From a virus, in IMG/VR virus record IMGVR_UViG_3300032235_000428, positions 1 through 64,000 of that record: 64,000 nt of DNA. One strand, given 5' to 3'. This document shows, in pieces, positions 1 to 64,000 of this stretch (the first letter of the stretch is position 1; each line of letters opens with the position of its first letter). The translations under genes and the position numbers were made by a program. Below the pieces are notes generated by a model. That model had not been told where the DNA came from. It was given only the letters and a program-made list of their open reading frames with translations, and did no database searches.

Positions 1-288
1 AAGTTCAGGAGTATTGTAAGCAACTTTACAATCAACCAATTCATTCTTCAGATCATTACCAAACATCTGGAGTTGTTGCCAGAAGTTTACAAGAGGTTCA
101 TAAAGGTCATTTACCCAAATATCTAGATTGGGATACTTCTTTGTGATGTAAATTGCAACACTCCCACCACCAATAAATGGTTCTCGATACTCATCATAGT
201 TGCGAAGATCGGGGAAATAAGGTCCCATCTTTTCACAAGCACGGGATTTACCACCAGGATAACGAAGAGGAGTTTTAAGAGATTTCAT
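1..288 (-). CDS. dam: DNA adenine methyltransferase (Dam/D12 family), N-terminal part; runs off the window
   Basis: Not in the ORF track. Manual translation from ATG at 288 gives MKSLKTPLRYPGGKSRACEKMGPYFPDLRNYDEYREPFIGGGSV...IWVNDLYEPLVNFW, with the RYPGGK and EPFxGGGSV (SAM-binding motif I) signatures of Dam-type methylases. The start overlaps the upstream stop (TGATG). Confidence 0.9.
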   Translation of the reverse strand, partial: MKSLKTPLRYPGGKSRACEKMGPYFPDLRNYDEYREPFIGGGSVAIYITKKYPNLDIWVNDLYEPLVNFWQQLQMFGNDLKNELVDCKVAYNTPEL

Positions 289-812
289 CAAAGGATCTCC
301 ATAAGGTTATCAAGAATTTCTGAAGAACTAATATTCTTTTTAGCGGGAGTTATATTTTGTGCAAGGATTGTGAAATCACCAGGAAGAAGTTTAATTTTTG
401 CTACTGGCGATTTAGGAGTAAAATAAATACGCTTCTCTACAGTTTTCCAATCAGTTAAACCAAGTGTCATACTAAAGGTATCGACAAGAAACATGTAGTC
501 AAATGTTTTATCTACGACCTTAGTTTCTCCACGGAAGTTTTTAAGATCAATTGCTCCAGTGGAACCATTTTTGTTAAACAATTTCAATTTACCTTTCATC
601 TCATAAAGTTCATTATTAGAGGAAACGAAATCTACACCATCTCGATGATCACCGACATATTCAAATTGACCATTACTCCACTTTGCAAAAGATTTCTCTT
701 GTAACCAAGTTCTAAGAGTTTTAAAGGCATTAGATTTCATTTGGGTTGTATTTGTTGCATTTACACAACCAAAGAATTCTTCAAGATTGATTTTAGAAAG
801 ATCAAATTTCAT
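288..812 (-). CDS. Hypothetical protein with a PD-(D/E)xK-like nuclease motif
   Basis: 174 aa; GVDFVSSNNELYEMKGK fits D-x9-E-x-K; coupled to gp44 (ATGA) and dam (TGATG). Confidence 0.5.
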   Translation of the reverse strand: MKFDLSKINLEEFFGCVNATNTTQMKSNAFKTLRTWLQEKSFAKWSNGQFEYVGDHRDGVDFVSSNNELYEMKGKLKLFNKNGSTGAIDLKNFRGETKVVDKTFDYMFLVDTFSMTLGLTDWKTVEKRIYFTPKSPVAKIKLLPGDFTILAQNITPAKKNISSSEILDNLMEIL

Positions 813-1756
813 TTAAATTCACACTCACACATAATTTCAGTTAACGCCGCCAGAAGATTAATTTCTTGATCGGCAACAAAGGCAATCTGATACTGGTACT
901 TAGCAATAATAAGCACAGCAGCAGGAATAGAAGATGGAACCACAGTCCCATAAAGTGCATCATAAACCCTACGAAGAATGATACTACTATCATTATCAAG
1001 ATTAGATACAACCCATTTACGTACTTCAGTGAAGTTCTTTTCCTTAAGATTTTTAATAAGGTCATCAATCTTCACATCACTAAACGTTGCAAGAATAGCG
1101 GAATCAATTTTACCGCTAGATGAATATCTTTGGCATTCATTTAACACTCGCCTCCAATCTGGAAAGTGTTTATTGATAAGTTCCGCAAGTACTTTTTGAT
1201 CGAACTCGATGTGTTCTTCATCCAAGATGTTTTGCAGACGCTTGAAGAAGGATCCTGCCAATGATGCTTTTTCTTTCCCTTTGATTGCAAAATCAACAAC
1301 AGCACATCTTGAATGAAGCGGTTCGATGATTTTGTTTTTGTAGTTACAGGTGAAGATAAATCTACAGTTACCACTAAACTCCTCAGTAAACGCCCGTAAG
1401 AGGAGTTGTACGTCTGTTGTCGTGTTATCTGCCTCATCAATAATGATGACTTTGTGTTTAGCAGTTGACATAAGTGAGACGGTCGAAGCAAAGTTTTTCG
1501 CAGTGTTTCGGACAGTATCAAGGAATCTACCTTCGTCGGATCCATTAATGACATAAACATCTACTCCCAGTTCAGTACATAGTGCTTTTGCAACTGTGGT
1601 TTTACCACAACCAGCAGGACCACAAAGAAGCAAATTTGGCACTTCGCCTTTATTTAGAAAATCGATAAAGGTTTTTTTAATGCCATCTGGGAGAATACAA
1701 TCTTCAATTGTTTTGGGTCGATACTTCTCAACCCACAAAAATTCATCACGACTCAT
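809..1756 (-). CDS. gp44: Clamp loader large subunit (gp44, RFC-like AAA+)
   Basis: LWVEKYRP, Walker A GPAGCGKT, Walker B IIIDEAD, SRC motif. Confidence 0.97.
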   Translation of the reverse strand: MSRDEFLWVEKYRPKTIEDCILPDGIKKTFIDFLNKGEVPNLLLCGPAGCGKTTVAKALCTELGVDVYVINGSDEGRFLDTVRNTAKNFASTVSLMSTAKHKVIIIDEADNTTTDVQLLLRAFTEEFSGNCRFIFTCNYKNKIIEPLHSRCAVVDFAIKGKEKASLAGSFFKRLQNILDEEHIEFDQKVLAELINKHFPDWRRVLNECQRYSSSGKIDSAILATFSDVKIDDLIKNLKEKNFTEVRKWVVSNLDNDSSIILRRVYDALYGTVVPSSIPAAVLIIAKYQYQIAFVADQEINLLAALTEIMCECEFK

Positions 1757-1762
1757 AATTTT

Positions 1763-2275
1763 TTATACCCAATTAGGTTTTCGTTCTGGCATACGAAGAT
1801 AATTAGATGCAACCCAAGGTTTGGATGCGATATACATCTTGTAAGCAGTAAAAGTGTCAATGCTTGTGTCAAGTTTATACTCATCTGGCATAGCACGAGC
1901 AAATGGTGTTATCTCAACAATCTTCCCCCTAGGAAACAAATAGAAAGCATCCACAAGTGTCTTATAGCAGGAATGCGTTTTATTATATCGCAAAGAGTAC
2001 TCATCACACAAGTTAAGACCATGTTTGATCAACCAATAAGCATTGTGAATACTCTCTAATGCCCATTTAGTACAGGGATGATTGCGAAAAGCACCTTTTT
2101 CAGTTTTGTATGGGGTGTTATCAGTTTTGTACAAAGGTCCATAACCATGACCCCATTTTTCCGATGCCACAATAGAAAGCATTTGACAACATTCTAGTGG
2201 CATTTTGACAACATGCTTATCTGGGAGACAGATAGCACTTTCTGCTGGCCAAGGAGAGGTTGCGAAGATGTTCAT
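1763..2275 (-). CDS. Pyrimidine-dimer DNA glycosylase / endonuclease V-like protein
   Basis: MNIF...DKHVVKMPLECCQMLS...NHPCTKW...EY..RY.K.H pattern typical of the DenV/Pyr_excise-like family. Confidence 0.7.
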   Translation of the reverse strand: MNIFATSPWPAESAICLPDKHVVKMPLECCQMLSIVASEKWGHGYGPLYKTDNTPYKTEKGAFRNHPCTKWALESIHNAYWLIKHGLNLCDEYSLRYNKTHSCYKTLVDAFYLFPRGKIVEITPFARAMPDEYKLDTSIDTFTAYKMYIASKPWVASNYLRMPERKPNWV

Positions 2276-2937
2276 CCAAAAGTCGAGTCGGGTTCCAGAG
2301 CAATATAATAGGTCACATTAAACCCAGTATTTTTAAATTGTGACAAAAGTTTAGATGAAATTACAACTTCATAGTTTCCAGGAATAATCTTGATATTTTC
2401 TACCTTGAAATTGAAGGTAAATTCCTCATTAGTTTCACCCACAATGATAGAGAAATCATTGGAAGTGTCATTTTTCTTGTCCCGAACTACAAGTTTAACT
2501 ACACCTGCCTCACCAACTACAGACAAATCAGGAAGTTGATAAATTGATGCTGCTTTGAGCAGTTTGTCTAATTCTTTAGTATCGAGTAAAAAGCAAACAT
2601 CTTCAGTTGGCAAATTAATCGATTTATCTGGAGGACTAATGATTACATTTGGATCGGCAAAGAAGTATTTCGACCTGATTTTACCCTCTTTAATAACAAC
2701 ATAATTGTTATTTTGAAAATCCAGTTCCGCATTTTGATGTAGGTTAAGACCATTCAAAAATTGGTTCAGATCATAGATTGCAAAATCTTTAGGGATATCC
2801 TCTTCAATTACTGCTTCAGCAAGAATATTTTTCATTACTGAAATAGTGCGAAGAGAGTTACCCTGTTTAAATAAAATAGATTGATTAATAGAAGAAAAAT
2901 TCTTCAGAAGAGTAATCGTTTTGTCAGAGAGTTTCAT
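2272..2937 (-). CDS. gp45: Sliding clamp (gp45)
   Basis: MKLSDKTITLLKNFSSINQSI, FAIYDLNQFL, C-terminal YYIALEPDS; position before gp44. Confidence 0.96.
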   Translation of the reverse strand: MKLSDKTITLLKNFSSINQSILFKQGNSLRTISVMKNILAEAVIEEDIPKDFAIYDLNQFLNGLNLHQNAELDFQNNNYVVIKEGKIRSKYFFADPNVIISPPDKSINLPTEDVCFLLDTKELDKLLKAASIYQLPDLSVVGEAGVVKLVVRDKKNDTSNDFSIIVGETNEEFTFNFKVENIKIIPGNYEVVISSKLLSQFKNTGFNVTYYIALEPDSTFG

Positions 2938-2942
2938 AATAA

Positions 2943-3440
2943 TCAGCGAAATTCAGAAAGACCGTTATGTTGACGGGAATAATGCTTGTCGAAATGAAGC
3001 AGAAGCATAGCATAATGAATTACTTTTAGAAGGTCACGCTTATTACGACCATCTTTGTCACCGTAACGACTTCCATACTTAAGAATATTTGCCTGACAAA
3101 ATCCAGCGGCAAGTTTCTTTGCTGCCATCAAGTCAATTGTTTGAATGTCAGCGTACCCATCTTCGTCACCACAATAGTGTCCATGGTAAGTGCCGACCAC
3201 ATATTCTTCAATGTCTTTGAGGATTTTCTCCTCATCATATTTCCAAAGATGATTTTTAGATTCAGTCATAGTAACAGTAGTTTTTGTAAGATTGAGCATT
3301 CCAGATTGCTCATTCGTAGACAATGTAAATTTATTCATTTGATCAGGATGTTCATCCATAATAAAAGGGGAGATCATAGTTTTACCTCCCCCAATTATAT
3401 CAGAACGGAGCAGGTTGGTCAATGTTCGGAAGAACTTCAT
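2943..3440 (-). CDS. Conserved phage protein (DUF3310-like); true start probably downstream of the cobS stop
   Basis: HY...IQTIDL...GFCQANILKYGSRYGDKDG...DLLKVIHYA motif. The listed N-terminus overlaps cobS. Confidence 0.65.
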   Translation of the reverse strand: MKFFRTLTNLLRSDIIGGGKTMISPFIMDEHPDQMNKFTLSTNEQSGMLNLTKTTVTMTESKNHLWKYDEEKILKDIEEYVVGTYHGHYCGDEDGYADIQTIDLMAAKKLAAGFCQANILKYGSRYGDKDGRNKRDLLKVIHYAMLLLHFDKHYSRQHNGLSEFR

Positions 3441-4533
3441 TTGTTACCGCAGTAGGCATTTCAAAATTAGCATCAATCTTATCATAAAGTTCCAAGAAAG
3501 ATTGCTTGGTTTCATCATCAAATCGGTTTACACAAACTTGAATTGCCTTTGCCTTGTCGTTGAAAATGCTGTAGGCACGAATGATGTGGACCAGTCGGCG
3601 GGTGCTGATGATTTCCTCAATACCACCATCGTAGAAGGTCTTACGGATGATGTCTGCCCAATCTACCAGACGCTTACAGAAGTCACGATCCTCCACACCA
3701 AGGTCCAGAGCAATGCCCTCAAGGATCTTCTGCTCGGTGCTAGGAGCGGGATAGGACTGCTCAAAGGTCACAGGGAAACGCTCAAGGAACGCTTCGTTGA
3801 GCACATTGGTGCCGATGAAGCGACCGTCATCAGAACCCTTACCCTTGGTGTTTGCGGTGGCAAATACGTTGAATCCAGCAGCAGGTTTGACGAACTTTCC
3901 AATTTTCTTGAGGAAGACACCCTTACCTTCCAGAACAGATTGCAGGCACAGAATCTTGTTAGAAGCAAGGTCAATCTCATCCAGCAGAAGAATTGCACCA
4001 CGCTCCAGTGCCTCAATCACAGGACCATTGTGCCAAACAGTCTCACCATTCACAAGACGGAAACCACCGATAAGGTCATCTTCATCGGTCTCAATCGTGA
4101 TATTGACACGAATCATTTCACGCTTAAGTTGAGCACACGCTTGCTCCACACTGAACGTTTTACCGTTACCCGAAAGACCCGTAATGAACGTAGGATAGAA
4201 AAGATTGGACTGAATAATTTTTTTAATATCGTTAAAATTACCAAACTTGACGAAGGTATCATCTTTATCAGGAATCAGATTTTGTTCAACAACAGGAAGG
4301 ACTGCAGGAGCACTGTAGGAACGCTCAATTTCGTCAACACGTTCTTGAGTTACTTCCAGATTCCAACGACCACGATCAGTTTTAAATGGTTCCAAACGAC
4401 GAGTTACAGTTTGGTAATTCAGACTACGAGAAGCACAAAAACCACGAATATCCCCAGAACTAATTTCAGTTCCGTAAAGATTTTTAAGATCAGAAATGAG
4501 TTGTTCGTCAGTCACAGAATTTTTGCGGGGCAT
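3400..4533 (-). CDS. cobS: CobS-like MoxR-family AAA+ ATPase
   Basis: Walker A GLSGNGKT, Walker B LLLDEID, ATANTKGKG, NEAFLERF, ISTRRL; a core gene of cyanomyoviruses. Confidence 0.9.
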   Translation of the reverse strand: MPRKNSVTDEQLISDLKNLYGTEISSGDIRGFCASRSLNYQTVTRRLEPFKTDRGRWNLEVTQERVDEIERSYSAPAVLPVVEQNLIPDKDDTFVKFGNFNDIKKIIQSNLFYPTFITGLSGNGKTFSVEQACAQLKREMIRVNITIETDEDDLIGGFRLVNGETVWHNGPVIEALERGAILLLDEIDLASNKILCLQSVLEGKGVFLKKIGKFVKPAAGFNVFATANTKGKGSDDGRFIGTNVLNEAFLERFPVTFEQSYPAPSTEQKILEGIALDLGVEDRDFCKRLVDWADIIRKTFYDGGIEEIISTRRLVHIIRAYSIFNDKAKAIQVCVNRFDDETKQSFLELYDKIDANFEMPTAVTNEVLPNIDQPAPF

Positions 4534-4568
4534 AATAAAAATTAGTTTTGGTTCGTTTCAACAAAGTA

Positions 4569-4614
4569 ATTATACAGTCAGTATGGAGAGGCAACAGTAC
4601 TGCTTGTGACAGTT
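4569..4614 (-). promoter_or_regulatory. Early promoter for cobS: AACTGTCAC box plus TATAAT -10
   Basis: Minus strand: AACTGTCAC (4606-4614), 31 nt, then TATAAT (4569-4574). Confidence 0.7.
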
Positions 4615-4615
4615 C

Positions 4616-4819
4616 TCAATCTGGTTTGGGTTTCTTGTTTTTTTTAGAACAAGCATCTCTAGCCCATGCCCTAGACAGACTATTCACATAAGAACACGAT
4701 TTACCAGATTTGCCACAGTAAGGACATTTAGAATCTGGAGGATCGCCAAGATATCCTTCAGGTGTATACATCCTTTTCTTTTTTTGATTTTCCGATTGTT
4801 TTCTTTTTTTATGATTCAT
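4616..4819 (-). CDS. Small basic hypothetical protein with a CxxC motif
   Basis: 67 aa, CPYC...C...C; start overlaps the upstream stop. Confidence 0.55.
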   Translation of the reverse strand: MNHKKRKQSENQKKKRMYTPEGYLGDPPDSKCPYCGKSGKSCSYVNSLSRAWARDACSKKNKKPKPD

Positions 4820-6996
4820 TATGAAATCAAACTCACAAATTCATTAAGAATTTTTTTATTAGTTTTTTTAGATGACAACGATTTTGTGAAGGCACTTTTA
4901 ATTTGCCCTTTCGTTGCATCTTCTTCAACTTTAAAATCAGTAGAAGTATTTAACGAGTTAGAAGAAAGACCGAAATATGTACTATATCCAGAGGTTTTAA
5001 TTGCAAAATTCCTATTCTTTTTCCATTCACCCATCAACCTAGAGTATTCAGAAGTATTACTATACCCAGTGTAACGACGAATAAAGTTACCAGCATCCCT
5101 ACCTTGAATAATACGAATTCCAATGAAGTTAACATCCTCAAATTTATCTCGCAAGTTGCGAAGAAGAATATCAGTAAAATCAGAACTGTCATTAGTCATT
5201 TTATAAACTGTTCCGATTTTCCTATCCCTAAGAATAGTATTAGATCCAATAGAATTTAGACCAATATAAGGATTGGATTCTGAATGCCTTTTGAATTGCA
5301 TGTGGAATTTAGACCATTCACTTTCACCGTCAGTCAAAATAACACATTGAACTTTCTGAAGTTTATTTTCAAATTTAAACTTTGGAAGAATTTGGTGCAA
5401 AGCAATCAAAGTTTGGTTGAGAGGTGTCCCAGACAACATCAATCCATACGGGATACTGTAATTGTTTGAATGATTATAATAGTAATTATTCCTATGAAGA
5501 TTATTAGTTACCCTGAAAATATTCTTCATCTGATGTTCCAAAACTGAAGAACTAACCTTACTAGTAAGAATATTGAGGAGAGAAAAACTCTCATCAACAA
5601 AAACCAGTCCCTCTTTTTTATCATAGTGAGGTTCAGGAATTATTGCTTTACCCTTACTATCATAGTTCACACGTCGCCATTCATTAGTAAATGCATAAAC
5701 TTCAAAAGGAATATTAACTTTTTTACAAAACCAAATAAGATTGTAAAGTTGCTTAACTGTGTCAAAAAGTACATCAGACATTGATCCAGACCAATCAATG
5801 ATAAACACCAATCCATGGTTTTTACCATTGGCAAGTGTAGTCACTTTTTTAAACAAGTCTTCATTATACTTATAGGTATGAAGTTTTGAACAATCCAAAA
5901 TTCCAGTTCGAGCAGTAGTTGCCCTAGCGTAACTATCCGCAGATTTGCGACACTCAAACTCCTTAACGAGATAATTAACTTCCTTTTGAGCAGATCGCTT
6001 AAAGTCCAGATACTGCCTATCAATTAGATCAAATGCATCAGTTTTACCATCAACTTCAATCGTTGATTTCCAACTTTTATCACATTCCTCATGAATTTTT
6101 TTGTTGTCAATAATAACAGTATTGAGATTTAATTTCGGAAGTTCAACATACACACTTTCATACTTATTATTATCAACAAGTTCTTTGATAGATTCTTCAA
6201 GAGCATCAGCAGTTTTCACATCAATACCAGAAGTAAATCCACCAGTATTAGATTGACTTTGAGAATCTAGAGTATCGTCAGAATCATTTTGATCTGCTTG
6301 AGTTTCTGTAGAAGACTGCTGATCATTAGATTGAGAATTGGTTGCATTATTGTCACCTTCCTCACTTTGCTGATCAGAACTTTCATCATTATTACCAGGA
6401 CTATTTGGAGTGTGAGAGTTTAGAGTTTCAACTTTTTGCTCCATTTCCTGTTTTTCTTTACAATATTCGTAAAGCAATTCAGACGCAAGAAGAACATCAG
6501 CGAATGTTTCAGTTTGTCCTACAATATCAACAATTTCCTTCTCCTTTTCATCAAAGTTAACTTTGAGGAAGTTGCCAATTTTATAGTGAAGATTTACTTT
6601 ATCTGCAAGATTATACTCATCAACATCTTCACCATCAATAGAAAAGAAGTCTTGATCATTCAGTTCATTATACCCATTGTAAAACGTTTTCCTAAGACCG
6701 TCATAGCGACGTTTCATGAGTTTTTCAACCCGAACATCTTCAACAACATTTACAATTTGTTTGGGAACCTTACAAGTATCCCACCAGTCATCATCTGGAG
6801 TGAAGAGTGCATGACCAACTTCATGCCCAACAAGCATGTCGTAAATTGCGTTAGATGCCTTCTCCCACATTGGTAGGGTAAGAACCCGTGTATGGACATT
6901 AAAGCAGGCAGTTTGAACCTTTTTATGCTCAACCACAAGATCCTCTGTGGCGAGAAGACGAGCGAGATTGCCTTTTACTTCGTGGTTGATGGACAT
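4819..6996 (-). CDS. CobT-like protein: N-terminal HExxH metallopeptidase-like domain, acidic linker, vWA (MIDAS) domain
   Basis: GHEVGHAL and NVVEDVRVE; IDWSGSM (DxSxS MIDAS), SGTPL, ILTDGE; adjacent to the MoxR ATPase. Confidence 0.85.
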   Translation of the reverse strand: MSINHEVKGNLARLLATEDLVVEHKKVQTACFNVHTRVLTLPMWEKASNAIYDMLVGHEVGHALFTPDDDWWDTCKVPKQIVNVVEDVRVEKLMKRRYDGLRKTFYNGYNELNDQDFFSIDGEDVDEYNLADKVNLHYKIGNFLKVNFDEKEKEIVDIVGQTETFADVLLASELLYEYCKEKQEMEQKVETLNSHTPNSPGNNDESSDQQSEEGDNNATNSQSNDQQSSTETQADQNDSDDTLDSQSQSNTGGFTSGIDVKTADALEESIKELVDNNKYESVYVELPKLNLNTVIIDNKKIHEECDKSWKSTIEVDGKTDAFDLIDRQYLDFKRSAQKEVNYLVKEFECRKSADSYARATTARTGILDCSKLHTYKYNEDLFKKVTTLANGKNHGLVFIIDWSGSMSDVLFDTVKQLYNLIWFCKKVNIPFEVYAFTNEWRRVNYDSKGKAIIPEPHYDKKEGLVFVDESFSLLNILTSKVSSSVLEHQMKNIFRVTNNLHRNNYYYNHSNNYSIPYGLMLSGTPLNQTLIALHQILPKFKFENKLQKVQCVILTDGESEWSKFHMQFKRHSESNPYIGLNSIGSNTILRDRKIGTVYKMTNDSSDFTDILLRNLRDKFEDVNFIGIRIIQGRDAGNFIRRYTGYSNTSEYSRLMGEWKKNRNFAIKTSGYSTYFGLSSNSLNTSTDFKVEEDATKGQIKSAFTKSLSSKKTNKKILNEFVSLIS

Positions 6997-7175
6997 TGGA
7001 TTTCGTTTGAACTGACACCAGTATACGAAAAAGGGTCGCCTTGCTGACGACCCATGTGACGCTTTTTAAATTGTCTCAGTCGCGCCTTTGCTTGCCTGAG
7101 TGCTTGGGGTTTTTTCTTTCCCTTGTCATTTCTTTTGTGGGGATTTCGACCACTTTCCCATATTTTGTGTCTCAT
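6975..7175 (-). CDS. Small basic hypothetical protein
   Basis: 66 aa; KKKPQALRQAKARLRQFKKR; preceded by an early-promoter-like motif and an AGGA RBS. Confidence 0.55.
   Translation of the reverse strand: MRHKIWESGRNPHKRNDKGKKKPQALRQAKARLRQFKKRHMGRQQGDPFSYTGVSSNEIQCPSTTK
7020..7064 (-). promoter_or_regulatory. Early promoter for the vWA gene: AAGCGTCAC box plus TATACT -10
   Basis: Box at 7056-7064, 30 nt, -10 at 7020-7025; same geometry as the cobS promoter. Confidence 0.6.
7028..7053 (-). terminator. Intrinsic terminator-like hairpin embedded in an early promoter
   Basis: Minus strand GGGTCGTC-AGCAA-GGCGACCC-TTTTT. Confidence 0.6.
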
Positions 7176-7207
7176 TTTCCTTAGTGAGTTAATTGAACTA
7201 GTAAATC

Positions 7208-7252
7208 ACAGTATCAGAAAATCGGAGTAACCTGCTTTGGAGTGTGCCACTT
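7208..7252 (-). promoter_or_regulatory. Early promoter: AAGTGGCAC box plus TACTGT -10
   Basis: Box at 7244-7252, 30 nt, TGn-extended TACTGT at 7208-7213. Confidence 0.5.
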
Positions 7253-8963
7253 AAACAGCCATCCTACTGAAACTTTTAATTTTTTCGAATTTAACAACAT
7301 TTGTAAATTTGTCTCTCATACCCTCTTTATGGGATATAACAAAAATGTTAGCATCTTTGATTATAAATCTAATGATTTTTAAGAAATCATCAGTTCCAAA
7401 TCCATCGAGAGAAGAATCAAAAGTCTCATCAAAAATAATAAGATTACAATTAAGAGAATTTTTTATTTTTGCAATTTCTCTCCAGGTAAAAAGAAGAGCG
7501 AGGTCAATTCTCATTTTTTCACCTTCACTAAAAGAACTATAAGAAAAGTCTTCGTGAATGGGGGATTTAATAGATTCGTTAAACTCTTCGTCTAATGAGA
7601 AGTTGATATAGAAATCCATCATCTGTAGATATCTATTAACTTGCTGATTAATTAGAGGTAGATATTTTTTGATGATCTTGGTTTTAACTCCCCCATCTTT
7701 CAATAAACCATAGACAAAATCATAATAATTAATTTGTTCTTTTTTAGTTTCTGCCTCCTTAAAAGTTACTTCAAGTTGTTCCCTAAATTCTTCTAATTTC
7801 TCATGTTCAGTATTTCTATTCTTAAGTTGATTGGTAACAGTTTGAATTTCGTGTTCAAGTTCTCCGATTTGTTTTTGGCATCCAGAGATCCTAGTATTGT
7901 TTTGAGAAATTTCATTTGCGAGTTTAGTAACCTCTTTAGAAAGGGCGATAAATTGACGCTCTCGCTCTTCTTCTTCTTTAATTGTTTCTTCTAGTTCTTT
8001 ATAACCAGATTGCAACTCCTTTGCTTTATTTTGAGCGTCTACTATTCTATTTAATCTAAACTCTTCTTCTATATTTTGCGTACAGGTTGGGCAAACCGTA
8101 TTCTCAGTAAAAAACTTATGCTCCTCGGTAATGGTTGTTACTTTCTGAGAGATTTTTCCTTTAAGGTTTCCTAACTTACGTAGTTTTTCAGTTGCTCCAG
8201 TATAAGTTTTTAAATGCTCTTGCAGTTGTTCAATCTCATGATTTTTACTCTCATTCACACCAATTAAAGTATTTTCTTCATCAACAAGTTGTTGTATTTT
8301 TTCCTGCTTATTTTTAATATTATCTTTTCCTCGATTTTCTAACTCTTCGATAAAGTTTTTCTGCATTTTAACTTTATCTTCTAAAGATTCTTGCTTTAAA
8401 TTAAAAGTTTTGATAGTATCTTTAGTTTCCCTAATCTTTTCCTTTAAGACAGAATTCATAGAAGAAAATATTTTAATATCAAGCAAATCTTCAATTACTT
8501 CTCTACGATTAGATGTAGACAATTGCATAAATGGAACAAAACTGCTACTTCCAAGAATAACGATTTGTGTAAATGATTTGTAATTCATTTTCAAAACATT
8601 TTGCTCAAACCATTTTTGCTGATCGATTGCAGCAGCATCCTGATTTAAAAGAGTTCCATTTCTATAAATTTCAAAAATAGATGGTTTAATTCCACGTACA
8701 ACTTTCCAATTATTAGTACCTACAGTAAATTCAACTTCAACCAGACAATCCTTTTCATTAATGGAATTAACTAATTGTGGTTTATTAACACCACGAAAAG
8801 ACTTACCAAAAAGAGAAAAGGTAAGAGCATCTAACATGGTACTTTTCCCAGCACCATTATTACCAATAATTAAAGTAGTATCTGAATTAGTAAATAAAAT
8901 TTCAGTAAACTGATTGCCAGTGCTTAAAAAATTCTTATATCTAATCTTCTCAAATAAAATCAT
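7251..8963 (-). CDS. gp46: Recombination exonuclease ATPase subunit (gp46, Rad50/SbcC-like)
   Basis: GNNGAGKST, CPTC zinc hook, FSEGEKMRIDLAL signature, IIFDE, ISHK. Confidence 0.97.
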   Translation of the reverse strand: MILFEKIRYKNFLSTGNQFTEILFTNSDTTLIIGNNGAGKSTMLDALTFSLFGKSFRGVNKPQLVNSINEKDCLVEVEFTVGTNNWKVVRGIKPSIFEIYRNGTLLNQDAAAIDQQKWFEQNVLKMNYKSFTQIVILGSSSFVPFMQLSTSNRREVIEDLLDIKIFSSMNSVLKEKIRETKDTIKTFNLKQESLEDKVKMQKNFIEELENRGKDNIKNKQEKIQQLVDEENTLIGVNESKNHEIEQLQEHLKTYTGATEKLRKLGNLKGKISQKVTTITEEHKFFTENTVCPTCTQNIEEEFRLNRIVDAQNKAKELQSGYKELEETIKEEEERERQFIALSKEVTKLANEISQNNTRISGCQKQIGELEHEIQTVTNQLKNRNTEHEKLEEFREQLEVTFKEAETKKEQINYYDFVYGLLKDGGVKTKIIKKYLPLINQQVNRYLQMMDFYINFSLDEEFNESIKSPIHEDFSYSSFSEGEKMRIDLALLFTWREIAKIKNSLNCNLIIFDETFDSSLDGFGTDDFLKIIRFIIKDANIFVISHKEGMRDKFTNVVKFEKIKSFSRMAV

Positions 8964-9219
8964 TTTCTTGTGGTGGAATTACGAGGTCATTTGCGGTAAT
9001 TATAGCATATTGATACCCATGCATTTCACAGGTCTTTAGAATCATTTCATCTTCTATATCAATAACATGCATTGTTGGATAGTCCATTTCCTCTAACATC
9101 ATAGCAAATCTAACAGCATCATCCTCTTGCTCAAATAGATAAAGAATTTGATTTCCTTCTTCATCCACAACAGAATAAGCACCTTCTTCTTCTTTGCCTT
9201 CGATTGTTAGTATGTGCAT
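8950..9219 (-). CDS. Conserved cyanophage protein (DUF3110-like)
   Basis: EGAYSV...LYLFEQEDDAVRFAMMLE motif; located between gp47 and gp46. Confidence 0.7.
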   Translation of the reverse strand: MHILTIEGKEEEGAYSVVDEEGNQILYLFEQEDDAVRFAMMLEEMDYPTMHVIDIEDEMILKTCEMHGYQYAIITANDLVIPPQENDFI

Positions 9220-9220
9220 T

Positions 9221-10264
9221 TTAGACTAACTCACACGCTTCTTTGTAAATACCTTGAATAAGTTTTTGAATAACATTCTTATCTAAGTTTGTTTCAAACT
9301 CTTCAACATATCTATTTAATATAGAAATTGTGTCTTCTGTTTCCAATTCTTCAATTTCAAAGTTTTCTTGGAAATTAAAATTTTCAATAATCTTTAATTC
9401 AAATATGTTTGATGCATATAACTTATCCAAAAATTTATCAAACTTTTTAGGATCTGTTTTTTTCTTAACGATAAGTTTTACTATTTTATTTTCATATGGA
9501 CGAGCATCAAATGTTTGATGATCACTATCATCATAAAAAATAGAATAAAACATTCTATATGGATTATCAATAGGAGTTAATTCTAATGTTTCAGTATCAA
9601 ATAAATGAAATCCCCTAGTGTCGTTATAATCATTTGAATATATTTCGTAAGGATTTCCTAGATAAAATATTGTGCCATCATTAGATCTGGTATGATAGTG
9701 TCCAGAAAATACCCTATCAAATTTCTGAAAAATACTACTATCATGTCCAGTAGTCATAGTGTGACCACGATATGCAGAAAATCCATTAAGTTCTAAATGC
9801 CCCATGGCAATTTTAGATTTACTATTTTTAATTACATCAAATGTATTATTTTGATTTTCCGAATTAATCCAAGGAATAAAAAGAATATTTTCTTTACCAA
9901 TCTTAATATGTTCAGGATTAGATATCACCCTGACATTCTTATACTCTCGTAGAAGTAAATCTACAGCATTAATATCATTCGTATTTTTATAATAAGCAGT
10001 ATGATTACCAACAACAGTGTAAACCGTACACCCCAGCGAATTTAATCTGTCGTAATAATTATTTTTTGCCCACGCAAGAGCAGAAAAATCAATACCCTTG
10101 CGACTATCAAATGTATCTCCCATGTCAATAACCGTAGTAATTCCTTCCCTTTCTAATGTGGGAAAAAATACATCATTATAAAAACTCAAAAAATAATCAT
10201 GGAATACTTTTGAGTTTTTACGTGCTCCAAAATGTTGGTCGGTTATTACAGCAACACGCATCAA
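9221..10264 (-). CDS. gp47: Recombination endonuclease subunit (gp47, Mre11/SbcD-like)
   Basis: TDQHFG, GDTFD, GNH, GHLE, SGHYH metallophosphoesterase motifs. Confidence 0.96.
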   Translation of the reverse strand: MMRVAVITDQHFGARKNSKVFHDYFLSFYNDVFFPTLEREGITTVIDMGDTFDSRKGIDFSALAWAKNNYYDRLNSLGCTVYTVVGNHTAYYKNTNDINAVDLLLREYKNVRVISNPEHIKIGKENILFIPWINSENQNNTFDVIKNSKSKIAMGHLELNGFSAYRGHTMTTGHDSSIFQKFDRVFSGHYHTRSNDGTIFYLGNPYEIYSNDYNDTRGFHLFDTETLELTPIDNPYRMFYSIFYDDSDHQTFDARPYENKIVKLIVKKKTDPKKFDKFLDKLYASNIFELKIIENFNFQENFEIEELETEDTISILNRYVEEFETNLDKNVIQKLIQGIYKEACELV

Positions 10265-10758
10265 TACCTCAGTTTAGAATGAACATTATCTTTGATACTA
10301 TTATAGTCAGAATAATTGCTTCCGTCAATAGTATTATCATCACAAAAAACTTCGTCAAATCCAGTCTTTTCTAGAATTTTATTCTTAATCTCTAACTGCT
10401 TTTTCTCTTTTTGAATTCTTCTCAGAAAAGCGTAGTGAATAATTTGAGTAAAATAAGCAAAAGGATTTTGAGATTTCTCTGGATTAAAATTATGAATATA
10501 TTGAACACAATTTTCAATACCATCAGAAATCATATCATCTTTGAAAATATAATTAACAAAGTTTGGTTTAAATGAAAGGTGAGTAGCAATCTTTAAAAAG
10601 CATTCACCCAGATAATTGGTAATCCTTGGTTTTGGGTCACCTCTCTCCTGTGCTTCTACAATTTCTTTTTTATACTGAATTAAAGCAGCAAGAAAGTCCT
10701 TATTATTAACGTAGTGTACTGACCTTTTTCTTTTAGTCATTGCTGAGGTGGTAATCAT
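10261..10758 (-). CDS. gp55: Late-transcription sigma factor (gp55)
   Basis: HYVNNKDF, YLGECFLKIATHLSFKPNF, NPFAYFTQIIHYAFLRRIQKEKKQ. Confidence 0.97.
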   Translation of the reverse strand: MITTSAMTKRKRSVHYVNNKDFLAALIQYKKEIVEAQERGDPKPRITNYLGECFLKIATHLSFKPNFVNYIFKDDMISDGIENCVQYIHNFNPEKSQNPFAYFTQIIHYAFLRRIQKEKKQLEIKNKILEKTGFDEVFCDDNTIDGSNYSDYNSIKDNVHSKLRY

Positions 10759-10784
10759 TAGAATCTATAATGTAATATGTAGAC

Positions 10785-10813
10785 ATTATAACACTTTAAT
10801 CCCCAAATCACAA
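10785..10813 (-). promoter_or_regulatory. Sigma70-like promoter for gp55-gp47-gp46
   Basis: TTGTGA-17 nt-TATAAT with TGn extension on the minus strand. Confidence 0.65.
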
Positions 10814-10817
10814 ATGC

Positions 10818-10847
10818 TTGACACAACCAGCAGTATTTCGCTATAAT
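10818..10847 (+). promoter_or_regulatory. Consensus sigma70 promoter pointing antisense into the uvsW operon end
   Basis: TTGACA (10818-10823), 18 nt, TATAAT (10842-10847) on the plus strand; no plus-strand gene follows. Confidence 0.65.
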
Positions 10848-10875
10848 AGGTTTGTTCCCTTTGGAAACTATAATA

Positions 10876-11274
10876 TTAGCTATTATTAAATAGTTTCTCT
10901 AATATCTCTTTAGCATCATTTATATTAGATATATAACCCATTTTACGATTTATCTTTCTTCTAGTACCTGAAGAGCTACTAAAATCTGTAGTGTTTCTAA
11001 TATAACTTTGATACATTGATATCATTTGGATATTTTTAGATTCACTTAGTGTTAATATATCATTCATATTTAATATAAAGATATCTTCTTTACTAGTCTT
11101 TAACCATTGTTCAAGCTTATATCCAGTACCACTTCTGGTTTTTACTTCTGATACAGTTACAGGATTAGTAATTAAAAGTAATGTTTCACCATTTTCATCA
11201 GATGGTGCTACTTTGGCAAAGATCTCTTCACCTGTTTTTAATTTTACTGTGGCATAAAAATCGTCTTCTATCAT
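10876..11274 (-). CDS. Conserved T4-like cyanophage protein (Sm-like fold suspected)
   Basis: FYATVKLKTGEEIFAKV and KMGYISNINDAKEILEKLF; usual position between uvsW and gp55. Confidence 0.75.
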   Translation of the reverse strand: MIEDDFYATVKLKTGEEIFAKVAPSDENGETLLLITNPVTVSEVKTRSGTGYKLEQWLKTSKEDIFILNMNDILTLSESKNIQMISMYQSYIRNTTDFSSSSGTRRKINRKMGYISNINDAKEILEKLFNNS

Positions 11275-12743
11275 GTTTTTAAATTAATAGTAATTATTTC
11301 GTAATTAAATTTTTCTTCATTATAAATTTTAATTCTTTCAATTAAATGATTTAATGTATAATTTTTTCTTGACTTGTGAGTACAATCATCAGCAATATCA
11401 TAAAGCATTGCTTTTGTTTTGTTTTTTCCCTTTCTAAGAACCCTTCCAATACTTTGTAAATTACGTATTCTAGATTTGCTTGGTGATGCAAATACTACAT
11501 TGTGAAGGTTTCTAATATTTATTCCTGTAGAAAATACACCATAAGAAGCAATAATTATAGCATTTTCTTGTGCCTCAGTAATTTCTCTTACACGTTCTCT
11601 TTCAGCAGTATCAATTCCACCATGAACAAAAAATACTTTGCGACCAGATTGTTTACAATTATCAATTAATTCAAATAATGGTTTACCATGAGATTCAACT
11701 CTAGAAAATAATATTAAAGTATTACCCTTTAAATCTAAAACTAAATTTTTAATAAAATTATTTCTTTTATCATGTGTTATAATAAATTGAACCTCATCTT
11801 CATAAGTTTCAAAAGTCTGAGGAGTATGCTTTAATACAAGACATCTAATATCTAATTTAGATACATGCCCCTTCTCCATTAATTCTGCAGTTCTAGTAAC
11901 TTTATAAGATGGTCCAAATAATCCTTCAAGAACCCATTTATGAGTTTGAGTACCATCTAAAGTTCCAGTAAAACCAAATCTATACTTGGCATGATGTAAT
12001 TTTGTCATTATACTAATGAGGGATTTACTTTTGAATAAGTGTGCCTCATCACCAACTACCACATCAAAGTCTTCAAAAAATCCTCTTTCTAAATTGTAAA
12101 TAGATTGCCATGTAGTAATAGTTACATTGGCATTATTAGTCTTTTCCCTACCAGAATAAATTTTATGGCAATACGATGACGCATCCCAACCATAATCCTC
12201 AAAATCTTTGTACATCTGCTCTACAAGAGATGTCGTTGGAACGACTAAGAGAATTTTTTGTCCTTTGTCTACATAGTACCTCACTAATGAATAAATCATC
12301 AGAGATTTGCCAGATGCAGTGGGGCTTATCAATAATCTTCTATTATGTTTTAAAGCATCGTATACTCCATCAATCTGATAATCTCTCGGAGAATGAGAGC
12401 AAATAGATTTCATATAATCTTTTACACCCTCATATGAAATACCTTCGTTTACTTCAAAAGGTAATCCATAGAATTTATTATCTTCAAATTTGTAGTTGTA
12501 ATTATAATTGTTACAGAAGGAGACGAGTTTATCAAGCAGACCTACGTAGAGTTGTTTGGTCCGCATATCAAATAAATGTATTTCTCCATTCCAATTCTTA
12601 CCTCTATATTGAGGCATGAATTTTGCATTGGGTACTTCAAATTTAAAGTAATCCCTTAATTCATACTCAATATGAGGTTCACATTGTATCTTTAAAAATA
12701 CTTCGTTAGACTTTGAAATTAATAAGTCAAATTTATCAACCAT
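11271..12743 (-). CDS. uvsW: UvsW RNA-DNA/DNA-DNA helicase
   Basis: PRDYQ, SPTASGKS, GDEAH, GFTGT, FSTGINI, QSIGRVLR. Confidence 0.96.
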   Translation of the reverse strand: MVDKFDLLISKSNEVFLKIQCEPHIEYELRDYFKFEVPNAKFMPQYRGKNWNGEIHLFDMRTKQLYVGLLDKLVSFCNNYNYNYKFEDNKFYGLPFEVNEGISYEGVKDYMKSICSHSPRDYQIDGVYDALKHNRRLLISPTASGKSLMIYSLVRYYVDKGQKILLVVPTTSLVEQMYKDFEDYGWDASSYCHKIYSGREKTNNANVTITTWQSIYNLERGFFEDFDVVVGDEAHLFKSKSLISIMTKLHHAKYRFGFTGTLDGTQTHKWVLEGLFGPSYKVTRTAELMEKGHVSKLDIRCLVLKHTPQTFETYEDEVQFIITHDKRNNFIKNLVLDLKGNTLILFSRVESHGKPLFELIDNCKQSGRKVFFVHGGIDTAERERVREITEAQENAIIIASYGVFSTGINIRNLHNVVFASPSKSRIRNLQSIGRVLRKGKNKTKAMLYDIADDCTHKSRKNYTLNHLIERIKIYNEEKFNYEIITINLKT

Positions 12744-13173
12744 ATCCTGCCTGGAATTTTATAAATTCGATGGCATTCTTAATTTGGTAAGTTCTGTTTT
12801 GAATAACCTTAAGAATACTCTCTAAGTAATTTAGGATAGTTTCATAGTAGTCTATTTTTAGACATACCTGAGACAATTTTTCATCGGCATCCAAATACTT
12901 TTGTAGAGTATCTTTGTCCCTTATTTTTTTGGGAAATGGATTTTCGATATAAACTTCTGGATCTGCTTTGCCTGTAAAATATTCGTAGCGTTCGTGCCTA
13001 ATATTCTTTTTTTGTTGCTCTGCTTTCTTTTTTAAAAGAACGATATTATTGTAAATATCAAAATATTTAGCATGTAAAATTGGGATGTTTGTAGATTCTG
13101 TGTGAAGATTATCCATATCAATTTTGGCATCTTCTTCCCACATTTTTTGTATCATGTCAAGATCAATAATCAT
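12736..13173 (-). CDS. uvsY: UvsY recombination mediator
   Basis: LHAKY, YEYFTGKADPEVY, RTYQIKNAIEF. Confidence 0.9.
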   Translation of the reverse strand: MIIDLDMIQKMWEEDAKIDMDNLHTESTNIPILHAKYFDIYNNIVLLKKKAEQQKKNIRHERYEYFTGKADPEVYIENPFPKKIRDKDTLQKYLDADEKLSQVCLKIDYYETILNYLESILKVIQNRTYQIKNAIEFIKFQAGYG

Positions 13174-13733
13174 AAAGGATTTCCTTTCCTGTCTACAATA
13201 TTGTACATAGTATACTTGAAAGAAACTTCAGAAGTAAAGTATTCTTCATCTGGATTTGTGGCATCAAAGGATAATGATGATAAAGTATAAGGAAACATGT
13301 CCCTAAATATCACTTCAAATTGAACATTATTACTACTATTCAATACTTGTAAAGTTCCATCAGAATAGATATTCATTTCTGGAGTTATCTTATTATTGAC
13401 TATCGGTGGATTTTTCTGCAAATTATAAATTTCTGTTAAACTTTCTGGAAATCCCAATCCTCGCATCCAATTTTGTATCTGCATATAGTTCTCTAGATTT
13501 TCATCTACTATAAATTTCAAATTAAAATCATCAAATTCCATTTTATCCCCTGGGATTGGAATATCTCTCAAATAGTTTGGTTGGTTTGCTATACCTAAGG
13601 TAATCCCAGGTATATCTGCAGCATTTGAGAAAAATGAAACTTTTCTGGCTCTATTTAATGTAAATTTAAATCTAACCGATGATAAAAAATTTCTATTTTG
13701 TATCTGATTACTAAATGCATTACCTGTTGCCAT
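13170..13733 (-). CDS. gp3: Tail tube terminator / tail completion protein (gp3)
   Basis: NRNFLSSVRFKF, IPGITLG, FIVDENLENY, FPYTLSSLSFDA. Confidence 0.9.
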   Translation of the reverse strand: MATGNAFSNQIQNRNFLSSVRFKFTLNRARKVSFFSNAADIPGITLGIANQPNYLRDIPIPGDKMEFDDFNLKFIVDENLENYMQIQNWMRGLGFPESLTEIYNLQKNPPIVNNKITPEMNIYSDGTLQVLNSSNNVQFEVIFRDMFPYTLSSLSFDATNPDEEYFTSEVSFKYTMYNIVDRKGNPL

Positions 13734-13745
13734 TTTGGTACTATC

Positions 13746-14582
13746 CTAAAAATAATTTTTTAACTTTTCTATAAAATAAAGTCCAATATTTTCATATTGC
13801 TCTTTTGTTGGGTGGAAACTATATGGATTTAATATTTTATTTCTTACTGCATAAAAGAAAAAATTAGCATTATTAAAAGATTCATAACTTAATTCATCTT
13901 CTGATAAAATTTGTGGGTTATTTTTTAAATGTAGATCGCACAAATAATATAAAATATCTCTTTTATCTTTATCATATTCTATTAAATTTTTTATTTTTGA
14001 TGTATACTTATGACTATTAAATGTATCAAACCAAATTACTGGTATATTATTAAGATTAAAAAATTGATTCCAAAATAGTACTTCTTTTGTTAATTCATTA
14101 ACTTCATTTTCATAATTGTATGAACATTTATTTATTGTCATCGCCAATCTATCACTATCAAAAATATCTTTTAATCTACTAAAAATTTCCCTAATAGAAC
14201 CTTTGTGTCTATCCTGATTTAAATAGATATCGCAAAATTTATTTTCATCCTCACACCACATATACACTCTTTCTGTTGTAGTTAAACCCCACAAAACAAC
14301 TATATTATCATAGTCAGATTTCAATTTTTTCCATTCATCACTAATAAAAAAATTTCTTGCAGTTTTAAATTGTCTTAAATTACTACTACCACCAACAGAA
14401 AAATTTAAACCTTTTATATCAAAATGTTCTAAAACTAGTTTTCTCCAGGAATTTTCATAACATAATTCATGGGACCATCGTATATTTTCAGTATAATAAC
14501 TTTCACTCATCCCTTCTTTGTACCCAGCACCTATACCATAAGTCCAACTACATCCAAAGGTTATTAATAAAGATTTTTTCAT
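13746..14582 (-). CDS. SGNH/GDSL-like hydrolase (start revised to MKKSLL at 14582)
   Basis: FGCSWTYG (block I), NFSVGGSSN (block II), C-terminal SFHPT. The longer listed start crosses the gp23 terminator and a late promoter. Confidence 0.65.
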   Translation of the reverse strand: MKKSLLITFGCSWTYGIGAGYKEGMSESYYTENIRWSHELCYENSWRKLVLEHFDIKGLNFSVGGSSNLRQFKTARNFFISDEWKKLKSDYDNIVVLWGLTTTERVYMWCEDENKFCDIYLNQDRHKGSIREIFSRLKDIFDSDRLAMTINKCSYNYENEVNELTKEVLFWNQFFNLNNIPVIWFDTFNSHKYTSKIKNLIEYDKDKRDILYYLCDLHLKNNPQILSEDELSYESFNNANFFFYAVRNKILNPYSFHPTKEQYENIGLYFIEKLKNYF

Positions 14583-14602
14583 TATATTATTGTAATAAAA
14601 AT

Positions 14603-14610
14603 TATTTATT
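14603..14610 (-). promoter_or_regulatory. T4-type late promoter AATAAATA
   Basis: Immediately after the gp23 terminator, about 20 nt before the SGNH start. Confidence 0.7.
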
Positions 14611-14637
14611 AAAAAAGGGGGGCCTTTTGGACCCCCC
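14611..14637 (-). terminator. Rho-independent terminator after gp23
   Basis: GGGGGGTCC-AAAA-GGCCCCCC-TTTTTT. Confidence 0.85.
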
Positions 14638-14659
14638 GAATAAACGATGTAACCAGATA

Positions 14660-16069
14660 TCACATGAGGTTCTTGATTTGAACTCTTCTGTAGTAACGGT
14701 TTGCGTTAACTTGAAGTCTGCCGAGACCTTGAGTGGTTCCTTCAGCAAATGGGTTAGCAACAAGACCGTATCTGGTCTTAAAGCCAATCTTAGGCTGGAA
14801 GGTGTTCTCACCAACGGCACGAACCATTTGGAGAGGAACGTAAGGGCAATAGAACAGACCTGCATCATAAGGGGAAGAACCCTTATAACCAACAACGTAG
14901 TACTGGTTAGCAGATACGTTTGCCGAATAAGGATCGATATATACGCGGAACTTGCCGAGTAGAACACCAGCGAAGGTGTTACCAGTGTCATCAACGTTGA
15001 GGTTTGCGTTCAGAGCAGGGGTGTAATCGAGAACACCAGCCATGCTGAGAGCAGATGCAACGTCAGCAGAACACATGATAACATTACCCTTTCCTCTACG
15101 AGTTCTTTGTGCGATTGCGTTAGCATCGCGCTCGATTTGGAAGAGTAGACCTTTGAACTTCTCAACTGACCAACGACCGTTTGAATCAACGTCTAGGTCA
15201 AATACACCAGCGGTAGCAGTATTTGCTGCAGCACCTTGCTCAGCGACCTTGTAGATCGTTCTGATGACTTCTCTGTTGATTTCTGCGAGGATCTCAGTGG
15301 AGAGAATGTTAGCAAGTTCTGCTTCTGCGTTTAGACCGTGGATAGCCTTGAGGTCTTGAGCGAGTTCTAGTGAGTACTCAGCTTTCAGTGCTCTTGACTT
15401 TGCTTCAACGAGAACTTTCTCGATAGAGAATGCCATTTCGTTGAACTGGTTTGCACCACCGTTACCGAGATTCTCAGAATCTCCAGTATACATGCCCTGA
15501 CCAACGTTGTAACCATCGGAACCAGTGGATGCACCAGTACCAACAGGGTTAAGAAGACCTGGGTTTGAACCATACTGAGTAGTAGTACCCATACCAGCAG
15601 CAACGTTAGTTGCAGCGGTGAGACCAATACCAGAATTCTGACCAGAGAATGCGGTGTCTGCTTCGTTGAAGAGTGCTTCGGTTCCCGACTGATTGTTGTA
15701 ACGAGAACGCATTGCGAAGATAAGTCCAGTAGGACCACTCATTGGTTGAACGCCAGCGAGGTCGTATGCGACCAAGTTAGGCATTGAACGTCTGATCAAT
15801 GAAATTAGCACAGGGTCGAAACCTGCTACAGGACCACCTGCAGCGGCGGAACCTGAGAAACCACCTGAAGCACCAGCAGCATTACCTGCATTGGTTGGGG
15901 TTTCCATGAGAACGCCGCTTGAGAAAGCTTGCTGTTCTCTTAAGAATTTTTCTTGGTTTTCTAACAGGACTGCGGTTACAGCTCTTCTATGCGAATCTTT
16001 GATAGGATCAAGACCATCATAGTCGAGAAGTGGTGCCCACTTTTCCTGCAGATGCTCGGATTGGAACAT
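14660..16069 (-). CDS. gp23: Major capsid protein (gp23)
   Basis: LQEKWAPLL, GFDPVLISLIRR, GVQPMSGPTGLIFAMR, KSRALKAEYSLELAQDLKAIHGL, QPKIGFKTRYG. Confidence 0.99.
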   Translation of the reverse strand: MFQSEHLQEKWAPLLDYDGLDPIKDSHRRAVTAVLLENQEKFLREQQAFSSGVLMETPTNAGNAAGASGGFSGSAAAGGPVAGFDPVLISLIRRSMPNLVAYDLAGVQPMSGPTGLIFAMRSRYNNQSGTEALFNEADTAFSGQNSGIGLTAATNVAAGMGTTTQYGSNPGLLNPVGTGASTGSDGYNVGQGMYTGDSENLGNGGANQFNEMAFSIEKVLVEAKSRALKAEYSLELAQDLKAIHGLNAEAELANILSTEILAEINREVIRTIYKVAEQGAAANTATAGVFDLDVDSNGRWSVEKFKGLLFQIERDANAIAQRTRRGKGNVIMCSADVASALSMAGVLDYTPALNANLNVDDTGNTFAGVLLGKFRVYIDPYSANVSANQYYVVGYKGSSPYDAGLFYCPYVPLQMVRAVGENTFQPKIGFKTRYGLVANPFAEGTTQGLGRLQVNANRYYRRVQIKNLM

Positions 16070-16121
16070 TTGCTTTTACCTTTTACTAAGTGTGTTTGTT
16101 TTTATTTGAATAATATTAAGT

Positions 16122-17357
16122 TCACTTTTTAGCAACTGCTGAAAGAGTTCTCAGGTAAGCATTCATTGAATCTGAGTGATACTCAGTTGCAACGTCTACT
16201 CCTTCAGAAAGTGTTTCAGTTTGTGCCTGTTGAGATGTGGATCTTGAAGGAAAATATGATTCCTTCAGGGTCTCTAGTTTCTCACGATATTCTGCATCAC
16301 CTTCAAACTCAACACTTTCGGCAAGTGAAGCGAGCTTCTCTTTCTGAGAAAGTGCTAGACCCTCAGAAATGTCATCAAAGATTCCTTGTGCAACCGACTC
16401 TGAGAGACGCTTGTTTAGGGAGATATTCTTTTCGATTTGCTCGTTGAGTTTTGTCTCCATTTCATCAAGTTTTTCTACCATACTCTCTAGTACATCGTAT
16501 TTATCTTCAGGGATTGATACATAATGCTCTTCAAAAAGACCTCTCATTCCTTGTAGGAATGATTCGGTCATCTCGGACTTAAGACCATGCTCAATAGCAA
16601 GCTCGTTCTCCGAGATCCATTCTTCAGCGACGTATTCTAGATAAGCATCAACTCTCTCTTCAAGAGCGAGTTTAATTTCTTCAACTTCTTCAATAAGTCT
16701 TTCTTCGTACTGAACTTCAAGGGATTCCTTGACTTCAGACACTTTTGATCTGAGTGCAGCTTCAAAAATAGTACGTGCCTTTTCTTGAAACTCTTCGGAT
16801 AGTTCTTCACCTTCTAGAAGAGCATTGACATCTTCTTCGATGTCATACTCCTCCTTCTTCATTTTCTCATCTTCATCCTCATCCTCATCTTCCTCATCTT
16901 CACCTTCTTCATCCTCTTCATCCTCTTCATCCTTTTTGGATGCTTCGGAAACGATTTCCTCTTCAGTCTCTTCTTCAGTATCTACTTCTTCAGTATCTAC
17001 TTCTTCATCATCAGTCTCTTCTTGTACAAGATCCTGATCTTCTAATTCTTCTTCTTCTTTAACTGCTTGGCTCTTTTTCAGACCCTTCATTGGATCTGCA
17101 GCCTTTGCACCTTTGTTGACTACATTCCTAACTTGCTGCAGTGTTTTACCAGGGGTCTTTAATTCTGCAGAGCTATCGTCGGAACGATAGTTCTCTGGAG
17201 TAGGACCACCAAGATCTTCCCAGCTACCAGTCTGACCAGCAACTGCTCCAGGTGCTAGCTTCTGCATTGCATCCCCTGCCTTTGCTCCAGCATTGACAGC
17301 GGTTCTGGATTGCTTAGTGCCTGCTTCCATTTCTTGTAAATTTTTACCACGAGACAT
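16122..17357 (-). CDS. gp22: Prohead core scaffolding protein (gp22)
   Basis: ELSEEFQEKARTIFEAAL, VDAYLEYV, KLETLKESYF; acidic linker; between gp21 and gp23. Confidence 0.93.
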   Translation of the reverse strand: MSRGKNLQEMEAGTKQSRTAVNAGAKAGDAMQKLAPGAVAGQTGSWEDLGGPTPENYRSDDSSAELKTPGKTLQQVRNVVNKGAKAADPMKGLKKSQAVKEEEELEDQDLVQEETDDEEVDTEEVDTEEETEEEIVSEASKKDEEDEEDEEGEDEEDEDEDEDEKMKKEEYDIEEDVNALLEGEELSEEFQEKARTIFEAALRSKVSEVKESLEVQYEERLIEEVEEIKLALEERVDAYLEYVAEEWISENELAIEHGLKSEMTESFLQGMRGLFEEHYVSIPEDKYDVLESMVEKLDEMETKLNEQIEKNISLNKRLSESVAQGIFDDISEGLALSQKEKLASLAESVEFEGDAEYREKLETLKESYFPSRSTSQQAQTETLSEGVDVATEYHSDSMNAYLRTLSAVAKK

Positions 17358-17391
17358 TTGAACTCTCCGATTAACCTTGAAATTTAATCTA

Positions 17392-17399
17392 TATTTATT
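17392..17399 (-). promoter_or_regulatory. Late promoter AATAAATA (gp22-gp23)
   Basis: Intergenic, upstream of a GGAG RBS. Confidence 0.75.
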
Positions 17400-17430
17400 T
17401 ATTAAATTAAATAATTTTACTTTATATATA

Positions 17431-18081
17431 TCAGAGTGAATTCAGGAAATTATTGAACAATTCAATCTTATGCTCTTCTAATCTTCTTTGATTCACTAAA
17501 GTATTAACTCTTTTTTTGGCATTTTCAGCGAGTTTTTCGCGGAGAACACCACCATCCCAAATCCACTCTTTACCTTCCATAATTCCCTGAACAAAAGCAT
17601 CAGGGGCAGAAGGGTCGGCAACAATATCAGCGGCAGTTGCGAGCATGAAGTCTTCACCAACTTCCTTATAACCTTTATTATTTTCTCTTAAGGAACCAAT
17701 ACCACGAGACGAAACGCCGAGAGTTACTCCATCTTTAAGAAGTGCTTCGGCAATCTTACCCATAGGAGTGTGTAAGATTTGTGCTTTTCCGATAAAGTTA
17801 TTTCCGTTCTGTTTGAGTTCAGTAATTTTATGTGAAACTCTATCGAGATTTACGGTGGGACCATCTGGGTGTCCTAACTCCCCAAGTGCTCTACCCTTAT
17901 TAACATAATCGTTAGTATATCTCTTTACTTCTCTTTCCATAATAGAGAAAGGATACATTCTTCCATTACGATTTACCATCTCGCTTTGGAGGAATACACC
18001 TTGGATATACATTTGTTTTTTACCACCGACACTTTCGGTGATAACTTCAACCTTTTCGATTTCTTCTCTGATGAGTTTCAT
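17431..18081 (-). CDS. gp21: Prohead protease (gp21)
   Basis: NRNGRMYP, ALGELGHP, GVSSRGIGS, DIVADPSAPDAFV. Confidence 0.97.
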   Translation of the reverse strand: MKLIREEIEKVEVITESVGGKKQMYIQGVFLQSEMVNRNGRMYPFSIMEREVKRYTNDYVNKGRALGELGHPDGPTVNLDRVSHKITELKQNGNNFIGKAQILHTPMGKIAEALLKDGVTLGVSSRGIGSLRENNKGYKEVGEDFMLATAADIVADPSAPDAFVQGIMEGKEWIWDGGVLREKLAENAKKRVNTLVNQRRLEEHKIELFNNFLNSL

Positions 18082-18085
18082 AAGT

Positions 18086-18352
18086 TTAGTTGGTAAGTCC
18101 TACTTTTGCTGCTTTAATTGCTGAAGATGTCCAGAGAACATCTGTGGGAAGTTTTTCTAAGAATTCAACTGAACTTGCTGGCATAGAAAAATAATTAGTA
18201 GTTGCTGCACCAACTAAAGTTGATACTCCAACCGTTATTATTCCACTAGTATTATTGTGAAGACGAACGCAAGTTGCACTACCAATGCTAGTAGCAGCAC
18301 CTGCAGTTATTCCTGTAGAAACCTCAGTTTCAATTATTTTAGTTCTTTGCAT
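18086..18352 (-). CDS. Conserved small late protein upstream of gp21
   Basis: 88 aa with its own TATAAATA promoter; ATCVRLHN...VEFLEK...AAKVG pattern. Confidence 0.75.
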   Translation of the reverse strand: MQRTKIIETEVSTGITAGAATSIGSATCVRLHNNTSGIITVGVSTLVGAATTNYFSMPASSVEFLEKLPTDVLWTSSAIKAAKVGLTN

Positions 18353-18376
18353 TGGTATAATAAAGACTTTATTAGT

Positions 18377-18384
18377 TATTTATA
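18377..18384 (-). promoter_or_regulatory. Late promoter TATAAATA
   Basis: Exact T4 late consensus followed by ACTAATAA. Confidence 0.8.
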
Positions 18385-18408
18385 AATCTCTGTCACCCAT
18401 CATATTAT

Positions 18409-21400
18409 TTAAGCAACAACACCATACTCAATATAACTACCAGCACGAACAGTAGTCTGAGTAGCACTTGAAGTATTTTGTGACCATTGGAAATAGAAAT
18501 TCCCAGCATTTACACCATTATGAACAATTCCTTCCAAAGTAACATATCCACCAATTGTTCCAGATGTTGAAGTGAGTGTATTGTCCACAGTAGAATATGC
18601 AGTCGCAACATTAAAACTTAATGTACCTGACGAAGGAGCACTATCTCTTTCTACAATACGAACTAAAGTTGGTGCTGCAGGTCCACTATGTCTCCATTTA
18701 AAGTCGGGAGTTGTGCCAGTATCAAAGAAAACTTCTAGTTTGAATTGATACTTTGTATTTGCTGCCATTGTAAAGAATAATTCACTATCATTATTAAGTG
18801 TACTATCACTGGTTATTGATTGGTCTGCTGTCTTATAAACAAGAGTTCTTCCACCAGCACCAGTTGCATTGATGGTAACTTGTCCAGTAGAACCAGAAAG
18901 ACTTATATTTGAACCAGCAATAAGTGAAGTTACAATGCCAGTCAAGTTTGTTCCTGAACCAGTATAAGAAGTTGCAGTAACTACACCAATAAATGTTCCA
19001 CCATCAGTACAATCAAGTTTTGTCGTAGTTACAACTCCAACACTTATTCCACGAGATGAAGTATTTCCATAACCTAATGTTGTATTCAAATCTTGAGTAT
19101 TTGCAAGAACATTAGATGCTTGAGTAACACCAATAATTGCACTTGGAGACACTGGAATAGTTGGAGATGATTGTGCCGCAGTTGTTGTAAGTGCGATACC
19201 TGCGTGATTTCCGTTCCATAAAATTTGAATATAATCATTGGCATTTACAGTTACAATATACTGCAGTGACGCTAATAAAAGACCATCTGGACCAGTTCCT
19301 TTTGCAACAATGTTATATCCAGAGTTACTGTTTGGAATATCTACTCCATTTTTTCTGAACCAAACATCAACATTTTGAATACTTGTATTGGTATTCCTAA
19401 AATGAAGGTCATAATTGATTGCATAAACTCCACCATAATCAAAAGTAATTCTATTTGTGGATGCAATACTAACTCCATTTGAAGAATATGTATTACCGAT
19501 ACTTACAAAGTTCCAAGTAGAAATTCCAGCATTTGTCTGTAAAGTAGTATCATAGAAAGAACCATAATAACCAGTTTGACCAATACCAGCTCCAGTTGCA
19601 TTGATTGTAACTTGTCCAGTTGAATTTGATACGGTAATACCAGTACCAGCAACGATAGAAGTTACAATTCCAGTTAGGTTTGTACCAGAACCAGAGAATG
19701 AGGTTGCGGTAACTACACCGGCAAATGATGCACCACCACTCACTATTAGATTTGATGCGGTTACGATACCAACAGTGATATTTGGAGTTCCTGTAAGACC
19801 TTGTGATGTAGAAGAAATTCCAGAACTTGTGGAGTATCCAGCAATTACTGCATATGTTGCAATTCCAGATGAAGTAGCATAAGTAGCAATACCCGCAGAT
19901 GTAGAATATCCAGCAATCGTTGCATAAGTCGCAATACCAGCACTTGTGGAATAACCAGCCGTTACTGCGTAGGTTGCAATCCCCGCAACAGGTGCATAAG
20001 TCGTCGTGACTGTTGTGATACCAGACCCAAATCCATTCGAATATGAAATTGTAATTCCAGCACCTGCATAAATTTCATTAACAATTTTTGGTTTATTCAG
20101 AATAGAAGCAACACCAACATTTGAAGTCCAATCACTATTGACTTGTGGAGTTGCACTAATAGTAAATTGTCCATTTGTGTTTGTTACACCAATTGCAGTA
20201 CCAGCAACAATAGAAGTCACAATACCAGTTAGATTTGCACCATTACCAGTATAAGAAGTTGCGGATACAAGTCCAACATTTATTCCAAGTGCCGAAGTAT
20301 TTCCGTTAGTTAATACTGAATTGAGGTTCTGTGTTCCAGTTGCATTAATCGTAACTGTACCAATTCCATTCACAGGAGATACTGAAACTCCAGTTCCTCC
20401 AATAATTTGATTAACAATATTTGGTTTGTTTAGAATTGCAGTAACACCAACAGTGGCATTCCAATCAGAATTAAGTTGTGTTCTTGGACCAGGAATTAAA
20501 TCATAATGAGTTCCATTATGAATTAACAAATCTCCATCTTGAAGATATAAGTCCCCGTTTAATCCAAAATTGGTTGTACCAACTCCAACTACTGTATATT
20601 GCCAACCTGCTTCTCCAGTTGCATCAGTAATTGGAGGTGTATTGGTCGCAAGAGTATATAATCCTTTGTAGATAACAGCACCTTCAATAGTTGGAGGTGT
20701 CTCCCAAGACATTACATAATTACCAGCAACATTAGTAACCTTAAGGAACTTATCTGCAGTTCCTGCGGTTTGAGGTGGGAAATATGTTAATCGTGAATTA
20801 TCATAGAAAGTAATACCAGTAGTGCTACCTGTACCAGCAAAGGATAATCCTTCAGTATTAATTCTTAAATCTAATGTTTTTGCGATTGAACCAATCGGTG
20901 CATTATAAAATCTATACTCTGCGCTCTGTGCAGTATTTGTGAAGTTTTCTCTTGCAACGACTTCTATATTGTTTGCTGCTAATCCACCAGCAAATCCTGT
21001 AGAACCCCATCCAACTGAACTATAACGACTTAAAATATCTCCTGATTGTGATGCACTTGGAGATGCAGCAGTTCCACGACCAGCACGACTAACATAAGCA
21101 GGAAAAACACCAGTACCCCAAGCATCATTAGTGATACGACTTACTGCACCATCATTACCAGTGATATGCAACATACCACCAGAGTTTACGATTGGTTGAT
21201 ATGCTCCATTAGTTGAACCAATAATACTTACTCCACCAATATCACCTGCAGGAATAGTTGGAGGATAGAATTGAGTGCGACCTGTGCGGTCACTATAAAA
21301 TGATGTTCTATTACTACTATCTTCAATTCTTACCGAACGATTGAATATAATATCTGCAGTTGCACCAAGTTGTCCAATATAAACATCACGAGTACTATCT

Positions 21401-23502
21401 TTAATTTGTAAAGTATTATCTCTCAATACCCATTCACCAACTTCTAAACCAGCACCACCTTGAATGTAGAAGTTTCCGTCTTTTGCACCAAGTGCTTGGT
21501 CATTTCCTAATGTTTCGTCCTGTACATAAATCGTACCAGTTCCAAACCAGACTTCTTTAAATCTTCTGGATGGAGAACCCAAAGACCACTCATTAGTCGT
21601 GTATGGGAGAATGTCTGAGTGATTAACAATATTACCACCAGGACCTGCATTCAAAGTAATATCAACATCATTTCCAGTAAGTATTGACATCCCCGCATTG
21701 ACGGTTGTACGAGCAAAAGTAATTACTGTATTTTCTACTGGAAGTGGTGCTCCTACTGCAAAGTTTTTATCGGTAATAATAACCTTATTATATGCACCAG
21801 TACCAATTCCAATAATTTTACTTCCAACTGAAATACCTGCACCAGCAATCACATCATCTATCTGAAGTGTTGGTGATGGAACTTCTTTGAGTTCATAAAC
21901 TGCATATGGAATACCTGTAATACCATAGGTTAAACCATAACTTCCGATACCTAAATTAGCACTATCTCCGTGTTCAAGAACTACATTTAGATTTTCATTA
22001 CCAATGTTAGCAACAATTGAAGAAATACCAGAAATAACAGAACCAACTGGAATGTTTAGTGCGGAAACACTAATTTGATTGTCGGTTGTATTTCCACGGT
22101 CAGTGACTGTATCCAGAGTATCTGCATCCAAATCACCAACTGATACGAATTCTGCTTTATTAATTGTTGAGTTCCAGGACAGAACTTTACCATCATAAGC
22201 AGAAGAATTCGTTGCAAGTCCAACAACATCATCCAGGTATCTAAATTTTGTTTCACCACCACCACCAATTGTGGAGAGTTGTTGTTGGATGCGATTGAGG
22301 AACAGACGATAGTGTTGTTGTAGTTGGTCTAAAGTTACAAAATTTTGATCAAGTGGTGTGAGTGGATCGGAGTTCTTTGTATTTGGTGGTTCATTTAGAA
22401 GTCCTTCTTTGATGACCTCCTGCACAACAACTTCTGGTTCAATGCGAGAATATGTTTCTTTAATAAAATCAATCTTCCTCTCAAGACGATCAAGGTTCTC
22501 TTGAAGATTTCCAACAGGAATTTGATCAATCTCTGCGAATACTTCTTCTCTGAGAGCGACTAATTCTTTATGATTTTCTTGAAGATACTTATCTACATCT
22601 TCTAAACGAGTATCATATTCTTGAATATTCTCACCAAATTTTTTCAGATGTTGTTCATTAATTACAACATCTGCTTTGATATTTAAAATATCTGAAGAAA
22701 CTTTGTCTTTAATAATCCCAACTTTTTCATTGATATTATCAATCCTATAACTCACATCTAAAGAAATAGTTTCAAACTTCTCTTCAATCACTTGAAGATG
22801 TGTAGAAGTTTCTTCTTGAAGTGATGTCTCAAGTTCTACAAATGCTTCATAAAGAGATTTAATAACCTGAGAATATTCTTCTAACTTTTCATTCTCTTTG
22901 GAAACTCTACTTTCTACAATTTTGAAGAGTTTGTTATAAGTATTAGTTGTCCTTTTAACTTCGTCAGAAGTCTCTTGAAGGTGATTATTAAAATACTGAA
23001 GATTATTATCAATAACTTCTGCAATGTTATGTACCGTGATATCTACATCTTCTTTGATACTTGAGATATTTTCTTCTACAACTTCTTTGAATTCATTAAA
23101 CTTTTCACCAATGTTGATTTGATTTTTGGTGAATTGTTTTTTGAATTTTGGTAGTTCATCTTCTATAAGTTCTTCAACAATTTCAGTCAAACTTAAAACT
23201 GTTGTTCTGAATTCTTTTAGATCTTCTTTGTTTAGACCTTTAACCTGATTCTGAAGTGACTTAAAATTCTCATCAAGAACCATCAACTGAGAAAGCATTG
23301 CATTCTCAAGGTCAGTTCTATCCAACTTCTCAGATAACTGTTGAGATAGTTGTTCTACCTTCTCTGATAGAATATTAACCTTATCAAAGTTATCACGGAA
23401 ACGATCATAAGTTTCCGTGATTTCTGTAGAAACCTCTGGAGAATTAAAAACTCCAGAAGTTTCTTTTTTATTAAAGAGATCTGATGGTTTTCTGAGCGTC
23501 AC
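18409..23502 (-). CDS. 1697 aa mosaic: coiled-coil N-terminus, GGGG hinge, fibre/adhesin-like modules (C1q/BclA-like domain near the C-terminus)
   Basis: Heptad-rich acidic first ~370 aa; DPLTPLDQNFVTLDQLQQHYRLFLNRIQQQLSTIGGGGE; then Gly/Thr-rich repeats and YGSFYDTT...GVYAINY domain. Confidence 0.7.
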   Translation of the reverse strand: MTLRKPSDLFNKKETSGVFNSPEVSTEITETYDRFRDNFDKVNILSEKVEQLSQQLSEKLDRTDLENAMLSQLMVLDENFKSLQNQVKGLNKEDLKEFRTTVLSLTEIVEELIEDELPKFKKQFTKNQINIGEKFNEFKEVVEENISSIKEDVDITVHNIAEVIDNNLQYFNNHLQETSDEVKRTTNTYNKLFKIVESRVSKENEKLEEYSQVIKSLYEAFVELETSLQEETSTHLQVIEEKFETISLDVSYRIDNINEKVGIIKDKVSSDILNIKADVVINEQHLKKFGENIQEYDTRLEDVDKYLQENHKELVALREEVFAEIDQIPVGNLQENLDRLERKIDFIKETYSRIEPEVVVQEVIKEGLLNEPPNTKNSDPLTPLDQNFVTLDQLQQHYRLFLNRIQQQLSTIGGGGETKFRYLDDVVGLATNSSAYDGKVLSWNSTINKAEFVSVGDLDADTLDTVTDRGNTTDNQISVSALNIPVGSVISGISSIVANIGNENLNVVLEHGDSANLGIGSYGLTYGITGIPYAVYELKEVPSPTLQIDDVIAGAGISVGSKIIGIGTGAYNKVIITDKNFAVGAPLPVENTVITFARTTVNAGMSILTGNDVDITLNAGPGGNIVNHSDILPYTTNEWSLGSPSRRFKEVWFGTGTIYVQDETLGNDQALGAKDGNFYIQGGAGLEVGEWVLRDNTLQIKDSTRDVYIGQLGATADIIFNRSVRIEDSSNRTSFYSDRTGRTQFYPPTIPAGDIGGVSIIGSTNGAYQPIVNSGGMLHITGNDGAVSRITNDAWGTGVFPAYVSRAGRGTAASPSASQSGDILSRYSSVGWGSTGFAGGLAANNIEVVARENFTNTAQSAEYRFYNAPIGSIAKTLDLRINTEGLSFAGTGSTTGITFYDNSRLTYFPPQTAGTADKFLKVTNVAGNYVMSWETPPTIEGAVIYKGLYTLATNTPPITDATGEAGWQYTVVGVGTTNFGLNGDLYLQDGDLLIHNGTHYDLIPGPRTQLNSDWNATVGVTAILNKPNIVNQIIGGTGVSVSPVNGIGTVTINATGTQNLNSVLTNGNTSALGINVGLVSATSYTGNGANLTGIVTSIVAGTAIGVTNTNGQFTISATPQVNSDWTSNVGVASILNKPKIVNEIYAGAGITISYSNGFGSGITTVTTTYAPVAGIATYAVTAGYSTSAGIATYATIAGYSTSAGIATYATSSGIATYAVIAGYSTSSGISSTSQGLTGTPNITVGIVTASNLIVSGGASFAGVVTATSFSGSGTNLTGIVTSIVAGTGITVSNSTGQVTINATGAGIGQTGYYGSFYDTTLQTNAGISTWNFVSIGNTYSSNGVSIASTNRITFDYGGVYAINYDLHFRNTNTSIQNVDVWFRKNGVDIPNSNSGYNIVAKGTGPDGLLLASLQYIVTVNANDYIQILWNGNHAGIALTTTAAQSSPTIPVSPSAIIGVTQASNVLANTQDLNTTLGYGNTSSRGISVGVVTTTKLDCTDGGTFIGVVTATSYTGSGTNLTGIVTSLIAGSNISLSGSTGQVTINATGAGGRTLVYKTADQSITSDSTLNNDSELFFTMAANTKYQFKLEVFFDTGTTPDFKWRHSGPAAPTLVRIVERDSAPSSGTLSFNVATAYSTVDNTLTSTSGTIGGYVTLEGIVHNGVNAGNFYFQWSQNTSSATQTTVRAGSYIEYGVVA

Positions 23503-23532
23503 TTTTATCCCTAATCTTCGTCATTATAAAGA

Positions 23533-23540
23533 TATTTATT
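23533..23540 (-). promoter_or_regulatory. Late promoter AATAAATA
   Basis: About 30 nt upstream of the GTG start at 23502. Confidence 0.7.
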
Positions 23541-23569
23541 CCATAACAAAAATTTAAATTTTTTGTTTT

Positions 23570-23722
23570 TTATTGCTCTTGTCCACCAAATAATGCAGTA
23601 CCTGCAGCAGGTCTTAAACCTTCAATCTTTTCTGCAGATTTTGCAAAAAGTAATTCTTTAATTTTATCACTGACTTGTGAGGGTGATTCGTCAGAAATAA
23701 TCATGTCTAAAAGATCGTCCAT
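23570..23722 (-). CDS. Small conserved protein after the portal gene (prohead core, gp67-position)
   Basis: Below the ORF-track cut-off: MDDLLDMIISDESPSQVSDKIKELLFAKSAEKIEGLRPAAGTALFGGQEQ (50 aa); late promoter GATAAATA at 23752-23759. Confidence 0.75.
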   Translation of the reverse strand: MDDLLDMIISDESPSQVSDKIKELLFAKSAEKIEGLRPAAGTALFGGQEQ

Positions 23723-23760
23723 TGCTTTAAATTAATCAAAATGTTTGTTTTTATTTATCA

Positions 23761-25428
23761 CTAAACTTGAGTTGACTTTTCATCTGCTGAAGGTTCAATA
23801 GGAACTTTTCCAGATGCACCATTAATATTATCTCCACCAGTTTGACTGGTATCCATTGGCATACCAGTCATTGGATCAATTGGGGCATTAGGATCTGGAA
23901 TAATTCCATCTTTAATTTCTTTCTTAATCAATATATCTTGCTCTACAATTTCTTCATCAGTTTGGCGAAGAATTTTACGACGAACATAATCCTGAGAATA
24001 ATACTTACCAATATATGGTTCGGCAGTTGCAGCCATATTAAGTCTCTCAGTCATTAACTCTGCTTCTTTCAATTCAGAGAAGTGATTATCGTATAAGAAA
24101 TCATATTGGATATGCTCTCTCATAATATTCCAATCTTCTGGAGTAATAATGTTCTTAAGAATTAATTGGGTCTTAAGCATATCATTAAATAAATTTGAAA
24201 AACGCTTTCTTAAACGTCCAACAAATTTAGTAAATTTTAGTTCGTCTCTTAAAATCTCAGATGAACGACCTAAATTAAATCCACCTTCTCCTTCCATTCT
24301 TGATGGTGGGACATTTAACGAGCGATATAACTTACTCTGGAAATATTTAATATCTGTAATTTCTCCAAGATTTTGACCACCAGGTAGAGTTGTGATTTCA
24401 GTTCCTCTACCACCTTCACGGCGAGGTAACCAAAAATCTTCAAGCATACTCATGAATTTTTTATCATCACGGATTTCTCCAGTTGATGCATCATATACGA
24501 GTTTGTTGCGATAACGCATCATAACATCACGAAGATATTGTTCTGCCTTAATCTTAGGAAGATTACCGACATCGATGTAGAAAATTCTACGCTCTGGTGC
24601 TCTAGATAATCTATAAATTACAAGACTATCCTCAATCATTCTAAGTTGATTGAGTGATTTAATTGCTTTGTGTAGATATGAAAGTGTAGTTCCTTTATTT
24701 CTATCTACTAATCCTGAGGTACAATATGAAACTGCATCTCTAGAAATTTTAATTCCACCACTAGTTTGAGTTGAAACTCTACTATTAACAGTTCCAATTG
24801 GAGATTGTGATGATGGATTATAAATGAAGTACTCTTCAATTTCTGGGAATTCATAATCCATTGGATTTTCACTAATCCCATTTAGTGATTTTTGATTATT
24901 ATTTTTTGTCCCTTTATTCACAGATTGTCTAACATAACGCATTTTTAAAGCGTCAATATATCTTAATTCCTGAATACCTTCTTGTGGTTTCTTTAAATCA
25001 ATTACTTTATGATAATAAAGACGACCATCAATATACCAATTCCTATAAATTTCGTGGCACTTTTTATCAAAATCCAATAACTCTAGAATACGCTTAAATT
25101 CTTCTCTAATCTTTTTCTTTATACCATCACTTGCATTTAGATTCGATAATTCTATTTGAACAGGACTATCATTAGTATCGCTTACAATAGCTTCGTTTAC
25201 AATATCTTCAATGGCACTATCACATTCTGGGTGAAGTGCCATTTCACGATATCTTTTAATTAAATCATATTCAGTTCTATAAACACCTTCAATATCTACA
25301 TATGAACCAAAAAAACCACTAGTTAAATAGTGGTCAACCCCGTCCTCATTATTTTGAGGAACGGGGGAAACTACAGATGGAGATGTTTTTTGTTTATCGT
25401 CAATAGAAAATCCAAATAATTTCGCCAT
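23761..25428 (-). CDS. gp20: Portal vertex protein (gp20)
   Basis: LFGFSI, YREMALHPECD, RAPERRIFYIDVGNLP, EDFWLPRREGGRGTEITTLPGGQNLG. Confidence 0.99.
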   Translation of the reverse strand: MAKLFGFSIDDKQKTSPSVVSPVPQNNEDGVDHYLTSGFFGSYVDIEGVYRTEYDLIKRYREMALHPECDSAIEDIVNEAIVSDTNDSPVQIELSNLNASDGIKKKIREEFKRILELLDFDKKCHEIYRNWYIDGRLYYHKVIDLKKPQEGIQELRYIDALKMRYVRQSVNKGTKNNNQKSLNGISENPMDYEFPEIEEYFIYNPSSQSPIGTVNSRVSTQTSGGIKISRDAVSYCTSGLVDRNKGTTLSYLHKAIKSLNQLRMIEDSLVIYRLSRAPERRIFYIDVGNLPKIKAEQYLRDVMMRYRNKLVYDASTGEIRDDKKFMSMLEDFWLPRREGGRGTEITTLPGGQNLGEITDIKYFQSKLYRSLNVPPSRMEGEGGFNLGRSSEILRDELKFTKFVGRLRKRFSNLFNDMLKTQLILKNIITPEDWNIMREHIQYDFLYDNHFSELKEAELMTERLNMAATAEPYIGKYYSQDYVRRKILRQTDEEIVEQDILIKKEIKDGIIPDPNAPIDPMTGMPMDTSQTGGDNINGASGKVPIEPSADEKSTQV

Positions 25429-25455
25429 TATTAAAGTTGTACTAAATTGATATAC

Positions 25456-25463
25456 TATTTATT
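25456..25463 (-). promoter_or_regulatory. Late promoter AATAAATA (gp20)
   Basis: Overlaps the gp19 stop codon. Confidence 0.7.
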
Positions 25464-26067
25464 ATACAATCTCAGTTCCATTTTGATCGCCAGTAGTACC
25501 AGCAGACCACCACTGAACTTGGAATTCTACAGTAAATTCTTCAATTGTATCTGAAGTGTCGTAAGATAATTCAATTTGAGATACGTTTGTTGGGAATATA
25601 TCGTAGAATTTGTACACTCTTAATGGATTGTGTGATGCTGAATTTGTATTTGACGTGGATTCCTTAGTTTGACCTCTTCCAAGTTGATACACATAAGCAT
25701 CAACCATGTAAGATGCTGGTCTGGTAGCACCAGTTCCATTGCTCAATTTATTCATCTGGTTCATCCACTGCTCAAATTTTGTCCTTAACTGGAAATCTTC
25801 ATCATTAATAACAGTTACTGTCCAGGTATCAAAAGTCCTGTCACCAGCAACTTTCAAAATACGTCCTCTGAAAGGAACATCAATTGGGGCAACGTTTGAT
25901 GCTGGTAATGCGGCAGCTTTGCATAAGAAGTTAAACTTCTCATCATTCCAACCATTTACAAAAGATGGGAATGATGGAATTGCAACTTCAAATAGATTGG
26001 GTCTTGCTGCACCACCAGCAAGTTGAGATTTGAAATCGGTGATTGTTCTAATGTTTCTCGCTGTCAT
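25462..26067 (-). CDS. gp19: Tail tube protein (gp19)
   Basis: GGAARPNLFEV, FRGRILKVAGDRTFDTWTVTVINDEDF, IEEFTVEFQVQWW. Confidence 0.97.
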   Translation of the reverse strand: MTARNIRTITDFKSQLAGGAARPNLFEVAIPSFPSFVNGWNDEKFNFLCKAAALPASNVAPIDVPFRGRILKVAGDRTFDTWTVTVINDEDFQLRTKFEQWMNQMNKLSNGTGATRPASYMVDAYVYQLGRGQTKESTSNTNSASHNPLRVYKFYDIFPTNVSQIELSYDTSDTIEEFTVEFQVQWWSAGTTGDQNGTEIV

Positions 26068-26100
26068 TTTAGGTTCCTCCTTTAGTGTTAATTAAAATAA

Positions 26101-28842
26101 TTAAACTCTTCCAGCGACTTCTTCAAAGCTAACACCTGTACGGGTAGCAACAAAAGTAAGAGTTATGTAATTAATTGATTTCGCAGGCTTCAGATAAATG
26201 TCTGCTCTAAATTCATTGTTATCAATTACATCAGGAGTGTTATTTGTTTCATCACAAACTACGAGATAGTCATAAACACCTCTCTTTGCTTGAACATCAC
26301 GTAAATAAGGTTCCACAATGTTAACAAAGTTTGCTCTTGTTAACTGATCATTAAACTCAAATAGTTGAGATTGTGCTGCTTTTTCTAGTGCTTGCTCAAT
26401 AGTTAAGAATAATCTGCGAACGTTAATTCTATCAAAAGCAGATTGATAAGCAAGAGCAGTCTTATCACCGAACAAGATGATACCACCACCAGGTTGATTG
26501 ATGATGCTATTAACTCTTGCTGGATATAATCTATCTCTTTGTGCTTTATTTGGGTTATATGATAATTTAATTGCATTTAATATGTTGCCTCTTTGTTGTC
26601 CTGCAGGGGAGAACCAAGGATATGCAACAATATTAGTTCTGCACATTAATCCAGCAATATCAGCATTACATGGAATATATCTAAACAGATTATTAAATCT
26701 ATCGTAAGTATACTTATACCCACTATCAAATACCGCATATGATGACGAGGTTAATGCACTGAAGAATTCAATAATATTTTCAGTTTGCGTATTTGAGTTA
26801 GTGATATCAACTACGCTTCCTCTATGAGGAGAAATAACAGCAACACAATCCTTTCTCGCTTCAGCAATAGCAATCAAATTATTTGCCTTTGCTTGAGAAT
26901 CTGCAATATCATCTAATCCAGGACCATTAATTAAATAGTCCACTGCAATCTCATCTCTATTATCAAATAATCTGTAAGAGGACTGAATATCACCTAACGA
27001 TGCTTTAAATCCTCCAGTTACACTATAATCAACACCGTTAGTTAAGTTATAGCAAACAGGACCAACAGAACTGAAAACTACATCTTGAGCATTTTCATCC
27101 CATAAACCTGCTGCAGTGCTATAGACTGAAAAACTAGTTGAAAATCCAGTAGAAGTTGGAGTTGTGCGATGATAATTATCAATACTTTGTGATGGATTTG
27201 ATCCAGCGTAAATATATTTTGAATAATTTGCAAGATAGTTCTTATACCAAATCTTTTGTGGGGAATTTACACTTGAAATCGTATCAGCAGCTTTTGATAA
27301 ATTAACATGCTTTTCAAGAATACTTCCTTGAATACCAGTTACATCTCCACTATCATCAACTAATACGACATGCAATCCATCATTTCTACCGTTTCTTTCA
27401 GCAACGTAATTGTTTGTTGTTGGTTTTGGTGCGATAGATTTCCAATAAACTATGGAGTTGTCTAATCCTAAAGTTTGCTCACCATACCAGTCTACAGCAT
27501 CAATGACCTCAACTCTTGCCTGTGATTCAGTAACTGTTAAGATGATCTTGTCATCTCTCAATGTGCTTACTGTTAATATTAGGTTATTTGCTGGAGTTGA
27601 ACCTCCAATAGAAGTTCCAGCAATACTTACAGTAGTTCCAACTCCATAAGATCCACCTGGATTGGTGATACTTACAGTACTAATACCACCAACACCATCT
27701 CTGAAGACTGTGAATAAAGCACCAGTTCCAAGAGTACTTACACCAGAAACTGATGAATAAGTTGTATTTGCTTGTGCAAGTAATGTAGTTGCCGCACCAA
27801 CAGTGATTTGATTAATTGCACCATTTGTTAGACTATACCCACCTACTGAAGTTCCAGGTATAGTGATAGTTGCTCCTACAGTATAACCAAGTCCAGAATT
27901 AACTACAACTGCTGATTGTACACCACCATTTGTATTATTTCTAGTAATGTTGAATGTCGCTCCTGAAGCAGAACCAGAAGAGGTTCCAGCAACTCCAGTA
28001 TAAACTTCACCTTGTTCACCATCAATAACACTGAAAGTAGTAACTCCAACTGAACCAACGGAATCCTGTGGTGATACTAAATTTCCAATGTTATTGATTG
28101 AATTGATTCTATTTCCAACTAGGAATGATGCAAATTGATTATTTTCAGCATAATCAATTGGGTATTCAGTTCCAGCTGCAGAAACTCTAGAAATAATCTT
28201 TACAGCAATATCAGATTTATTTGATGCTAAAGATTTTGGGGTTATTTTTGTAACAATACCTTTTAAATAACCGTTAAAAACTGCTGTAGTTCCAGTTCCA
28301 GGAATTACATTTCCAGAAATGTCTACGGTTACTCCATATCCAACTTGAAATCCTAAATTTTCAGGATTAGTTGTTCCTATACCAATAATTTGATCTGCTA
28401 AATCATCGATGATACAGACTTTTAAATTGTTAGCCCAAAATCCTGGATCTTTTGCTGCAAAATAAAAACTCGATGATGTGGTTGAATAATTCGTTAGATA
28501 ATCATCAAAATTTTTGATTTTAACATCTATTGATGATCCACCAACAGAAACGTTAGAATTCTTTAATTCTGCACCATCAGTTCTAACAACTTTTAAAATA
28601 CCACCATATGAGAGATATGATGATGCACTCATCCAATATTCGTATTGGTTATCTCTAGATGTTGGTGAACCAAAAACATCTAATAATTGTTGCTCTGTAG
28701 TAATGTCAGTTGGTTCATTTACTGGACCCTTTTTAAAAGGTCCTGCAATAGCACCAATATTATCTAATACGTTTTCAGCTCTCCCAACAGTTAAGTCAAC
28801 TTCCCTGACTAATATACCAGGAGATAATTGAGGAGTTGCCAT
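26101..28842 (-). CDS. gp18: Tail sheath protein (gp18), enlarged by an internal insertion
   Basis: SPGILVREVDLT, PWFSPAGQQRG, FGDKT, FDRINVRRLF, IYLKPAKSINYITLTFVATRTGVSFEE. Confidence 0.97.
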   Translation of the reverse strand: MATPQLSPGILVREVDLTVGRAENVLDNIGAIAGPFKKGPVNEPTDITTEQQLLDVFGSPTSRDNQYEYWMSASSYLSYGGILKVVRTDGAELKNSNVSVGGSSIDVKIKNFDDYLTNYSTTSSSFYFAAKDPGFWANNLKVCIIDDLADQIIGIGTTNPENLGFQVGYGVTVDISGNVIPGTGTTAVFNGYLKGIVTKITPKSLASNKSDIAVKIISRVSAAGTEYPIDYAENNQFASFLVGNRINSINNIGNLVSPQDSVGSVGVTTFSVIDGEQGEVYTGVAGTSSGSASGATFNITRNNTNGGVQSAVVVNSGLGYTVGATITIPGTSVGGYSLTNGAINQITVGAATTLLAQANTTYSSVSGVSTLGTGALFTVFRDGVGGISTVSITNPGGSYGVGTTVSIAGTSIGGSTPANNLILTVSTLRDDKIILTVTESQARVEVIDAVDWYGEQTLGLDNSIVYWKSIAPKPTTNNYVAERNGRNDGLHVVLVDDSGDVTGIQGSILEKHVNLSKAADTISSVNSPQKIWYKNYLANYSKYIYAGSNPSQSIDNYHRTTPTSTGFSTSFSVYSTAAGLWDENAQDVVFSSVGPVCYNLTNGVDYSVTGGFKASLGDIQSSYRLFDNRDEIAVDYLINGPGLDDIADSQAKANNLIAIAEARKDCVAVISPHRGSVVDITNSNTQTENIIEFFSALTSSSYAVFDSGYKYTYDRFNNLFRYIPCNADIAGLMCRTNIVAYPWFSPAGQQRGNILNAIKLSYNPNKAQRDRLYPARVNSIINQPGGGIILFGDKTALAYQSAFDRINVRRLFLTIEQALEKAAQSQLFEFNDQLTRANFVNIVEPYLRDVQAKRGVYDYLVVCDETNNTPDVIDNNEFRADIYLKPAKSINYITLTFVATRTGVSFEEVAGRV

Positions 28843-28877
28843 GTTTTGCTCCTAAGTCTCAGATTTGCTCTAAAAAA

Positions 28878-28885
28878 TATTTATT
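28878..28885 (-). promoter_or_regulatory. Late promoter AATAAATA (gp18-gp19)
   Basis: Upstream of an AGGAG RBS. Confidence 0.75.
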
Positions 28886-28928
28886 AAAAACTTACTTTAC
28901 GTGGGGGAAATTGGACGTGAACAACCAA

Positions 28929-29162
28929 TTACCAGTCAGGATATTCCCACTTAAAAACTAAAGGATGCATTTTTCTTGATTTTGCAATTCTTTTTACAGT
29001 ACACTCCTTACATTCATACGAATATGATGATGATACTGGACCTCTATCTTTACGAGTTTGATAGAAACAATCTATTAAATTTTTGATTTCACCACAAACT
29101 CTACATCTCCTATCTACTAGTAATAAATGCCCATATCTTATCTGGTTATCTAAATCCATCAT
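28929..29162 (-). CDS. Small CxxC...CxxC zinc-finger protein
   Basis: CRVC...YECKEC...WEYPDW; ATG at 29162 overlaps the gp17 TGA. Confidence 0.7.
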   Translation of the reverse strand: MMDLDNQIRYGHLLLVDRRCRVCGEIKNLIDCFYQTRKDRGPVSSSYSYECKECTVKRIAKSRKMHPLVFKWEYPDW

Positions 29163-30805
29163 TGGTAGTTCCACATATATGACATATCCCCATACTCATC
29201 GGTATACCACCTATCTCCACTATTATCCACAAATGATGATTGATCATTTACACCATCAACAATAAATCCAAAAGGTGCCATATCTTGAAGGATCTCATTT
29301 TCCTTTTCTTCATATAACTTTTTTCTCACATCTTGATCGGTCAGTTCTTTAAAATAATCTTGTACAACTAACCAAGCATAAATTACAAGACACATTGCTA
29401 AATCATCATTACACCCATCTTCAGCTTCAAATGAATTTGATTTTTGAATGAATGTAGTTAATTCACTGATGATATCATAATCATTAAAAATTAATTTATC
29501 CTCTTCGATCATCGCTTTTAAATTTAGACATCCAACTTTTTTAACAGTTTTAGACATCTTAACTCCAAGTTGGGTTTTCTTTCCAGAAAATCCTTGCCCA
29601 ACAATTTGTCCTGCTCTACCTCGCATAGAGCACATTAAAACATTTTGATACTCTAAGTCATAATGAAGAATTGATGCTACTTGATCACCAACATCATTAA
29701 CTTCACATAAAACATATGCATCATTATAACTTTTTGCTACCTCATGGACAATCCCAGGAAATATCATGGGTTTTATTTGATTGTCTCTATATTTTGCTAC
29801 AACTTTATGTGGAAATTGTGTAATATCTACAACTACAAAAGCAGAGTAATCATTTCCAACTCCTCTAGCTACGTCCACAGAAACTGTATAATTATGATCA
29901 TCTTTAACATCTTCAAACACATCTAATCCACCACTTCGTAGTCTAGGTGCTTCATAAACTAAATTACGAAGTTTATTTGGTGAAATTAATGTATCAACAG
30001 ATCCTAAAAATTCGCATTCAAATTCGACCTTAAACTGTTGTTCACTGGTGTTTGCAATAGTTTGCTCTTTCCATTTTTCATCTCTACCAGGAACTTCACT
30101 CCAATGAACTTCTGTTGGAATATATTCATTCTTTCTTCGTTCGGCATCATGCCAAATTTTGTAAAAATGATTCATCCCGTGAGGGGTAGAAACGATAATT
30201 ACTTTGGTATTCTTACCAGAAGAAATAGTAGGATAAACTGAACTGAAAAACTGATCAGCAATATGGTTGGGAATAAAAGCAAATTCGTCGAGGAAGATGA
30301 TGTTGTATGATCCACCACGAACTGCTGATGCTGATGTAGAAGCAGCAATAATTTTTGATCCATTTTCTAACTCTAAAGATGCTTTGTTCCATGTCATCAC
30401 CCCCTGCTGTAACCACTTTGGGAGGTTCTCGTAAGCGGTCTGGAGGCGGTCTAAGAGATCTTTTGCGGTAGATGCCTTGTTAGCAAGTATTGCGATGTTA
30501 ACGTTATCATTAAAAATTGCATAATGAAGAAGATATGAAACAACGATTGTAGATTTTCCAGACTGTCTCGGTAATTTACATACATTAAAACGATGGTTAT
30601 GAAACCTATCAATCATCAGTTCTTGAAACTTATATGGTTTAAATGGTTGTAAACCATAATCCAAAGTAACAATTTGGATATAATTTTTTGCAAAATAAAT
30701 TGGATCGTCTTGACAACGAGCAAATTCTATAATTTGGTCTTGAGTAAATTCAAGCGGAGTATTCGCTTTTTTTAGAAGCGGATTACCAAGATAATGATCG
30801 GCCAT
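29159..30805 (-). CDS. gp17: Terminase large subunit (gp17)
   Basis: YLGNPLLKKAN, PRQSGKST, IFLDEFAFIP, VSTPHG, VDVARG, DDLAM. Confidence 0.98.
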   Translation of the reverse strand: MADHYLGNPLLKKANTPLEFTQDQIIEFARCQDDPIYFAKNYIQIVTLDYGLQPFKPYKFQELMIDRFHNHRFNVCKLPRQSGKSTIVVSYLLHYAIFNDNVNIAILANKASTAKDLLDRLQTAYENLPKWLQQGVMTWNKASLELENGSKIIAASTSASAVRGGSYNIIFLDEFAFIPNHIADQFFSSVYPTISSGKNTKVIIVSTPHGMNHFYKIWHDAERRKNEYIPTEVHWSEVPGRDEKWKEQTIANTSEQQFKVEFECEFLGSVDTLISPNKLRNLVYEAPRLRSGGLDVFEDVKDDHNYTVSVDVARGVGNDYSAFVVVDITQFPHKVVAKYRDNQIKPMIFPGIVHEVAKSYNDAYVLCEVNDVGDQVASILHYDLEYQNVLMCSMRGRAGQIVGQGFSGKKTQLGVKMSKTVKKVGCLNLKAMIEEDKLIFNDYDIISELTTFIQKSNSFEAEDGCNDDLAMCLVIYAWLVVQDYFKELTDQDVRKKLYEEKENEILQDMAPFGFIVDGVNDQSSFVDNSGDRWYTDEYGDMSYMWNYQ

Positions 30806-30820
30806 AATAAAACCTATTTT

Positions 30821-32581
30821 TTAATTACAATTCCAACGTCTTAATGCTTTGTTTATTTTACTATCTGGATCTCTTGCAGTTTCTGAAGATGTATTTTTTG
30901 CTTTATGACCTTTCATTCTTTGGCAAAAAGACTTGCGACGATCAGCCCTTTTGCCCGTAGGCTTTTTTTCAGTTACTGCAGTTTGTAATTTTGAACCAGG
31001 ATTTTCTCGTCTGTAAGCATTTACTGCTTTTTGACTTAATCCATCAGTATTATCTTTACGATTTACTGACTGCCAATCCTCCTCTAATTGCTCACCAATA
31101 GTTTTATTATTTAATAGATAATTTTTTGATGGTGAATTTTGAACTTGAACAATAGGATCTCCACCAGGTCTCAAATCTGTTATTTGAGCATGTAGAACTT
31201 TTGCCTCAGGATAAACTTTTTGCAATTCATATTCAACTTCCTTTCTTGAAGGTACTTTTATTTGTGGGAAGAACATTCTTAATGAATAAGATCTACCTCT
31301 CCAAGTAAACATTATTATCATTAATTGTCCATTTTGTGATGGAATTCTGACTGCTTCTTCAATATCCTCTTTTTGTATCAATTGTTTAGCGAGATCATTT
31401 GCCCTTCTCTGCTGTCTACGATATAATTCTTGTCTTGCATCAGAACCTGCTTGTGCAGCATCTCGATCAGCAACTGTTTTTGCAGTTTTACGAATTTTAT
31501 TTGCTCTCTGGCGGTCTTTAGGATTTTGTGAATTGCTTAATCTATTTGCTTTGTTTAATGCCTTCTCTTCGCCAGTTTTTTTTACACCATCATTTAGTCT
31601 TCCAGAAGCACGACGAGTAAATTGAAGTTTTGCTTCATCAATTTGCTCTTCTTTTTTAAGTGGTTCTGGTTTAATAAGATCGATAAATTCAACAAATTTA
31701 TTACCAAACATATCTTCAATAGTTACACTTTCAGAGTTAACTGATTTCTTTTCAACTTTTTTAAGTTTAGTGTAGTAATCTGGAACTTCATCTAAGTGTT
31801 GTAATGCGGTAATTCTTGCTCCAGTTTTATCTGAAGTGTGTTCACCTTCTACTTTAATTCCAATCTTAAGTTGTTTTTGTATTGCTTGAAGTGAGACCCC
31901 ATGCTTTTTAGCAATTTCTTCTGGTGACTTATATGATTTAACTGGACCTTTTGGATCTCTTTCTTCTTTCATTGCACAGTCATCTTTACCGTGAACTGGG
32001 CAAGATTTTCCTTTTTTAGTATGATTACAACCCATTTCTTCGGCAACTGGTTTACCAATACCAACTTCTGTGGGTTTTTTCTTTTGACCATCTACTTTAA
32101 AACCGTTTGGTAAAGGTTTGCATACTTTATCGGTATTGCACCAATACATTCCTTTACCACATTTTTCTTCACCAATAATTTTTTGTACTAAAGATATTTC
32201 TTCTTTTTTTACTGTTGGTAATGATACCGATGCAGCCTTTGCTTTTTGTAATTTAACTGCCTTATCACCAAGTTGCTTTGCCGCATCTGGTGTTAGTGCC
32301 CCAGCTCCAGAAGATTTTTTGACTGCAAAACTAACTTGCTTTCCTTCATCAATACCTTCATCACTTTGAAGATATTCTGCTGCAGTATCAATATAATCTG
32401 CTGCTTTAGTGATTTTAGATTGAACCCAAGCAGGTAATTGTGTATCTCCTTTCTTTATAACTTTTCTCAATTTATTAATGGAACGCTCAATGGTATCCAT
32501 TTCATTACGAGCCATATATCCCTCATCATCTTTCTTCTTACCACTTGCAATCTCTTTGTGGTCTTCTGACAATCTCTTCAT
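30821..32581 (-). CDS. 586 aa basic modular late protein, probable internal head protein (DUF5661-like and DUF6321-like modules)
   Basis: LPAWVQSKITKAADY; GIKVEGEHT...IALQHLDEVPDYYTKL-type segment; RRKSFCQRMKG...KINKALRRWNC; own TATAAATA promoter. Confidence 0.65.
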   Translation of the reverse strand: MKRLSEDHKEIASGKKKDDEGYMARNEMDTIERSINKLRKVIKKGDTQLPAWVQSKITKAADYIDTAAEYLQSDEGIDEGKQVSFAVKKSSGAGALTPDAAKQLGDKAVKLQKAKAASVSLPTVKKEEISLVQKIIGEEKCGKGMYWCNTDKVCKPLPNGFKVDGQKKKPTEVGIGKPVAEEMGCNHTKKGKSCPVHGKDDCAMKEERDPKGPVKSYKSPEEIAKKHGVSLQAIQKQLKIGIKVEGEHTSDKTGARITALQHLDEVPDYYTKLKKVEKKSVNSESVTIEDMFGNKFVEFIDLIKPEPLKKEEQIDEAKLQFTRRASGRLNDGVKKTGEEKALNKANRLSNSQNPKDRQRANKIRKTAKTVADRDAAQAGSDARQELYRRQQRRANDLAKQLIQKEDIEEAVRIPSQNGQLMIIMFTWRGRSYSLRMFFPQIKVPSRKEVEYELQKVYPEAKVLHAQITDLRPGGDPIVQVQNSPSKNYLLNNKTIGEQLEEDWQSVNRKDNTDGLSQKAVNAYRRENPGSKLQTAVTEKKPTGKRADRRKSFCQRMKGHKAKNTSSETARDPDSKINKALRRWNCN

Positions 32582-32601
32582 TTCTTGATGATACTTTTTT
32601 T

Positions 32602-32609
32602 TATTTATA
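32602..32609 (-). promoter_or_regulatory. Late promoter TATAAATA
   Basis: Directly after a terminator T-tract. Confidence 0.8.
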
Positions 32610-32635
32610 AAAAAAGGGGAACTAGGTTCCCTTTT
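32609..32635 (-). terminator. Rho-independent terminator (possibly bidirectional) ending the fibre operon
   Basis: AAAA-GGGAAC-CTA-GTTCCC-CTTTTTTT. Confidence 0.8.
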
Positions 32636-32639
32636 ACTA

Positions 32640-32906
32640 TCATTTATTTTTTATAGTTTCTGGAATATCTTCCGAACTTGGTTCCTTTCCTGGAGTTGCA
32701 AATGTGATTGATCCAATTTTTACTTTGTTTTCAACACCTTTTAACTGAGATTCTAGAATTTCATTAAAATAATTCTCATCAATCGATCCATCTTCATTTT
32801 TTGGGATATTAACTAATTTAGTAAAAATGTCACCTTTTTCATTTTTAAAAGTTATTGTAACATGATCTTTATTAGTTAAATCACTTGGGACTTCATAAGT
32901 AATCAT
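32640..32906 (-). CDS. Small acidic protein coupled to the giant fibre (possible assembly factor)
   Basis: 88 aa; ATGA overlap with the fibre stop. Confidence 0.65.
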   Translation of the reverse strand: MITYEVPSDLTNKDHVTITFKNEKGDIFTKLVNIPKNEDGSIDENYFNEILESQLKGVENKVKIGSITFATPGKEPSSEDIPETIKNK

Positions 32907-35900
32907 TTTTTCTTTAACTCCTCAATCTCTTCTTTCAGACTATTTATCATGGTCTGTTGTTCTTTAATTGCCTCAATTAAAACTGCAGTGATGTTACCAT
33001 AAGCAACCGCTTTAGTTCCAAAATTATCAGAAACAACTTCTGGGACAACCTGTTCAATCTCTTGAGCAATAACACCAATTTGATGTTCATTGTCTCTGTC
33101 AATACGATCAAATTCAACACCACGCATCTTAGTTACTTTTTCAAGAGCATTTTCAATTGGTTTAATATTGGTCTTGAGTTTGATATCTGAGTTTGCAGTA
33201 ACTGTACCTGATGCTGTGAAGTTTCCTGTAATTGTCCTGTTACCAAAATGAGAAACTCTGAATACTTTCCACCCAGAAATATAAGAAACTGCTGAAGTTC
33301 CAGGAACCTGAGTTGTAGTATAATTAAACAGTGCCATTGGTGTCCAATACTTGGTCCCTGCTTTAAATTGTCCAGTTGCAGCACCAAATCCAGTAATATA
33401 ACCACTTACTTTAGTCCATGCAGTTCCTGGATTAGTATTTACCATTACCCAATATCCAAAAGATCCTGGATTTCCACCTAATGATGTAAATGCCTCATTA
33501 TAATCAATTGATCCCATATAATGCGTATTAGTACCTGTTACATTTTTGATGTAACATTCCATGTAATAAACATCATTTGTATCTACTGGAATATATGGGA
33601 AACCAGCACCATATTCACCACCAACACTAGGTTGACCAGTAATAGAAACTGCATATCCACCTGGAGCAGTTGAATCGTTGACCCAAGATACTCCAGCAAA
33701 ATTAAAGTAGTTTTGTAATTCTGCATTTGTCCAAGTTGGATCCAATTCAAATACTGCTTCACCCTGACTGTAATGACCTATTGGATATCTTTCTGCAGTA
33801 TCAACTCTTGCATTAGTTCTTGTTACTTGAGTTGTATCAACTTTAGCAGCAGCAAATCCACCAGAAGCATCTCTGGAAACAATAGTTGAGTTTGTGTTAG
33901 TTGTAGCAGCATTTAGACCATCGAGTAAATCAGCATCAAGACCAGAACCAGAACCATCATTACCATCATTCCACATTCTTCTCCATGATGAAAATGTTCC
34001 AGCACCACTCCAAACACCTCTCATAAAGGTTAGTGATGGATTACCCTCACCAACTACCATCTGCCAACCATAACGAGCAGTATTATTTGTGTAGTGGATT
34101 GACTGCACACCGTTCCAATGTGAAGTACCAGATGGTTGATTACCTGGATTACCCCATGTGTCAAAGAAACCAGAACCCCAATCAAATACGGTGTTTAGAT
34201 CAGTTGTTCCCCATCCTCTGGTGCCTGTCCAATAATTAGTATCTGTTGTATCTGAACTTCTTGGTCTTGAATTTTTGTAGGTTAATCCAATCTGCTGTTG
34301 GAAGTCGGCAACTCCCTTATATCTAATATAATCATCATTTGAACAATAGATACGATCAATATTTGTTGTATCTGCAATATCACCTGATGGTGTATTAATC
34401 CAACCTGCCTGTATATAACCATTAACATCAGTCCTTACAACTTTATTTGCTTCATTATTTCTACCAGTGTGTAATTCTAAACCATCAAGTAAATCAGCAT
34501 CAAGAGTAGAACCAGCACCATCATTACCAGAGTGCCAAATTGTTTCGCCACCCCAAGTAAGAGCACCAGTTCCAATTCTACCTAATTGAGTATTAGAAGA
34601 ATTACCGAAGGTAATAAATCCTCTATCACTATTTTGAACCCCCTGAACTCTAAAGGTATTTGCCGTATTAATATCTCCAACCCATACATCATCACCAATT
34701 CTTAAATTTGTACCATTACCATTGTTACCTGAAATTAATTGATCAACTGTTACTACATTTGCACTAAAGTTACCAGAAGCATCTCTTCTTACGATTCGGT
34801 TTGCAGTATTAGCAGTATCTGTTGAATATCCCTCAAGTAAAGATGCATTTAGATTTGAAACTTGAGTTGTTGAAGTTACTGTAAGTGGTGCAGTTCCTGT
34901 TGCTATAGTTGAAATTAACCTTGTTCCACTGACTGTTCCAGTTACTGATAAATTACTGGTACTATCCAGTGTCATTGCAACAGTTCCACCAGTACCAGCA
35001 CTATTTTCTGTATCAGTGTGTGTACCACCACGATGCCAAGAAAATCTACTGTCTGATCTAAAATAAGATGTACTATTTTGAACACCTAATCCATATCCTG
35101 TTGACCATAGATTTATCATTTGACGAGTTTGATTTCCAAATGCCAAAATGGTTGATGGAGATACGTTTAACTGACCAGTAAATGTTCCTCCAGTAGCACT
35201 GAGAATACCAACACTAACTTCACCACCTGCACCACGCTGAACTACATAATTTGCAGTATTTGCACTTGAAGCATTGATACCTATAGTAACTGCAGCAGAG
35301 TTATTATAAGAGGTCCCTGTTAATGGTGATGAAATAGTTAATGTATTACCTAAAGAACCACTTATAGTTGTTGCACTAATTGTACCAGCATTTAATTGTC
35401 CAGTAAATGTGGAAATACCAGCAACTGTTAATCTATTCAGTGTTGCTGTACCTGCAGTTTGATTGATATTATTTCCAGAACCACTAAATGTGGAAACACC
35501 AGAAACAGTTTCATTTGTAAGTGCTGCAGTACCACTATTTGTTATAGTTGTTCCTGATATTGCACCATAATTTAATTGTCCAGTAAATGTGGAAACACCA
35601 GCGACTGTTAATCTATTAAGTGCTGCAGTACCAGTAGTTTGATTAATGTTGTTTCCTGCACCTGTAAATGTAGAAATTCCACTTACAACAATATTAGTAT
35701 TAATTAAGTTGGGTAAAGTTTGTTGTGTTGTTGCCGATGCCGAAATAGTACCAACATTAATCGTATCACTAAATGTAGTTACTCCAGATACAGTTAGTGT
35801 TGTTGCAATTAATGTATTAGATACTGATACTCTAGCTAATGTTGAAATACCAGAAACACTAAAGTTTGATGCTGTTAATGTTCCAGCAACGTTTGCTGTT

Positions 35901-38900
35901 TGATAGTTTGCAACACCTACATTAACATCACTTAAGAATGTTGTAATGCCAGAGAACACTGCTCTATTGAATACTTGAGTTCCTGCTGTACAGTTAATAT
36001 TATTTCCAGAACCACTGAATGTTGTAACTCCAGAAACTGTTTCGTTTGTTGCAACAATAGTTCCCGCGTTTGTTAGACGAGAATTAGTTGCATTGGACAT
36101 TGTGATATTGGTTACATTAACTGTATCACTAAATGTAGATACTCCAGTTACTGTTAATCTATTAAGTGCTGCTGTACCAGCAGTTTGATTAATATTGTTT
36201 CCAGAACCACTGAATGTTGAAATACCACTGATTGTAGCATTGACTGAACCCAAATTAGTAACAGTTCCAAATCCACTAATTGATCCATGCGTTACTGCTA
36301 AACCAACTGCTCTAAAATATCCCCCAACAGTTAAAGTGAGATTTCCAGAAAGTGTTGGTGAAGTTACAAGATCATATGTGGTGCCATTTCCTTGAAGAAT
36401 TGAACCTGCTGGGGGAATAGCAGCAAGACCAGTACCACCTTTAGAAATTGGAATTGATGCAGTGAAATTTACTGGGTTTAGATAATATGATCCAGACTGT
36501 CCACCTAAAGATGCAGCATCAATATCACCTGTCGATGAGTTTTTAATTGATACTTCACCGTCACTTCCGATACTAAATGTTGAATTTTTAAATCTAGATA
36601 CACCTAAAGAGGTATAATCTTGTCCTACTACAGTTTTAACTCTTTGGATAGAAAGATTTACTTTACCAATATAAGTATTAACTCCAACTCCACCAGGAGC
36701 ACTTTCTGTGAATGATGCAGTTGCACTTAATGGTTCTGTAGTTCCAATGCCAACTCTGGTTACAACTTTATCAAATGTGGAATCTCCTCTTAAGAAGGTG
36801 TCTGAGTTTGCACTTCCAGATCCAAGTCTTGATGGTGAAATTGTACCACTAGTTATGTTTGCTGCGTCTACAGAAGATGTGGCAAGAACGCTCCAGTTAT
36901 CTAAAATACTAGACGATGTATTTACAGTTGAATTATATTGAACATTTTGTCTAGTAAATGTAACAGTTCCTGTTGCGGTTGATCCTAATCCTACTGGACT
37001 AAATGTAGATCCATTTAAAGAGGTAGTTGCGTCTGCTCTTGTTGCATGTAAAGTAAATCCGTTAGTAATAACTGAACCAACGAAATAAAATGCTCCAGTT
37101 GTTACTCCTACTGGAGTTGCCCCAGTAACTTTTACAGCATCTCCAGTAGAAAATCCATGCTTTTCAAATACAATAAAATCATCTGAGGTATTTACACCAA
37201 CTCTTGTTAAACTATGGGTTCCAGTTCCACTACCAGTAAGAGAAATTAAAGATGATAATCCATATGTGGTATAAAGTTCAACTGAACTTAAACCAACTCT
37301 CTTAACATAATAAGTATCACCTTGAGTTAAACCATCAATAACATTCCCGCCCGCAGAAGAATAAATTACTGGATCACCGTTTGTAAATGTTGAAACACCA
37401 ACAACAATTCTATTGTTTGTAAAATCTACACCACCACCAATGGAAATATCTGTTGGTGTGAAAGTTTTTTGATATTGAAGTTGTAAACTAGTACCTACAC
37501 CGACAGCATCTCTGTCTGCAATATAATCAGGTAAAGTTGATGACGCAACAAATTTTTGATTATTTGTTAATTTTAAATATAATCTAGTTTCTATTATATT
37601 AACTGTAGCAGTAAAGTTTGCTCCACCACTTCTACCACCAAGTAATGTTACATTATTAATTGTTAAAACATCCCCAGAAGTGTAATACCTTCCACCAAAA
37701 TTAACACTGATTGCAGTTACAGTTCCAGAAGCACCAACTGTAATGGCAGCTCTTGCACTAGTACCGATACCAGTAGTTCTATCAAGTACACAAGTATAAA
37801 TTCCTGGATTTGTGTATCCAGAACCACCAGAAGTTATTGAAACTGATAGTAATACACCTTTCACTAGTCCTGTAGTTCCATATCCAACAGCATTTGTGGG
37901 GGGTGTTGTAACAACTCCAATTGATCCACCAGCACTGTTTGTACCTGTTACTTGATCACCATTTAAGAAATTGTAGTTTCTAGTGGTGCTACTTAATAAT
38001 AAATATTGCCCATATAAATCATTAGTTAAAACATATCCACTTGCTGGTTCTAGAACAGTGTCACCACTTTGTAAGTTAACAGCAGGTATTCTATTAACTA
38101 AATCAGTTCTTCCACCCGAAACATTTGTTGTATAATAATTAACAACCTTTGGTGGAATTAAATCTGGGTTAATTTGTCCATTTGAATTTAGTTGAACAAT
38201 AGCACTTGGAACAGCATTTGTGGAAATTGACTTATCAATAAAACTCCCCAATCTATTATTTAAAAATGATCTGACTGCAAGTTGAGTTGAAACTCTCTTG
38301 TTTTGAGGACCACCTATTTCATTATCACCAAGTCCAATATCAGTTGAGAATTCTTCAACTGCAACACCACCAGAAAGACTTAATCTTAAAGAATCTAATT
38401 GACCAATTGTAACCTTATTGTTGAAAACAATGTTACCAGTTCTGTTGTATGCAGTAATAAAATTACCAATCTTAAAGTCACCCAATTCATTAGTTCCAGA
38501 ACAATAAACTCGTCCACCAAGCTCCGAAAGTTGTTCGGTAGATGTAATAGTTTTTCCTCCGTTTTCTGGTAACGCATTATAATCTATACCAGATCCAGAA
38601 AACTCCCATGTATGTGATGATGAGTTGATAATAGAAGGTCTGTGGAAGTGTAAATTATATGCTTCTGGTAAACCACCGACACCATTAATAACTGTATCTG
38701 GTATAGTTGCACCAACTTTACATTCAACTGTATAATAAGTATTAATACCAGCAACTCCAGTAACGGCAATAGATACTGGACTTCCGCTATGATCATTAAT
38801 TTTTAATGTAGATACATTATCTGTTACTCCAAATAATCTGGTAATACCACTAGATGATTCTACGGAAACAACTAATTCTCTCTTGGTAGAATTGTAAGTA

Positions 38901-41900
38901 TATGCATATCCAACTGCAGTTCCACCAGGAACTAATTGTGTAATTTGTCTACCAGAAACAAAGTTTAATGTTGATGATGTACTTGCAAGAGAAACAACTT
39001 GATAATTATCGTGAGAATCTAAAATTTCTGAAGCAAAAAACTCTACGTTACCTTTTTGGAATGTGTTAATTCCTGTAGGTGTTGATCTAGTATCAACAAC
39101 TCTTGTTAAAGCTTCGTCTTCGTATAATTGGAATGTATTTGAATCAATATATCCTAAGTAATATTGGTTTCCACTAACCATACCCTCAATAACTCTTTGA
39201 GGAGCAGAATTTTCATCTCCAATGTAAAGTACGGTATCTGCGTTTAAAAATGGGTGTGCAGTTACCGTAAATCTATCAGTAGCAGTATTGAGACCTACTG
39301 TAGGTAAGAATGTTGCCTGCGTTACAACTGGTTTAAAATCTGCAGTATCATCATTTCCAGCATTATCAAAAAATCTTAAAACATATAGATCTTGATCAGT
39401 TCTACCGAGACCAATCGTTCTTAATGTTTGAGAACCACTTGAAGTTCCTGTAGCAGCAACTCTACCTCTATCAAATACGTAAGATCTTTGATTGAACCCA
39501 GATGATCTTAATGCATATAAACCAAAGTTAGTTGCTGAGTTTGTAATGGATAAGTATCCACCAGACTGTGTTAAAGATCCATATTTGCAGAAAATTTGGA
39601 AGCACGAAACTACCTGTGCATATCCATCATTTATAGTTCTCCATCCAATACCACCAAAAGAAACCATGGTAAATGCTGCAGCAACCATGGACTTACCAAA
39701 TTGTGGTTGAGGTCCTGATACAGGATTTTCTGCTTCTTCTGGTATAATTGTAGTATTTGGTGTTTGTATTTTAGAACCATCAACTAAAATACCATTTCCT
39801 GCTAAGAATGAAAGAATAGAGCAGTTTTGAATATACGGTGATCTACTAATTAAAGGCTTATCTGTTTTAACAGCATATCCAATTCTACTTGTAAATGTAT
39901 CTGCTGGATCGTCGAATGCAATTGCATAATCAAAAGTATATTGGGGAACACCTGCAAGATCGACATAATCTTTCATTGCAAATCCAGTTACATAGCATCC
40001 ATTTCTAACTCTGAAAAGATCTTTGCCAGCATTCTGTGGTCTAATAATGGTATTTCTTAAATTATCACCAACAACAGCAACATCTTCGTATAACAGAATT
40101 GGATTGTCTTCTACATAATTTCCAGCTTCAACAAATATACAAATTGGTTTTGATTGTGTAGTTGGTAAGGATAGTGCTGGTGCTGCAGTAGTACCTATAC
40201 CAATGATTGTTGTTACAATACCTACAGAGTTTACAATTGCAGATCTAACATTAGCACAATCTGTTGTTGCTCCTATTCCAGTTGCTGGGACTGCAGAAAG
40301 ATTACCGTTTGTAATTGCTGCTGTTAAAATTCCAACCAAACTATCAATATTTGATCTGATATTTGCACAAGAAGATGGACTAGTGTTGAATCCAGTAACA
40401 GGATCAGCAATTATGGTCCTATCTTGATAATTTAAATTGTTGGTGATTGCTAGTTTTGCATAATCTCTCGCTGCCTGGAATGCTGTTACTGATTGGGATT
40501 GTTCACCCAATAAACCATTTGATATTGGGGCACCACCTCCATTAAAATATGCTTTTGTTGCATATACTATATGTTGATTAGAACCGTAAGAAACATCCTG
40601 AGCTATAGCATCAACAATATATCCAAGATCTCTAGCACATTTTCTGCCACCTATAATATTTGTTGATCCAATACCAATACTTCCACAAATAACATTACAT
40701 GATGTTGTAATTCCAGCAAAATAACCACCATTATATGATGGTAAACCTGTTGTACTTCCAGCACCTATAACAGAGGTAACAATTCCTACAAGAGAAACAA
40801 TATTAGTTTGTACATCAAAACATGAGTTGGCACTAGTATTTGGTGGTGATGTACCTATTCCACCATATATTGTTGCTCCTACAGAAACCGTTAAATCTTT
40901 AATTGGTAGACGATTTGTTATCGCCTCCCTCATTAAATCTCCAGCGTATCTAAATGCATAAATGGTTTGCTGTTCTTCTCCAGCAAGACTACCAATACCA
41001 ACCCCAGTAAAATATTTTAATACAAATTCTCTTGCATAATTATTACCACCAGTAAATACGTCTGTGGAAACAGCATCAATAAAATATCCTAAATCTCTTT
41101 TGCATTTATTAGGATTTGGATTTACAAATGCTGGGTATGCTGTTGAAATTCCTGCATACGAATAATCAATGATTGTTTGTCTATTTTGTTGGATTAATCT
41201 ATAAGAATCATAGTATCTAGATCTTGCGTTTGTGGAACTTTCATTAGGAAAATAAAAATCTGAATGTGCAATTGCCACAGCAGCAAGAGACTTGTCAATA
41301 ATTTCTTGTCTATTATTAATAATTAAGTTTCTGGCATCCTTTGCTCTATGGAAACTATTTGCATTTACATTATTTGGATCTTGAGTTATAGTAAAGTCAA
41401 AAGTTTGAGTAATTACATTTTGATATAATGTTGGTGGAGTTTGATTATTAATTACATATTGGGCTAAGAATTTTATGTAATTATATGCAAACAGTGCTTC
41501 ACTTTCTTCACCTTGAACATAAGATACTCCACCACTCCAATAGGCAAAACCCGCCTCTAAAGATTTACTGTTACCACCATAAGAAAGATCGTAAGTGATA
41601 GCATCTACAATATATCCAACATCCCTAATACAAATTGCCCTATCATAATCTGGTTTATCTGTATAGATGTTTGGGTAATTAAATTCTAAATATGAAACAA
41701 CTTCTTCTTGAATAAATTGTCTATTGGCAGTTAATAAGTTTCCAGCATCTATGTATCTACCACCTGGTAAAGAAAATGATCTAAATGATGCTGCTTGTGC
41801 TGCCTTTTTAAGAGTTTTAAATGGTTTTGATCTACCATCATTACTATCATCTCCATTTGCAGAAGATACATAATATCTATTTTCATACAGTCCATTAGTA

Positions 41901-42244
41901 TTAAATCCTAAAACACCATCAGCACCATAAGTCAAAACCTGACCATCAGTTCCAGCTTTTGCAGGTAGAGTTAAAGTGTATGATGATACAAATCCTGATG
42001 TCTGACTTGGTGGTGTAATTGTTATTCTCTGTCCACCACTTTCGATGGCAATTTGAGATTGGAAAGTGACTATTCCCATACCACCAGCACCGTTGGTGGC
42101 GGAAATAATTCCTACTGTTGTAACTCCAGTTACTTTTGTATGTGTAAAAGTAGTAACACCAGCTACTATGTTCCTATTAACATCGACAAGTCTTTCGGTA
42201 TCAATGTTAATACCGTGCTTTACCCTAAAATTTTTGTCAGCCAA
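32903..42244 (-). CDS. 3113 aa tail fibre: beta-helix domain with phycobiliprotein-like insertions, fibre repeats, carbohydrate-binding-like domain, C-terminal S74 intramolecular chaperone
   Basis: TTG start after GGGGA; YYVSSANGDDSNDG..KPFKTLKKA beta-helix cap; LDADLLDG twice; SDIKLKTNI...IGVIAQEIEQVVPEVV...AVLIEAIKE (peptidase S74). Confidence 0.85.
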   Translation of the reverse strand: MADKNFRVKHGINIDTERLVDVNRNIVAGVTTFTHTKVTGVTTVGIISATNGAGGMGIVTFQSQIAIESGGQRITITPPSQTSGFVSSYTLTLPAKAGTDGQVLTYGADGVLGFNTNGLYENRYYVSSANGDDSNDGRSKPFKTLKKAAQAASFRSFSLPGGRYIDAGNLLTANRQFIQEEVVSYLEFNYPNIYTDKPDYDRAICIRDVGYIVDAITYDLSYGGNSKSLEAGFAYWSGGVSYVQGEESEALFAYNYIKFLAQYVINNQTPPTLYQNVITQTFDFTITQDPNNVNANSFHRAKDARNLIINNRQEIIDKSLAAVAIAHSDFYFPNESSTNARSRYYDSYRLIQQNRQTIIDYSYAGISTAYPAFVNPNPNKCKRDLGYFIDAVSTDVFTGGNNYAREFVLKYFTGVGIGSLAGEEQQTIYAFRYAGDLMREAITNRLPIKDLTVSVGATIYGGIGTSPPNTSANSCFDVQTNIVSLVGIVTSVIGAGSTTGLPSYNGGYFAGITTSCNVICGSIGIGSTNIIGGRKCARDLGYIVDAIAQDVSYGSNQHIVYATKAYFNGGGAPISNGLLGEQSQSVTAFQAARDYAKLAITNNLNYQDRTIIADPVTGFNTSPSSCANIRSNIDSLVGILTAAITNGNLSAVPATGIGATTDCANVRSAIVNSVGIVTTIIGIGTTAAPALSLPTTQSKPICIFVEAGNYVEDNPILLYEDVAVVGDNLRNTIIRPQNAGKDLFRVRNGCYVTGFAMKDYVDLAGVPQYTFDYAIAFDDPADTFTSRIGYAVKTDKPLISRSPYIQNCSILSFLAGNGILVDGSKIQTPNTTIIPEEAENPVSGPQPQFGKSMVAAAFTMVSFGGIGWRTINDGYAQVVSCFQIFCKYGSLTQSGGYLSITNSATNFGLYALRSSGFNQRSYVFDRGRVAATGTSSGSQTLRTIGLGRTDQDLYVLRFFDNAGNDDTADFKPVVTQATFLPTVGLNTATDRFTVTAHPFLNADTVLYIGDENSAPQRVIEGMVSGNQYYLGYIDSNTFQLYEDEALTRVVDTRSTPTGINTFQKGNVEFFASEILDSHDNYQVVSLASTSSTLNFVSGRQITQLVPGGTAVGYAYTYNSTKRELVVSVESSSGITRLFGVTDNVSTLKINDHSGSPVSIAVTGVAGINTYYTVECKVGATIPDTVINGVGGLPEAYNLHFHRPSIINSSSHTWEFSGSGIDYNALPENGGKTITSTEQLSELGGRVYCSGTNELGDFKIGNFITAYNRTGNIVFNNKVTIGQLDSLRLSLSGGVAVEEFSTDIGLGDNEIGGPQNKRVSTQLAVRSFLNNRLGSFIDKSISTNAVPSAIVQLNSNGQINPDLIPPKVVNYYTTNVSGGRTDLVNRIPAVNLQSGDTVLEPASGYVLTNDLYGQYLLLSSTTRNYNFLNGDQVTGTNSAGGSIGVVTTPPTNAVGYGTTGLVKGVLLSVSITSGGSGYTNPGIYTCVLDRTTGIGTSARAAITVGASGTVTAISVNFGGRYYTSGDVLTINNVTLLGGRSGGANFTATVNIIETRLYLKLTNNQKFVASSTLPDYIADRDAVGVGTSLQLQYQKTFTPTDISIGGGVDFTNNRIVVGVSTFTNGDPVIYSSAGGNVIDGLTQGDTYYVKRVGLSSVELYTTYGLSSLISLTGSGTGTHSLTRVGVNTSDDFIVFEKHGFSTGDAVKVTGATPVGVTTGAFYFVGSVITNGFTLHATRADATTSLNGSTFSPVGLGSTATGTVTFTRQNVQYNSTVNTSSSILDNWSVLATSSVDAANITSGTISPSRLGSGSANSDTFLRGDSTFDKVVTRVGIGTTEPLSATASFTESAPGGVGVNTYIGKVNLSIQRVKTVVGQDYTSLGVSRFKNSTFSIGSDGEVSIKNSSTGDIDAASLGGQSGSYYLNPVNFTASIPISKGGTGLAAIPPAGSILQGNGTTYDLVTSPTLSGNLTLTVGGYFRAVGLAVTHGSISGFGTVTNLGSVNATISGISTFSGSGNNINQTAGTAALNRLTVTGVSTFSDTVNVTNITMSNATNSRLTNAGTIVATNETVSGVTTFSGSGNNINCTAGTQVFNRAVFSGITTFLSDVNVGVANYQTANVAGTLTASNFSVSGISTLARVSVSNTLIATTLTVSGVTTFSDTINVGTISASATTQQTLPNLINTNIVVSGISTFTGAGNNINQTTGTAALNRLTVAGVSTFTGQLNYGAISGTTITNSGTAALTNETVSGVSTFSGSGNNINQTAGTATLNRLTVAGISTFTGQLNAGTISATTISGSLGNTLTISSPLTGTSYNNSAAVTIGINASSANTANYVVQRGAGGEVSVGILSATGGTFTGQLNVSPSTILAFGNQTRQMINLWSTGYGLGVQNSTSYFRSDSRFSWHRGGTHTDTENSAGTGGTVAMTLDSTSNLSVTGTVSGTRLISTIATGTAPLTVTSTTQVSNLNASLLEGYSTDTANTANRIVRRDASGNFSANVVTVDQLISGNNGNGTNLRIGDDVWVGDINTANTFRVQGVQNSDRGFITFGNSSNTQLGRIGTGALTWGGETIWHSGNDGAGSTLDADLLDGLELHTGRNNEANKVVRTDVNGYIQAGWINTPSGDIADTTNIDRIYCSNDDYIRYKGVADFQQQIGLTYKNSRPRSSDTTDTNYWTGTRGWGTTDLNTVFDWGSGFFDTWGNPGNQPSGTSHWNGVQSIHYTNNTARYGWQMVVGEGNPSLTFMRGVWSGAGTFSSWRRMWNDGNDGSGSGLDADLLDGLNAATTNTNSTIVSRDASGGFAAAKVDTTQVTRTNARVDTAERYPIGHYSQGEAVFELDPTWTNAELQNYFNFAGVSWVNDSTAPGGYAVSITGQPSVGGEYGAGFPYIPVDTNDVYYMECYIKNVTGTNTHYMGSIDYNEAFTSLGGNPGSFGYWVMVNTNPGTAWTKVSGYITGFGAATGQFKAGTKYWTPMALFNYTTTQVPGTSAVSYISGWKVFRVSHFGNRTITGNFTASGTVTANSDIKLKTNIKPIENALEKVTKMRGVEFDRIDRDNEHQIGVIAQEIEQVVPEVVSDNFGTKAVAYGNITAVLIEAIKEQQTMINSLKEEIEELKKK
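40196..41758 (-). repeat. Three nested phycobiliprotein-like (C-x-R-D-x-G-Y) helical units within the 3113 aa fibre
   Basis: CIRDVGY (Cys205, codon 41630-41632), CKRDLGY (Cys381, 41102-41104), CARDLGY (Cys536, 40637-40639); three R..DA..L...NRQ helices and three [SD]C...V...I..LV helices. Confidence 0.7.
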
Positions 42245-42282
42245 GGTTCAGTATCCCCTTTGCGTAATTTTTTATCTTAGTT

Positions 42283-42290
42283 TATTTATA
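42283..42290 (-). promoter_or_regulatory. Late promoter TATAAATA
   Basis: Overlaps the stop of the 2960 aa gene, upstream of the TTG start. Confidence 0.75.
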
Positions 42291-45200
42291 TTCTATTAGC
42301 TATGAAGTTCACAACAACTGTAGTCACACCAACATTAGATACTGGAGTTACTCTTAGTGCAATATATCCAGGTGGTAATGAGTTATCTATCACTACATCA
42401 TAAGATGCAACATCAACACCAGTAGAAATATTTGAATATTCTGAGTTATAGCATGTTACTCCATCATGAATGGACAATATTTTAGTTATTTGGTGAGTAT
42501 TTCCAATAGAAGTTTGAACTGTATATTCAACGGATCTAAAATCAGATCTTGCCAAAGCAGTATGAACTTGTGCTGTTGCATTTGATGTTAAAGTTGTTGA
42601 AATAGTTCCAACTAATGTATTTCCTCTTATCTGAATGTCGCCATACACATGAAGTGCTGAATTTGGTGAAGCGGTATTAATACCAACCGATCCAATTCCA
42701 GATGTTGCGTCTGCAAGTAATATTGTTCCACCAACGCCAACACGTAGACGGCCAGTTGTTGTTACTCCAGTATTATGAATGTCTTGAGATCTAATGATTG
42801 GGAACGTACCTACACCAGTTATGTTGATATTAGTGGCATTAAAGAAGTTGAAGTTAGAAACATTTGGTGAATCTAATCTTTGTGTAAATGTTGCAATACC
42901 AGCATATAATAAGTTAGAACCGAAAATATCAAGATCATTAATTTCTAAACTAGTTCCCTTAATTGCATTAAATGTTGAAATTCCTGTAAATACACAATCA
43001 GAACCAATAATATCATTAACTGTAGCAATACCAGTGCTAACTAAATTAACATTTCTGAGTGTGTTAATAGTAGATACACCAGAATAATTTAAATTAGTAC
43101 CGCTTACAAAAGTAATAATACCAACGTTTGCTCTTAATGTTGTTATTGACGCTATTCCAGAAGCATAAATGTCAGTATTTGTTATGCTTGTTAATGTTAT
43201 ATCAGTTGCTAATATCTTACCTAATGTACTTATACCAAGATAAGATAAGTTAGTTCCTACTAAGTTTGGAATAGTTCCTAAACCAGAATAATTTAAATTA
43301 GTACCTGTAATAAAGGTTACAATACCAACATTAGTTCTGAAGTTATTAAAACTTCCTATACCAGTACTATAAATGTTTACATTATCTATATCTTGATAAG
43401 TTGCTCTTGTACCAGAAATAGTAGTAACTACACCTGTTACTGCAAATAATGAATTAAGTTGTCCAATAGTATATGATACATTAGTTCCAGAAAGAGTAGT
43501 TACAAATCCAGAATTGGTGTATAAAGTATTAATAGTACCAATTCCACTGTATGCTACATTAGTACCAGTTAAATTAGTTACAACACCAACATTAGTGTAT
43601 AAAGTTATAATTGTACCAATTCCACTATATGCTACATTAGTACCAGAAAGATAAGTTACAAATCCAACATTAGTGTATAATGTATTATTATTAGTAATGT
43701 TATCTAAAAATAATGTAGATGCATTTACTGTTACTAATGTAGTAACTCCAGATACTGATAGATTTTGATTGGATAGATATGTTACGAAACCAACGTTAGC
43801 ATATAAAGTATTTACAGTACCAATTCCACTATATGATACATTAGTACCAGAAAGATAAGTTACAAGTCCAACATTAGATTTTAATGTAGAAATACTTGCA
43901 ATACCTGCAAGATTGTCTCTTGAGAAGAATGCAGTTTCCGTTACAAACCCAACATTATTGGATGGTTGTGAAATTGTAATAGTATTTGTTCCTAAACCTA
44001 CAATTCTTGTTCCAGAAGATATTCCACTTGGGGAATAAACAAAATCATTAATTTGTAGTGATAATATAAAGGATGTGGGAAGACCAACTACGGTAGTATT
44101 AATTCCAATAGATGCTTCAGTACTTCCAGTACCAATGATATAATTTGTAGAAAGAATATAATCTGATGTTAAAGTTGTTACTAATCCAACATTACTCTTC
44201 AATTGAGTAATGGTTCCAAGACCAGTTGTATAAATGTTGGTATTGTCTACTAATGGAATAGTTCCTATTCCAGCAAAGAAATTTGTAACATTTAGTGCAG
44301 TGACAAATCCAACGTTAGCAAAGAAATCTGATACACTAGTAATACCACTAGAATAAATCCTATCAGATTCTAAGTTTTCTGCTCCAATAGTGGTAGTTTG
44401 GAAGTTATCACCAACTGCGGATGTAATAGCAACATTTTGAACATTAAGATTTGCAATTGTTGAAGTTCCAACAATGTTCAAATCTACCGAATTTAGAGCG
44501 ATAGTTCCTATTCTATTAGCAATAATTTCAAGAACATTTAAAACATTTGTTATTTCAGCATCGGTTGCTGATAAAACACCAACAGTTGCAATCCCAACAT
44601 TTATTAAATTAGATCTTATATCATTAATAGTTCCAATTCCACTATAAGATAAATTGGTTCCTGTTAAGAAAGTTACAATACCAACATTAGTCCTTAAATT
44701 AGTAAAACTTGCAATTCCAGTATTATAGAGATTTGTATTATCAATGTCTGGATATGTTGCTCTTGTACCAGAAATAGTAGTTACAAATCCAGTATTAACT
44801 CTTATTGCTGGTGTGGTTGTTACCCCAGTAACTTCTATATCTCTACCATAAAATGTAGTAACATATCCAACATTGGTTCTTAAAACATCAATAGTACCAA
44901 TACCACTATATACAATATTAGTACCAGTTAAATATGTAACTATACCAACGTTGGTATTTAAAATTGGTAATGTTGAGATTCCAGAATACCAAAGGTTTGT
45001 ACCTATTAAATTAGTGACAAATCCAATATTAGTTCTTAAAGTATTGATAGTACCAACACCAGTATATTGAATATTAGTTCCACTTAAGAATGTAACAAGA
45101 CCAACGCGAGCTGTTACTGTCTCAGCAGAAGAAATACCTGGAGTGTAGATATCGGTATTTACGTATAAACGTTGTGCTGTGGTTATTCCTGTTATATTTG

Positions 45201-48200
45201 CATTAACAGTATCAAAATTAGTTAAAATACCAATATGTGCTTTTAATTTTGAAATACTAGCAACACCAGCACGAGGATCATCAACAACAGTTATAGTAGA
45301 TGTTGTTGTCTGTGCTGCATTAATAGATGATGGTGTAATAGTAATGATACCTGGGGCATCTATAGAAAGAATCGTCGTATTTGGTAATAGTTCAGTTCCT
45401 GTAGAATAAACTGTCATTTCTGGGTTTAACCCAGCAGTACTGATGGCAATTTTATTCGTACTTGGACCAATTATAGAATTATTTTGTGTTGCAATTAAAG
45501 TTTCATTATTGGTTAAAGTAAAATAATCTGCTTTTAAATTAGTAACAATTCCAACAGCAATATAAGATTGATTAAAACTAGATATTCCAGTATAATAGAT
45601 ATTACTACCTAAAAGATTACCAACAGTTGCTATAAAAGTAGATGAGTTGTTAACATTGAGTATTGGTAATGTTGCAACACCAGTAATATTAATGTTACTA
45701 ATACTGAGTTGAGCAGAACTTAATAATTCTTGTCCGCCAATTTTATATGATTTTGATGGAACTAAGTTAAAGTCCTCAGTTGAGCTCCATGTATTTTGTT
45801 GTCTATCATAGAAAATACGTTTATCTGTAGTTCCTCTAAGTATAATTCCACCTTGATCTGCAGTATAATCTGTAGCACCCCCAACATCAAATGTAATATC
45901 ACCAGTTGTAAGGTGTACAGCATCAACAGTAAATACTGAAGATGAAACTATTGATAAAATTCTAACTGTACCAGCAGCTATAGAACCAGTACCACCAGTT
46001 TGTGTTATTGTCTGTCCTGGTATTAATCCAGTTGTAGTGTATATGTTTGGATCTAAAGTGACTGCGTTTGCACCACTAACTATTGCTCCCTGTAATCCTG
46101 TAATAACAGATACAACACCAAGTTCAATATTTACATCATCTACCTGTAAAACTGAGGAATTAAACGATGTAACAGTTCCATCAACAGTAAGATTTCCACC
46201 TACATTTAAATCTCCACGTATTGTTGAAACTCCAGTAACATTTAATGATGGGGTATTTACAGTCCCAGAATTGTATATGTTTACTGAATTTATATCATTA
46301 GAGAAATTAGTAATACCATTTAAAGTTGATACACCAGCAACTACTAATTCATTTAAGTTGGTAGTTCCAAATGGTTGAATAATATCTGTAAAAAATGTAG
46401 ATATACCAAGAACTTGTACATTATCAACATCTATTGCTGGTACAACTAAATTATGTCTAATTGTAGTAACGCCTACAGAATTTCCAATAACTATATTCGT
46501 CGCATCACCAAATGCATTTACTGATGTAAGTGCTGTGTTGAATAGTGTTAATGTTCCAGTGCTTGTTCCAGAAATAGTTGGGTTAGCACCATTAATTGCA
46601 AAAGAAGTTGCATTAGGTAGTGAGAATGTAGTATTTCTTACAGTTGCTATTCCTGTAGTAGCACCCCAAACAATTGCTGTTGCTGCACCAAATGCATTTA
46701 TTGATGTTAATGCTGTATTGAATAGTGTTAATGTTCCAGTACTTGTTCCAGAGATAGTTGGGTTAGCACCATTAATTGCAAAAGAAGTTGCATTGGGTAA
46801 CGAAAATGTAAGATTTCTTACTGTTGCTATTCCTGTAGTGGCACCGATTAATAAATCAGTAGCAACACCAAATACATTTATTCTTGTTGCAACTGTATTA
46901 TATAAGTTTTGAGATACTTGAGTACCAACAACTGTTGGATTACCAATTGTTAATGTGCCGCTGTTAGCACCAATATTAAATGTAGATGCAGCACCAAAGG
47001 CGTTTATAGTTGTATTAGTATTAAATACAGTAAAACTGGATTGAGTTGCACTAATAGAAGTTGCATTTGATAGATTTACTGAAGCATTTCTTATCGTAGT
47101 AACTCCAGTATTTGCTCCAATCAGTAAGTCTGCAGCAGCACCAAATGCATTTACTCTTGTTGCAACACTATTGAAAACATCTTGTGTTACTTGAGTACCA
47201 ACAACTGTTGGATTACCAATTGTTAATGTGCCGCTGTTAGCACCAATATTAATAGATGATGCCTGACCAAAAGCATTTACAGTATTTGCAATTGTATTGT
47301 AAACGTTCTGTGTTGCACTTTGACCAATTAAAGTTGATGGTCTTAATGTTAACGTAGCGTTAGTTGAACCAATACCGATCGCTGTTGCTTGCCCAAAAGC
47401 ATTAACAGTAGTTGTTCCAGTATTATAAAGATTTTGTGTTGTATTACCACCAACAATTGTTATCGGTCTTAATGTTAATGTTGCATTAGTTGAACCAATA
47501 CCAATAGTTGTTGCTTCTCCGAAAGCATTAACAGTAGTTAGATTTGTATTGAATAGAGTTAATGTTCCAGTTGAAGAACCAGATATAGTTGGATTATTTC
47601 CATTTATATCAACTGTGGATGCATTAGGTAAAGAAAATACAGTGTTTCTTACTGTAGCAAATCCACTTATTGCACCTAATAGAAGATTATTTGCTGCCCC
47701 AAATGCATTTACCGATGTTGCAATTGTATTGTAAACATTCTGTGTTGCATTAGTACCAACTATTGTTGATGGTCTAGCCGTTAGGGTTGCATTGGTTGAA
47801 CCAATACCAATAGATGTTGCTTGTCCAAATGCGGTAACTGTAGTTGCTACAGTATCATAAAGATTTTGGGTTACTTGAGTGCCAACAACTGTTGGATTAC
47901 CTACAGTTAAAGTGCCCGAGTTTGCACCAATATTTAATGTTGTTGCTGCACCAAAAGCATTAACTGTAGTTGCTACTGTATTATAAACATTTTGTGTTGC
48001 ATTAGTACCAACTATTGTTGATGGTCTAGCCGTTAGGGTTGCATTGGTTGAACCAATACCAATAGATGTTGCTTGCCCAAAAGCATTAACTGTAGTTGTT
48101 ACTATATTATACAGATTTTGGGTTGCTTGAGTACCAACTACTGTAGGATTACCGATTGTTAAAGTACCACTATTAGCACCAATATTCAATGTTGATGCTG

Positions 48201-51168
48201 CACCAAAAGCATTAACGGTGGTTGTTCCTGTATTATATAAATTTTGTGTTGAATTTCCTCCAACAATAGTTGTTGGTCTGAGAGTTAAAGTTGCATTAGT
48301 TGAACCAATACCAATAGTGGTTGCGTCACCGAATGCAGTAACTGTTGTTGTAGTAGTATCAATAAATCTATATGTAGATTGATCGGTAATGAATAATGAA
48401 GATCTATGACTAATTGTATTTTGGAATGTGGAAACACCAGCAACTCTTAGATTATTTTCTAGTTCTACATCACCACTAAGAGTTGAAATTCCAGTAACTC
48501 TAAATGTTGCTGTAGTGGTAACTCCAGTTATTTGAAGATTTCCAGTAACTTTTGTCCCACTAGAATCAACTTTAACTCTTTCAGTGTTATCATAATTAGT
48601 AATTCTAACATCTCTTCCAGAAAGACTTAGATATCCAGAAGTATTAAGATGTTGTAAAATACCATTACTTGTATTATCTGCAAATCCTATTCTAAGACCA
48701 GTTCCTGAACTATTACCAAGATTTATATATTGGTCGCTTGTTCCAGAAAGTGCTGGTAAATTAATATTTGATACGCTTAAAGAAGGAACGTAACCATTGT
48801 TAGGTCCTGTTATAATACCAACAAATGTTGATACTCCAGCAACATTTAAATTATTATCAAGACGAACATCTCCACTCAGTGTTGAGATTCCAGTAACTCT
48901 AAATGTTGATGTTGTGGTAATTCCAGTAACATTTAAGTTACTGTTTATCATGAATGAATTACTAAATGTGGTGACACCAGCAACTCTTAGATTATTTCCT
49001 AGCTCTACATCACCACTAAGAGTTGAAATTCCTGTAACTTTTAATGTAGTTAGTGTTGTAATTCCAGATACAAAGACATCTTTTCCAAATTGAGCACTAT
49101 CAGTTAAGGTTGAAAACCCAGTAACTCTTAGATTTCCAATTGTACCAATTCCAGATACGCGAATATTATTGGTAAACTCAGTGTCTCCAGTTAATGTTGA
49201 AATACCAGTAACTCTAAATGTTGATGTTGTGGTAATTCCACCAACATTTAAGTTGTTAGTTAAATTAGTATCTCCAGTTAAAGTCGATACACCAGTAACT
49301 CTAAAGTTACCTACAGTCGCTATTCCAGATGCTAACAAGTTAGCATTGAACATTGAATCTGAAACAAATGTAGATACTCCAGCAACTCTAATTGAAGAAT
49401 CTAATCTAACTGGTGATACAAATGTAGAAACACCAGAGACTTTAAAATCTTTCCCTACATTTAAATTGCTACTAATTCCAACTCCACCTTGAACGACTAG
49501 GGTTCCATTTGAGGATGTGAATGAATCTTGACCACCAGTTAAGTTGAATCTATAATTTCTTACCGTGGTTACCCCACTAGTAGAACCAATGACTATATTT
49601 GTTGCATCTCCAGCAAAATTTACTCTATTTGCTACAGTATTAATTAAATTATAATCTGTTTGATCTGTTATAAAATCAGAATTATAATGTCTTATTGGAT
49701 CATAAAATGTAGATACACCAATAACTTCAAGATGACTTGCCGTTAGGGTTCCAGTTAGTGTAATGTCACTTGTACTTGCAATAGAAACTAGTCCAGTTTC
49801 TTGATCAATTCTAAAAATTGATCCAATTCTAAAATTGCCAGCTTGGTCTACAGATTGAAAATATACCCTACCACCATTCAATTGAATTGCTTCATTTTCA
49901 GGTAAAGATAGAGTTGGATCTTGTGTAAATGTTTTCCCAGATCCAACGCAACCAAAATTAAATCCAAAAAGTCTTAATTGTACACCTTTACCATCACCAC
50001 GTACACCTACTGTACCAAAGTTTGTTGCAGATCCAATGGATCTCATATCGGCACCAAACTTTTGGTAATCTGCCCAAAGAATAGTGCTTGCAGTACCTAC
50101 TTGAGTAGTTCCATTAGACTGGAAAATTCTAACATCTTGAGTTGAACCAATTCCAACAGAATTGAAGATGCCAGAACCTTTACCTAGGATAGTTATATAA
50201 TCACCTTCAACAGATACTACAGTTCCGATAGCAACTGGAGTTCCACTTTGATAATACTTTACAACATAATTAGATGTAATTGATGTTGTAATTCCAGAAA
50301 GCTTTAATTGAGCATTTGCAGTACTTGCTATACCAACACTTCCAGAAATACCTTCAATACCAACACTGGAGAAATAAGTAAAACAGTTTACCCATTCAGT
50401 TCTTGCCCCGTTGGTCATCTTCAGGGCAGTTTGATTTGGTGTAATAAAAGTACACTCATTAAAGAGCATTGCAGGCTCTAGTGTTGTTGATTGAACGACA
50501 CTAGCATCTATTAAAACACCTCTACCAGCAACTTTTGCCGTTGGATAATTATCTACAGTATCAAATCCATAGGGATCAGTTGGAGTTTGTGTTGACCCCC
50601 TATTAAGTACGGTAATTCTCTGAACATAAGGGCTCCTAGTGGTTGTAACCATATTAGGAGCAAATTTAAATCCATATCCAGTATCAGTTGAAGAATTATA
50701 ATAAAAATTTCCTAATGCCAAATCTTCAATTGTGCTTTCTCCGTTTAAGAGAAATGCGTCATTTCTTTCTGTACCAGAAGTTGGTTGAATAAATGTGGAT
50801 CTTAAACCATTTCCGCGTACAGTAACCCCTTGTGGTATAGTTAACGGGAAAATTTCAGTAAAAGTTCCAGAAGAAATTAGAATAGTATCCCCAGAAACTG
50901 CTACAGTTAATGCTTTTTTTAACGTAGCAAATGCTGCAGATATATTTTGACCATCATTAGTGTCAAGACCAGTTTTGGTAACGTAGTATGTTTGACCTGG
51001 GTATCCTCCACCTAGATTTACAACAGTTTCTACACCACCTACATCTTTTTTTAGGTACGCCTTACCATCATGTGTATTTACAGCTAATTCTCCCAACTGT
51101 AGGTCTGAAGTGAGAGGAATTTTGCCTGGTGTTGAAGACCTTTTTAGTCTAATGATTGGATCTGCCAT
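42286..51168 (-). CDS. 2960 aa tail fibre: Mtd-N-like N-terminus, beta-helix domain, extensive Gly/Thr/Asn repeats
   Basis: IRLKRSSTPGKIP...GELAVNTHDGKAY; YYVTKTGLDTNDG..AFATLKKAL; many VxG[IV]ST[FL] and TVNAFGxAT repeats. Confidence 0.85.
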   Translation of the reverse strand: MADPIIRLKRSSTPGKIPLTSDLQLGELAVNTHDGKAYLKKDVGGVETVVNLGGGYPGQTYYVTKTGLDTNDGQNISAAFATLKKALTVAVSGDTILISSGTFTEIFPLTIPQGVTVRGNGLRSTFIQPTSGTERNDAFLLNGESTIEDLALGNFYYNSSTDTGYGFKFAPNMVTTTRSPYVQRITVLNRGSTQTPTDPYGFDTVDNYPTAKVAGRGVLIDASVVQSTTLEPAMLFNECTFITPNQTALKMTNGARTEWVNCFTYFSSVGIEGISGSVGIASTANAQLKLSGITTSITSNYVVKYYQSGTPVAIGTVVSVEGDYITILGKGSGIFNSVGIGSTQDVRIFQSNGTTQVGTASTILWADYQKFGADMRSIGSATNFGTVGVRGDGKGVQLRLFGFNFGCVGSGKTFTQDPTLSLPENEAIQLNGGRVYFQSVDQAGNFRIGSIFRIDQETGLVSIASTSDITLTGTLTASHLEVIGVSTFYDPIRHYNSDFITDQTDYNLINTVANRVNFAGDATNIVIGSTSGVTTVRNYRFNLTGGQDSFTSSNGTLVVQGGVGISSNLNVGKDFKVSGVSTFVSPVRLDSSIRVAGVSTFVSDSMFNANLLASGIATVGNFRVTGVSTLTGDTNLTNNLNVGGITTTSTFRVTGISTLTGDTEFTNNIRVSGIGTIGNLRVTGFSTLTDSAQFGKDVFVSGITTLTTLKVTGISTLSGDVELGNNLRVAGVTTFSNSFMINSNLNVTGITTTSTFRVTGISTLSGDVRLDNNLNVAGVSTFVGIITGPNNGYVPSLSVSNINLPALSGTSDQYINLGNSSGTGLRIGFADNTSNGILQHLNTSGYLSLSGRDVRITNYDNTERVKVDSSGTKVTGNLQITGVTTTATFRVTGISTLSGDVELENNLRVAGVSTFQNTISHRSSLFITDQSTYRFIDTTTTTVTAFGDATTIGIGSTNATLTLRPTTIVGGNSTQNLYNTGTTTVNAFGAASTLNIGANSGTLTIGNPTVVGTQATQNLYNIVTTTVNAFGQATSIGIGSTNATLTARPSTIVGTNATQNVYNTVATTVNAFGAATTLNIGANSGTLTVGNPTVVGTQVTQNLYDTVATTVTAFGQATSIGIGSTNATLTARPSTIVGTNATQNVYNTIATSVNAFGAANNLLLGAISGFATVRNTVFSLPNASTVDINGNNPTISGSSTGTLTLFNTNLTTVNAFGEATTIGIGSTNATLTLRPITIVGGNTTQNLYNTGTTTVNAFGQATAIGIGSTNATLTLRPSTLIGQSATQNVYNTIANTVNAFGQASSINIGANSGTLTIGNPTVVGTQVTQDVFNSVATRVNAFGAAADLLIGANTGVTTIRNASVNLSNATSISATQSSFTVFNTNTTINAFGAASTFNIGANSGTLTIGNPTVVGTQVSQNLYNTVATRINVFGVATDLLIGATTGIATVRNLTFSLPNATSFAINGANPTISGTSTGTLTLFNTALTSINAFGAATAIVWGATTGIATVRNTTFSLPNATSFAINGANPTISGTSTGTLTLFNTALTSVNAFGDATNIVIGNSVGVTTIRHNLVVPAIDVDNVQVLGISTFFTDIIQPFGTTNLNELVVAGVSTLNGITNFSNDINSVNIYNSGTVNTPSLNVTGVSTIRGDLNVGGNLTVDGTVTSFNSSVLQVDDVNIELGVVSVITGLQGAIVSGANAVTLDPNIYTTTGLIPGQTITQTGGTGSIAAGTVRILSIVSSSVFTVDAVHLTTGDITFDVGGATDYTADQGGIILRGTTDKRIFYDRQQNTWSSTEDFNLVPSKSYKIGGQELLSSAQLSISNINITGVATLPILNVNNSSTFIATVGNLLGSNIYYTGISSFNQSYIAVGIVTNLKADYFTLTNNETLIATQNNSIIGPSTNKIAISTAGLNPEMTVYSTGTELLPNTTILSIDAPGIITITPSSINAAQTTTSTITVVDDPRAGVASISKLKAHIGILTNFDTVNANITGITTAQRLYVNTDIYTPGISSAETVTARVGLVTFLSGTNIQYTGVGTINTLRTNIGFVTNLIGTNLWYSGISTLPILNTNVGIVTYLTGTNIVYSGIGTIDVLRTNVGYVTTFYGRDIEVTGVTTTPAIRVNTGFVTTISGTRATYPDIDNTNLYNTGIASFTNLRTNVGIVTFLTGTNLSYSGIGTINDIRSNLINVGIATVGVLSATDAEITNVLNVLEIIANRIGTIALNSVDLNIVGTSTIANLNVQNVAITSAVGDNFQTTTIGAENLESDRIYSSGITSVSDFFANVGFVTALNVTNFFAGIGTIPLVDNTNIYTTGLGTITQLKSNVGLVTTLTSDYILSTNYIIGTGSTEASIGINTTVVGLPTSFILSLQINDFVYSPSGISSGTRIVGLGTNTITISQPSNNVGFVTETAFFSRDNLAGIASISTLKSNVGLVTYLSGTNVSYSGIGTVNTLYANVGFVTYLSNQNLSVSGVTTLVTVNASTLFLDNITNNNTLYTNVGFVTYLSGTNVAYSGIGTIITLYTNVGVVTNLTGTNVAYSGIGTINTLYTNSGFVTTLSGTNVSYTIGQLNSLFAVTGVVTTISGTRATYQDIDNVNIYSTGIGSFNNFRTNVGIVTFITGTNLNYSGLGTIPNLVGTNLSYLGISTLGKILATDITLTSITNTDIYASGIASITTLRANVGIITFVSGTNLNYSGVSTINTLRNVNLVSTGIATVNDIIGSDCVFTGISTFNAIKGTSLEINDLDIFGSNLLYAGIATFTQRLDSPNVSNFNFFNATNINITGVGTFPIIRSQDIHNTGVTTTGRLRVGVGGTILLADATSGIGSVGINTASPNSALHVYGDIQIRGNTLVGTISTTLTSNATAQVHTALARSDFRSVEYTVQTSIGNTHQITKILSIHDGVTCYNSEYSNISTGVDVASYDVVIDNSLPPGYIALRVTPVSNVGVTTVVVNFIANRI
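47741..48075. repeat. 83 bp exact direct repeat, 252 bp period, in the fibre gene
   Basis: 47741-47823 is identical to 47993-48075. Confidence 0.9.
49199..49312. repeat. 114 bp direct repeat, copy 1 (2 mismatches to 52554-52667 in the adjacent gene)
   Basis: Manual alignment. Confidence 0.9.
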
Positions 51169-51225
51169 CTAACCTCATATCTGTATTTACAGCGATACCC
51201 GTAGGGGCACTGGATCGGTTTTATC

Positions 51226-51233
51226 TATTTATT
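51226..51233 (-). promoter_or_regulatory. Late promoter AATAAATA
   Basis: Upstream of a structured leader and a GAGG RBS. Confidence 0.7.
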
Positions 51234-51244
51234 TAAGTAAAAAC

Positions 51245-53506
51245 TCAATAACTTCCACCATCAATTGTGATATTCTCTAATCTTCTTTCACCACTAATAC
51301 AAGTAACTGATTTTGATTGACCAGCACAATCATTAAACCATAATGCACCCATCTCAACTTCTGCCCAAGATACAGTAGATAAAATATTTACTGATTCGGT
51401 TACAACTGAAGCAATTCCAACTCTTTGAACGGAATGATCCCAGTAAAGTGCTGCTTTTTTAGCAGAAGTATCATAATAATGCATTATGAAACCAAGATCA
51501 ATATTTGCATCTACTGATGGTGGAACTAAAATTCCAGATCCATCATCAACTAAACCAGCTTCAATTAAATTATCTTTTACTTTTAATGTTGTTGAATTTA
51601 CTGAGGTTGTTTCACCATCAACATAAAGATCTCCTTTAATTCTAACTGATCCTGTATTTGTACCAATTCCTGCTGGGTCAATTACAATCGCAGATGGTCC
51701 TGTAATAATACCACTTCTAAATGTAAAATCTAAAATAGTTGTAACACCAACGACTTTAAGATTTTGATTAAACTCTGCATCTAATTGGAAAGTCGATACT
51801 CCAGCAACTCTTAATTCATCTTCAATGCGAACACTATTGACTAAAGTTGATACACCAGCAACATTAAGATTATTATTAAGTTGGACATCACCCATCAATG
51901 TTGAAATTCCAGTTACTCTAAATGTTGATGTTGTAGTGATTCCACCAACGTTTAAGTTGTTAGTTAAATTGGTATTACCAGTTAAAGTTGATACACCAGT
52001 AACTCTAAAGTTACCTGTAGTTGTAATGCCGAGAACATTTAAATTATTAGTTAAATTAGTATCACCTGTTAAAGTTGATACACCAGTTACTCTAAAGTTT
52101 CCAGTTGTTGTTATTCCTAAAGTATTTAAATTATTAGTTAAATTTACATCACCAGTTAAAGTTGATACACCAGTTACTCTAAAGTTACCTGTAGTCGTAA
52201 TGCCCGTGACATTTAAGTGGGCATTTATCATTGAGTCACTATTAAATGTGGATACCCCAGCAACTCTTAATTCATCTTCAATGCGAACACTATTGACTAA
52301 AGTTGATACACCAGCAACATTAAGATTATTGTTTAATTCTATGTCACCAACAAAAGTTGCTATACCAATAATATTAAAGTTGTTAACTGTTGTAATACCA
52401 GTAACATTCAAATTACCATTAATCATCATATGATCATTAAAAGTTGATACTCCAGCAACTCTTAATTCATCTTCAATTCTGACACTATTTACTAACGTTG
52501 ATACACCAGCAACATTGAGGTTATTATCAAGACGTACATCACCCATTAAGGTAGAAATACCAGTAACTCTAAATGTTGATGTCGTGGTAATTCCACCAAC
52601 ATTTAAGTTGTTAGTTAAATTAGTATCTCCAGTTAAAGTCGATACGCCAGTAACTCTAAAGTTACCTGTAGTTGTAATGCCAGTCACATTTAAGTGACCA
52701 TTTACCATCATATTGTCATTAAAAGTTGATACTCCAACAACTCTTAATTCATCTTCAATGCGAACACTATTAATTAATGTAGAAACTCCAGCAACATTTA
52801 AGTTATTATTAATCTCAACATCACCCATTAAGGTCGAAATTCCTGTTACTCTCATTGTAGTGAGAGTTGTAATTCCAGAAACTCTTACATTTTTATTAAA
52901 TTCACTATCTAATGTAAATGTTGATACACCAGCAACTCTTAATTGGGAGTTTAAACGTACATTATTAACAAATGTTGATAGTCCATTAACGTATAAATTT
53001 TCGGTGATTGAAACACCTAGTCCAACATTTATAGATTTTTCTACTCCAATTCCACCATCTACTACAAGAGCACCAGTATCTTTACTCGTAGATTCGGTTG
53101 TACTTGTAAGACCAAGAGGGCCAGTTACTGTGGTAATACCACTCAATACTGCATTTAAAAATCCACTATCCCAATATAAATTTCCAAATCCGTCGTTAGT
53201 TAATATTGATTGAACAATTCCTTGTGTTCCAGGAAGAGTGTATGTTACAACGCCTGCTAAAGTGTTGGGTGATTTTACTGAGATATAATTTGTACCATCT
53301 TTGTCAACCAGATTTAAACTGAGTGAAGCAGATCCATTTTCTCTGGTCCAATATCTATGAGATCCGAAAAATTTATTTCCGTTTGTTGTGCTGTTTAATC
53401 CAATAAAAAGATCATATTTATCGGTAGTAAATCCAGGCTCACCCGCTCTTAGTGCTGGTAGAGAATTGTATCCACCCCTTTTAAATTGTAGAATTGGTAA
53501 TGGCAT
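51245..53506 (-). CDS. 753 aa fibre-like protein with tandem beta repeats
   Basis: ILQFKRG...LRAGEPGFTTDKYDLFIG N-terminus; STSKDTGALVVDGGIGV; repeated NLNVxG[IV][ST]T / FRVTG[IV]STL; ends IDGGSY. Confidence 0.8.
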   Translation of the reverse strand: MPLPILQFKRGGYNSLPALRAGEPGFTTDKYDLFIGLNSTTNGNKFFGSHRYWTRENGSASLSLNLVDKDGTNYISVKSPNTLAGVVTYTLPGTQGIVQSILTNDGFGNLYWDSGFLNAVLSGITTVTGPLGLTSTTESTSKDTGALVVDGGIGVEKSINVGLGVSITENLYVNGLSTFVNNVRLNSQLRVAGVSTFTLDSEFNKNVRVSGITTLTTMRVTGISTLMGDVEINNNLNVAGVSTLINSVRIEDELRVVGVSTFNDNMMVNGHLNVTGITTTGNFRVTGVSTLTGDTNLTNNLNVGGITTTSTFRVTGISTLMGDVRLDNNLNVAGVSTLVNSVRIEDELRVAGVSTFNDHMMINGNLNVTGITTVNNFNIIGIATFVGDIELNNNLNVAGVSTLVNSVRIEDELRVAGVSTFNSDSMINAHLNVTGITTTGNFRVTGVSTLTGDVNLTNNLNTLGITTTGNFRVTGVSTLTGDTNLTNNLNVLGITTTGNFRVTGVSTLTGNTNLTNNLNVGGITTTSTFRVTGISTLMGDVQLNNNLNVAGVSTLVNSVRIEDELRVAGVSTFQLDAEFNQNLKVVGVTTILDFTFRSGIITGPSAIVIDPAGIGTNTGSVRIKGDLYVDGETTSVNSTTLKVKDNLIEAGLVDDGSGILVPPSVDANIDLGFIMHYYDTSAKKAALYWDHSVQRVGIASVVTESVNILSTVSWAEVEMGALWFNDCAGQSKSVTCISGERRLENITIDGGSY
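52554..52667. repeat. 114 bp direct repeat, copy 2
   Basis: Matches 49199-49312 at 112 of 114 positions. Confidence 0.9.
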
Positions 53507-53536
53507 GGACCTTACTTACACTTTTACTAGTACTAT

Positions 53537-53544
53537 TATTTATT
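53537..53544 (-). promoter_or_regulatory. Late promoter AATAAATA
   Basis: Intergenic, before the 753 aa gene. Confidence 0.7.
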
Positions 53545-53553
53545 TTTATATAA

Positions 53554-53769
53554 TTACCAGCTTCCACCATCTAAACTTACTTTATTATCCAAATCAACTT
53601 CTAACAAAGATAGAAAATCTGCTGGAAGACCTGGTTGTTGTGGTTCTGTTGCTGCTTTTGATAAAACATAATCTGGATTGACAAATTTATACTTTAAATT
53701 TTCATAATCAAAAATTAAAACATAACCATCATTTAAATTTGAAGTGTCTATTGGATACTGTAGATCCAT
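53554..53769 (-). CDS. 71 aa protein, paralogue of the C-terminus of the upstream 206 aa protein
   Basis: Shares DGYVLxFD...FVNPDxVLSKAATEPQQPG; own GATAAATA promoter at 53791-53798. Confidence 0.8.
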   Translation of the reverse strand: MDLQYPIDTSNLNDGYVLIFDYENLKYKFVNPDYVLSKAATEPQQPGLPADFLSLLEVDLDNKVSLDGGSW

Positions 53770-53797
53770 GTTAATAGAAATGTTATTAGTTATTTAT

Positions 53798-54418
53798 CTA
53801 CCAAGTACCAGCGTCAATATCAATCTTGTCATCAAGTTCTCTATCCAATTCATCCACAAAGTCTGAGGGAAATCCTGGTTGTTGTGGTTCTGTTGCTGCT
53901 TTAGATAAAACGTCATCAGGATTAACAAACCTGAATACTTGTGCATTACCATCAAACATTAATACGTATCCATCACCAGATCCAGCAGTGGTTCCAATTC
54001 CAGTTGTTGATCCTGCACCAATTGCTATATTTGAAGTATCTATTGTTCCTAGATCGGATATTGATGAAGACCTCACAAATCCTACTGTAGAACTATCATT
54101 TACTAAAATACTTCCTTCTATTTTCTTTGTAGTAACTCCATCTGGATCTGTCAACATTACATCATAATAATTTCTACCAGATGCTAAAAGTAAAGTTTGA
54201 TCTCTACTAATAAACAATCGTATTTGACCCTGTGACCTATCTGTAAAAATTACAGTAACTGTGTTGTAATATGGTGATGTTGGGTATTTTCTAATCTTTG
54301 CAGATCCACTATATCCAGTTAAATTTAATGGAGTTCGATCTGGATTTCTAAAAGTAATATTTTGAATAAAATCTGCACCTTTTTCAAGTTCATAATTAGC
54401 AGAAATTACAACAGACAT
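53798..54418 (-). CDS. Virion structural protein (BppU-like N-terminal domain)
   Basis: LEKGADF...PLNLTGY...AKIRK...GRNYYDV...KIEG; promoter GATAAATA at 54440-54447. Confidence 0.7.
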   Translation of the reverse strand: MSVVISANYELEKGADFIQNITFRNPDRTPLNLTGYSGSAKIRKYPTSPYYNTVTVIFTDRSQGQIRLFISRDQTLLLASGRNYYDVMLTDPDGVTTKKIEGSILVNDSSTVGFVRSSSISDLGTIDTSNIAIGAGSTTGIGTTAGSGDGYVLMFDGNAQVFRFVNPDDVLSKAATEPQQPGFPSDFVDELDRELDDKIDIDAGTW

Positions 54419-54438
54419 TTTGCTAGTGAGTTTATTAG

Positions 54439-54867
54439 TTATTTATCCTGTAGTTGTTCTTTATTTGATTTTAAAAATTTCGATAGTTCTGCTGTAGATC
54501 CAATAAACAAAGCATTATTTGTAACACTTGTCGGTCCTTTTGATATTTTTTCAGTTTCTATTTCTTTTAGTTTTTTTTGTAGATCTAATAATTTATCTGT
54601 AGCATCTGAAACATTCTTAATTAATTGTCCAACAACCTCATATGCTCTAGGTTGTCCACCATCAACTGCTAACTCCAAAGCATTATCTAATGCCTCTTGT
54701 CCTTTTTCTATAATTGAATATAAATTACCTCTTGTATATTCATAATCTTTTTTTATATCATCATCTGCACTTTTAACTTCAATCTTATTAGTTTCAATTT
54801 CTGTAGAAACTATTTCAGTATTTTCTAAATCAAAAGTACTATTTAAATTCTCATATTTATTTTTCAT
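54439..54867 (-). CDS. gp16: Terminase small subunit (gp16)
   Basis: DYEYTRGNLYSIIEKGQEA, PRAYEVVGQLIK, NNALFIGSTAEL. Confidence 0.93.
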   Translation of the reverse strand: MKNKYENLNSTFDLENTEIVSTEIETNKIEVKSADDDIKKDYEYTRGNLYSIIEKGQEALDNALELAVDGGQPRAYEVVGQLIKNVSDATDKLLDLQKKLKEIETEKISKGPTSVTNNALFIGSTAELSKFLKSNKEQLQDK

Positions 54868-55862
54868 AATGATCCACTAAATCCAAAATCATCTCCAGCT
54901 GGAATTAATTCATCATCTGCAGAAGTTATCTTTTTAACTGGAGCACCTAAAACATGATTTAAAACCTTGGTGTTATATGCACCTCTTTCTACTATGAGTG
55001 TATTATTATTCTTAGATTTAATGTACATAGTTTCTTCATTTATCATTATATAAGTTTTAATTGGAATATCTGATGAATCATCTACTATAATTTCCATATC
55101 AGTAAGATTTACATCTCTAGATAAATTGGTTTCAATATCACCAGTATAATTTTTAGTTGCTTTTGCTTCTGATGAATATGTGACTTGTCTTGACCCACTA
55201 CTATCTCCAGCAGTATATCCAATAGTAACTTTTTTGATAATATCTTTTGATGTTTCTGGACCAGAAATTGGACCAAAAAGATATGTTTTTGCTGTGAAGT
55301 TTAAAGTGTATATTAAAGCTCTCCTAGTATTAAAATCACCCTCATAATCATCTTGCATAGTAAGATTTTCGAGTGTTAATGGAACATCTCTTTTTTCACC
55401 AATCGTATCTACTAAATTAACACTTAAAACAAAAGAGGGTTGAAAATATGGCAATATTTGTTCGACTATTTGTAACATATCATCATTTAACTGTGTCATA
55501 ATAGATAATTGAAAATCCATATTGTATGGAACTGGCATGTACGCCTTTCTAATATCTGTTCCGTCAGTTGTAATTGTAGTTGCAAATGATTGAGTTGGTG
55601 CTAATTTCCTACTACTATCATAAGATAACCCAACAAACTCAAAAGACATCCTAGGTAGAGTAATCTGGACTGGTTTATTGAGATCTGGAGATTGCTCTAA
55701 CCTTGCCAAAAACTTTTGTGTTGGACCATATGCCAATGGAACCTTTGTTATCTCTAAAATATTTCCATCAGAATCTCTTTTCTGTATAGAAATATCATTA
55801 AACAAAGTTCCAAAAGAAACAATGGTTTTCCTTAAAATTTCGTGATAAAAATATTCAAACAT
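54864..55862 (-). CDS. gp15: Tail sheath stabiliser / completion protein (gp15)
   Basis: YFYHEILRKTIVSFGTLFN, VPLAYGP, LPRMSFE, QIVEQILPYFQP. Confidence 0.95.
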   Translation of the reverse strand: MFEYFYHEILRKTIVSFGTLFNDISIQKRDSDGNILEITKVPLAYGPTQKFLARLEQSPDLNKPVQITLPRMSFEFVGLSYDSSRKLAPTQSFATTITTDGTDIRKAYMPVPYNMDFQLSIMTQLNDDMLQIVEQILPYFQPSFVLSVNLVDTIGEKRDVPLTLENLTMQDDYEGDFNTRRALIYTLNFTAKTYLFGPISGPETSKDIIKKVTIGYTAGDSSGSRQVTYSSEAKATKNYTGDIETNLSRDVNLTDMEIIVDDSSDIPIKTYIMINEETMYIKSKNNNTLIVERGAYNTKVLNHVLGAPVKKITSADDELIPAGDDFGFSGSL

Positions 55863-55865
55863 TTT

Positions 55866-58295
55866 TTAAACTGTTCCAAATGGATTTGTTTCTGAAAAAT
55901 CTATTATCTCAGATGCTTCTTGTTGAATTGTATAATTTTGAGCAAAAGGATCTTGAAGATTATCTGTATTTATAAGTTTTATTTTGTAACTAGCTCCAGA
56001 GGTTTCTCCAACCAAATATTCATTATTTGAAAATTCTCCATTTATATTTGATAAAACTAAAGTTCTAGTAATACCATCCCAACTTTTAACTTTTCCTCTA
56101 GTACTACTTATTGTACCAACAACAATTTCATTAAAACTGAAAGATCCTATTCCCGTAGTAGGTGGTGCAGAAAAACTTATTGTTGGTGATTGAGTATACC
56201 CTAATCCAGCATTTATTATACTAATAGATGTTACTGTTCCTGAAGAATCTATATTAGCTCTTGCTTCAGCTCTTACTTTTTGGAATGATGTTGTAGCAAT
56301 ACTCACTTGAGGTGAAGTTGAATATCCAAAACCTGGATTAGTTACAAGTATTGATGTGATATATCCAGAATTATTAACTACTGGTCTTCCTTTTGCTGTT
56401 ATTAGTTTTGTTGGTGCGTTTACTGTTGCAATAGGATTTCCACTATATCCAGATCCATTGTATGTTATATTGAGTGAAGATAATTTTCCATTTGAAATTA
56501 TTGGTAAGGCAGTAGCATGTTCAAATGTGTGTAAAAATAGTGTGTTTGCTGTAGTAGTAAACCCAATTACTGGTATATTTACGTCATAATTTTGACAATC
56601 ATTTTCAATCCTGAATTCGTCAATATAGCAACTAGTGTTTACACTATGTTTTATCAGTATTCCTTCTGAAGAAACATATAGATTTGGTTCCCCAGAACTT
56701 AAGACGTACTGATTTCCATCAACAACTATAAATGTGTTATATCCACTATATGGATTTTGTGTTTTTTGGAATGATATAAAGTGCCACTCATCATCATTTA
56801 AATTAATTGGAACCTCTAGAGTTTCAAGACCGTTTAAAATAGATACCTCTAATCTTGAATTACTCTTTAAATCTATTTTCCATTCGTATGATCCATATAG
56901 TCCTTTGGAATATATTATAGTTCCTGGTTGAAATGTATTTTTTAATTTTAAGAAAAAGTCTACTCTACCATTTCTAAAAATATCAGATCCAATATTATTG
57001 CAAACTATATCCAAAGTTGTTCCATCTAGGTATCCACTTGAAGATCCAAATTTATACGTTGATGTTGTTAATCCACCTCCAGTAAATTTAATTGTATTTA
57101 CTACAGTTGTAGTATATCCAGCTCCTGGATTTGTAATTGGGATATTTAAAATTCTAGTATCAACATCAATTACTGGAGATAATAATGCATTAGTTAAAAT
57201 TGGATTTGGGAAGTTAAATTCTCTGGTATTATCAAAGAAACCTTGCTGATCATTTATAGATATTGAAGTAACAAATCCAGATGAATTAATATTTCCTGTT
57301 AAAGATGCTGTGGATGTTGAAGATGTTCCTGGAGCAGAAATTGTGACTACTGGTGGATCTACGTATCCATAACCACCACTTAAAATAGTAACAATACCAA
57401 CAATTCCATTTCCTATTACTGCCTTTGCTGCTGCGCCAGATCCTCCACCGCCGATAAACGTTACTGAAGGTGTCGTAGTGTACCCATATCCAGTTTTTGT
57501 TAATTCTACACCTTGAATTCTTAATAAAGAAGAATTTGGTTCACATAAATCTGTCAATCCTCCTATCATTGTAGCAATTCCAGAAGCGGTTCCATTTGGA
57601 TCTGGTGATGATGAAATTGCTACAACGGGTGTTGATTTATATCCTTTACCTCTGTTTGTTAAATTGATATATCTAACACCACCAAACACTAATCCAGACG
57701 TTGCAACTGGTAAAGAACCAATGCCAATCATCTTGAAAGTTTGTGTGTATCCTTCATTCTGCACATTATCGTCTATAAATTCTATTCCAGTATCTATATT
57801 TTCATTATTGTATCTGAATAATTCACACTTTAATTCGTAAGTATAACTTCCTTTTAAAGAATAAAAAGGTTTTTCGTGTTCGACGTATTTAATTTCAAAT
57901 AATCTATCGCCTAATGGAAAATATACTAAATCACCTTCTTTTGGTCTACTGTATAATTTTACATTAGGTAAATTTTCCAATAAAGGTTTTAAATATACCT
58001 CATACCTTTCTCTAGAAATAGTTAATGTTAAATCATCAAGTTCTTGAATTCCAAACTTGGACATTAACGTGCCAACATTTCCATATCCATCATATGTTTC
58101 TACATATGCTTCTATTGGATATGCATATTTAAAATCTGAATTTATTACTTCTTCAATAATAGTTTTTTCATTGAAATATAGTCTTGGAATATAATATATG
58201 TCAACACCATAAATTTTCAAGTGCTCATTTACAAGATCTTGTACAAGACCTCTTTCTGTCTGTGATCCTTGAAGAAAAAATGGATTGAGTGCCAT
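55866..58295 (-). CDS. gp14: Neck protein gp14, enlarged to 809 aa by inserted repeats and a LamG-like domain
   Basis: MALNPFF, RPKEGDLVYFPL, FEIKYVEHEKPFY, YELKCELF, C-terminal DFSETNPFG. Confidence 0.9.
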   Translation of the reverse strand: MALNPFFLQGSQTERGLVQDLVNEHLKIYGVDIYYIPRLYFNEKTIIEEVINSDFKYAYPIEAYVETYDGYGNVGTLMSKFGIQELDDLTLTISRERYEVYLKPLLENLPNVKLYSRPKEGDLVYFPLGDRLFEIKYVEHEKPFYSLKGSYTYELKCELFRYNNENIDTGIEFIDDNVQNEGYTQTFKMIGIGSLPVATSGLVFGGVRYINLTNRGKGYKSTPVVAISSSPDPNGTASGIATMIGGLTDLCEPNSSLLRIQGVELTKTGYGYTTTPSVTFIGGGGSGAAAKAVIGNGIVGIVTILSGGYGYVDPPVVTISAPGTSSTSTASLTGNINSSGFVTSISINDQQGFFDNTREFNFPNPILTNALLSPVIDVDTRILNIPITNPGAGYTTTVVNTIKFTGGGLTTSTYKFGSSSGYLDGTTLDIVCNNIGSDIFRNGRVDFFLKLKNTFQPGTIIYSKGLYGSYEWKIDLKSNSRLEVSILNGLETLEVPINLNDDEWHFISFQKTQNPYSGYNTFIVVDGNQYVLSSGEPNLYVSSEGILIKHSVNTSCYIDEFRIENDCQNYDVNIPVIGFTTTANTLFLHTFEHATALPIISNGKLSSLNITYNGSGYSGNPIATVNAPTKLITAKGRPVVNNSGYITSILVTNPGFGYSTSPQVSIATTSFQKVRAEARANIDSSGTVTSISIINAGLGYTQSPTISFSAPPTTGIGSFSFNEIVVGTISSTRGKVKSWDGITRTLVLSNINGEFSNNEYLVGETSGASYKIKLINTDNLQDPFAQNYTIQQEASEIIDFSETNPFGTV

Positions 58296-58303
58296 AGAAT
58301 TTC

Positions 58304-59143
58304 TTACCCTATCATGTCTAGTGGTGGTAATTCATATGTCGAAGACATTTTATTCATAATTTCATCTATTTCTCTTTGGGCATCATCATATAATTGTCTT
58401 CCATTCAGTTCAATTCCACCTGGAAGTTTTACTCCTTGGAATTTAATTAAGTTTTGTCCCCATTGTCTTTTAATTAATGAAGTCAAATAGGGCTTTAAAA
58501 ATGAATCGTTCCAAACTCTACTATAATCGTTTGGATCTAATGCTCTATAACAATCAATTACTAGATATTGTCCAACAGTAACACTAGACCAATCAATATC
58601 TAGATACAATCTATCCATTCTTTGATTAAATCTTATTTGTTTTTGAGTTGTCAATAAAAAGTCAATATCTTCAAGATATCTTTTAACCATAGAATATGTT
58701 AAGAGTTCCGTTGATCCCCAATAGTAAATATCATTCAAGAATAGTTGATATTTTATACTAAACATACCACTTGAGATACTATTAGATCCTTCAAAAAGAA
58801 AAATCTTATTAATACCAATGATGGAAGGTGGAACTTGCAAATAATTAGAATTTTCAAAATAATTAAATGTTGTTGGAGTTCCAGCTATTGAAGTAGTCGC
58901 ACTCGTAGACGCAATACCAACCCCACCAAACGTAGCTCTGCCTCTAGAAATATCATCCTGTGTAATTTGATGCTTTAAATACATCTGAGAAACACCATCA
59001 AAATGCCTTTCTTGGAAAAATTGAATGGCATCATCAACTAGATCTTCAATTTGTTCTTCGGCAATGTTTATTTCTAAAACTGGTGCTCCAAGTTTCCTTA
59101 AGCAGTAATCTATTAGTTCTTGTCGTGAGGATGGTTTTGCCAT
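58304..59143 (-). CDS. gp13: Neck protein gp13
   Basis: PSSRQELIDYCLRKLGAPVLEIN, KRQWGQNLIKF, LPGGIELNG, PPLDMIG. Confidence 0.96.
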   Translation of the reverse strand: MAKPSSRQELIDYCLRKLGAPVLEINIAEEQIEDLVDDAIQFFQERHFDGVSQMYLKHQITQDDISRGRATFGGVGIASTSATTSIAGTPTTFNYFENSNYLQVPPSIIGINKIFLFEGSNSISSGMFSIKYQLFLNDIYYWGSTELLTYSMVKRYLEDIDFLLTTQKQIRFNQRMDRLYLDIDWSSVTVGQYLVIDCYRALDPNDYSRVWNDSFLKPYLTSLIKRQWGQNLIKFQGVKLPGGIELNGRQLYDDAQREIDEIMNKMSSTYELPPLDMIG

Positions 59144-59146
59144 TTT

Positions 59147-59320
59147 TTATAACTGTCCTAAGTTAGAAATAACCTCTTGTTGCTGAAAATATAACTTAAT
59201 GTAAGATTTAGTTAAATTTCTCAAAGCATTAATATCATCTATATTATCTATATCTCTAGATAATTTCTCATATTCAAATGACTTTGAAATACTAGTTAAT
59301 TCAATATCAGTGTGATCCAT
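59147..59320 (-). CDS. Small helix-loop-helix protein, NblA-like (phycobilisome degradation adaptor)
   Basis: Probable start MDHTD at 59320 (57 aa). IELTSISKSFEYEKLSRDID...LRNLTKSYIKLYFQQQEVI resembles the NblA spacing L-x4/5-F...I...L; the family call is tentative. Confidence 0.4.
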   Translation of the reverse strand: MDHTDIELTSISKSFEYEKLSRDIDNIDDINALRNLTKSYIKLYFQQQEVISNLGQL

Positions 59321-59561
59321 TGATAATCTTTCCAAGTAAATTTTTAATTTCGTTTAAATCTGACTTTAATTCATTAATATCAGATTTTAACTGATCGACT
59401 TCATTTTCAATGTTATAAATGGTACTATGTTCTCTTTTTTTAGCATTTTTTAAAGACAAGTATGCCTTATGTGATTGATCATCAGTATTGATGATTGCAT
59501 TTGTTAGGACATCCCTAACCAAATGGGGATGTCCTTCAACGTTTAAATAACGCATTTCCAT
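59307..59561 (-). CDS. Small conserved late protein with a C-terminal coiled coil
   Basis: VEGHPHLVRD..TNAIINTD...LKSDINELKSDLNEIKNLL. Confidence 0.75.
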   Translation of the reverse strand: MEMRYLNVEGHPHLVRDVLTNAIINTDDQSHKAYLSLKNAKKREHSTIYNIENEVDQLKSDINELKSDLNEIKNLLGKIINGSH

Positions 59562-59563
59562 AA

Positions 59564-62500
59564 TTATGCTAATGCTATTGCTCTAAGGTCCCTTATTCTT
59601 GGTGGGAATGCCTGATTTGTAGACGTTCCTACCAATTTTATACTGAAATATTTAAATTCAGGTAAATTGTCTATAGAGAACTCATAATCAGCAAAGGTTA
59701 ACTCTTTACTTTCAAACCCTAAAGTTGTATTTTTTGATACAAATTTATTTGATAGACCATTGTTTCTAGAGATATCAATAATGTTTCCATTTACATCCAA
59801 ATTAGAATATCCTGGGAATGGATAATAAATCATTTCACTCTCTAATGTATTAGAGATTGCATAGAAAGCTCTTATTTCGCTAGTGTTATTAACATACGCT
59901 GCAAGAAGAACTTTAATGGAAGTTGCAGAATTTTCTAACCCAATCACATTGGTTGCATAAGAAAATGCCGTTGGATCTGTAAGAATTGATGAAGTTCTAC
60001 CATCGTTGGCATAGTCTTCAATTATATCGTTAACTCTATTGGTAATAAGAATAAGACCCACTCTATCTAAATCTATTACTGGAGAAACAAAGGAATCTTC
60101 AGTAGTTAGATTAAATGTTACTGACAACGACTTATTTCCAGGAGAAGTTAATAAATTGTTAGTTTCATTTACTCTAGATGCAATTAATCTAGGTGTGTTA
60201 AAATACGTATGAGTATTGAGATTTAATGGTGCAGAATCTGTCTCAATGAATGAGATTTCATTACCACTTATACTAGTTGCCGTTGTCGTTTTAATAGTAG
60301 CAGTTATATTTGTTGATGGTAATATCATTGTTTGAACAATTGGTCTAACTGCCTCAAATTGTATATTTTGTGTTGCATTAATTAAATTACCACCACATGA
60401 TTTAGTTTCTGGGATATACAATTTGGGGAATGATGTTCCAACAGATCTATTGACACCATTAGAAGACATATCAAGTTTAATATAATAGTAATCTAAACCA
60501 ATTGGGTTCTCGACATTTGCATCTTGTAAGTAATGTGTCTTATTAATTCTCCTTAGAGAAATACCATTTACTTCATATTTACTGACAACAGTACCACTTG
60601 GATATGTGAAAGATCTTGTACCATCTATACCCCTTACAATGCCAGTTAACTGACCATTTGTTACACCAGTGTACGAAATAATTTCATCTTCTATTATTAC
60701 ATATCCAGGATTAGTTGAAGCAACAGATACATTTTCAAATGTATTGAAATTAGCAGTGCTTGCAATGCTAATCGCTCCAGAATCTGAATTTGAATAATTT
60801 AGTGTTAATCTGGTAGGAATTTTATCACCTTTGATATTTGATAGTACTGCACGGTTTAAATTGGAATGCATACCATGGTTTTTATGATTTACCTTGATAT
60901 GTAAACCATCATTAACCAATGAATAAGTTTCAATTTGATTTATTAATGAATTAGATCCTGAAGTTGTAACTATGGTTGTTATTCCAGTTGTTGGACTTAT
61001 ATATTGTACAACTTTACTGCCACTAACTTCAAAATCACCTTGAACTTGATCTAGGATTAATTCATTTACACCAGAAAGAGTAGATAATGAGAATTTCAAA
61101 TTCCTACCTAATGACTGTGTACCAACTTGTTGTGCTGTTAATACATCACCAACTTGATATCCAGATCCACCATTAACTATTGTAGCTGCAATAGCAACAC
61201 CACCATTTATAGTAATATTTGCTGTAGCATTCTTACCATCTCCAGTTAGGGATGTTAAAGATACATTATTAAATGTATAACCTGAAGCATTGGATGGAGT
61301 GTATCCAATTCCAGCATTTATTATGCCTAATGTTCCAGATGCAGAACCACCAGCACCAACATAATCAGCAGATGCATTTGTCCCAGATTGAATTATCGTG
61401 TTACCGAGAACTAATCCAGTTGTGTTAATAGTATTTGGGAAAGTGATTTTTATTTTTTTAGCATTAAAATCTAGAGAATCATTTAACAATTGTGCTACTT
61501 GGTTATTTCCAGTACTTAATTCTGGATTGTAGAAAGTAACAGAACCATTATTTTCCAAAAATACTGCCGCATAAAGATTATATTTCAAGTCTTCATATTG
61601 GCTTGGTGTCCATGTAGAAGCATTTTGAGATTTAAATAGTGATCCTAATGTTGTTTGATTTGAAACCAATATCTGTCTTGATTCTGGTAGGCTGGCAGTA
61701 GAAATGTCAACTTCACCTAATCTAGAAATCCATAAAGTATATTCATTTGAATCTGTAAGTATTACTACAGCATGTTCTTTAGAACCTTCTAAGTAAACTG
61801 GAGATGGGAAGTGTATCTGTGTTGCTTGAGATCCATCAAAGGTTTCAAAAATTTCGTCAGGTGTTAAAACTACACGACCAAATGGGTACACTTCTTCAGT
61901 AGGAACACCATTTCTCATTGAACGAAGTTCAACTACAACTGGAGCTACTGGATCTTTAGTCCTAAAAAATAACTCAACTGTAGTAACAAATCTTCCTGTA
62001 GGATTAGGTACAAAGAAAGACTGCGCCAGAGGGTCCTTCCCGCCTCTTGGTGGTGGTGGATCGGGTCTCCTTGGTGGTGGAGGGTCTGGCCTTGGTGTAG
62101 GTGGCGGTGGCGCAGGTTGAGGCTGTGGTGCTGGTTGTGGTGGTGGAGGAGGGGGAGATGGTGGATTCCCTGGTCTTGGTGGTGAAGGTGGTGGACTTGG
62201 ATTTGGTCTTGGTGGTGGGTTTGGTGCTGGTGGTGGTGGAGGTGGTGGTGGTGGTAGAGGTTGAGTACTAACAGTCTGACTATTGCTAACAACTTGTGTA
62301 GTTGATACGTCGGTTACATCTCTTGTCTCACTAGTTGATACATTAGTAAATCTAGGACTTCTTGTTGATCTTATTGTTTCTTGTAAGTTATTAATAGATC
62401 CTTGAGCAAAATATTGCTCTTCACCAGAAGTAGAAACTAATCCACCGATAGTCGTATTTACAGAACTACTGGTCAACCTAAAAACTTTTATTCCAACTTC

Positions 62501-64000
62501 AAATCTTGGATTTGTTATTATATTTGGATTTGGAATAAAGAAAGAACCTATAATAGATCCAATTTGGTCAGTTACCAATCTAACACTTGTAATTATAGCT
62601 TCTCCTTGAGAACCTCTAATTCTCATCCCAGGTTGAATGAAACCACTGTATAATCCTTGAGTATTATCTGCTAATGAAGCCGTATCAACGTTTAATAAAA
62701 TAGAAGAACTTGAGTAATCTGAAGGAATAGTGTAATTCTTATTATAAGGACTTACAGTAAAAACATCAGTTGGGTTGGAAATTGGTCCAAATTTATGATT
62801 GGATTTGGCAACTCTAAATGATATTGATGCTGTAGAAGAATTTGTTTCAGTTTCATTTCCCGTGGTCATTCTACCAACAACACGCTCACCAACCACAAAT
62901 TGCCCACTTATCATATTAATTTCGATAAGTTTTGGAATAACAAATCTAGTAACCTCCACACTATCGAAGAATCCATAAACTGTGGTGAATGGTCTAAATT
63001 TCTTTCCAGTAAATTCTATATTTCTAGACCTCATGAAAGGTATAACCGAGGTGCTTACTACACGATCACCTTCACTCAGAATATTAATCTGCTCAGACAA
63101 TCTTAATTGATTACCTTGTCTAGTTTGAGTACCAGTTCTGTTTACAGTAGTAGTTTCAGTATTTTGGAAAGTGTTTGTGGTTACAATCGCATTACCAGTA
63201 TTTTGAACTGATGAACCAGTTTGAACCGATTGATTTGTTACCGTTACAGTTCTACCAGTCCAAGTTGTTTCCCAAGCACCCCAAGTAACTGGACTTAATC
63301 CTGTTTGTGGATCATATCCACTAAAGACTAATTGATTTCTTGTTTCGGTATAATTATCAACCTCAATGGTTTGTGCTGCCATACGCACTTGATCAATCCA
63401 TATATCAGATGATGGGAAAAGATCAATTGTTCCTGTATATGAAGTTACTAGATATGGAGTTACATTCTCAACTCTTGTTGCAAACTGCTGTTGAAGTTCT
63501 AAACTTTCAAAATAATCTAGTGTTAATAGTTGTCCTGTTCTTCTTACATTAGTCCCAATCAAATCATTGGAGAACTTTACATCAGATAAAGGTGATGCTG
63601 ATGTTCCTATTCCAATTAATGATTGAGATCCTAGTAATAAATCAACTTGAGTTACGAAAGGAGAAGGTCTCAGTTCTAAGTTAGATGGGTCAATACTATT
63701 AGTTACTGGTCCAATTTTTAGTTGATTTTTTGTATCTGAAAAATTATCTACAAAAATACCAGATTTAAATCTGTTTAATCCAGAACTATCTGGTATGTGT
63801 AAATTCTCAGTTTTTGTTTCTAATAGTGATAGTGCAGTATAATACTCTAGATTTTCTATTCTATTTTCTAATAAAGCAATATCAGACATTCTATAACGCT
63901 TATGCTCTTTCAGTCTGATACTCGAATTAACAGTATTGCACAAGTAAGGTGGATGACTGATAGTAGCAACTTCTAGAGCATCATCAATATTGTTTGGTGT
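59564..64000 (-). CDS. Large virion structural protein (DUF4815/VrlC-like), 5'-truncated by the window edge
   Basis: Frame stays open from 64000 (TPNNIDDALEVATISHPPYL...); RYRMSDI..LENRIENLEYYT, RFKSGIFVDNF, DPLAQSF, LGSLFKSQNASTW, PRIRDLRAIALA. Confidence 0.85.
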   Translation of the reverse strand, partial: TPNNIDDALEVATISHPPYLCNTVNSSIRLKEHKRYRMSDIALLENRIENLEYYTALSLLETKTENLHIPDSSGLNRFKSGIFVDNFSDTKNQLKIGPVTNSIDPSNLELRPSPFVTQVDLLLGSQSLIGIGTSASPLSDVKFSNDLIGTNVRRTGQLLTLDYFESLELQQQFATRVENVTPYLVTSYTGTIDLFPSSDIWIDQVRMAAQTIEVDNYTETRNQLVFSGYDPQTGLSPVTWGAWETTWTGRTVTVTNQSVQTGSSVQNTGNAIVTTNTFQNTETTTVNRTGTQTRQGNQLRLSEQINILSEGDRVVSTSVIPFMRSRNIEFTGKKFRPFTTVYGFFDSVEVTRFVIPKLIEINMISGQFVVGERVVGRMTTGNETETNSSTASISFRVAKSNHKFGPISNPTDVFTVSPYNKNYTIPSDYSSSSILLNVDTASLADNTQGLYSGFIQPGMRIRGSQGEAIITSVRLVTDQIGSIIGSFFIPNPNIITNPRFEVGIKVFRLTSSSVNTTIGGLVSTSGEEQYFAQGSINNLQETIRSTRSPRFTNVSTSETRDVTDVSTTQVVSNSQTVSTQPLPPPPPPPPPAPNPPPRPNPSPPPSPPRPGNPPSPPPPPPQPAPQPQPAPPPPTPRPDPPPPRRPDPPPPRGGKDPLAQSFFVPNPTGRFVTTVELFFRTKDPVAPVVVELRSMRNGVPTEEVYPFGRVVLTPDEIFETFDGSQATQIHFPSPVYLEGSKEHAVVILTDSNEYTLWISRLGEVDISTASLPESRQILVSNQTTLGSLFKSQNASTWTPSQYEDLKYNLYAAVFLENNGSVTFYNPELSTGNNQVAQLLNDSLDFNAKKIKITFPNTINTTGLVLGNTIIQSGTNASADYVGAGGSASGTLGIINAGIGYTPSNASGYTFNNVSLTSLTGDGKNATANITINGGVAIAATIVNGGSGYQVGDVLTAQQVGTQSLGRNLKFSLSTLSGVNELILDQVQGDFEVSGSKVVQYISPTTGITTIVTTSGSNSLINQIETYSLVNDGLHIKVNHKNHGMHSNLNRAVLSNIKGDKIPTRLTLNYSNSDSGAISIASTANFNTFENVSVASTNPGYVIIEDEIISYTGVTNGQLTGIVRGIDGTRSFTYPSGTVVSKYEVNGISLRRINKTHYLQDANVENPIGLDYYYIKLDMSSNGVNRSVGTSFPKLYIPETKSCGGNLINATQNIQFEAVRPIVQTMILPSTNITATIKTTTATSISGNEISFIETDSAPLNLNTHTYFNTPRLIASRVNETNNLLTSPGNKSLSVTFNLTTEDSFVSPVIDLDRVGLILITNRVNDIIEDYANDGRTSSILTDPTAFSYATNVIGLENSATSIKVLLAAYVNNTSEIRAFYAISNTLESEMIYYPFPGYSNLDVNGNIIDISRNNGLSNKFVSKNTTLGFESKELTFADYEFSIDNLPEFKYFSIKLVGTSTNQAFPPRIRDLRAIALA
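62048..62260 (-). repeat. Polyproline low-complexity segment (~70 aa)
   Basis: PLPPPPPPPPPAPNPPPRPNP...RPDPPPPRRPDPPPP, immediately before GGKDPLAQSF. Confidence 0.9.

Follow-up and report, generated by a model that had tools for sequence, protein, structure and literature searches.

Phycobiliprotein-like units predicted to be nested within the beta-helix of a cyanophage fibre

Residues 153–702 of a 3113-residue cyanophage fibre protein (P0001) are best explained, with high confidence, as a four-level nested domain architecture in which phycobiliprotein-like units are inserted one within another and into a right-handed beta-helix, although the split of one of the three units (unit 3) is inferred and was not read directly from a three-dimensional model. 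The gene was analysed in a window of 64,000 nucleotides (the whole stretch examined; positions 1–64,000 of IMG/VR record IMGVR_UViG_3300032235_000428). The block contains exactly three A/B hairpins (A), three E-F-G blocks (EG) and three H helices in the order A1-EG1, A3, A2-EG2-H2, EG3-H3, H1. The host beta-helix is cut between its cap helix (aa ~145–155) and its first strand (aa 701–705), and unit 1 (A1–G1 plus H1, aa ~660–685) is inserted there. Unit 3 sits just before H1, and the contiguous unit 2 sits in the B/E loop of unit 3. Coordinates of the features are given in Table 1.

Table 1. Features of the fibre gene and of the neighbouring paralogue (window positions; residues of the respective protein).
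Positions	Strand	Feature	Residues	Supporting data
32903..42244	-	Whole fibre gene (P0001), TTG start	3113 aa	PHROG tail-fibre families; C-terminal Peptidase_S74 intramolecular chaperone (PF13884, aa 3019-3071, E 1.2e-15)
41780..41884	-	N-terminal piece of the beta-helix domain: first strand plus cap helix	121-155	pLDDT 87-94 in the larger model; beta-helix chains align from model residue 1
41354..41767	-	Unit 1, N-part: helices A1, B1, E1 (Cys205-x-R-D), F1, G1 and the G/H loop	160-297	65% identical to the contiguous single unit of P0120
41222..41353	-	Unit 3, N-part: helices A3 and B3	298-341	A HMM, E 6e-5; two helices at pLDDT 81-87
40745..41221	-	Unit 2, the only contiguous unit: helices A, B, E (Cys381), F, G, H (Cys475)	342-500	PF00502 hit on aa 344-413
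40655..40744	-	Flexible linker with Cys516 and Cys520; degenerate H-like sequence	501-530	pLDDT < 50 in both models; weak BLAST to H helices
40295..40654	-	Unit 3, C-part: E3 (Cys536-x-R-D), F3, G3, H3 (Cys626)	531-650	HMMs; helices in the insert model
40175..40294	-	Unit 1, C-part: helix H1 (Cys663)	651-690	73% identical to the H element of the contiguous P0120 unit
39500..40147	-	Body of the right-handed beta-helix	700-915	Strands at residues 581-794 of the larger model
50779..51018	-	Uninterrupted cap and first rungs of the 2960-aa paralogue (P0002)	51-130	PF07602 DUF1565, E 2e-6; weak Pel9A-like beta-helix hit

The order of elements given in the first-pass annotation, which marked a region covering aa 122–712, was confirmed, and all of its landmarks are where it placed them. 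Cys205, Cys381 and Cys536 each sit in a C-x-R-D motif at the start of a long helix, and Cys475, Cys626 and Cys663 each sit just before an H-type helix. The flanks are KPFKTLKKAAQAA (aa 140–152) and PICIFVEAGNYVEDNPI (aa 700–716). Internal BLASTP matched residues 163–297 with 343–474 (E = 2e-19), 300–345 with 343–388 (2e-7), 380–497 with 535–648 (3.5e-24), and 659–686 with both 471–498 (2e-7) and 613–647 (1e-6). Element HMMs found three A, three EG and three H elements in this gene and none elsewhere in the window. A degenerate, Cys-containing H-like stretch at aa 509–530 is modelled as a disordered linker and was rejected as a fourth H helix.

The units are remote homologues of phycobiliproteins, and the description of them as globin domains in the first-pass annotation is right in the sense of the phycobiliprotein, globin-like fold. 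The whole protein scores 26.7 bits against PF00502 (cut-off 22.2), although unit 2 alone scores 20.7 bits, and four of 11 diverse units match at E <= 0.01. PDB sequence searches returned only phycobiliproteins, with the motif aligned exactly on the Cys84-x-Arg86-Asp87 chromophore site. In Foldseek the probability was 1.0 with TMt 0.60–0.76, and fold comparison with VIA gave Z scores of 15–16.7 and r.m.s.d. values of 1.7–2.5 Å over about 130 residues to phycobiliprotein beta chains (best Z 16.7, 2.5 Å for 135 aligned residues). Across 1486 EG elements, the Cys is kept in 96%, the Arg in 94% and the Asp in 97%. The units start at helix A and have no N-terminal X-Y hairpin of their own; alignments to unit 2 alone begin at chain residue about 32, and longer alignments borrow helix B3 of the enclosing unit. 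The domain occurs only in cyanophage records (158 of 50,697 phage records).

The insertion site is contiguous in the neighbouring paralogue and in many homologues. P0001 residues 115–152 match P0002 residues 51–90 (E = 1e-3) and P0001 residues 703–957 match P0002 residues 96–350 (E = 3e-8), so that about 550 residues lie where P0002 has five. Among the other relatives, L022 has an empty site with 65% identity in the cap flank (67% in the best segment), and L020, L015 and L029-62 have contiguous caps. A PDB sequence search and Pfam on aa 700–1060 found nothing, and the beta-helix was recognized only by fold and by homology to contiguous relatives. About 40 beta-helix chains align over residues 1..805/840 of the larger AlphaFold model with only about 210 aligned residues, and the first 30 residues of this model, with the cap helix at model residues 25–35, have pLDDT of about 90. 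VIA Z scores were 18.6 (213 aligned residues) to the cyanophage Pam1 tailspike (7eea) and 13–17 to pectate-lyase-fold chains, which include alginate lyases and pectin methylesterases. The host domain has the cap motif Y-V-x-x-x-G-x-D-x-N-x-G ... G-N-Y-V-E.

Relatives hold 0, 1, 2, 3, 4 or 6 units at this site. P0120 and P0128 have one contiguous unit, and P0001 residues 111–289 match P0120 residues 111–291 at 65% identity. The H element of P0120 resembles H1 of P0001 more closely than the other two H helices (58% and 50% identity). The haemoglobin chain 1ith_B aligns 119 of 141 residues over residues 11..533 of the insert model (aa 160–682), ending in H1, which is consistent with a split unit 1; however, only two rows span this unit (model residues 9/11..530/533), and their Z scores of 6.2–6.4 are within the range that is common for helical proteins. 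All 50 top VIA rows fell on unit 2 and no row spans unit 3, the split of which is supported only by homology of its pieces to unit 2 and by counts, co-phylogeny and coupling scores in relatives.

The pairing of pieces was analysed across 152 family members. The number of orphan A elements equals that of orphan EG elements in 27 of 49 proteins and differs by one in 14, and 19 proteins give a perfect stack parse at depth >= 2. In the four-unit orthologue P0008, the first orphan A and the last EG both match unit 3, and the middle A and EG both match unit 2. An mfDCA model trained on 1013 contiguous A-EG pairs ranked true partners above non-partners in 107 of 113 proteins, and last-in-first-out pairing was the best permutation in 14 of 14 balanced blocks. 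These blocks are not fully independent, and part of the signal may be shared ancestry rather than contact. The unbalanced or near-identical arrays of P0003, P0004, P0006 and P0011 gave no preference, the likely causes being missed A elements or recent repeats. For P0001 itself, the coupling matrices identify the contiguous partners but assign A3 to EG3 and EG1 to H1 only by elimination. A comparison of outer pairs with cross-pairs involving the innermost elements was discarded because it is biased by training on contiguous units, and the H-helix Cys was of no use for covariation because it is specific to a subfamily.

AlphaFold gave a pTM of 0.79 for the insert alone, and an independent BFVD model from S-CAM1 superposes on the whole insert with TMq 0.58 over 534 columns. 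The alignments behind the two AlphaFold models are shallow (25 and 33 rows), and the pTM of the larger model is only 0.52, so that the orientation of the insert relative to the beta-helix is unknown; the proposal in the first-pass annotation of a stalk projecting sideways from the fibre remains an inference. Its nesting order (unit 2 inside unit 3 inside unit 1 inside the cap) is supported, but the two internal insertion points differ (the G/H site of unit 1 and the B/E loop of unit 3), and this is not one site used repeatedly. From this topology we infer that the chain runs out through the N-terminal pieces, turns in unit 2 and returns through the C-terminal pieces, so that both ends of the insert meet at the cap and whole units can be added or lost without disturbing the host. 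We also infer that A3-B3 packs onto E3-H3, that the three units form a fairly rigid arm on each protomer of a trimeric fibre, and that this arm serves adsorption, as a spacer or contact with the cell surface. It may carry a bilin, because the Cys-x-Arg-Asp site is kept.

Serial insertion is only one possible origin of the array. Possibly, though less probably than not, the runs of N-pieces and of C-pieces instead expand and contract by unequal recombination within each run, with selection keeping only balanced products. Runs of near-identical units occur in P0003 and P0004, copy number differs by whole units among close relatives, and the extra unit of P0008 resembles unit 2 in both halves, which either route could produce. 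On the other hand, each step would need two coordinated events or an unbalanced intermediate, and the outermost step (one contiguous unit in P0120 against a split unit in P0001) looks like a plain insertion at the G/H site. It is unlikely that the units are a convergent six-helix, globin-like bundle with a coincidental C-x-R-D motif. Sequence E-values to phycobiliproteins in the PDB are weak (0.02–0.1), a single unit falls below the Pfam cut-off, the Foldseek E-value is only 0.02 and other globin-fold sensors match at Z 8–11, but every sequence hit is a phycobiliprotein, phycobiliproteins stand above other globin folds (Z 14–17 against <= 11) and the domain is confined to cyanophage records. 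Three colinear partial domains, in which unit 1 uses A3 or B3 as a surrogate H and E3-H3 uses the last helix (aa 664–683) as a surrogate for A/B, are very unlikely despite the lack of a structural read-out for unit 3 and the ambiguous coupling of A3 in P0001 (EG2 126 against EG3 117), given the 73% identity of the last helix to the H of P0120, with colinear flanks, the globin alignment spanning unit 1, the last-in-first-out preference, and the matching counts in a family whose members such as A4(EH)4 or A9(EH)7 would otherwise leave many unpaired pieces.

A more speculative and improbable possibility is that the nested units are functional bilin-binding domains, chromophorylated during infection at the near-invariant Cys-x-Arg-Asp site by host or phage lyases using phage-made bilins. 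The virion would then carry pigmented, length-tunable arms that could make adsorption light-dependent, and the long-puzzling cyanophage bilin-synthesis and cpeT genes would have a phage substrate. No cpeT, bilin reductase or haem oxygenase gene was found in the 102-kb record, but as the record is only about 52% complete this says nothing.

Literature searches for phycobiliprotein-like or globin-like domains in cyanophage virions returned nothing relevant. A host light-harvesting fold has been taken into cyanophage virion proteins, among phages only there, and has been multiplied by self-nesting at two permissive loops, giving what is inferred to be a there-and-back chain whose length changes by whole units and marking a variable module on adsorption proteins. 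As a deep example of recursive domain insertion it is useful for domain-parsing and homology-search methods, because split units escape linear profile searches. In contrast to phycobiliprotein subunits (CpcA/B, CpeA/B, ApcA/B), the units are built into a virion fibre rather than a phycobilisome and are self-nested rather than free, and there is no evidence that a bilin is bound. The bilin-binding domain of the core-membrane linker ApcE (Z 12–14) appears to tolerate a large insertion, its PB-loop, between helices B and E, the site where unit 2 sits inside unit 3, but the ApcE insert is a loop rather than another copy of the same domain and there is only one level. In the Pam1 tailspike comparison, the fibre differs in that its cap-to-first-strand junction carries the 550-residue nested insert. 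Recursive A1-B1-C-B2-A2 nesting of copies of one small domain is known from the Si3 insertion of cyanobacterial RNA polymerase beta' (RpoC2), reported as a six-level architecture and the deepest case highlighted in a survey of 48,551 insertion events (PMC13114784). Si3 is a sandwich-barrel hybrid motif in a cellular enzyme, whereas the fibre units have an all-helical globin-like fold and two different insertion sites, and relatives of the fibre have runs of up to nine consecutive N-pieces.

The nested block lies in the 5' part of a 3113-codon gene on the minus strand (encoding protein P0001), directly downstream of a 2960-codon gene on the same strand (encoding P0002, the neighbouring fibre paralogue). 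The DNA is that of a T4-like cyanophage and belongs to a 102-kb viral fragment that is about half complete; the only similar phage record found by megablast was that of Synechococcus phage DSL-LC03 (Kyanoviridae), at 73.7% identity. By ORF listing, both the P0001 gene and its DSL-LC03 counterpart (locus L001) start at a TTG codon. P0001 ends in a Peptidase_S74 intramolecular chaperone and matches PHROG tail-fibre families, whereas P0002 matches 'baseplate wedge' families. The coordinates of the features are collected in the table.

Features of the fibre gene, its neighbour and related loci. Residue numbers refer to P0001.
Feature	Assigned unit	Position	Residues	Strand
P0001 gene		window 32903-42244		minus
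P0002 gene		window 42286-51168		minus
A piece (two-helix hairpin)	1		163-192	
A piece (two-helix hairpin)	3		300-334	
A piece (two-helix hairpin)	2		341-376	
E-F-G piece	1		202-290	
E-F-G piece	2		377-465	
E-F-G piece	3		534-612	
H piece	2		469-499	
H piece	3		620-648	
H piece	1		660-686	
PF00502 match			344-413	
Linker between H2 and E3		window 40655-40744	501-530	
DSL-LC03 counterpart of the P0001 gene		L001:6736-16221		
Relative with contiguous cap and interruption at a second beta-helix site (example)		L021:2001-5546		
Relative with extra residues near the second site		L022:2115-3407		

The first-pass annotation had described three nested globin units inserted into a beta-helix cap, and all six cysteines on which it relied (Cys205, Cys381, Cys475, Cys536, Cys626 and Cys663) as well as both flanking peptides were confirmed in P0001. 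Internal BLASTP comparison identified three kinds of piece, namely the A hairpin, an E-F-G piece that starts with C-x-R-D and an H piece, with E-values between copies running from 2e-7 to 3.5e-24. Unit 1 aligns with unit 2 from A to the residue just before the H-helix cysteine, and at that exact point the A piece of unit 3 begins; this A piece in turn stops where the E helix should start, and there unit 2 begins. HMMs built for the three pieces found exactly three of each in this gene and none elsewhere in the window. The linker between H2 and E3 looks like a decayed H helix with two cysteines (Cys516 and Cys520) and is modelled as disordered; it may be a remnant of a lost unit.

The units are phycobiliprotein-like. 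Pfam PF00502 was matched at 26.7 bits, above its cut-off, and phycobiliproteins and proteins engineered from them (smURFP) were the only PDB sequences found, by single sequence or by profile. In these alignments the motif K-C-x-R-D-x-G-Y falls on the Cys84-x-Arg86-Asp87 chromophore site of phycocyanin. The AlphaFold model of residues 150-705 has a mean pLDDT of 76.3 and a pTM of 0.79, and contains 20 helices that read, with segments separated by semicolons, as A,B,E,F,G; A,B; A,B,E,F,G,H; E,F,G,H; H. The top Foldseek hits were phycoerythrin and phycocyanin beta chains (prob 1.0, TMt 0.60-0.76), and VIA-align gave Z 15-16.7 with an r.m.s.d. of 1.7-2.5 Å over about 130 residues, whereas other globin-fold proteins reached only Z 8-11. 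The sequence evidence alone is borderline, and membership in PF00502 is best described as remote homology, with the X-Y hairpin missing.

The block is an insertion in a beta-helix cap. Residues 115-152 and 703-957 of P0001 align to residues 51-90 and 96-350 of P0002, which itself hits DUF1565 and, weakly, a Pel9A-like beta-helix family. Many related loci (L020, L015 and L029-62) have the same cap motif running straight into the first strand, and locus L022 is 65% identical in the cap flank and empty at this site. A second model (residues 121-960; pLDDT 73, pTM 0.52) places the first 30 residues at a pLDDT of about 90 and builds strands at residues 701-914. About 40 beta-helix chains, led by the cyanophage Pam1 tailspike (Z 18.6), align about 210 residues over model range 1..805/840, and in the model the host domain is therefore itself discontinuous. 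In a further set of relatives (L021, L023-L028 and L033) the cap is contiguous but the same beta-helix is interrupted at a second site, between the equivalents of P0001 residues ~780 and ~793, by about 940 residues that contain phycobiliprotein-like units; L022 has about 170 extra residues near the same place. The host thus has at least two permissive sites.

Relatives hold different numbers of units at the cap site: none in L020 and L022, one in proteins P0120 and P0128, two in P0081, three in P0001, P0009, P0020, P0036 and many loci, four in P0008, P0018, L005, L072 and L074, and six in P0006 and L073. The single unit of P0120 is contiguous. Its A-to-G part is 65% identical to P0001 111-289, and its H element, which runs straight into the first beta-strand, is 73% identical to the last H of P0001, compared with 58% and 50% for the other two. 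Units 3+2 are thus an insertion a few residues before helix H of unit 1. One phage contig carries two different genes, each with a three-unit nested insert, the second of which has different flanks (L082/L083 versus L076/L077, on the same contigs FUIF01012218.1 and Ga0208162_1000038).

A search of 1.84 billion representatives found 988 proteins, mostly 1-8 kaa, with up to 36 matched stretches. Annotation of the best 150 with the three HMMs gave three patterns: plain tandem AEH arrays, A^n(EH)^n arrays nested at the B/E loop (e.g. AAAA-EHEHEHEH), and (AE)^n H^n arrays nested at the G/H junction. P0001 combines the two nested kinds, as AE[A[AEH]EH]H. A stack parser accepted 22 proteins without error, 19 of them at depth >= 2. 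Among 49 proteins with a run of A pieces, orphan A equals orphan EG in 27 and differs by one in 14; A is the weakest HMM, so single misses are expected. In P0026, P0048, P0053, P0058, P0072, P0095 and L020, (AE)^n is followed, and sometimes preceded, by runs of H-like helices with imperfectly matched counts, which could reflect G/H-site nesting, a permuted arrangement or cross-detection by the short H model. Some units of the L021-L033 proteins (A784 ... EG920; EG1085 ... H1289) carry inserts of about 100-120 residues that match none of the three element models and sit at the same two loops (B/E and G/H) that host nested units elsewhere, and a four-unit orthologue (L078/L084; EG956 ... H1178) has about 130 extra residues between G and H of one inner unit.

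To determine which N-piece goes with which C-piece, we first measured the separation of the innermost A and EG, which has a median of 2 residues, so that they belong together; a first-in-first-out pairing would then be inferred to need this 2-residue link to span the whole array. A mean-field DCA model was trained on 1013 contiguous A-EG pairs, and in cross-validation the true partner outscored non-partners in 107 of 113 proteins. When the model was applied to nested blocks with junction-near columns removed, last-in-first-out was the single best permutation in all 14 balanced blocks (10 with 2 permutations and 4 with 6). The chance of this would be about 7.5e-7 if the blocks were independent; they are not fully independent, however, and part of the signal may be shared ancestry, which also favours this pairing. 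In the 4-unit orthologue P0008, the first orphan A and the last EG both best match unit 3 of P0001, and the middle A and EG both best match unit 2.

In the structural comparisons every phycobiliprotein alignment fell on the contiguous unit 2. Two alignments span the split unit 1, with modest scores: haemoglobin 1ith_B, with 119 of 141 residues aligned over model 11..533 (Z 6.4), and colicin A, over model 9..530 (Z 6.2). No alignment spans unit 3, and its split is therefore inferred from sequence homology, the confident A3-B3 helices (pLDDT 81-87), the high pTM of the insert, the family counts and the pairing tests in orthologues. An independent BFVD model of an S-CAM1 tail protein superposes on the whole insert with a TMq of 0.58 over 534 columns.

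Because the chain is inferred to go out and come back, both ends of the insert would meet at the cap and the host beta-helix would be undisturbed whatever the number of units, which fits the 0-6 units seen at one site. The C-terminal S74 chaperone suggests a trimeric fibre, in which case each protomer would carry one arm that cannot lie on the trimer axis; the sideways projection proposed in the first-pass annotation is thus plausible, but remains an inference. Likewise, a function as an adjustable arm on an adsorption protein is only inferred. Nested insertion as such is known, and a 2026 survey reports six-level nesting in the Si3 region of cyanobacterial RpoC2 as its most complex case (PMC13114784), but we found no paper on phycobiliprotein-like domains in phage virions.

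The domain is restricted to cyanophages in the phage collection searched. By tblastn the unit was found in 158 of 50,697 phage records, all Synechococcus or Prochlorococcus phages or 'Cyanophage', plus one 'Marine' record; they include S-RSM4, Syn9, Syn1, P-HM1/2 and S-RIM8, and the proteins are annotated as short tail fibre, gp7 baseplate wedge or virion structural protein. The bilin-site residues are very well kept across the 1486 EG elements of the 150 best family members, with Cys in 96%, Arg in 94% and Asp in 97%. Both observations keep open that a bilin is bound, although we consider this unlikely. In the same elements an Asp 11 positions later (97%) and a Tyr 27 positions later (98%) are also nearly invariant, whereas the cysteine before helix H is specific to a subfamily, Thr being the commonest residue family-wide.
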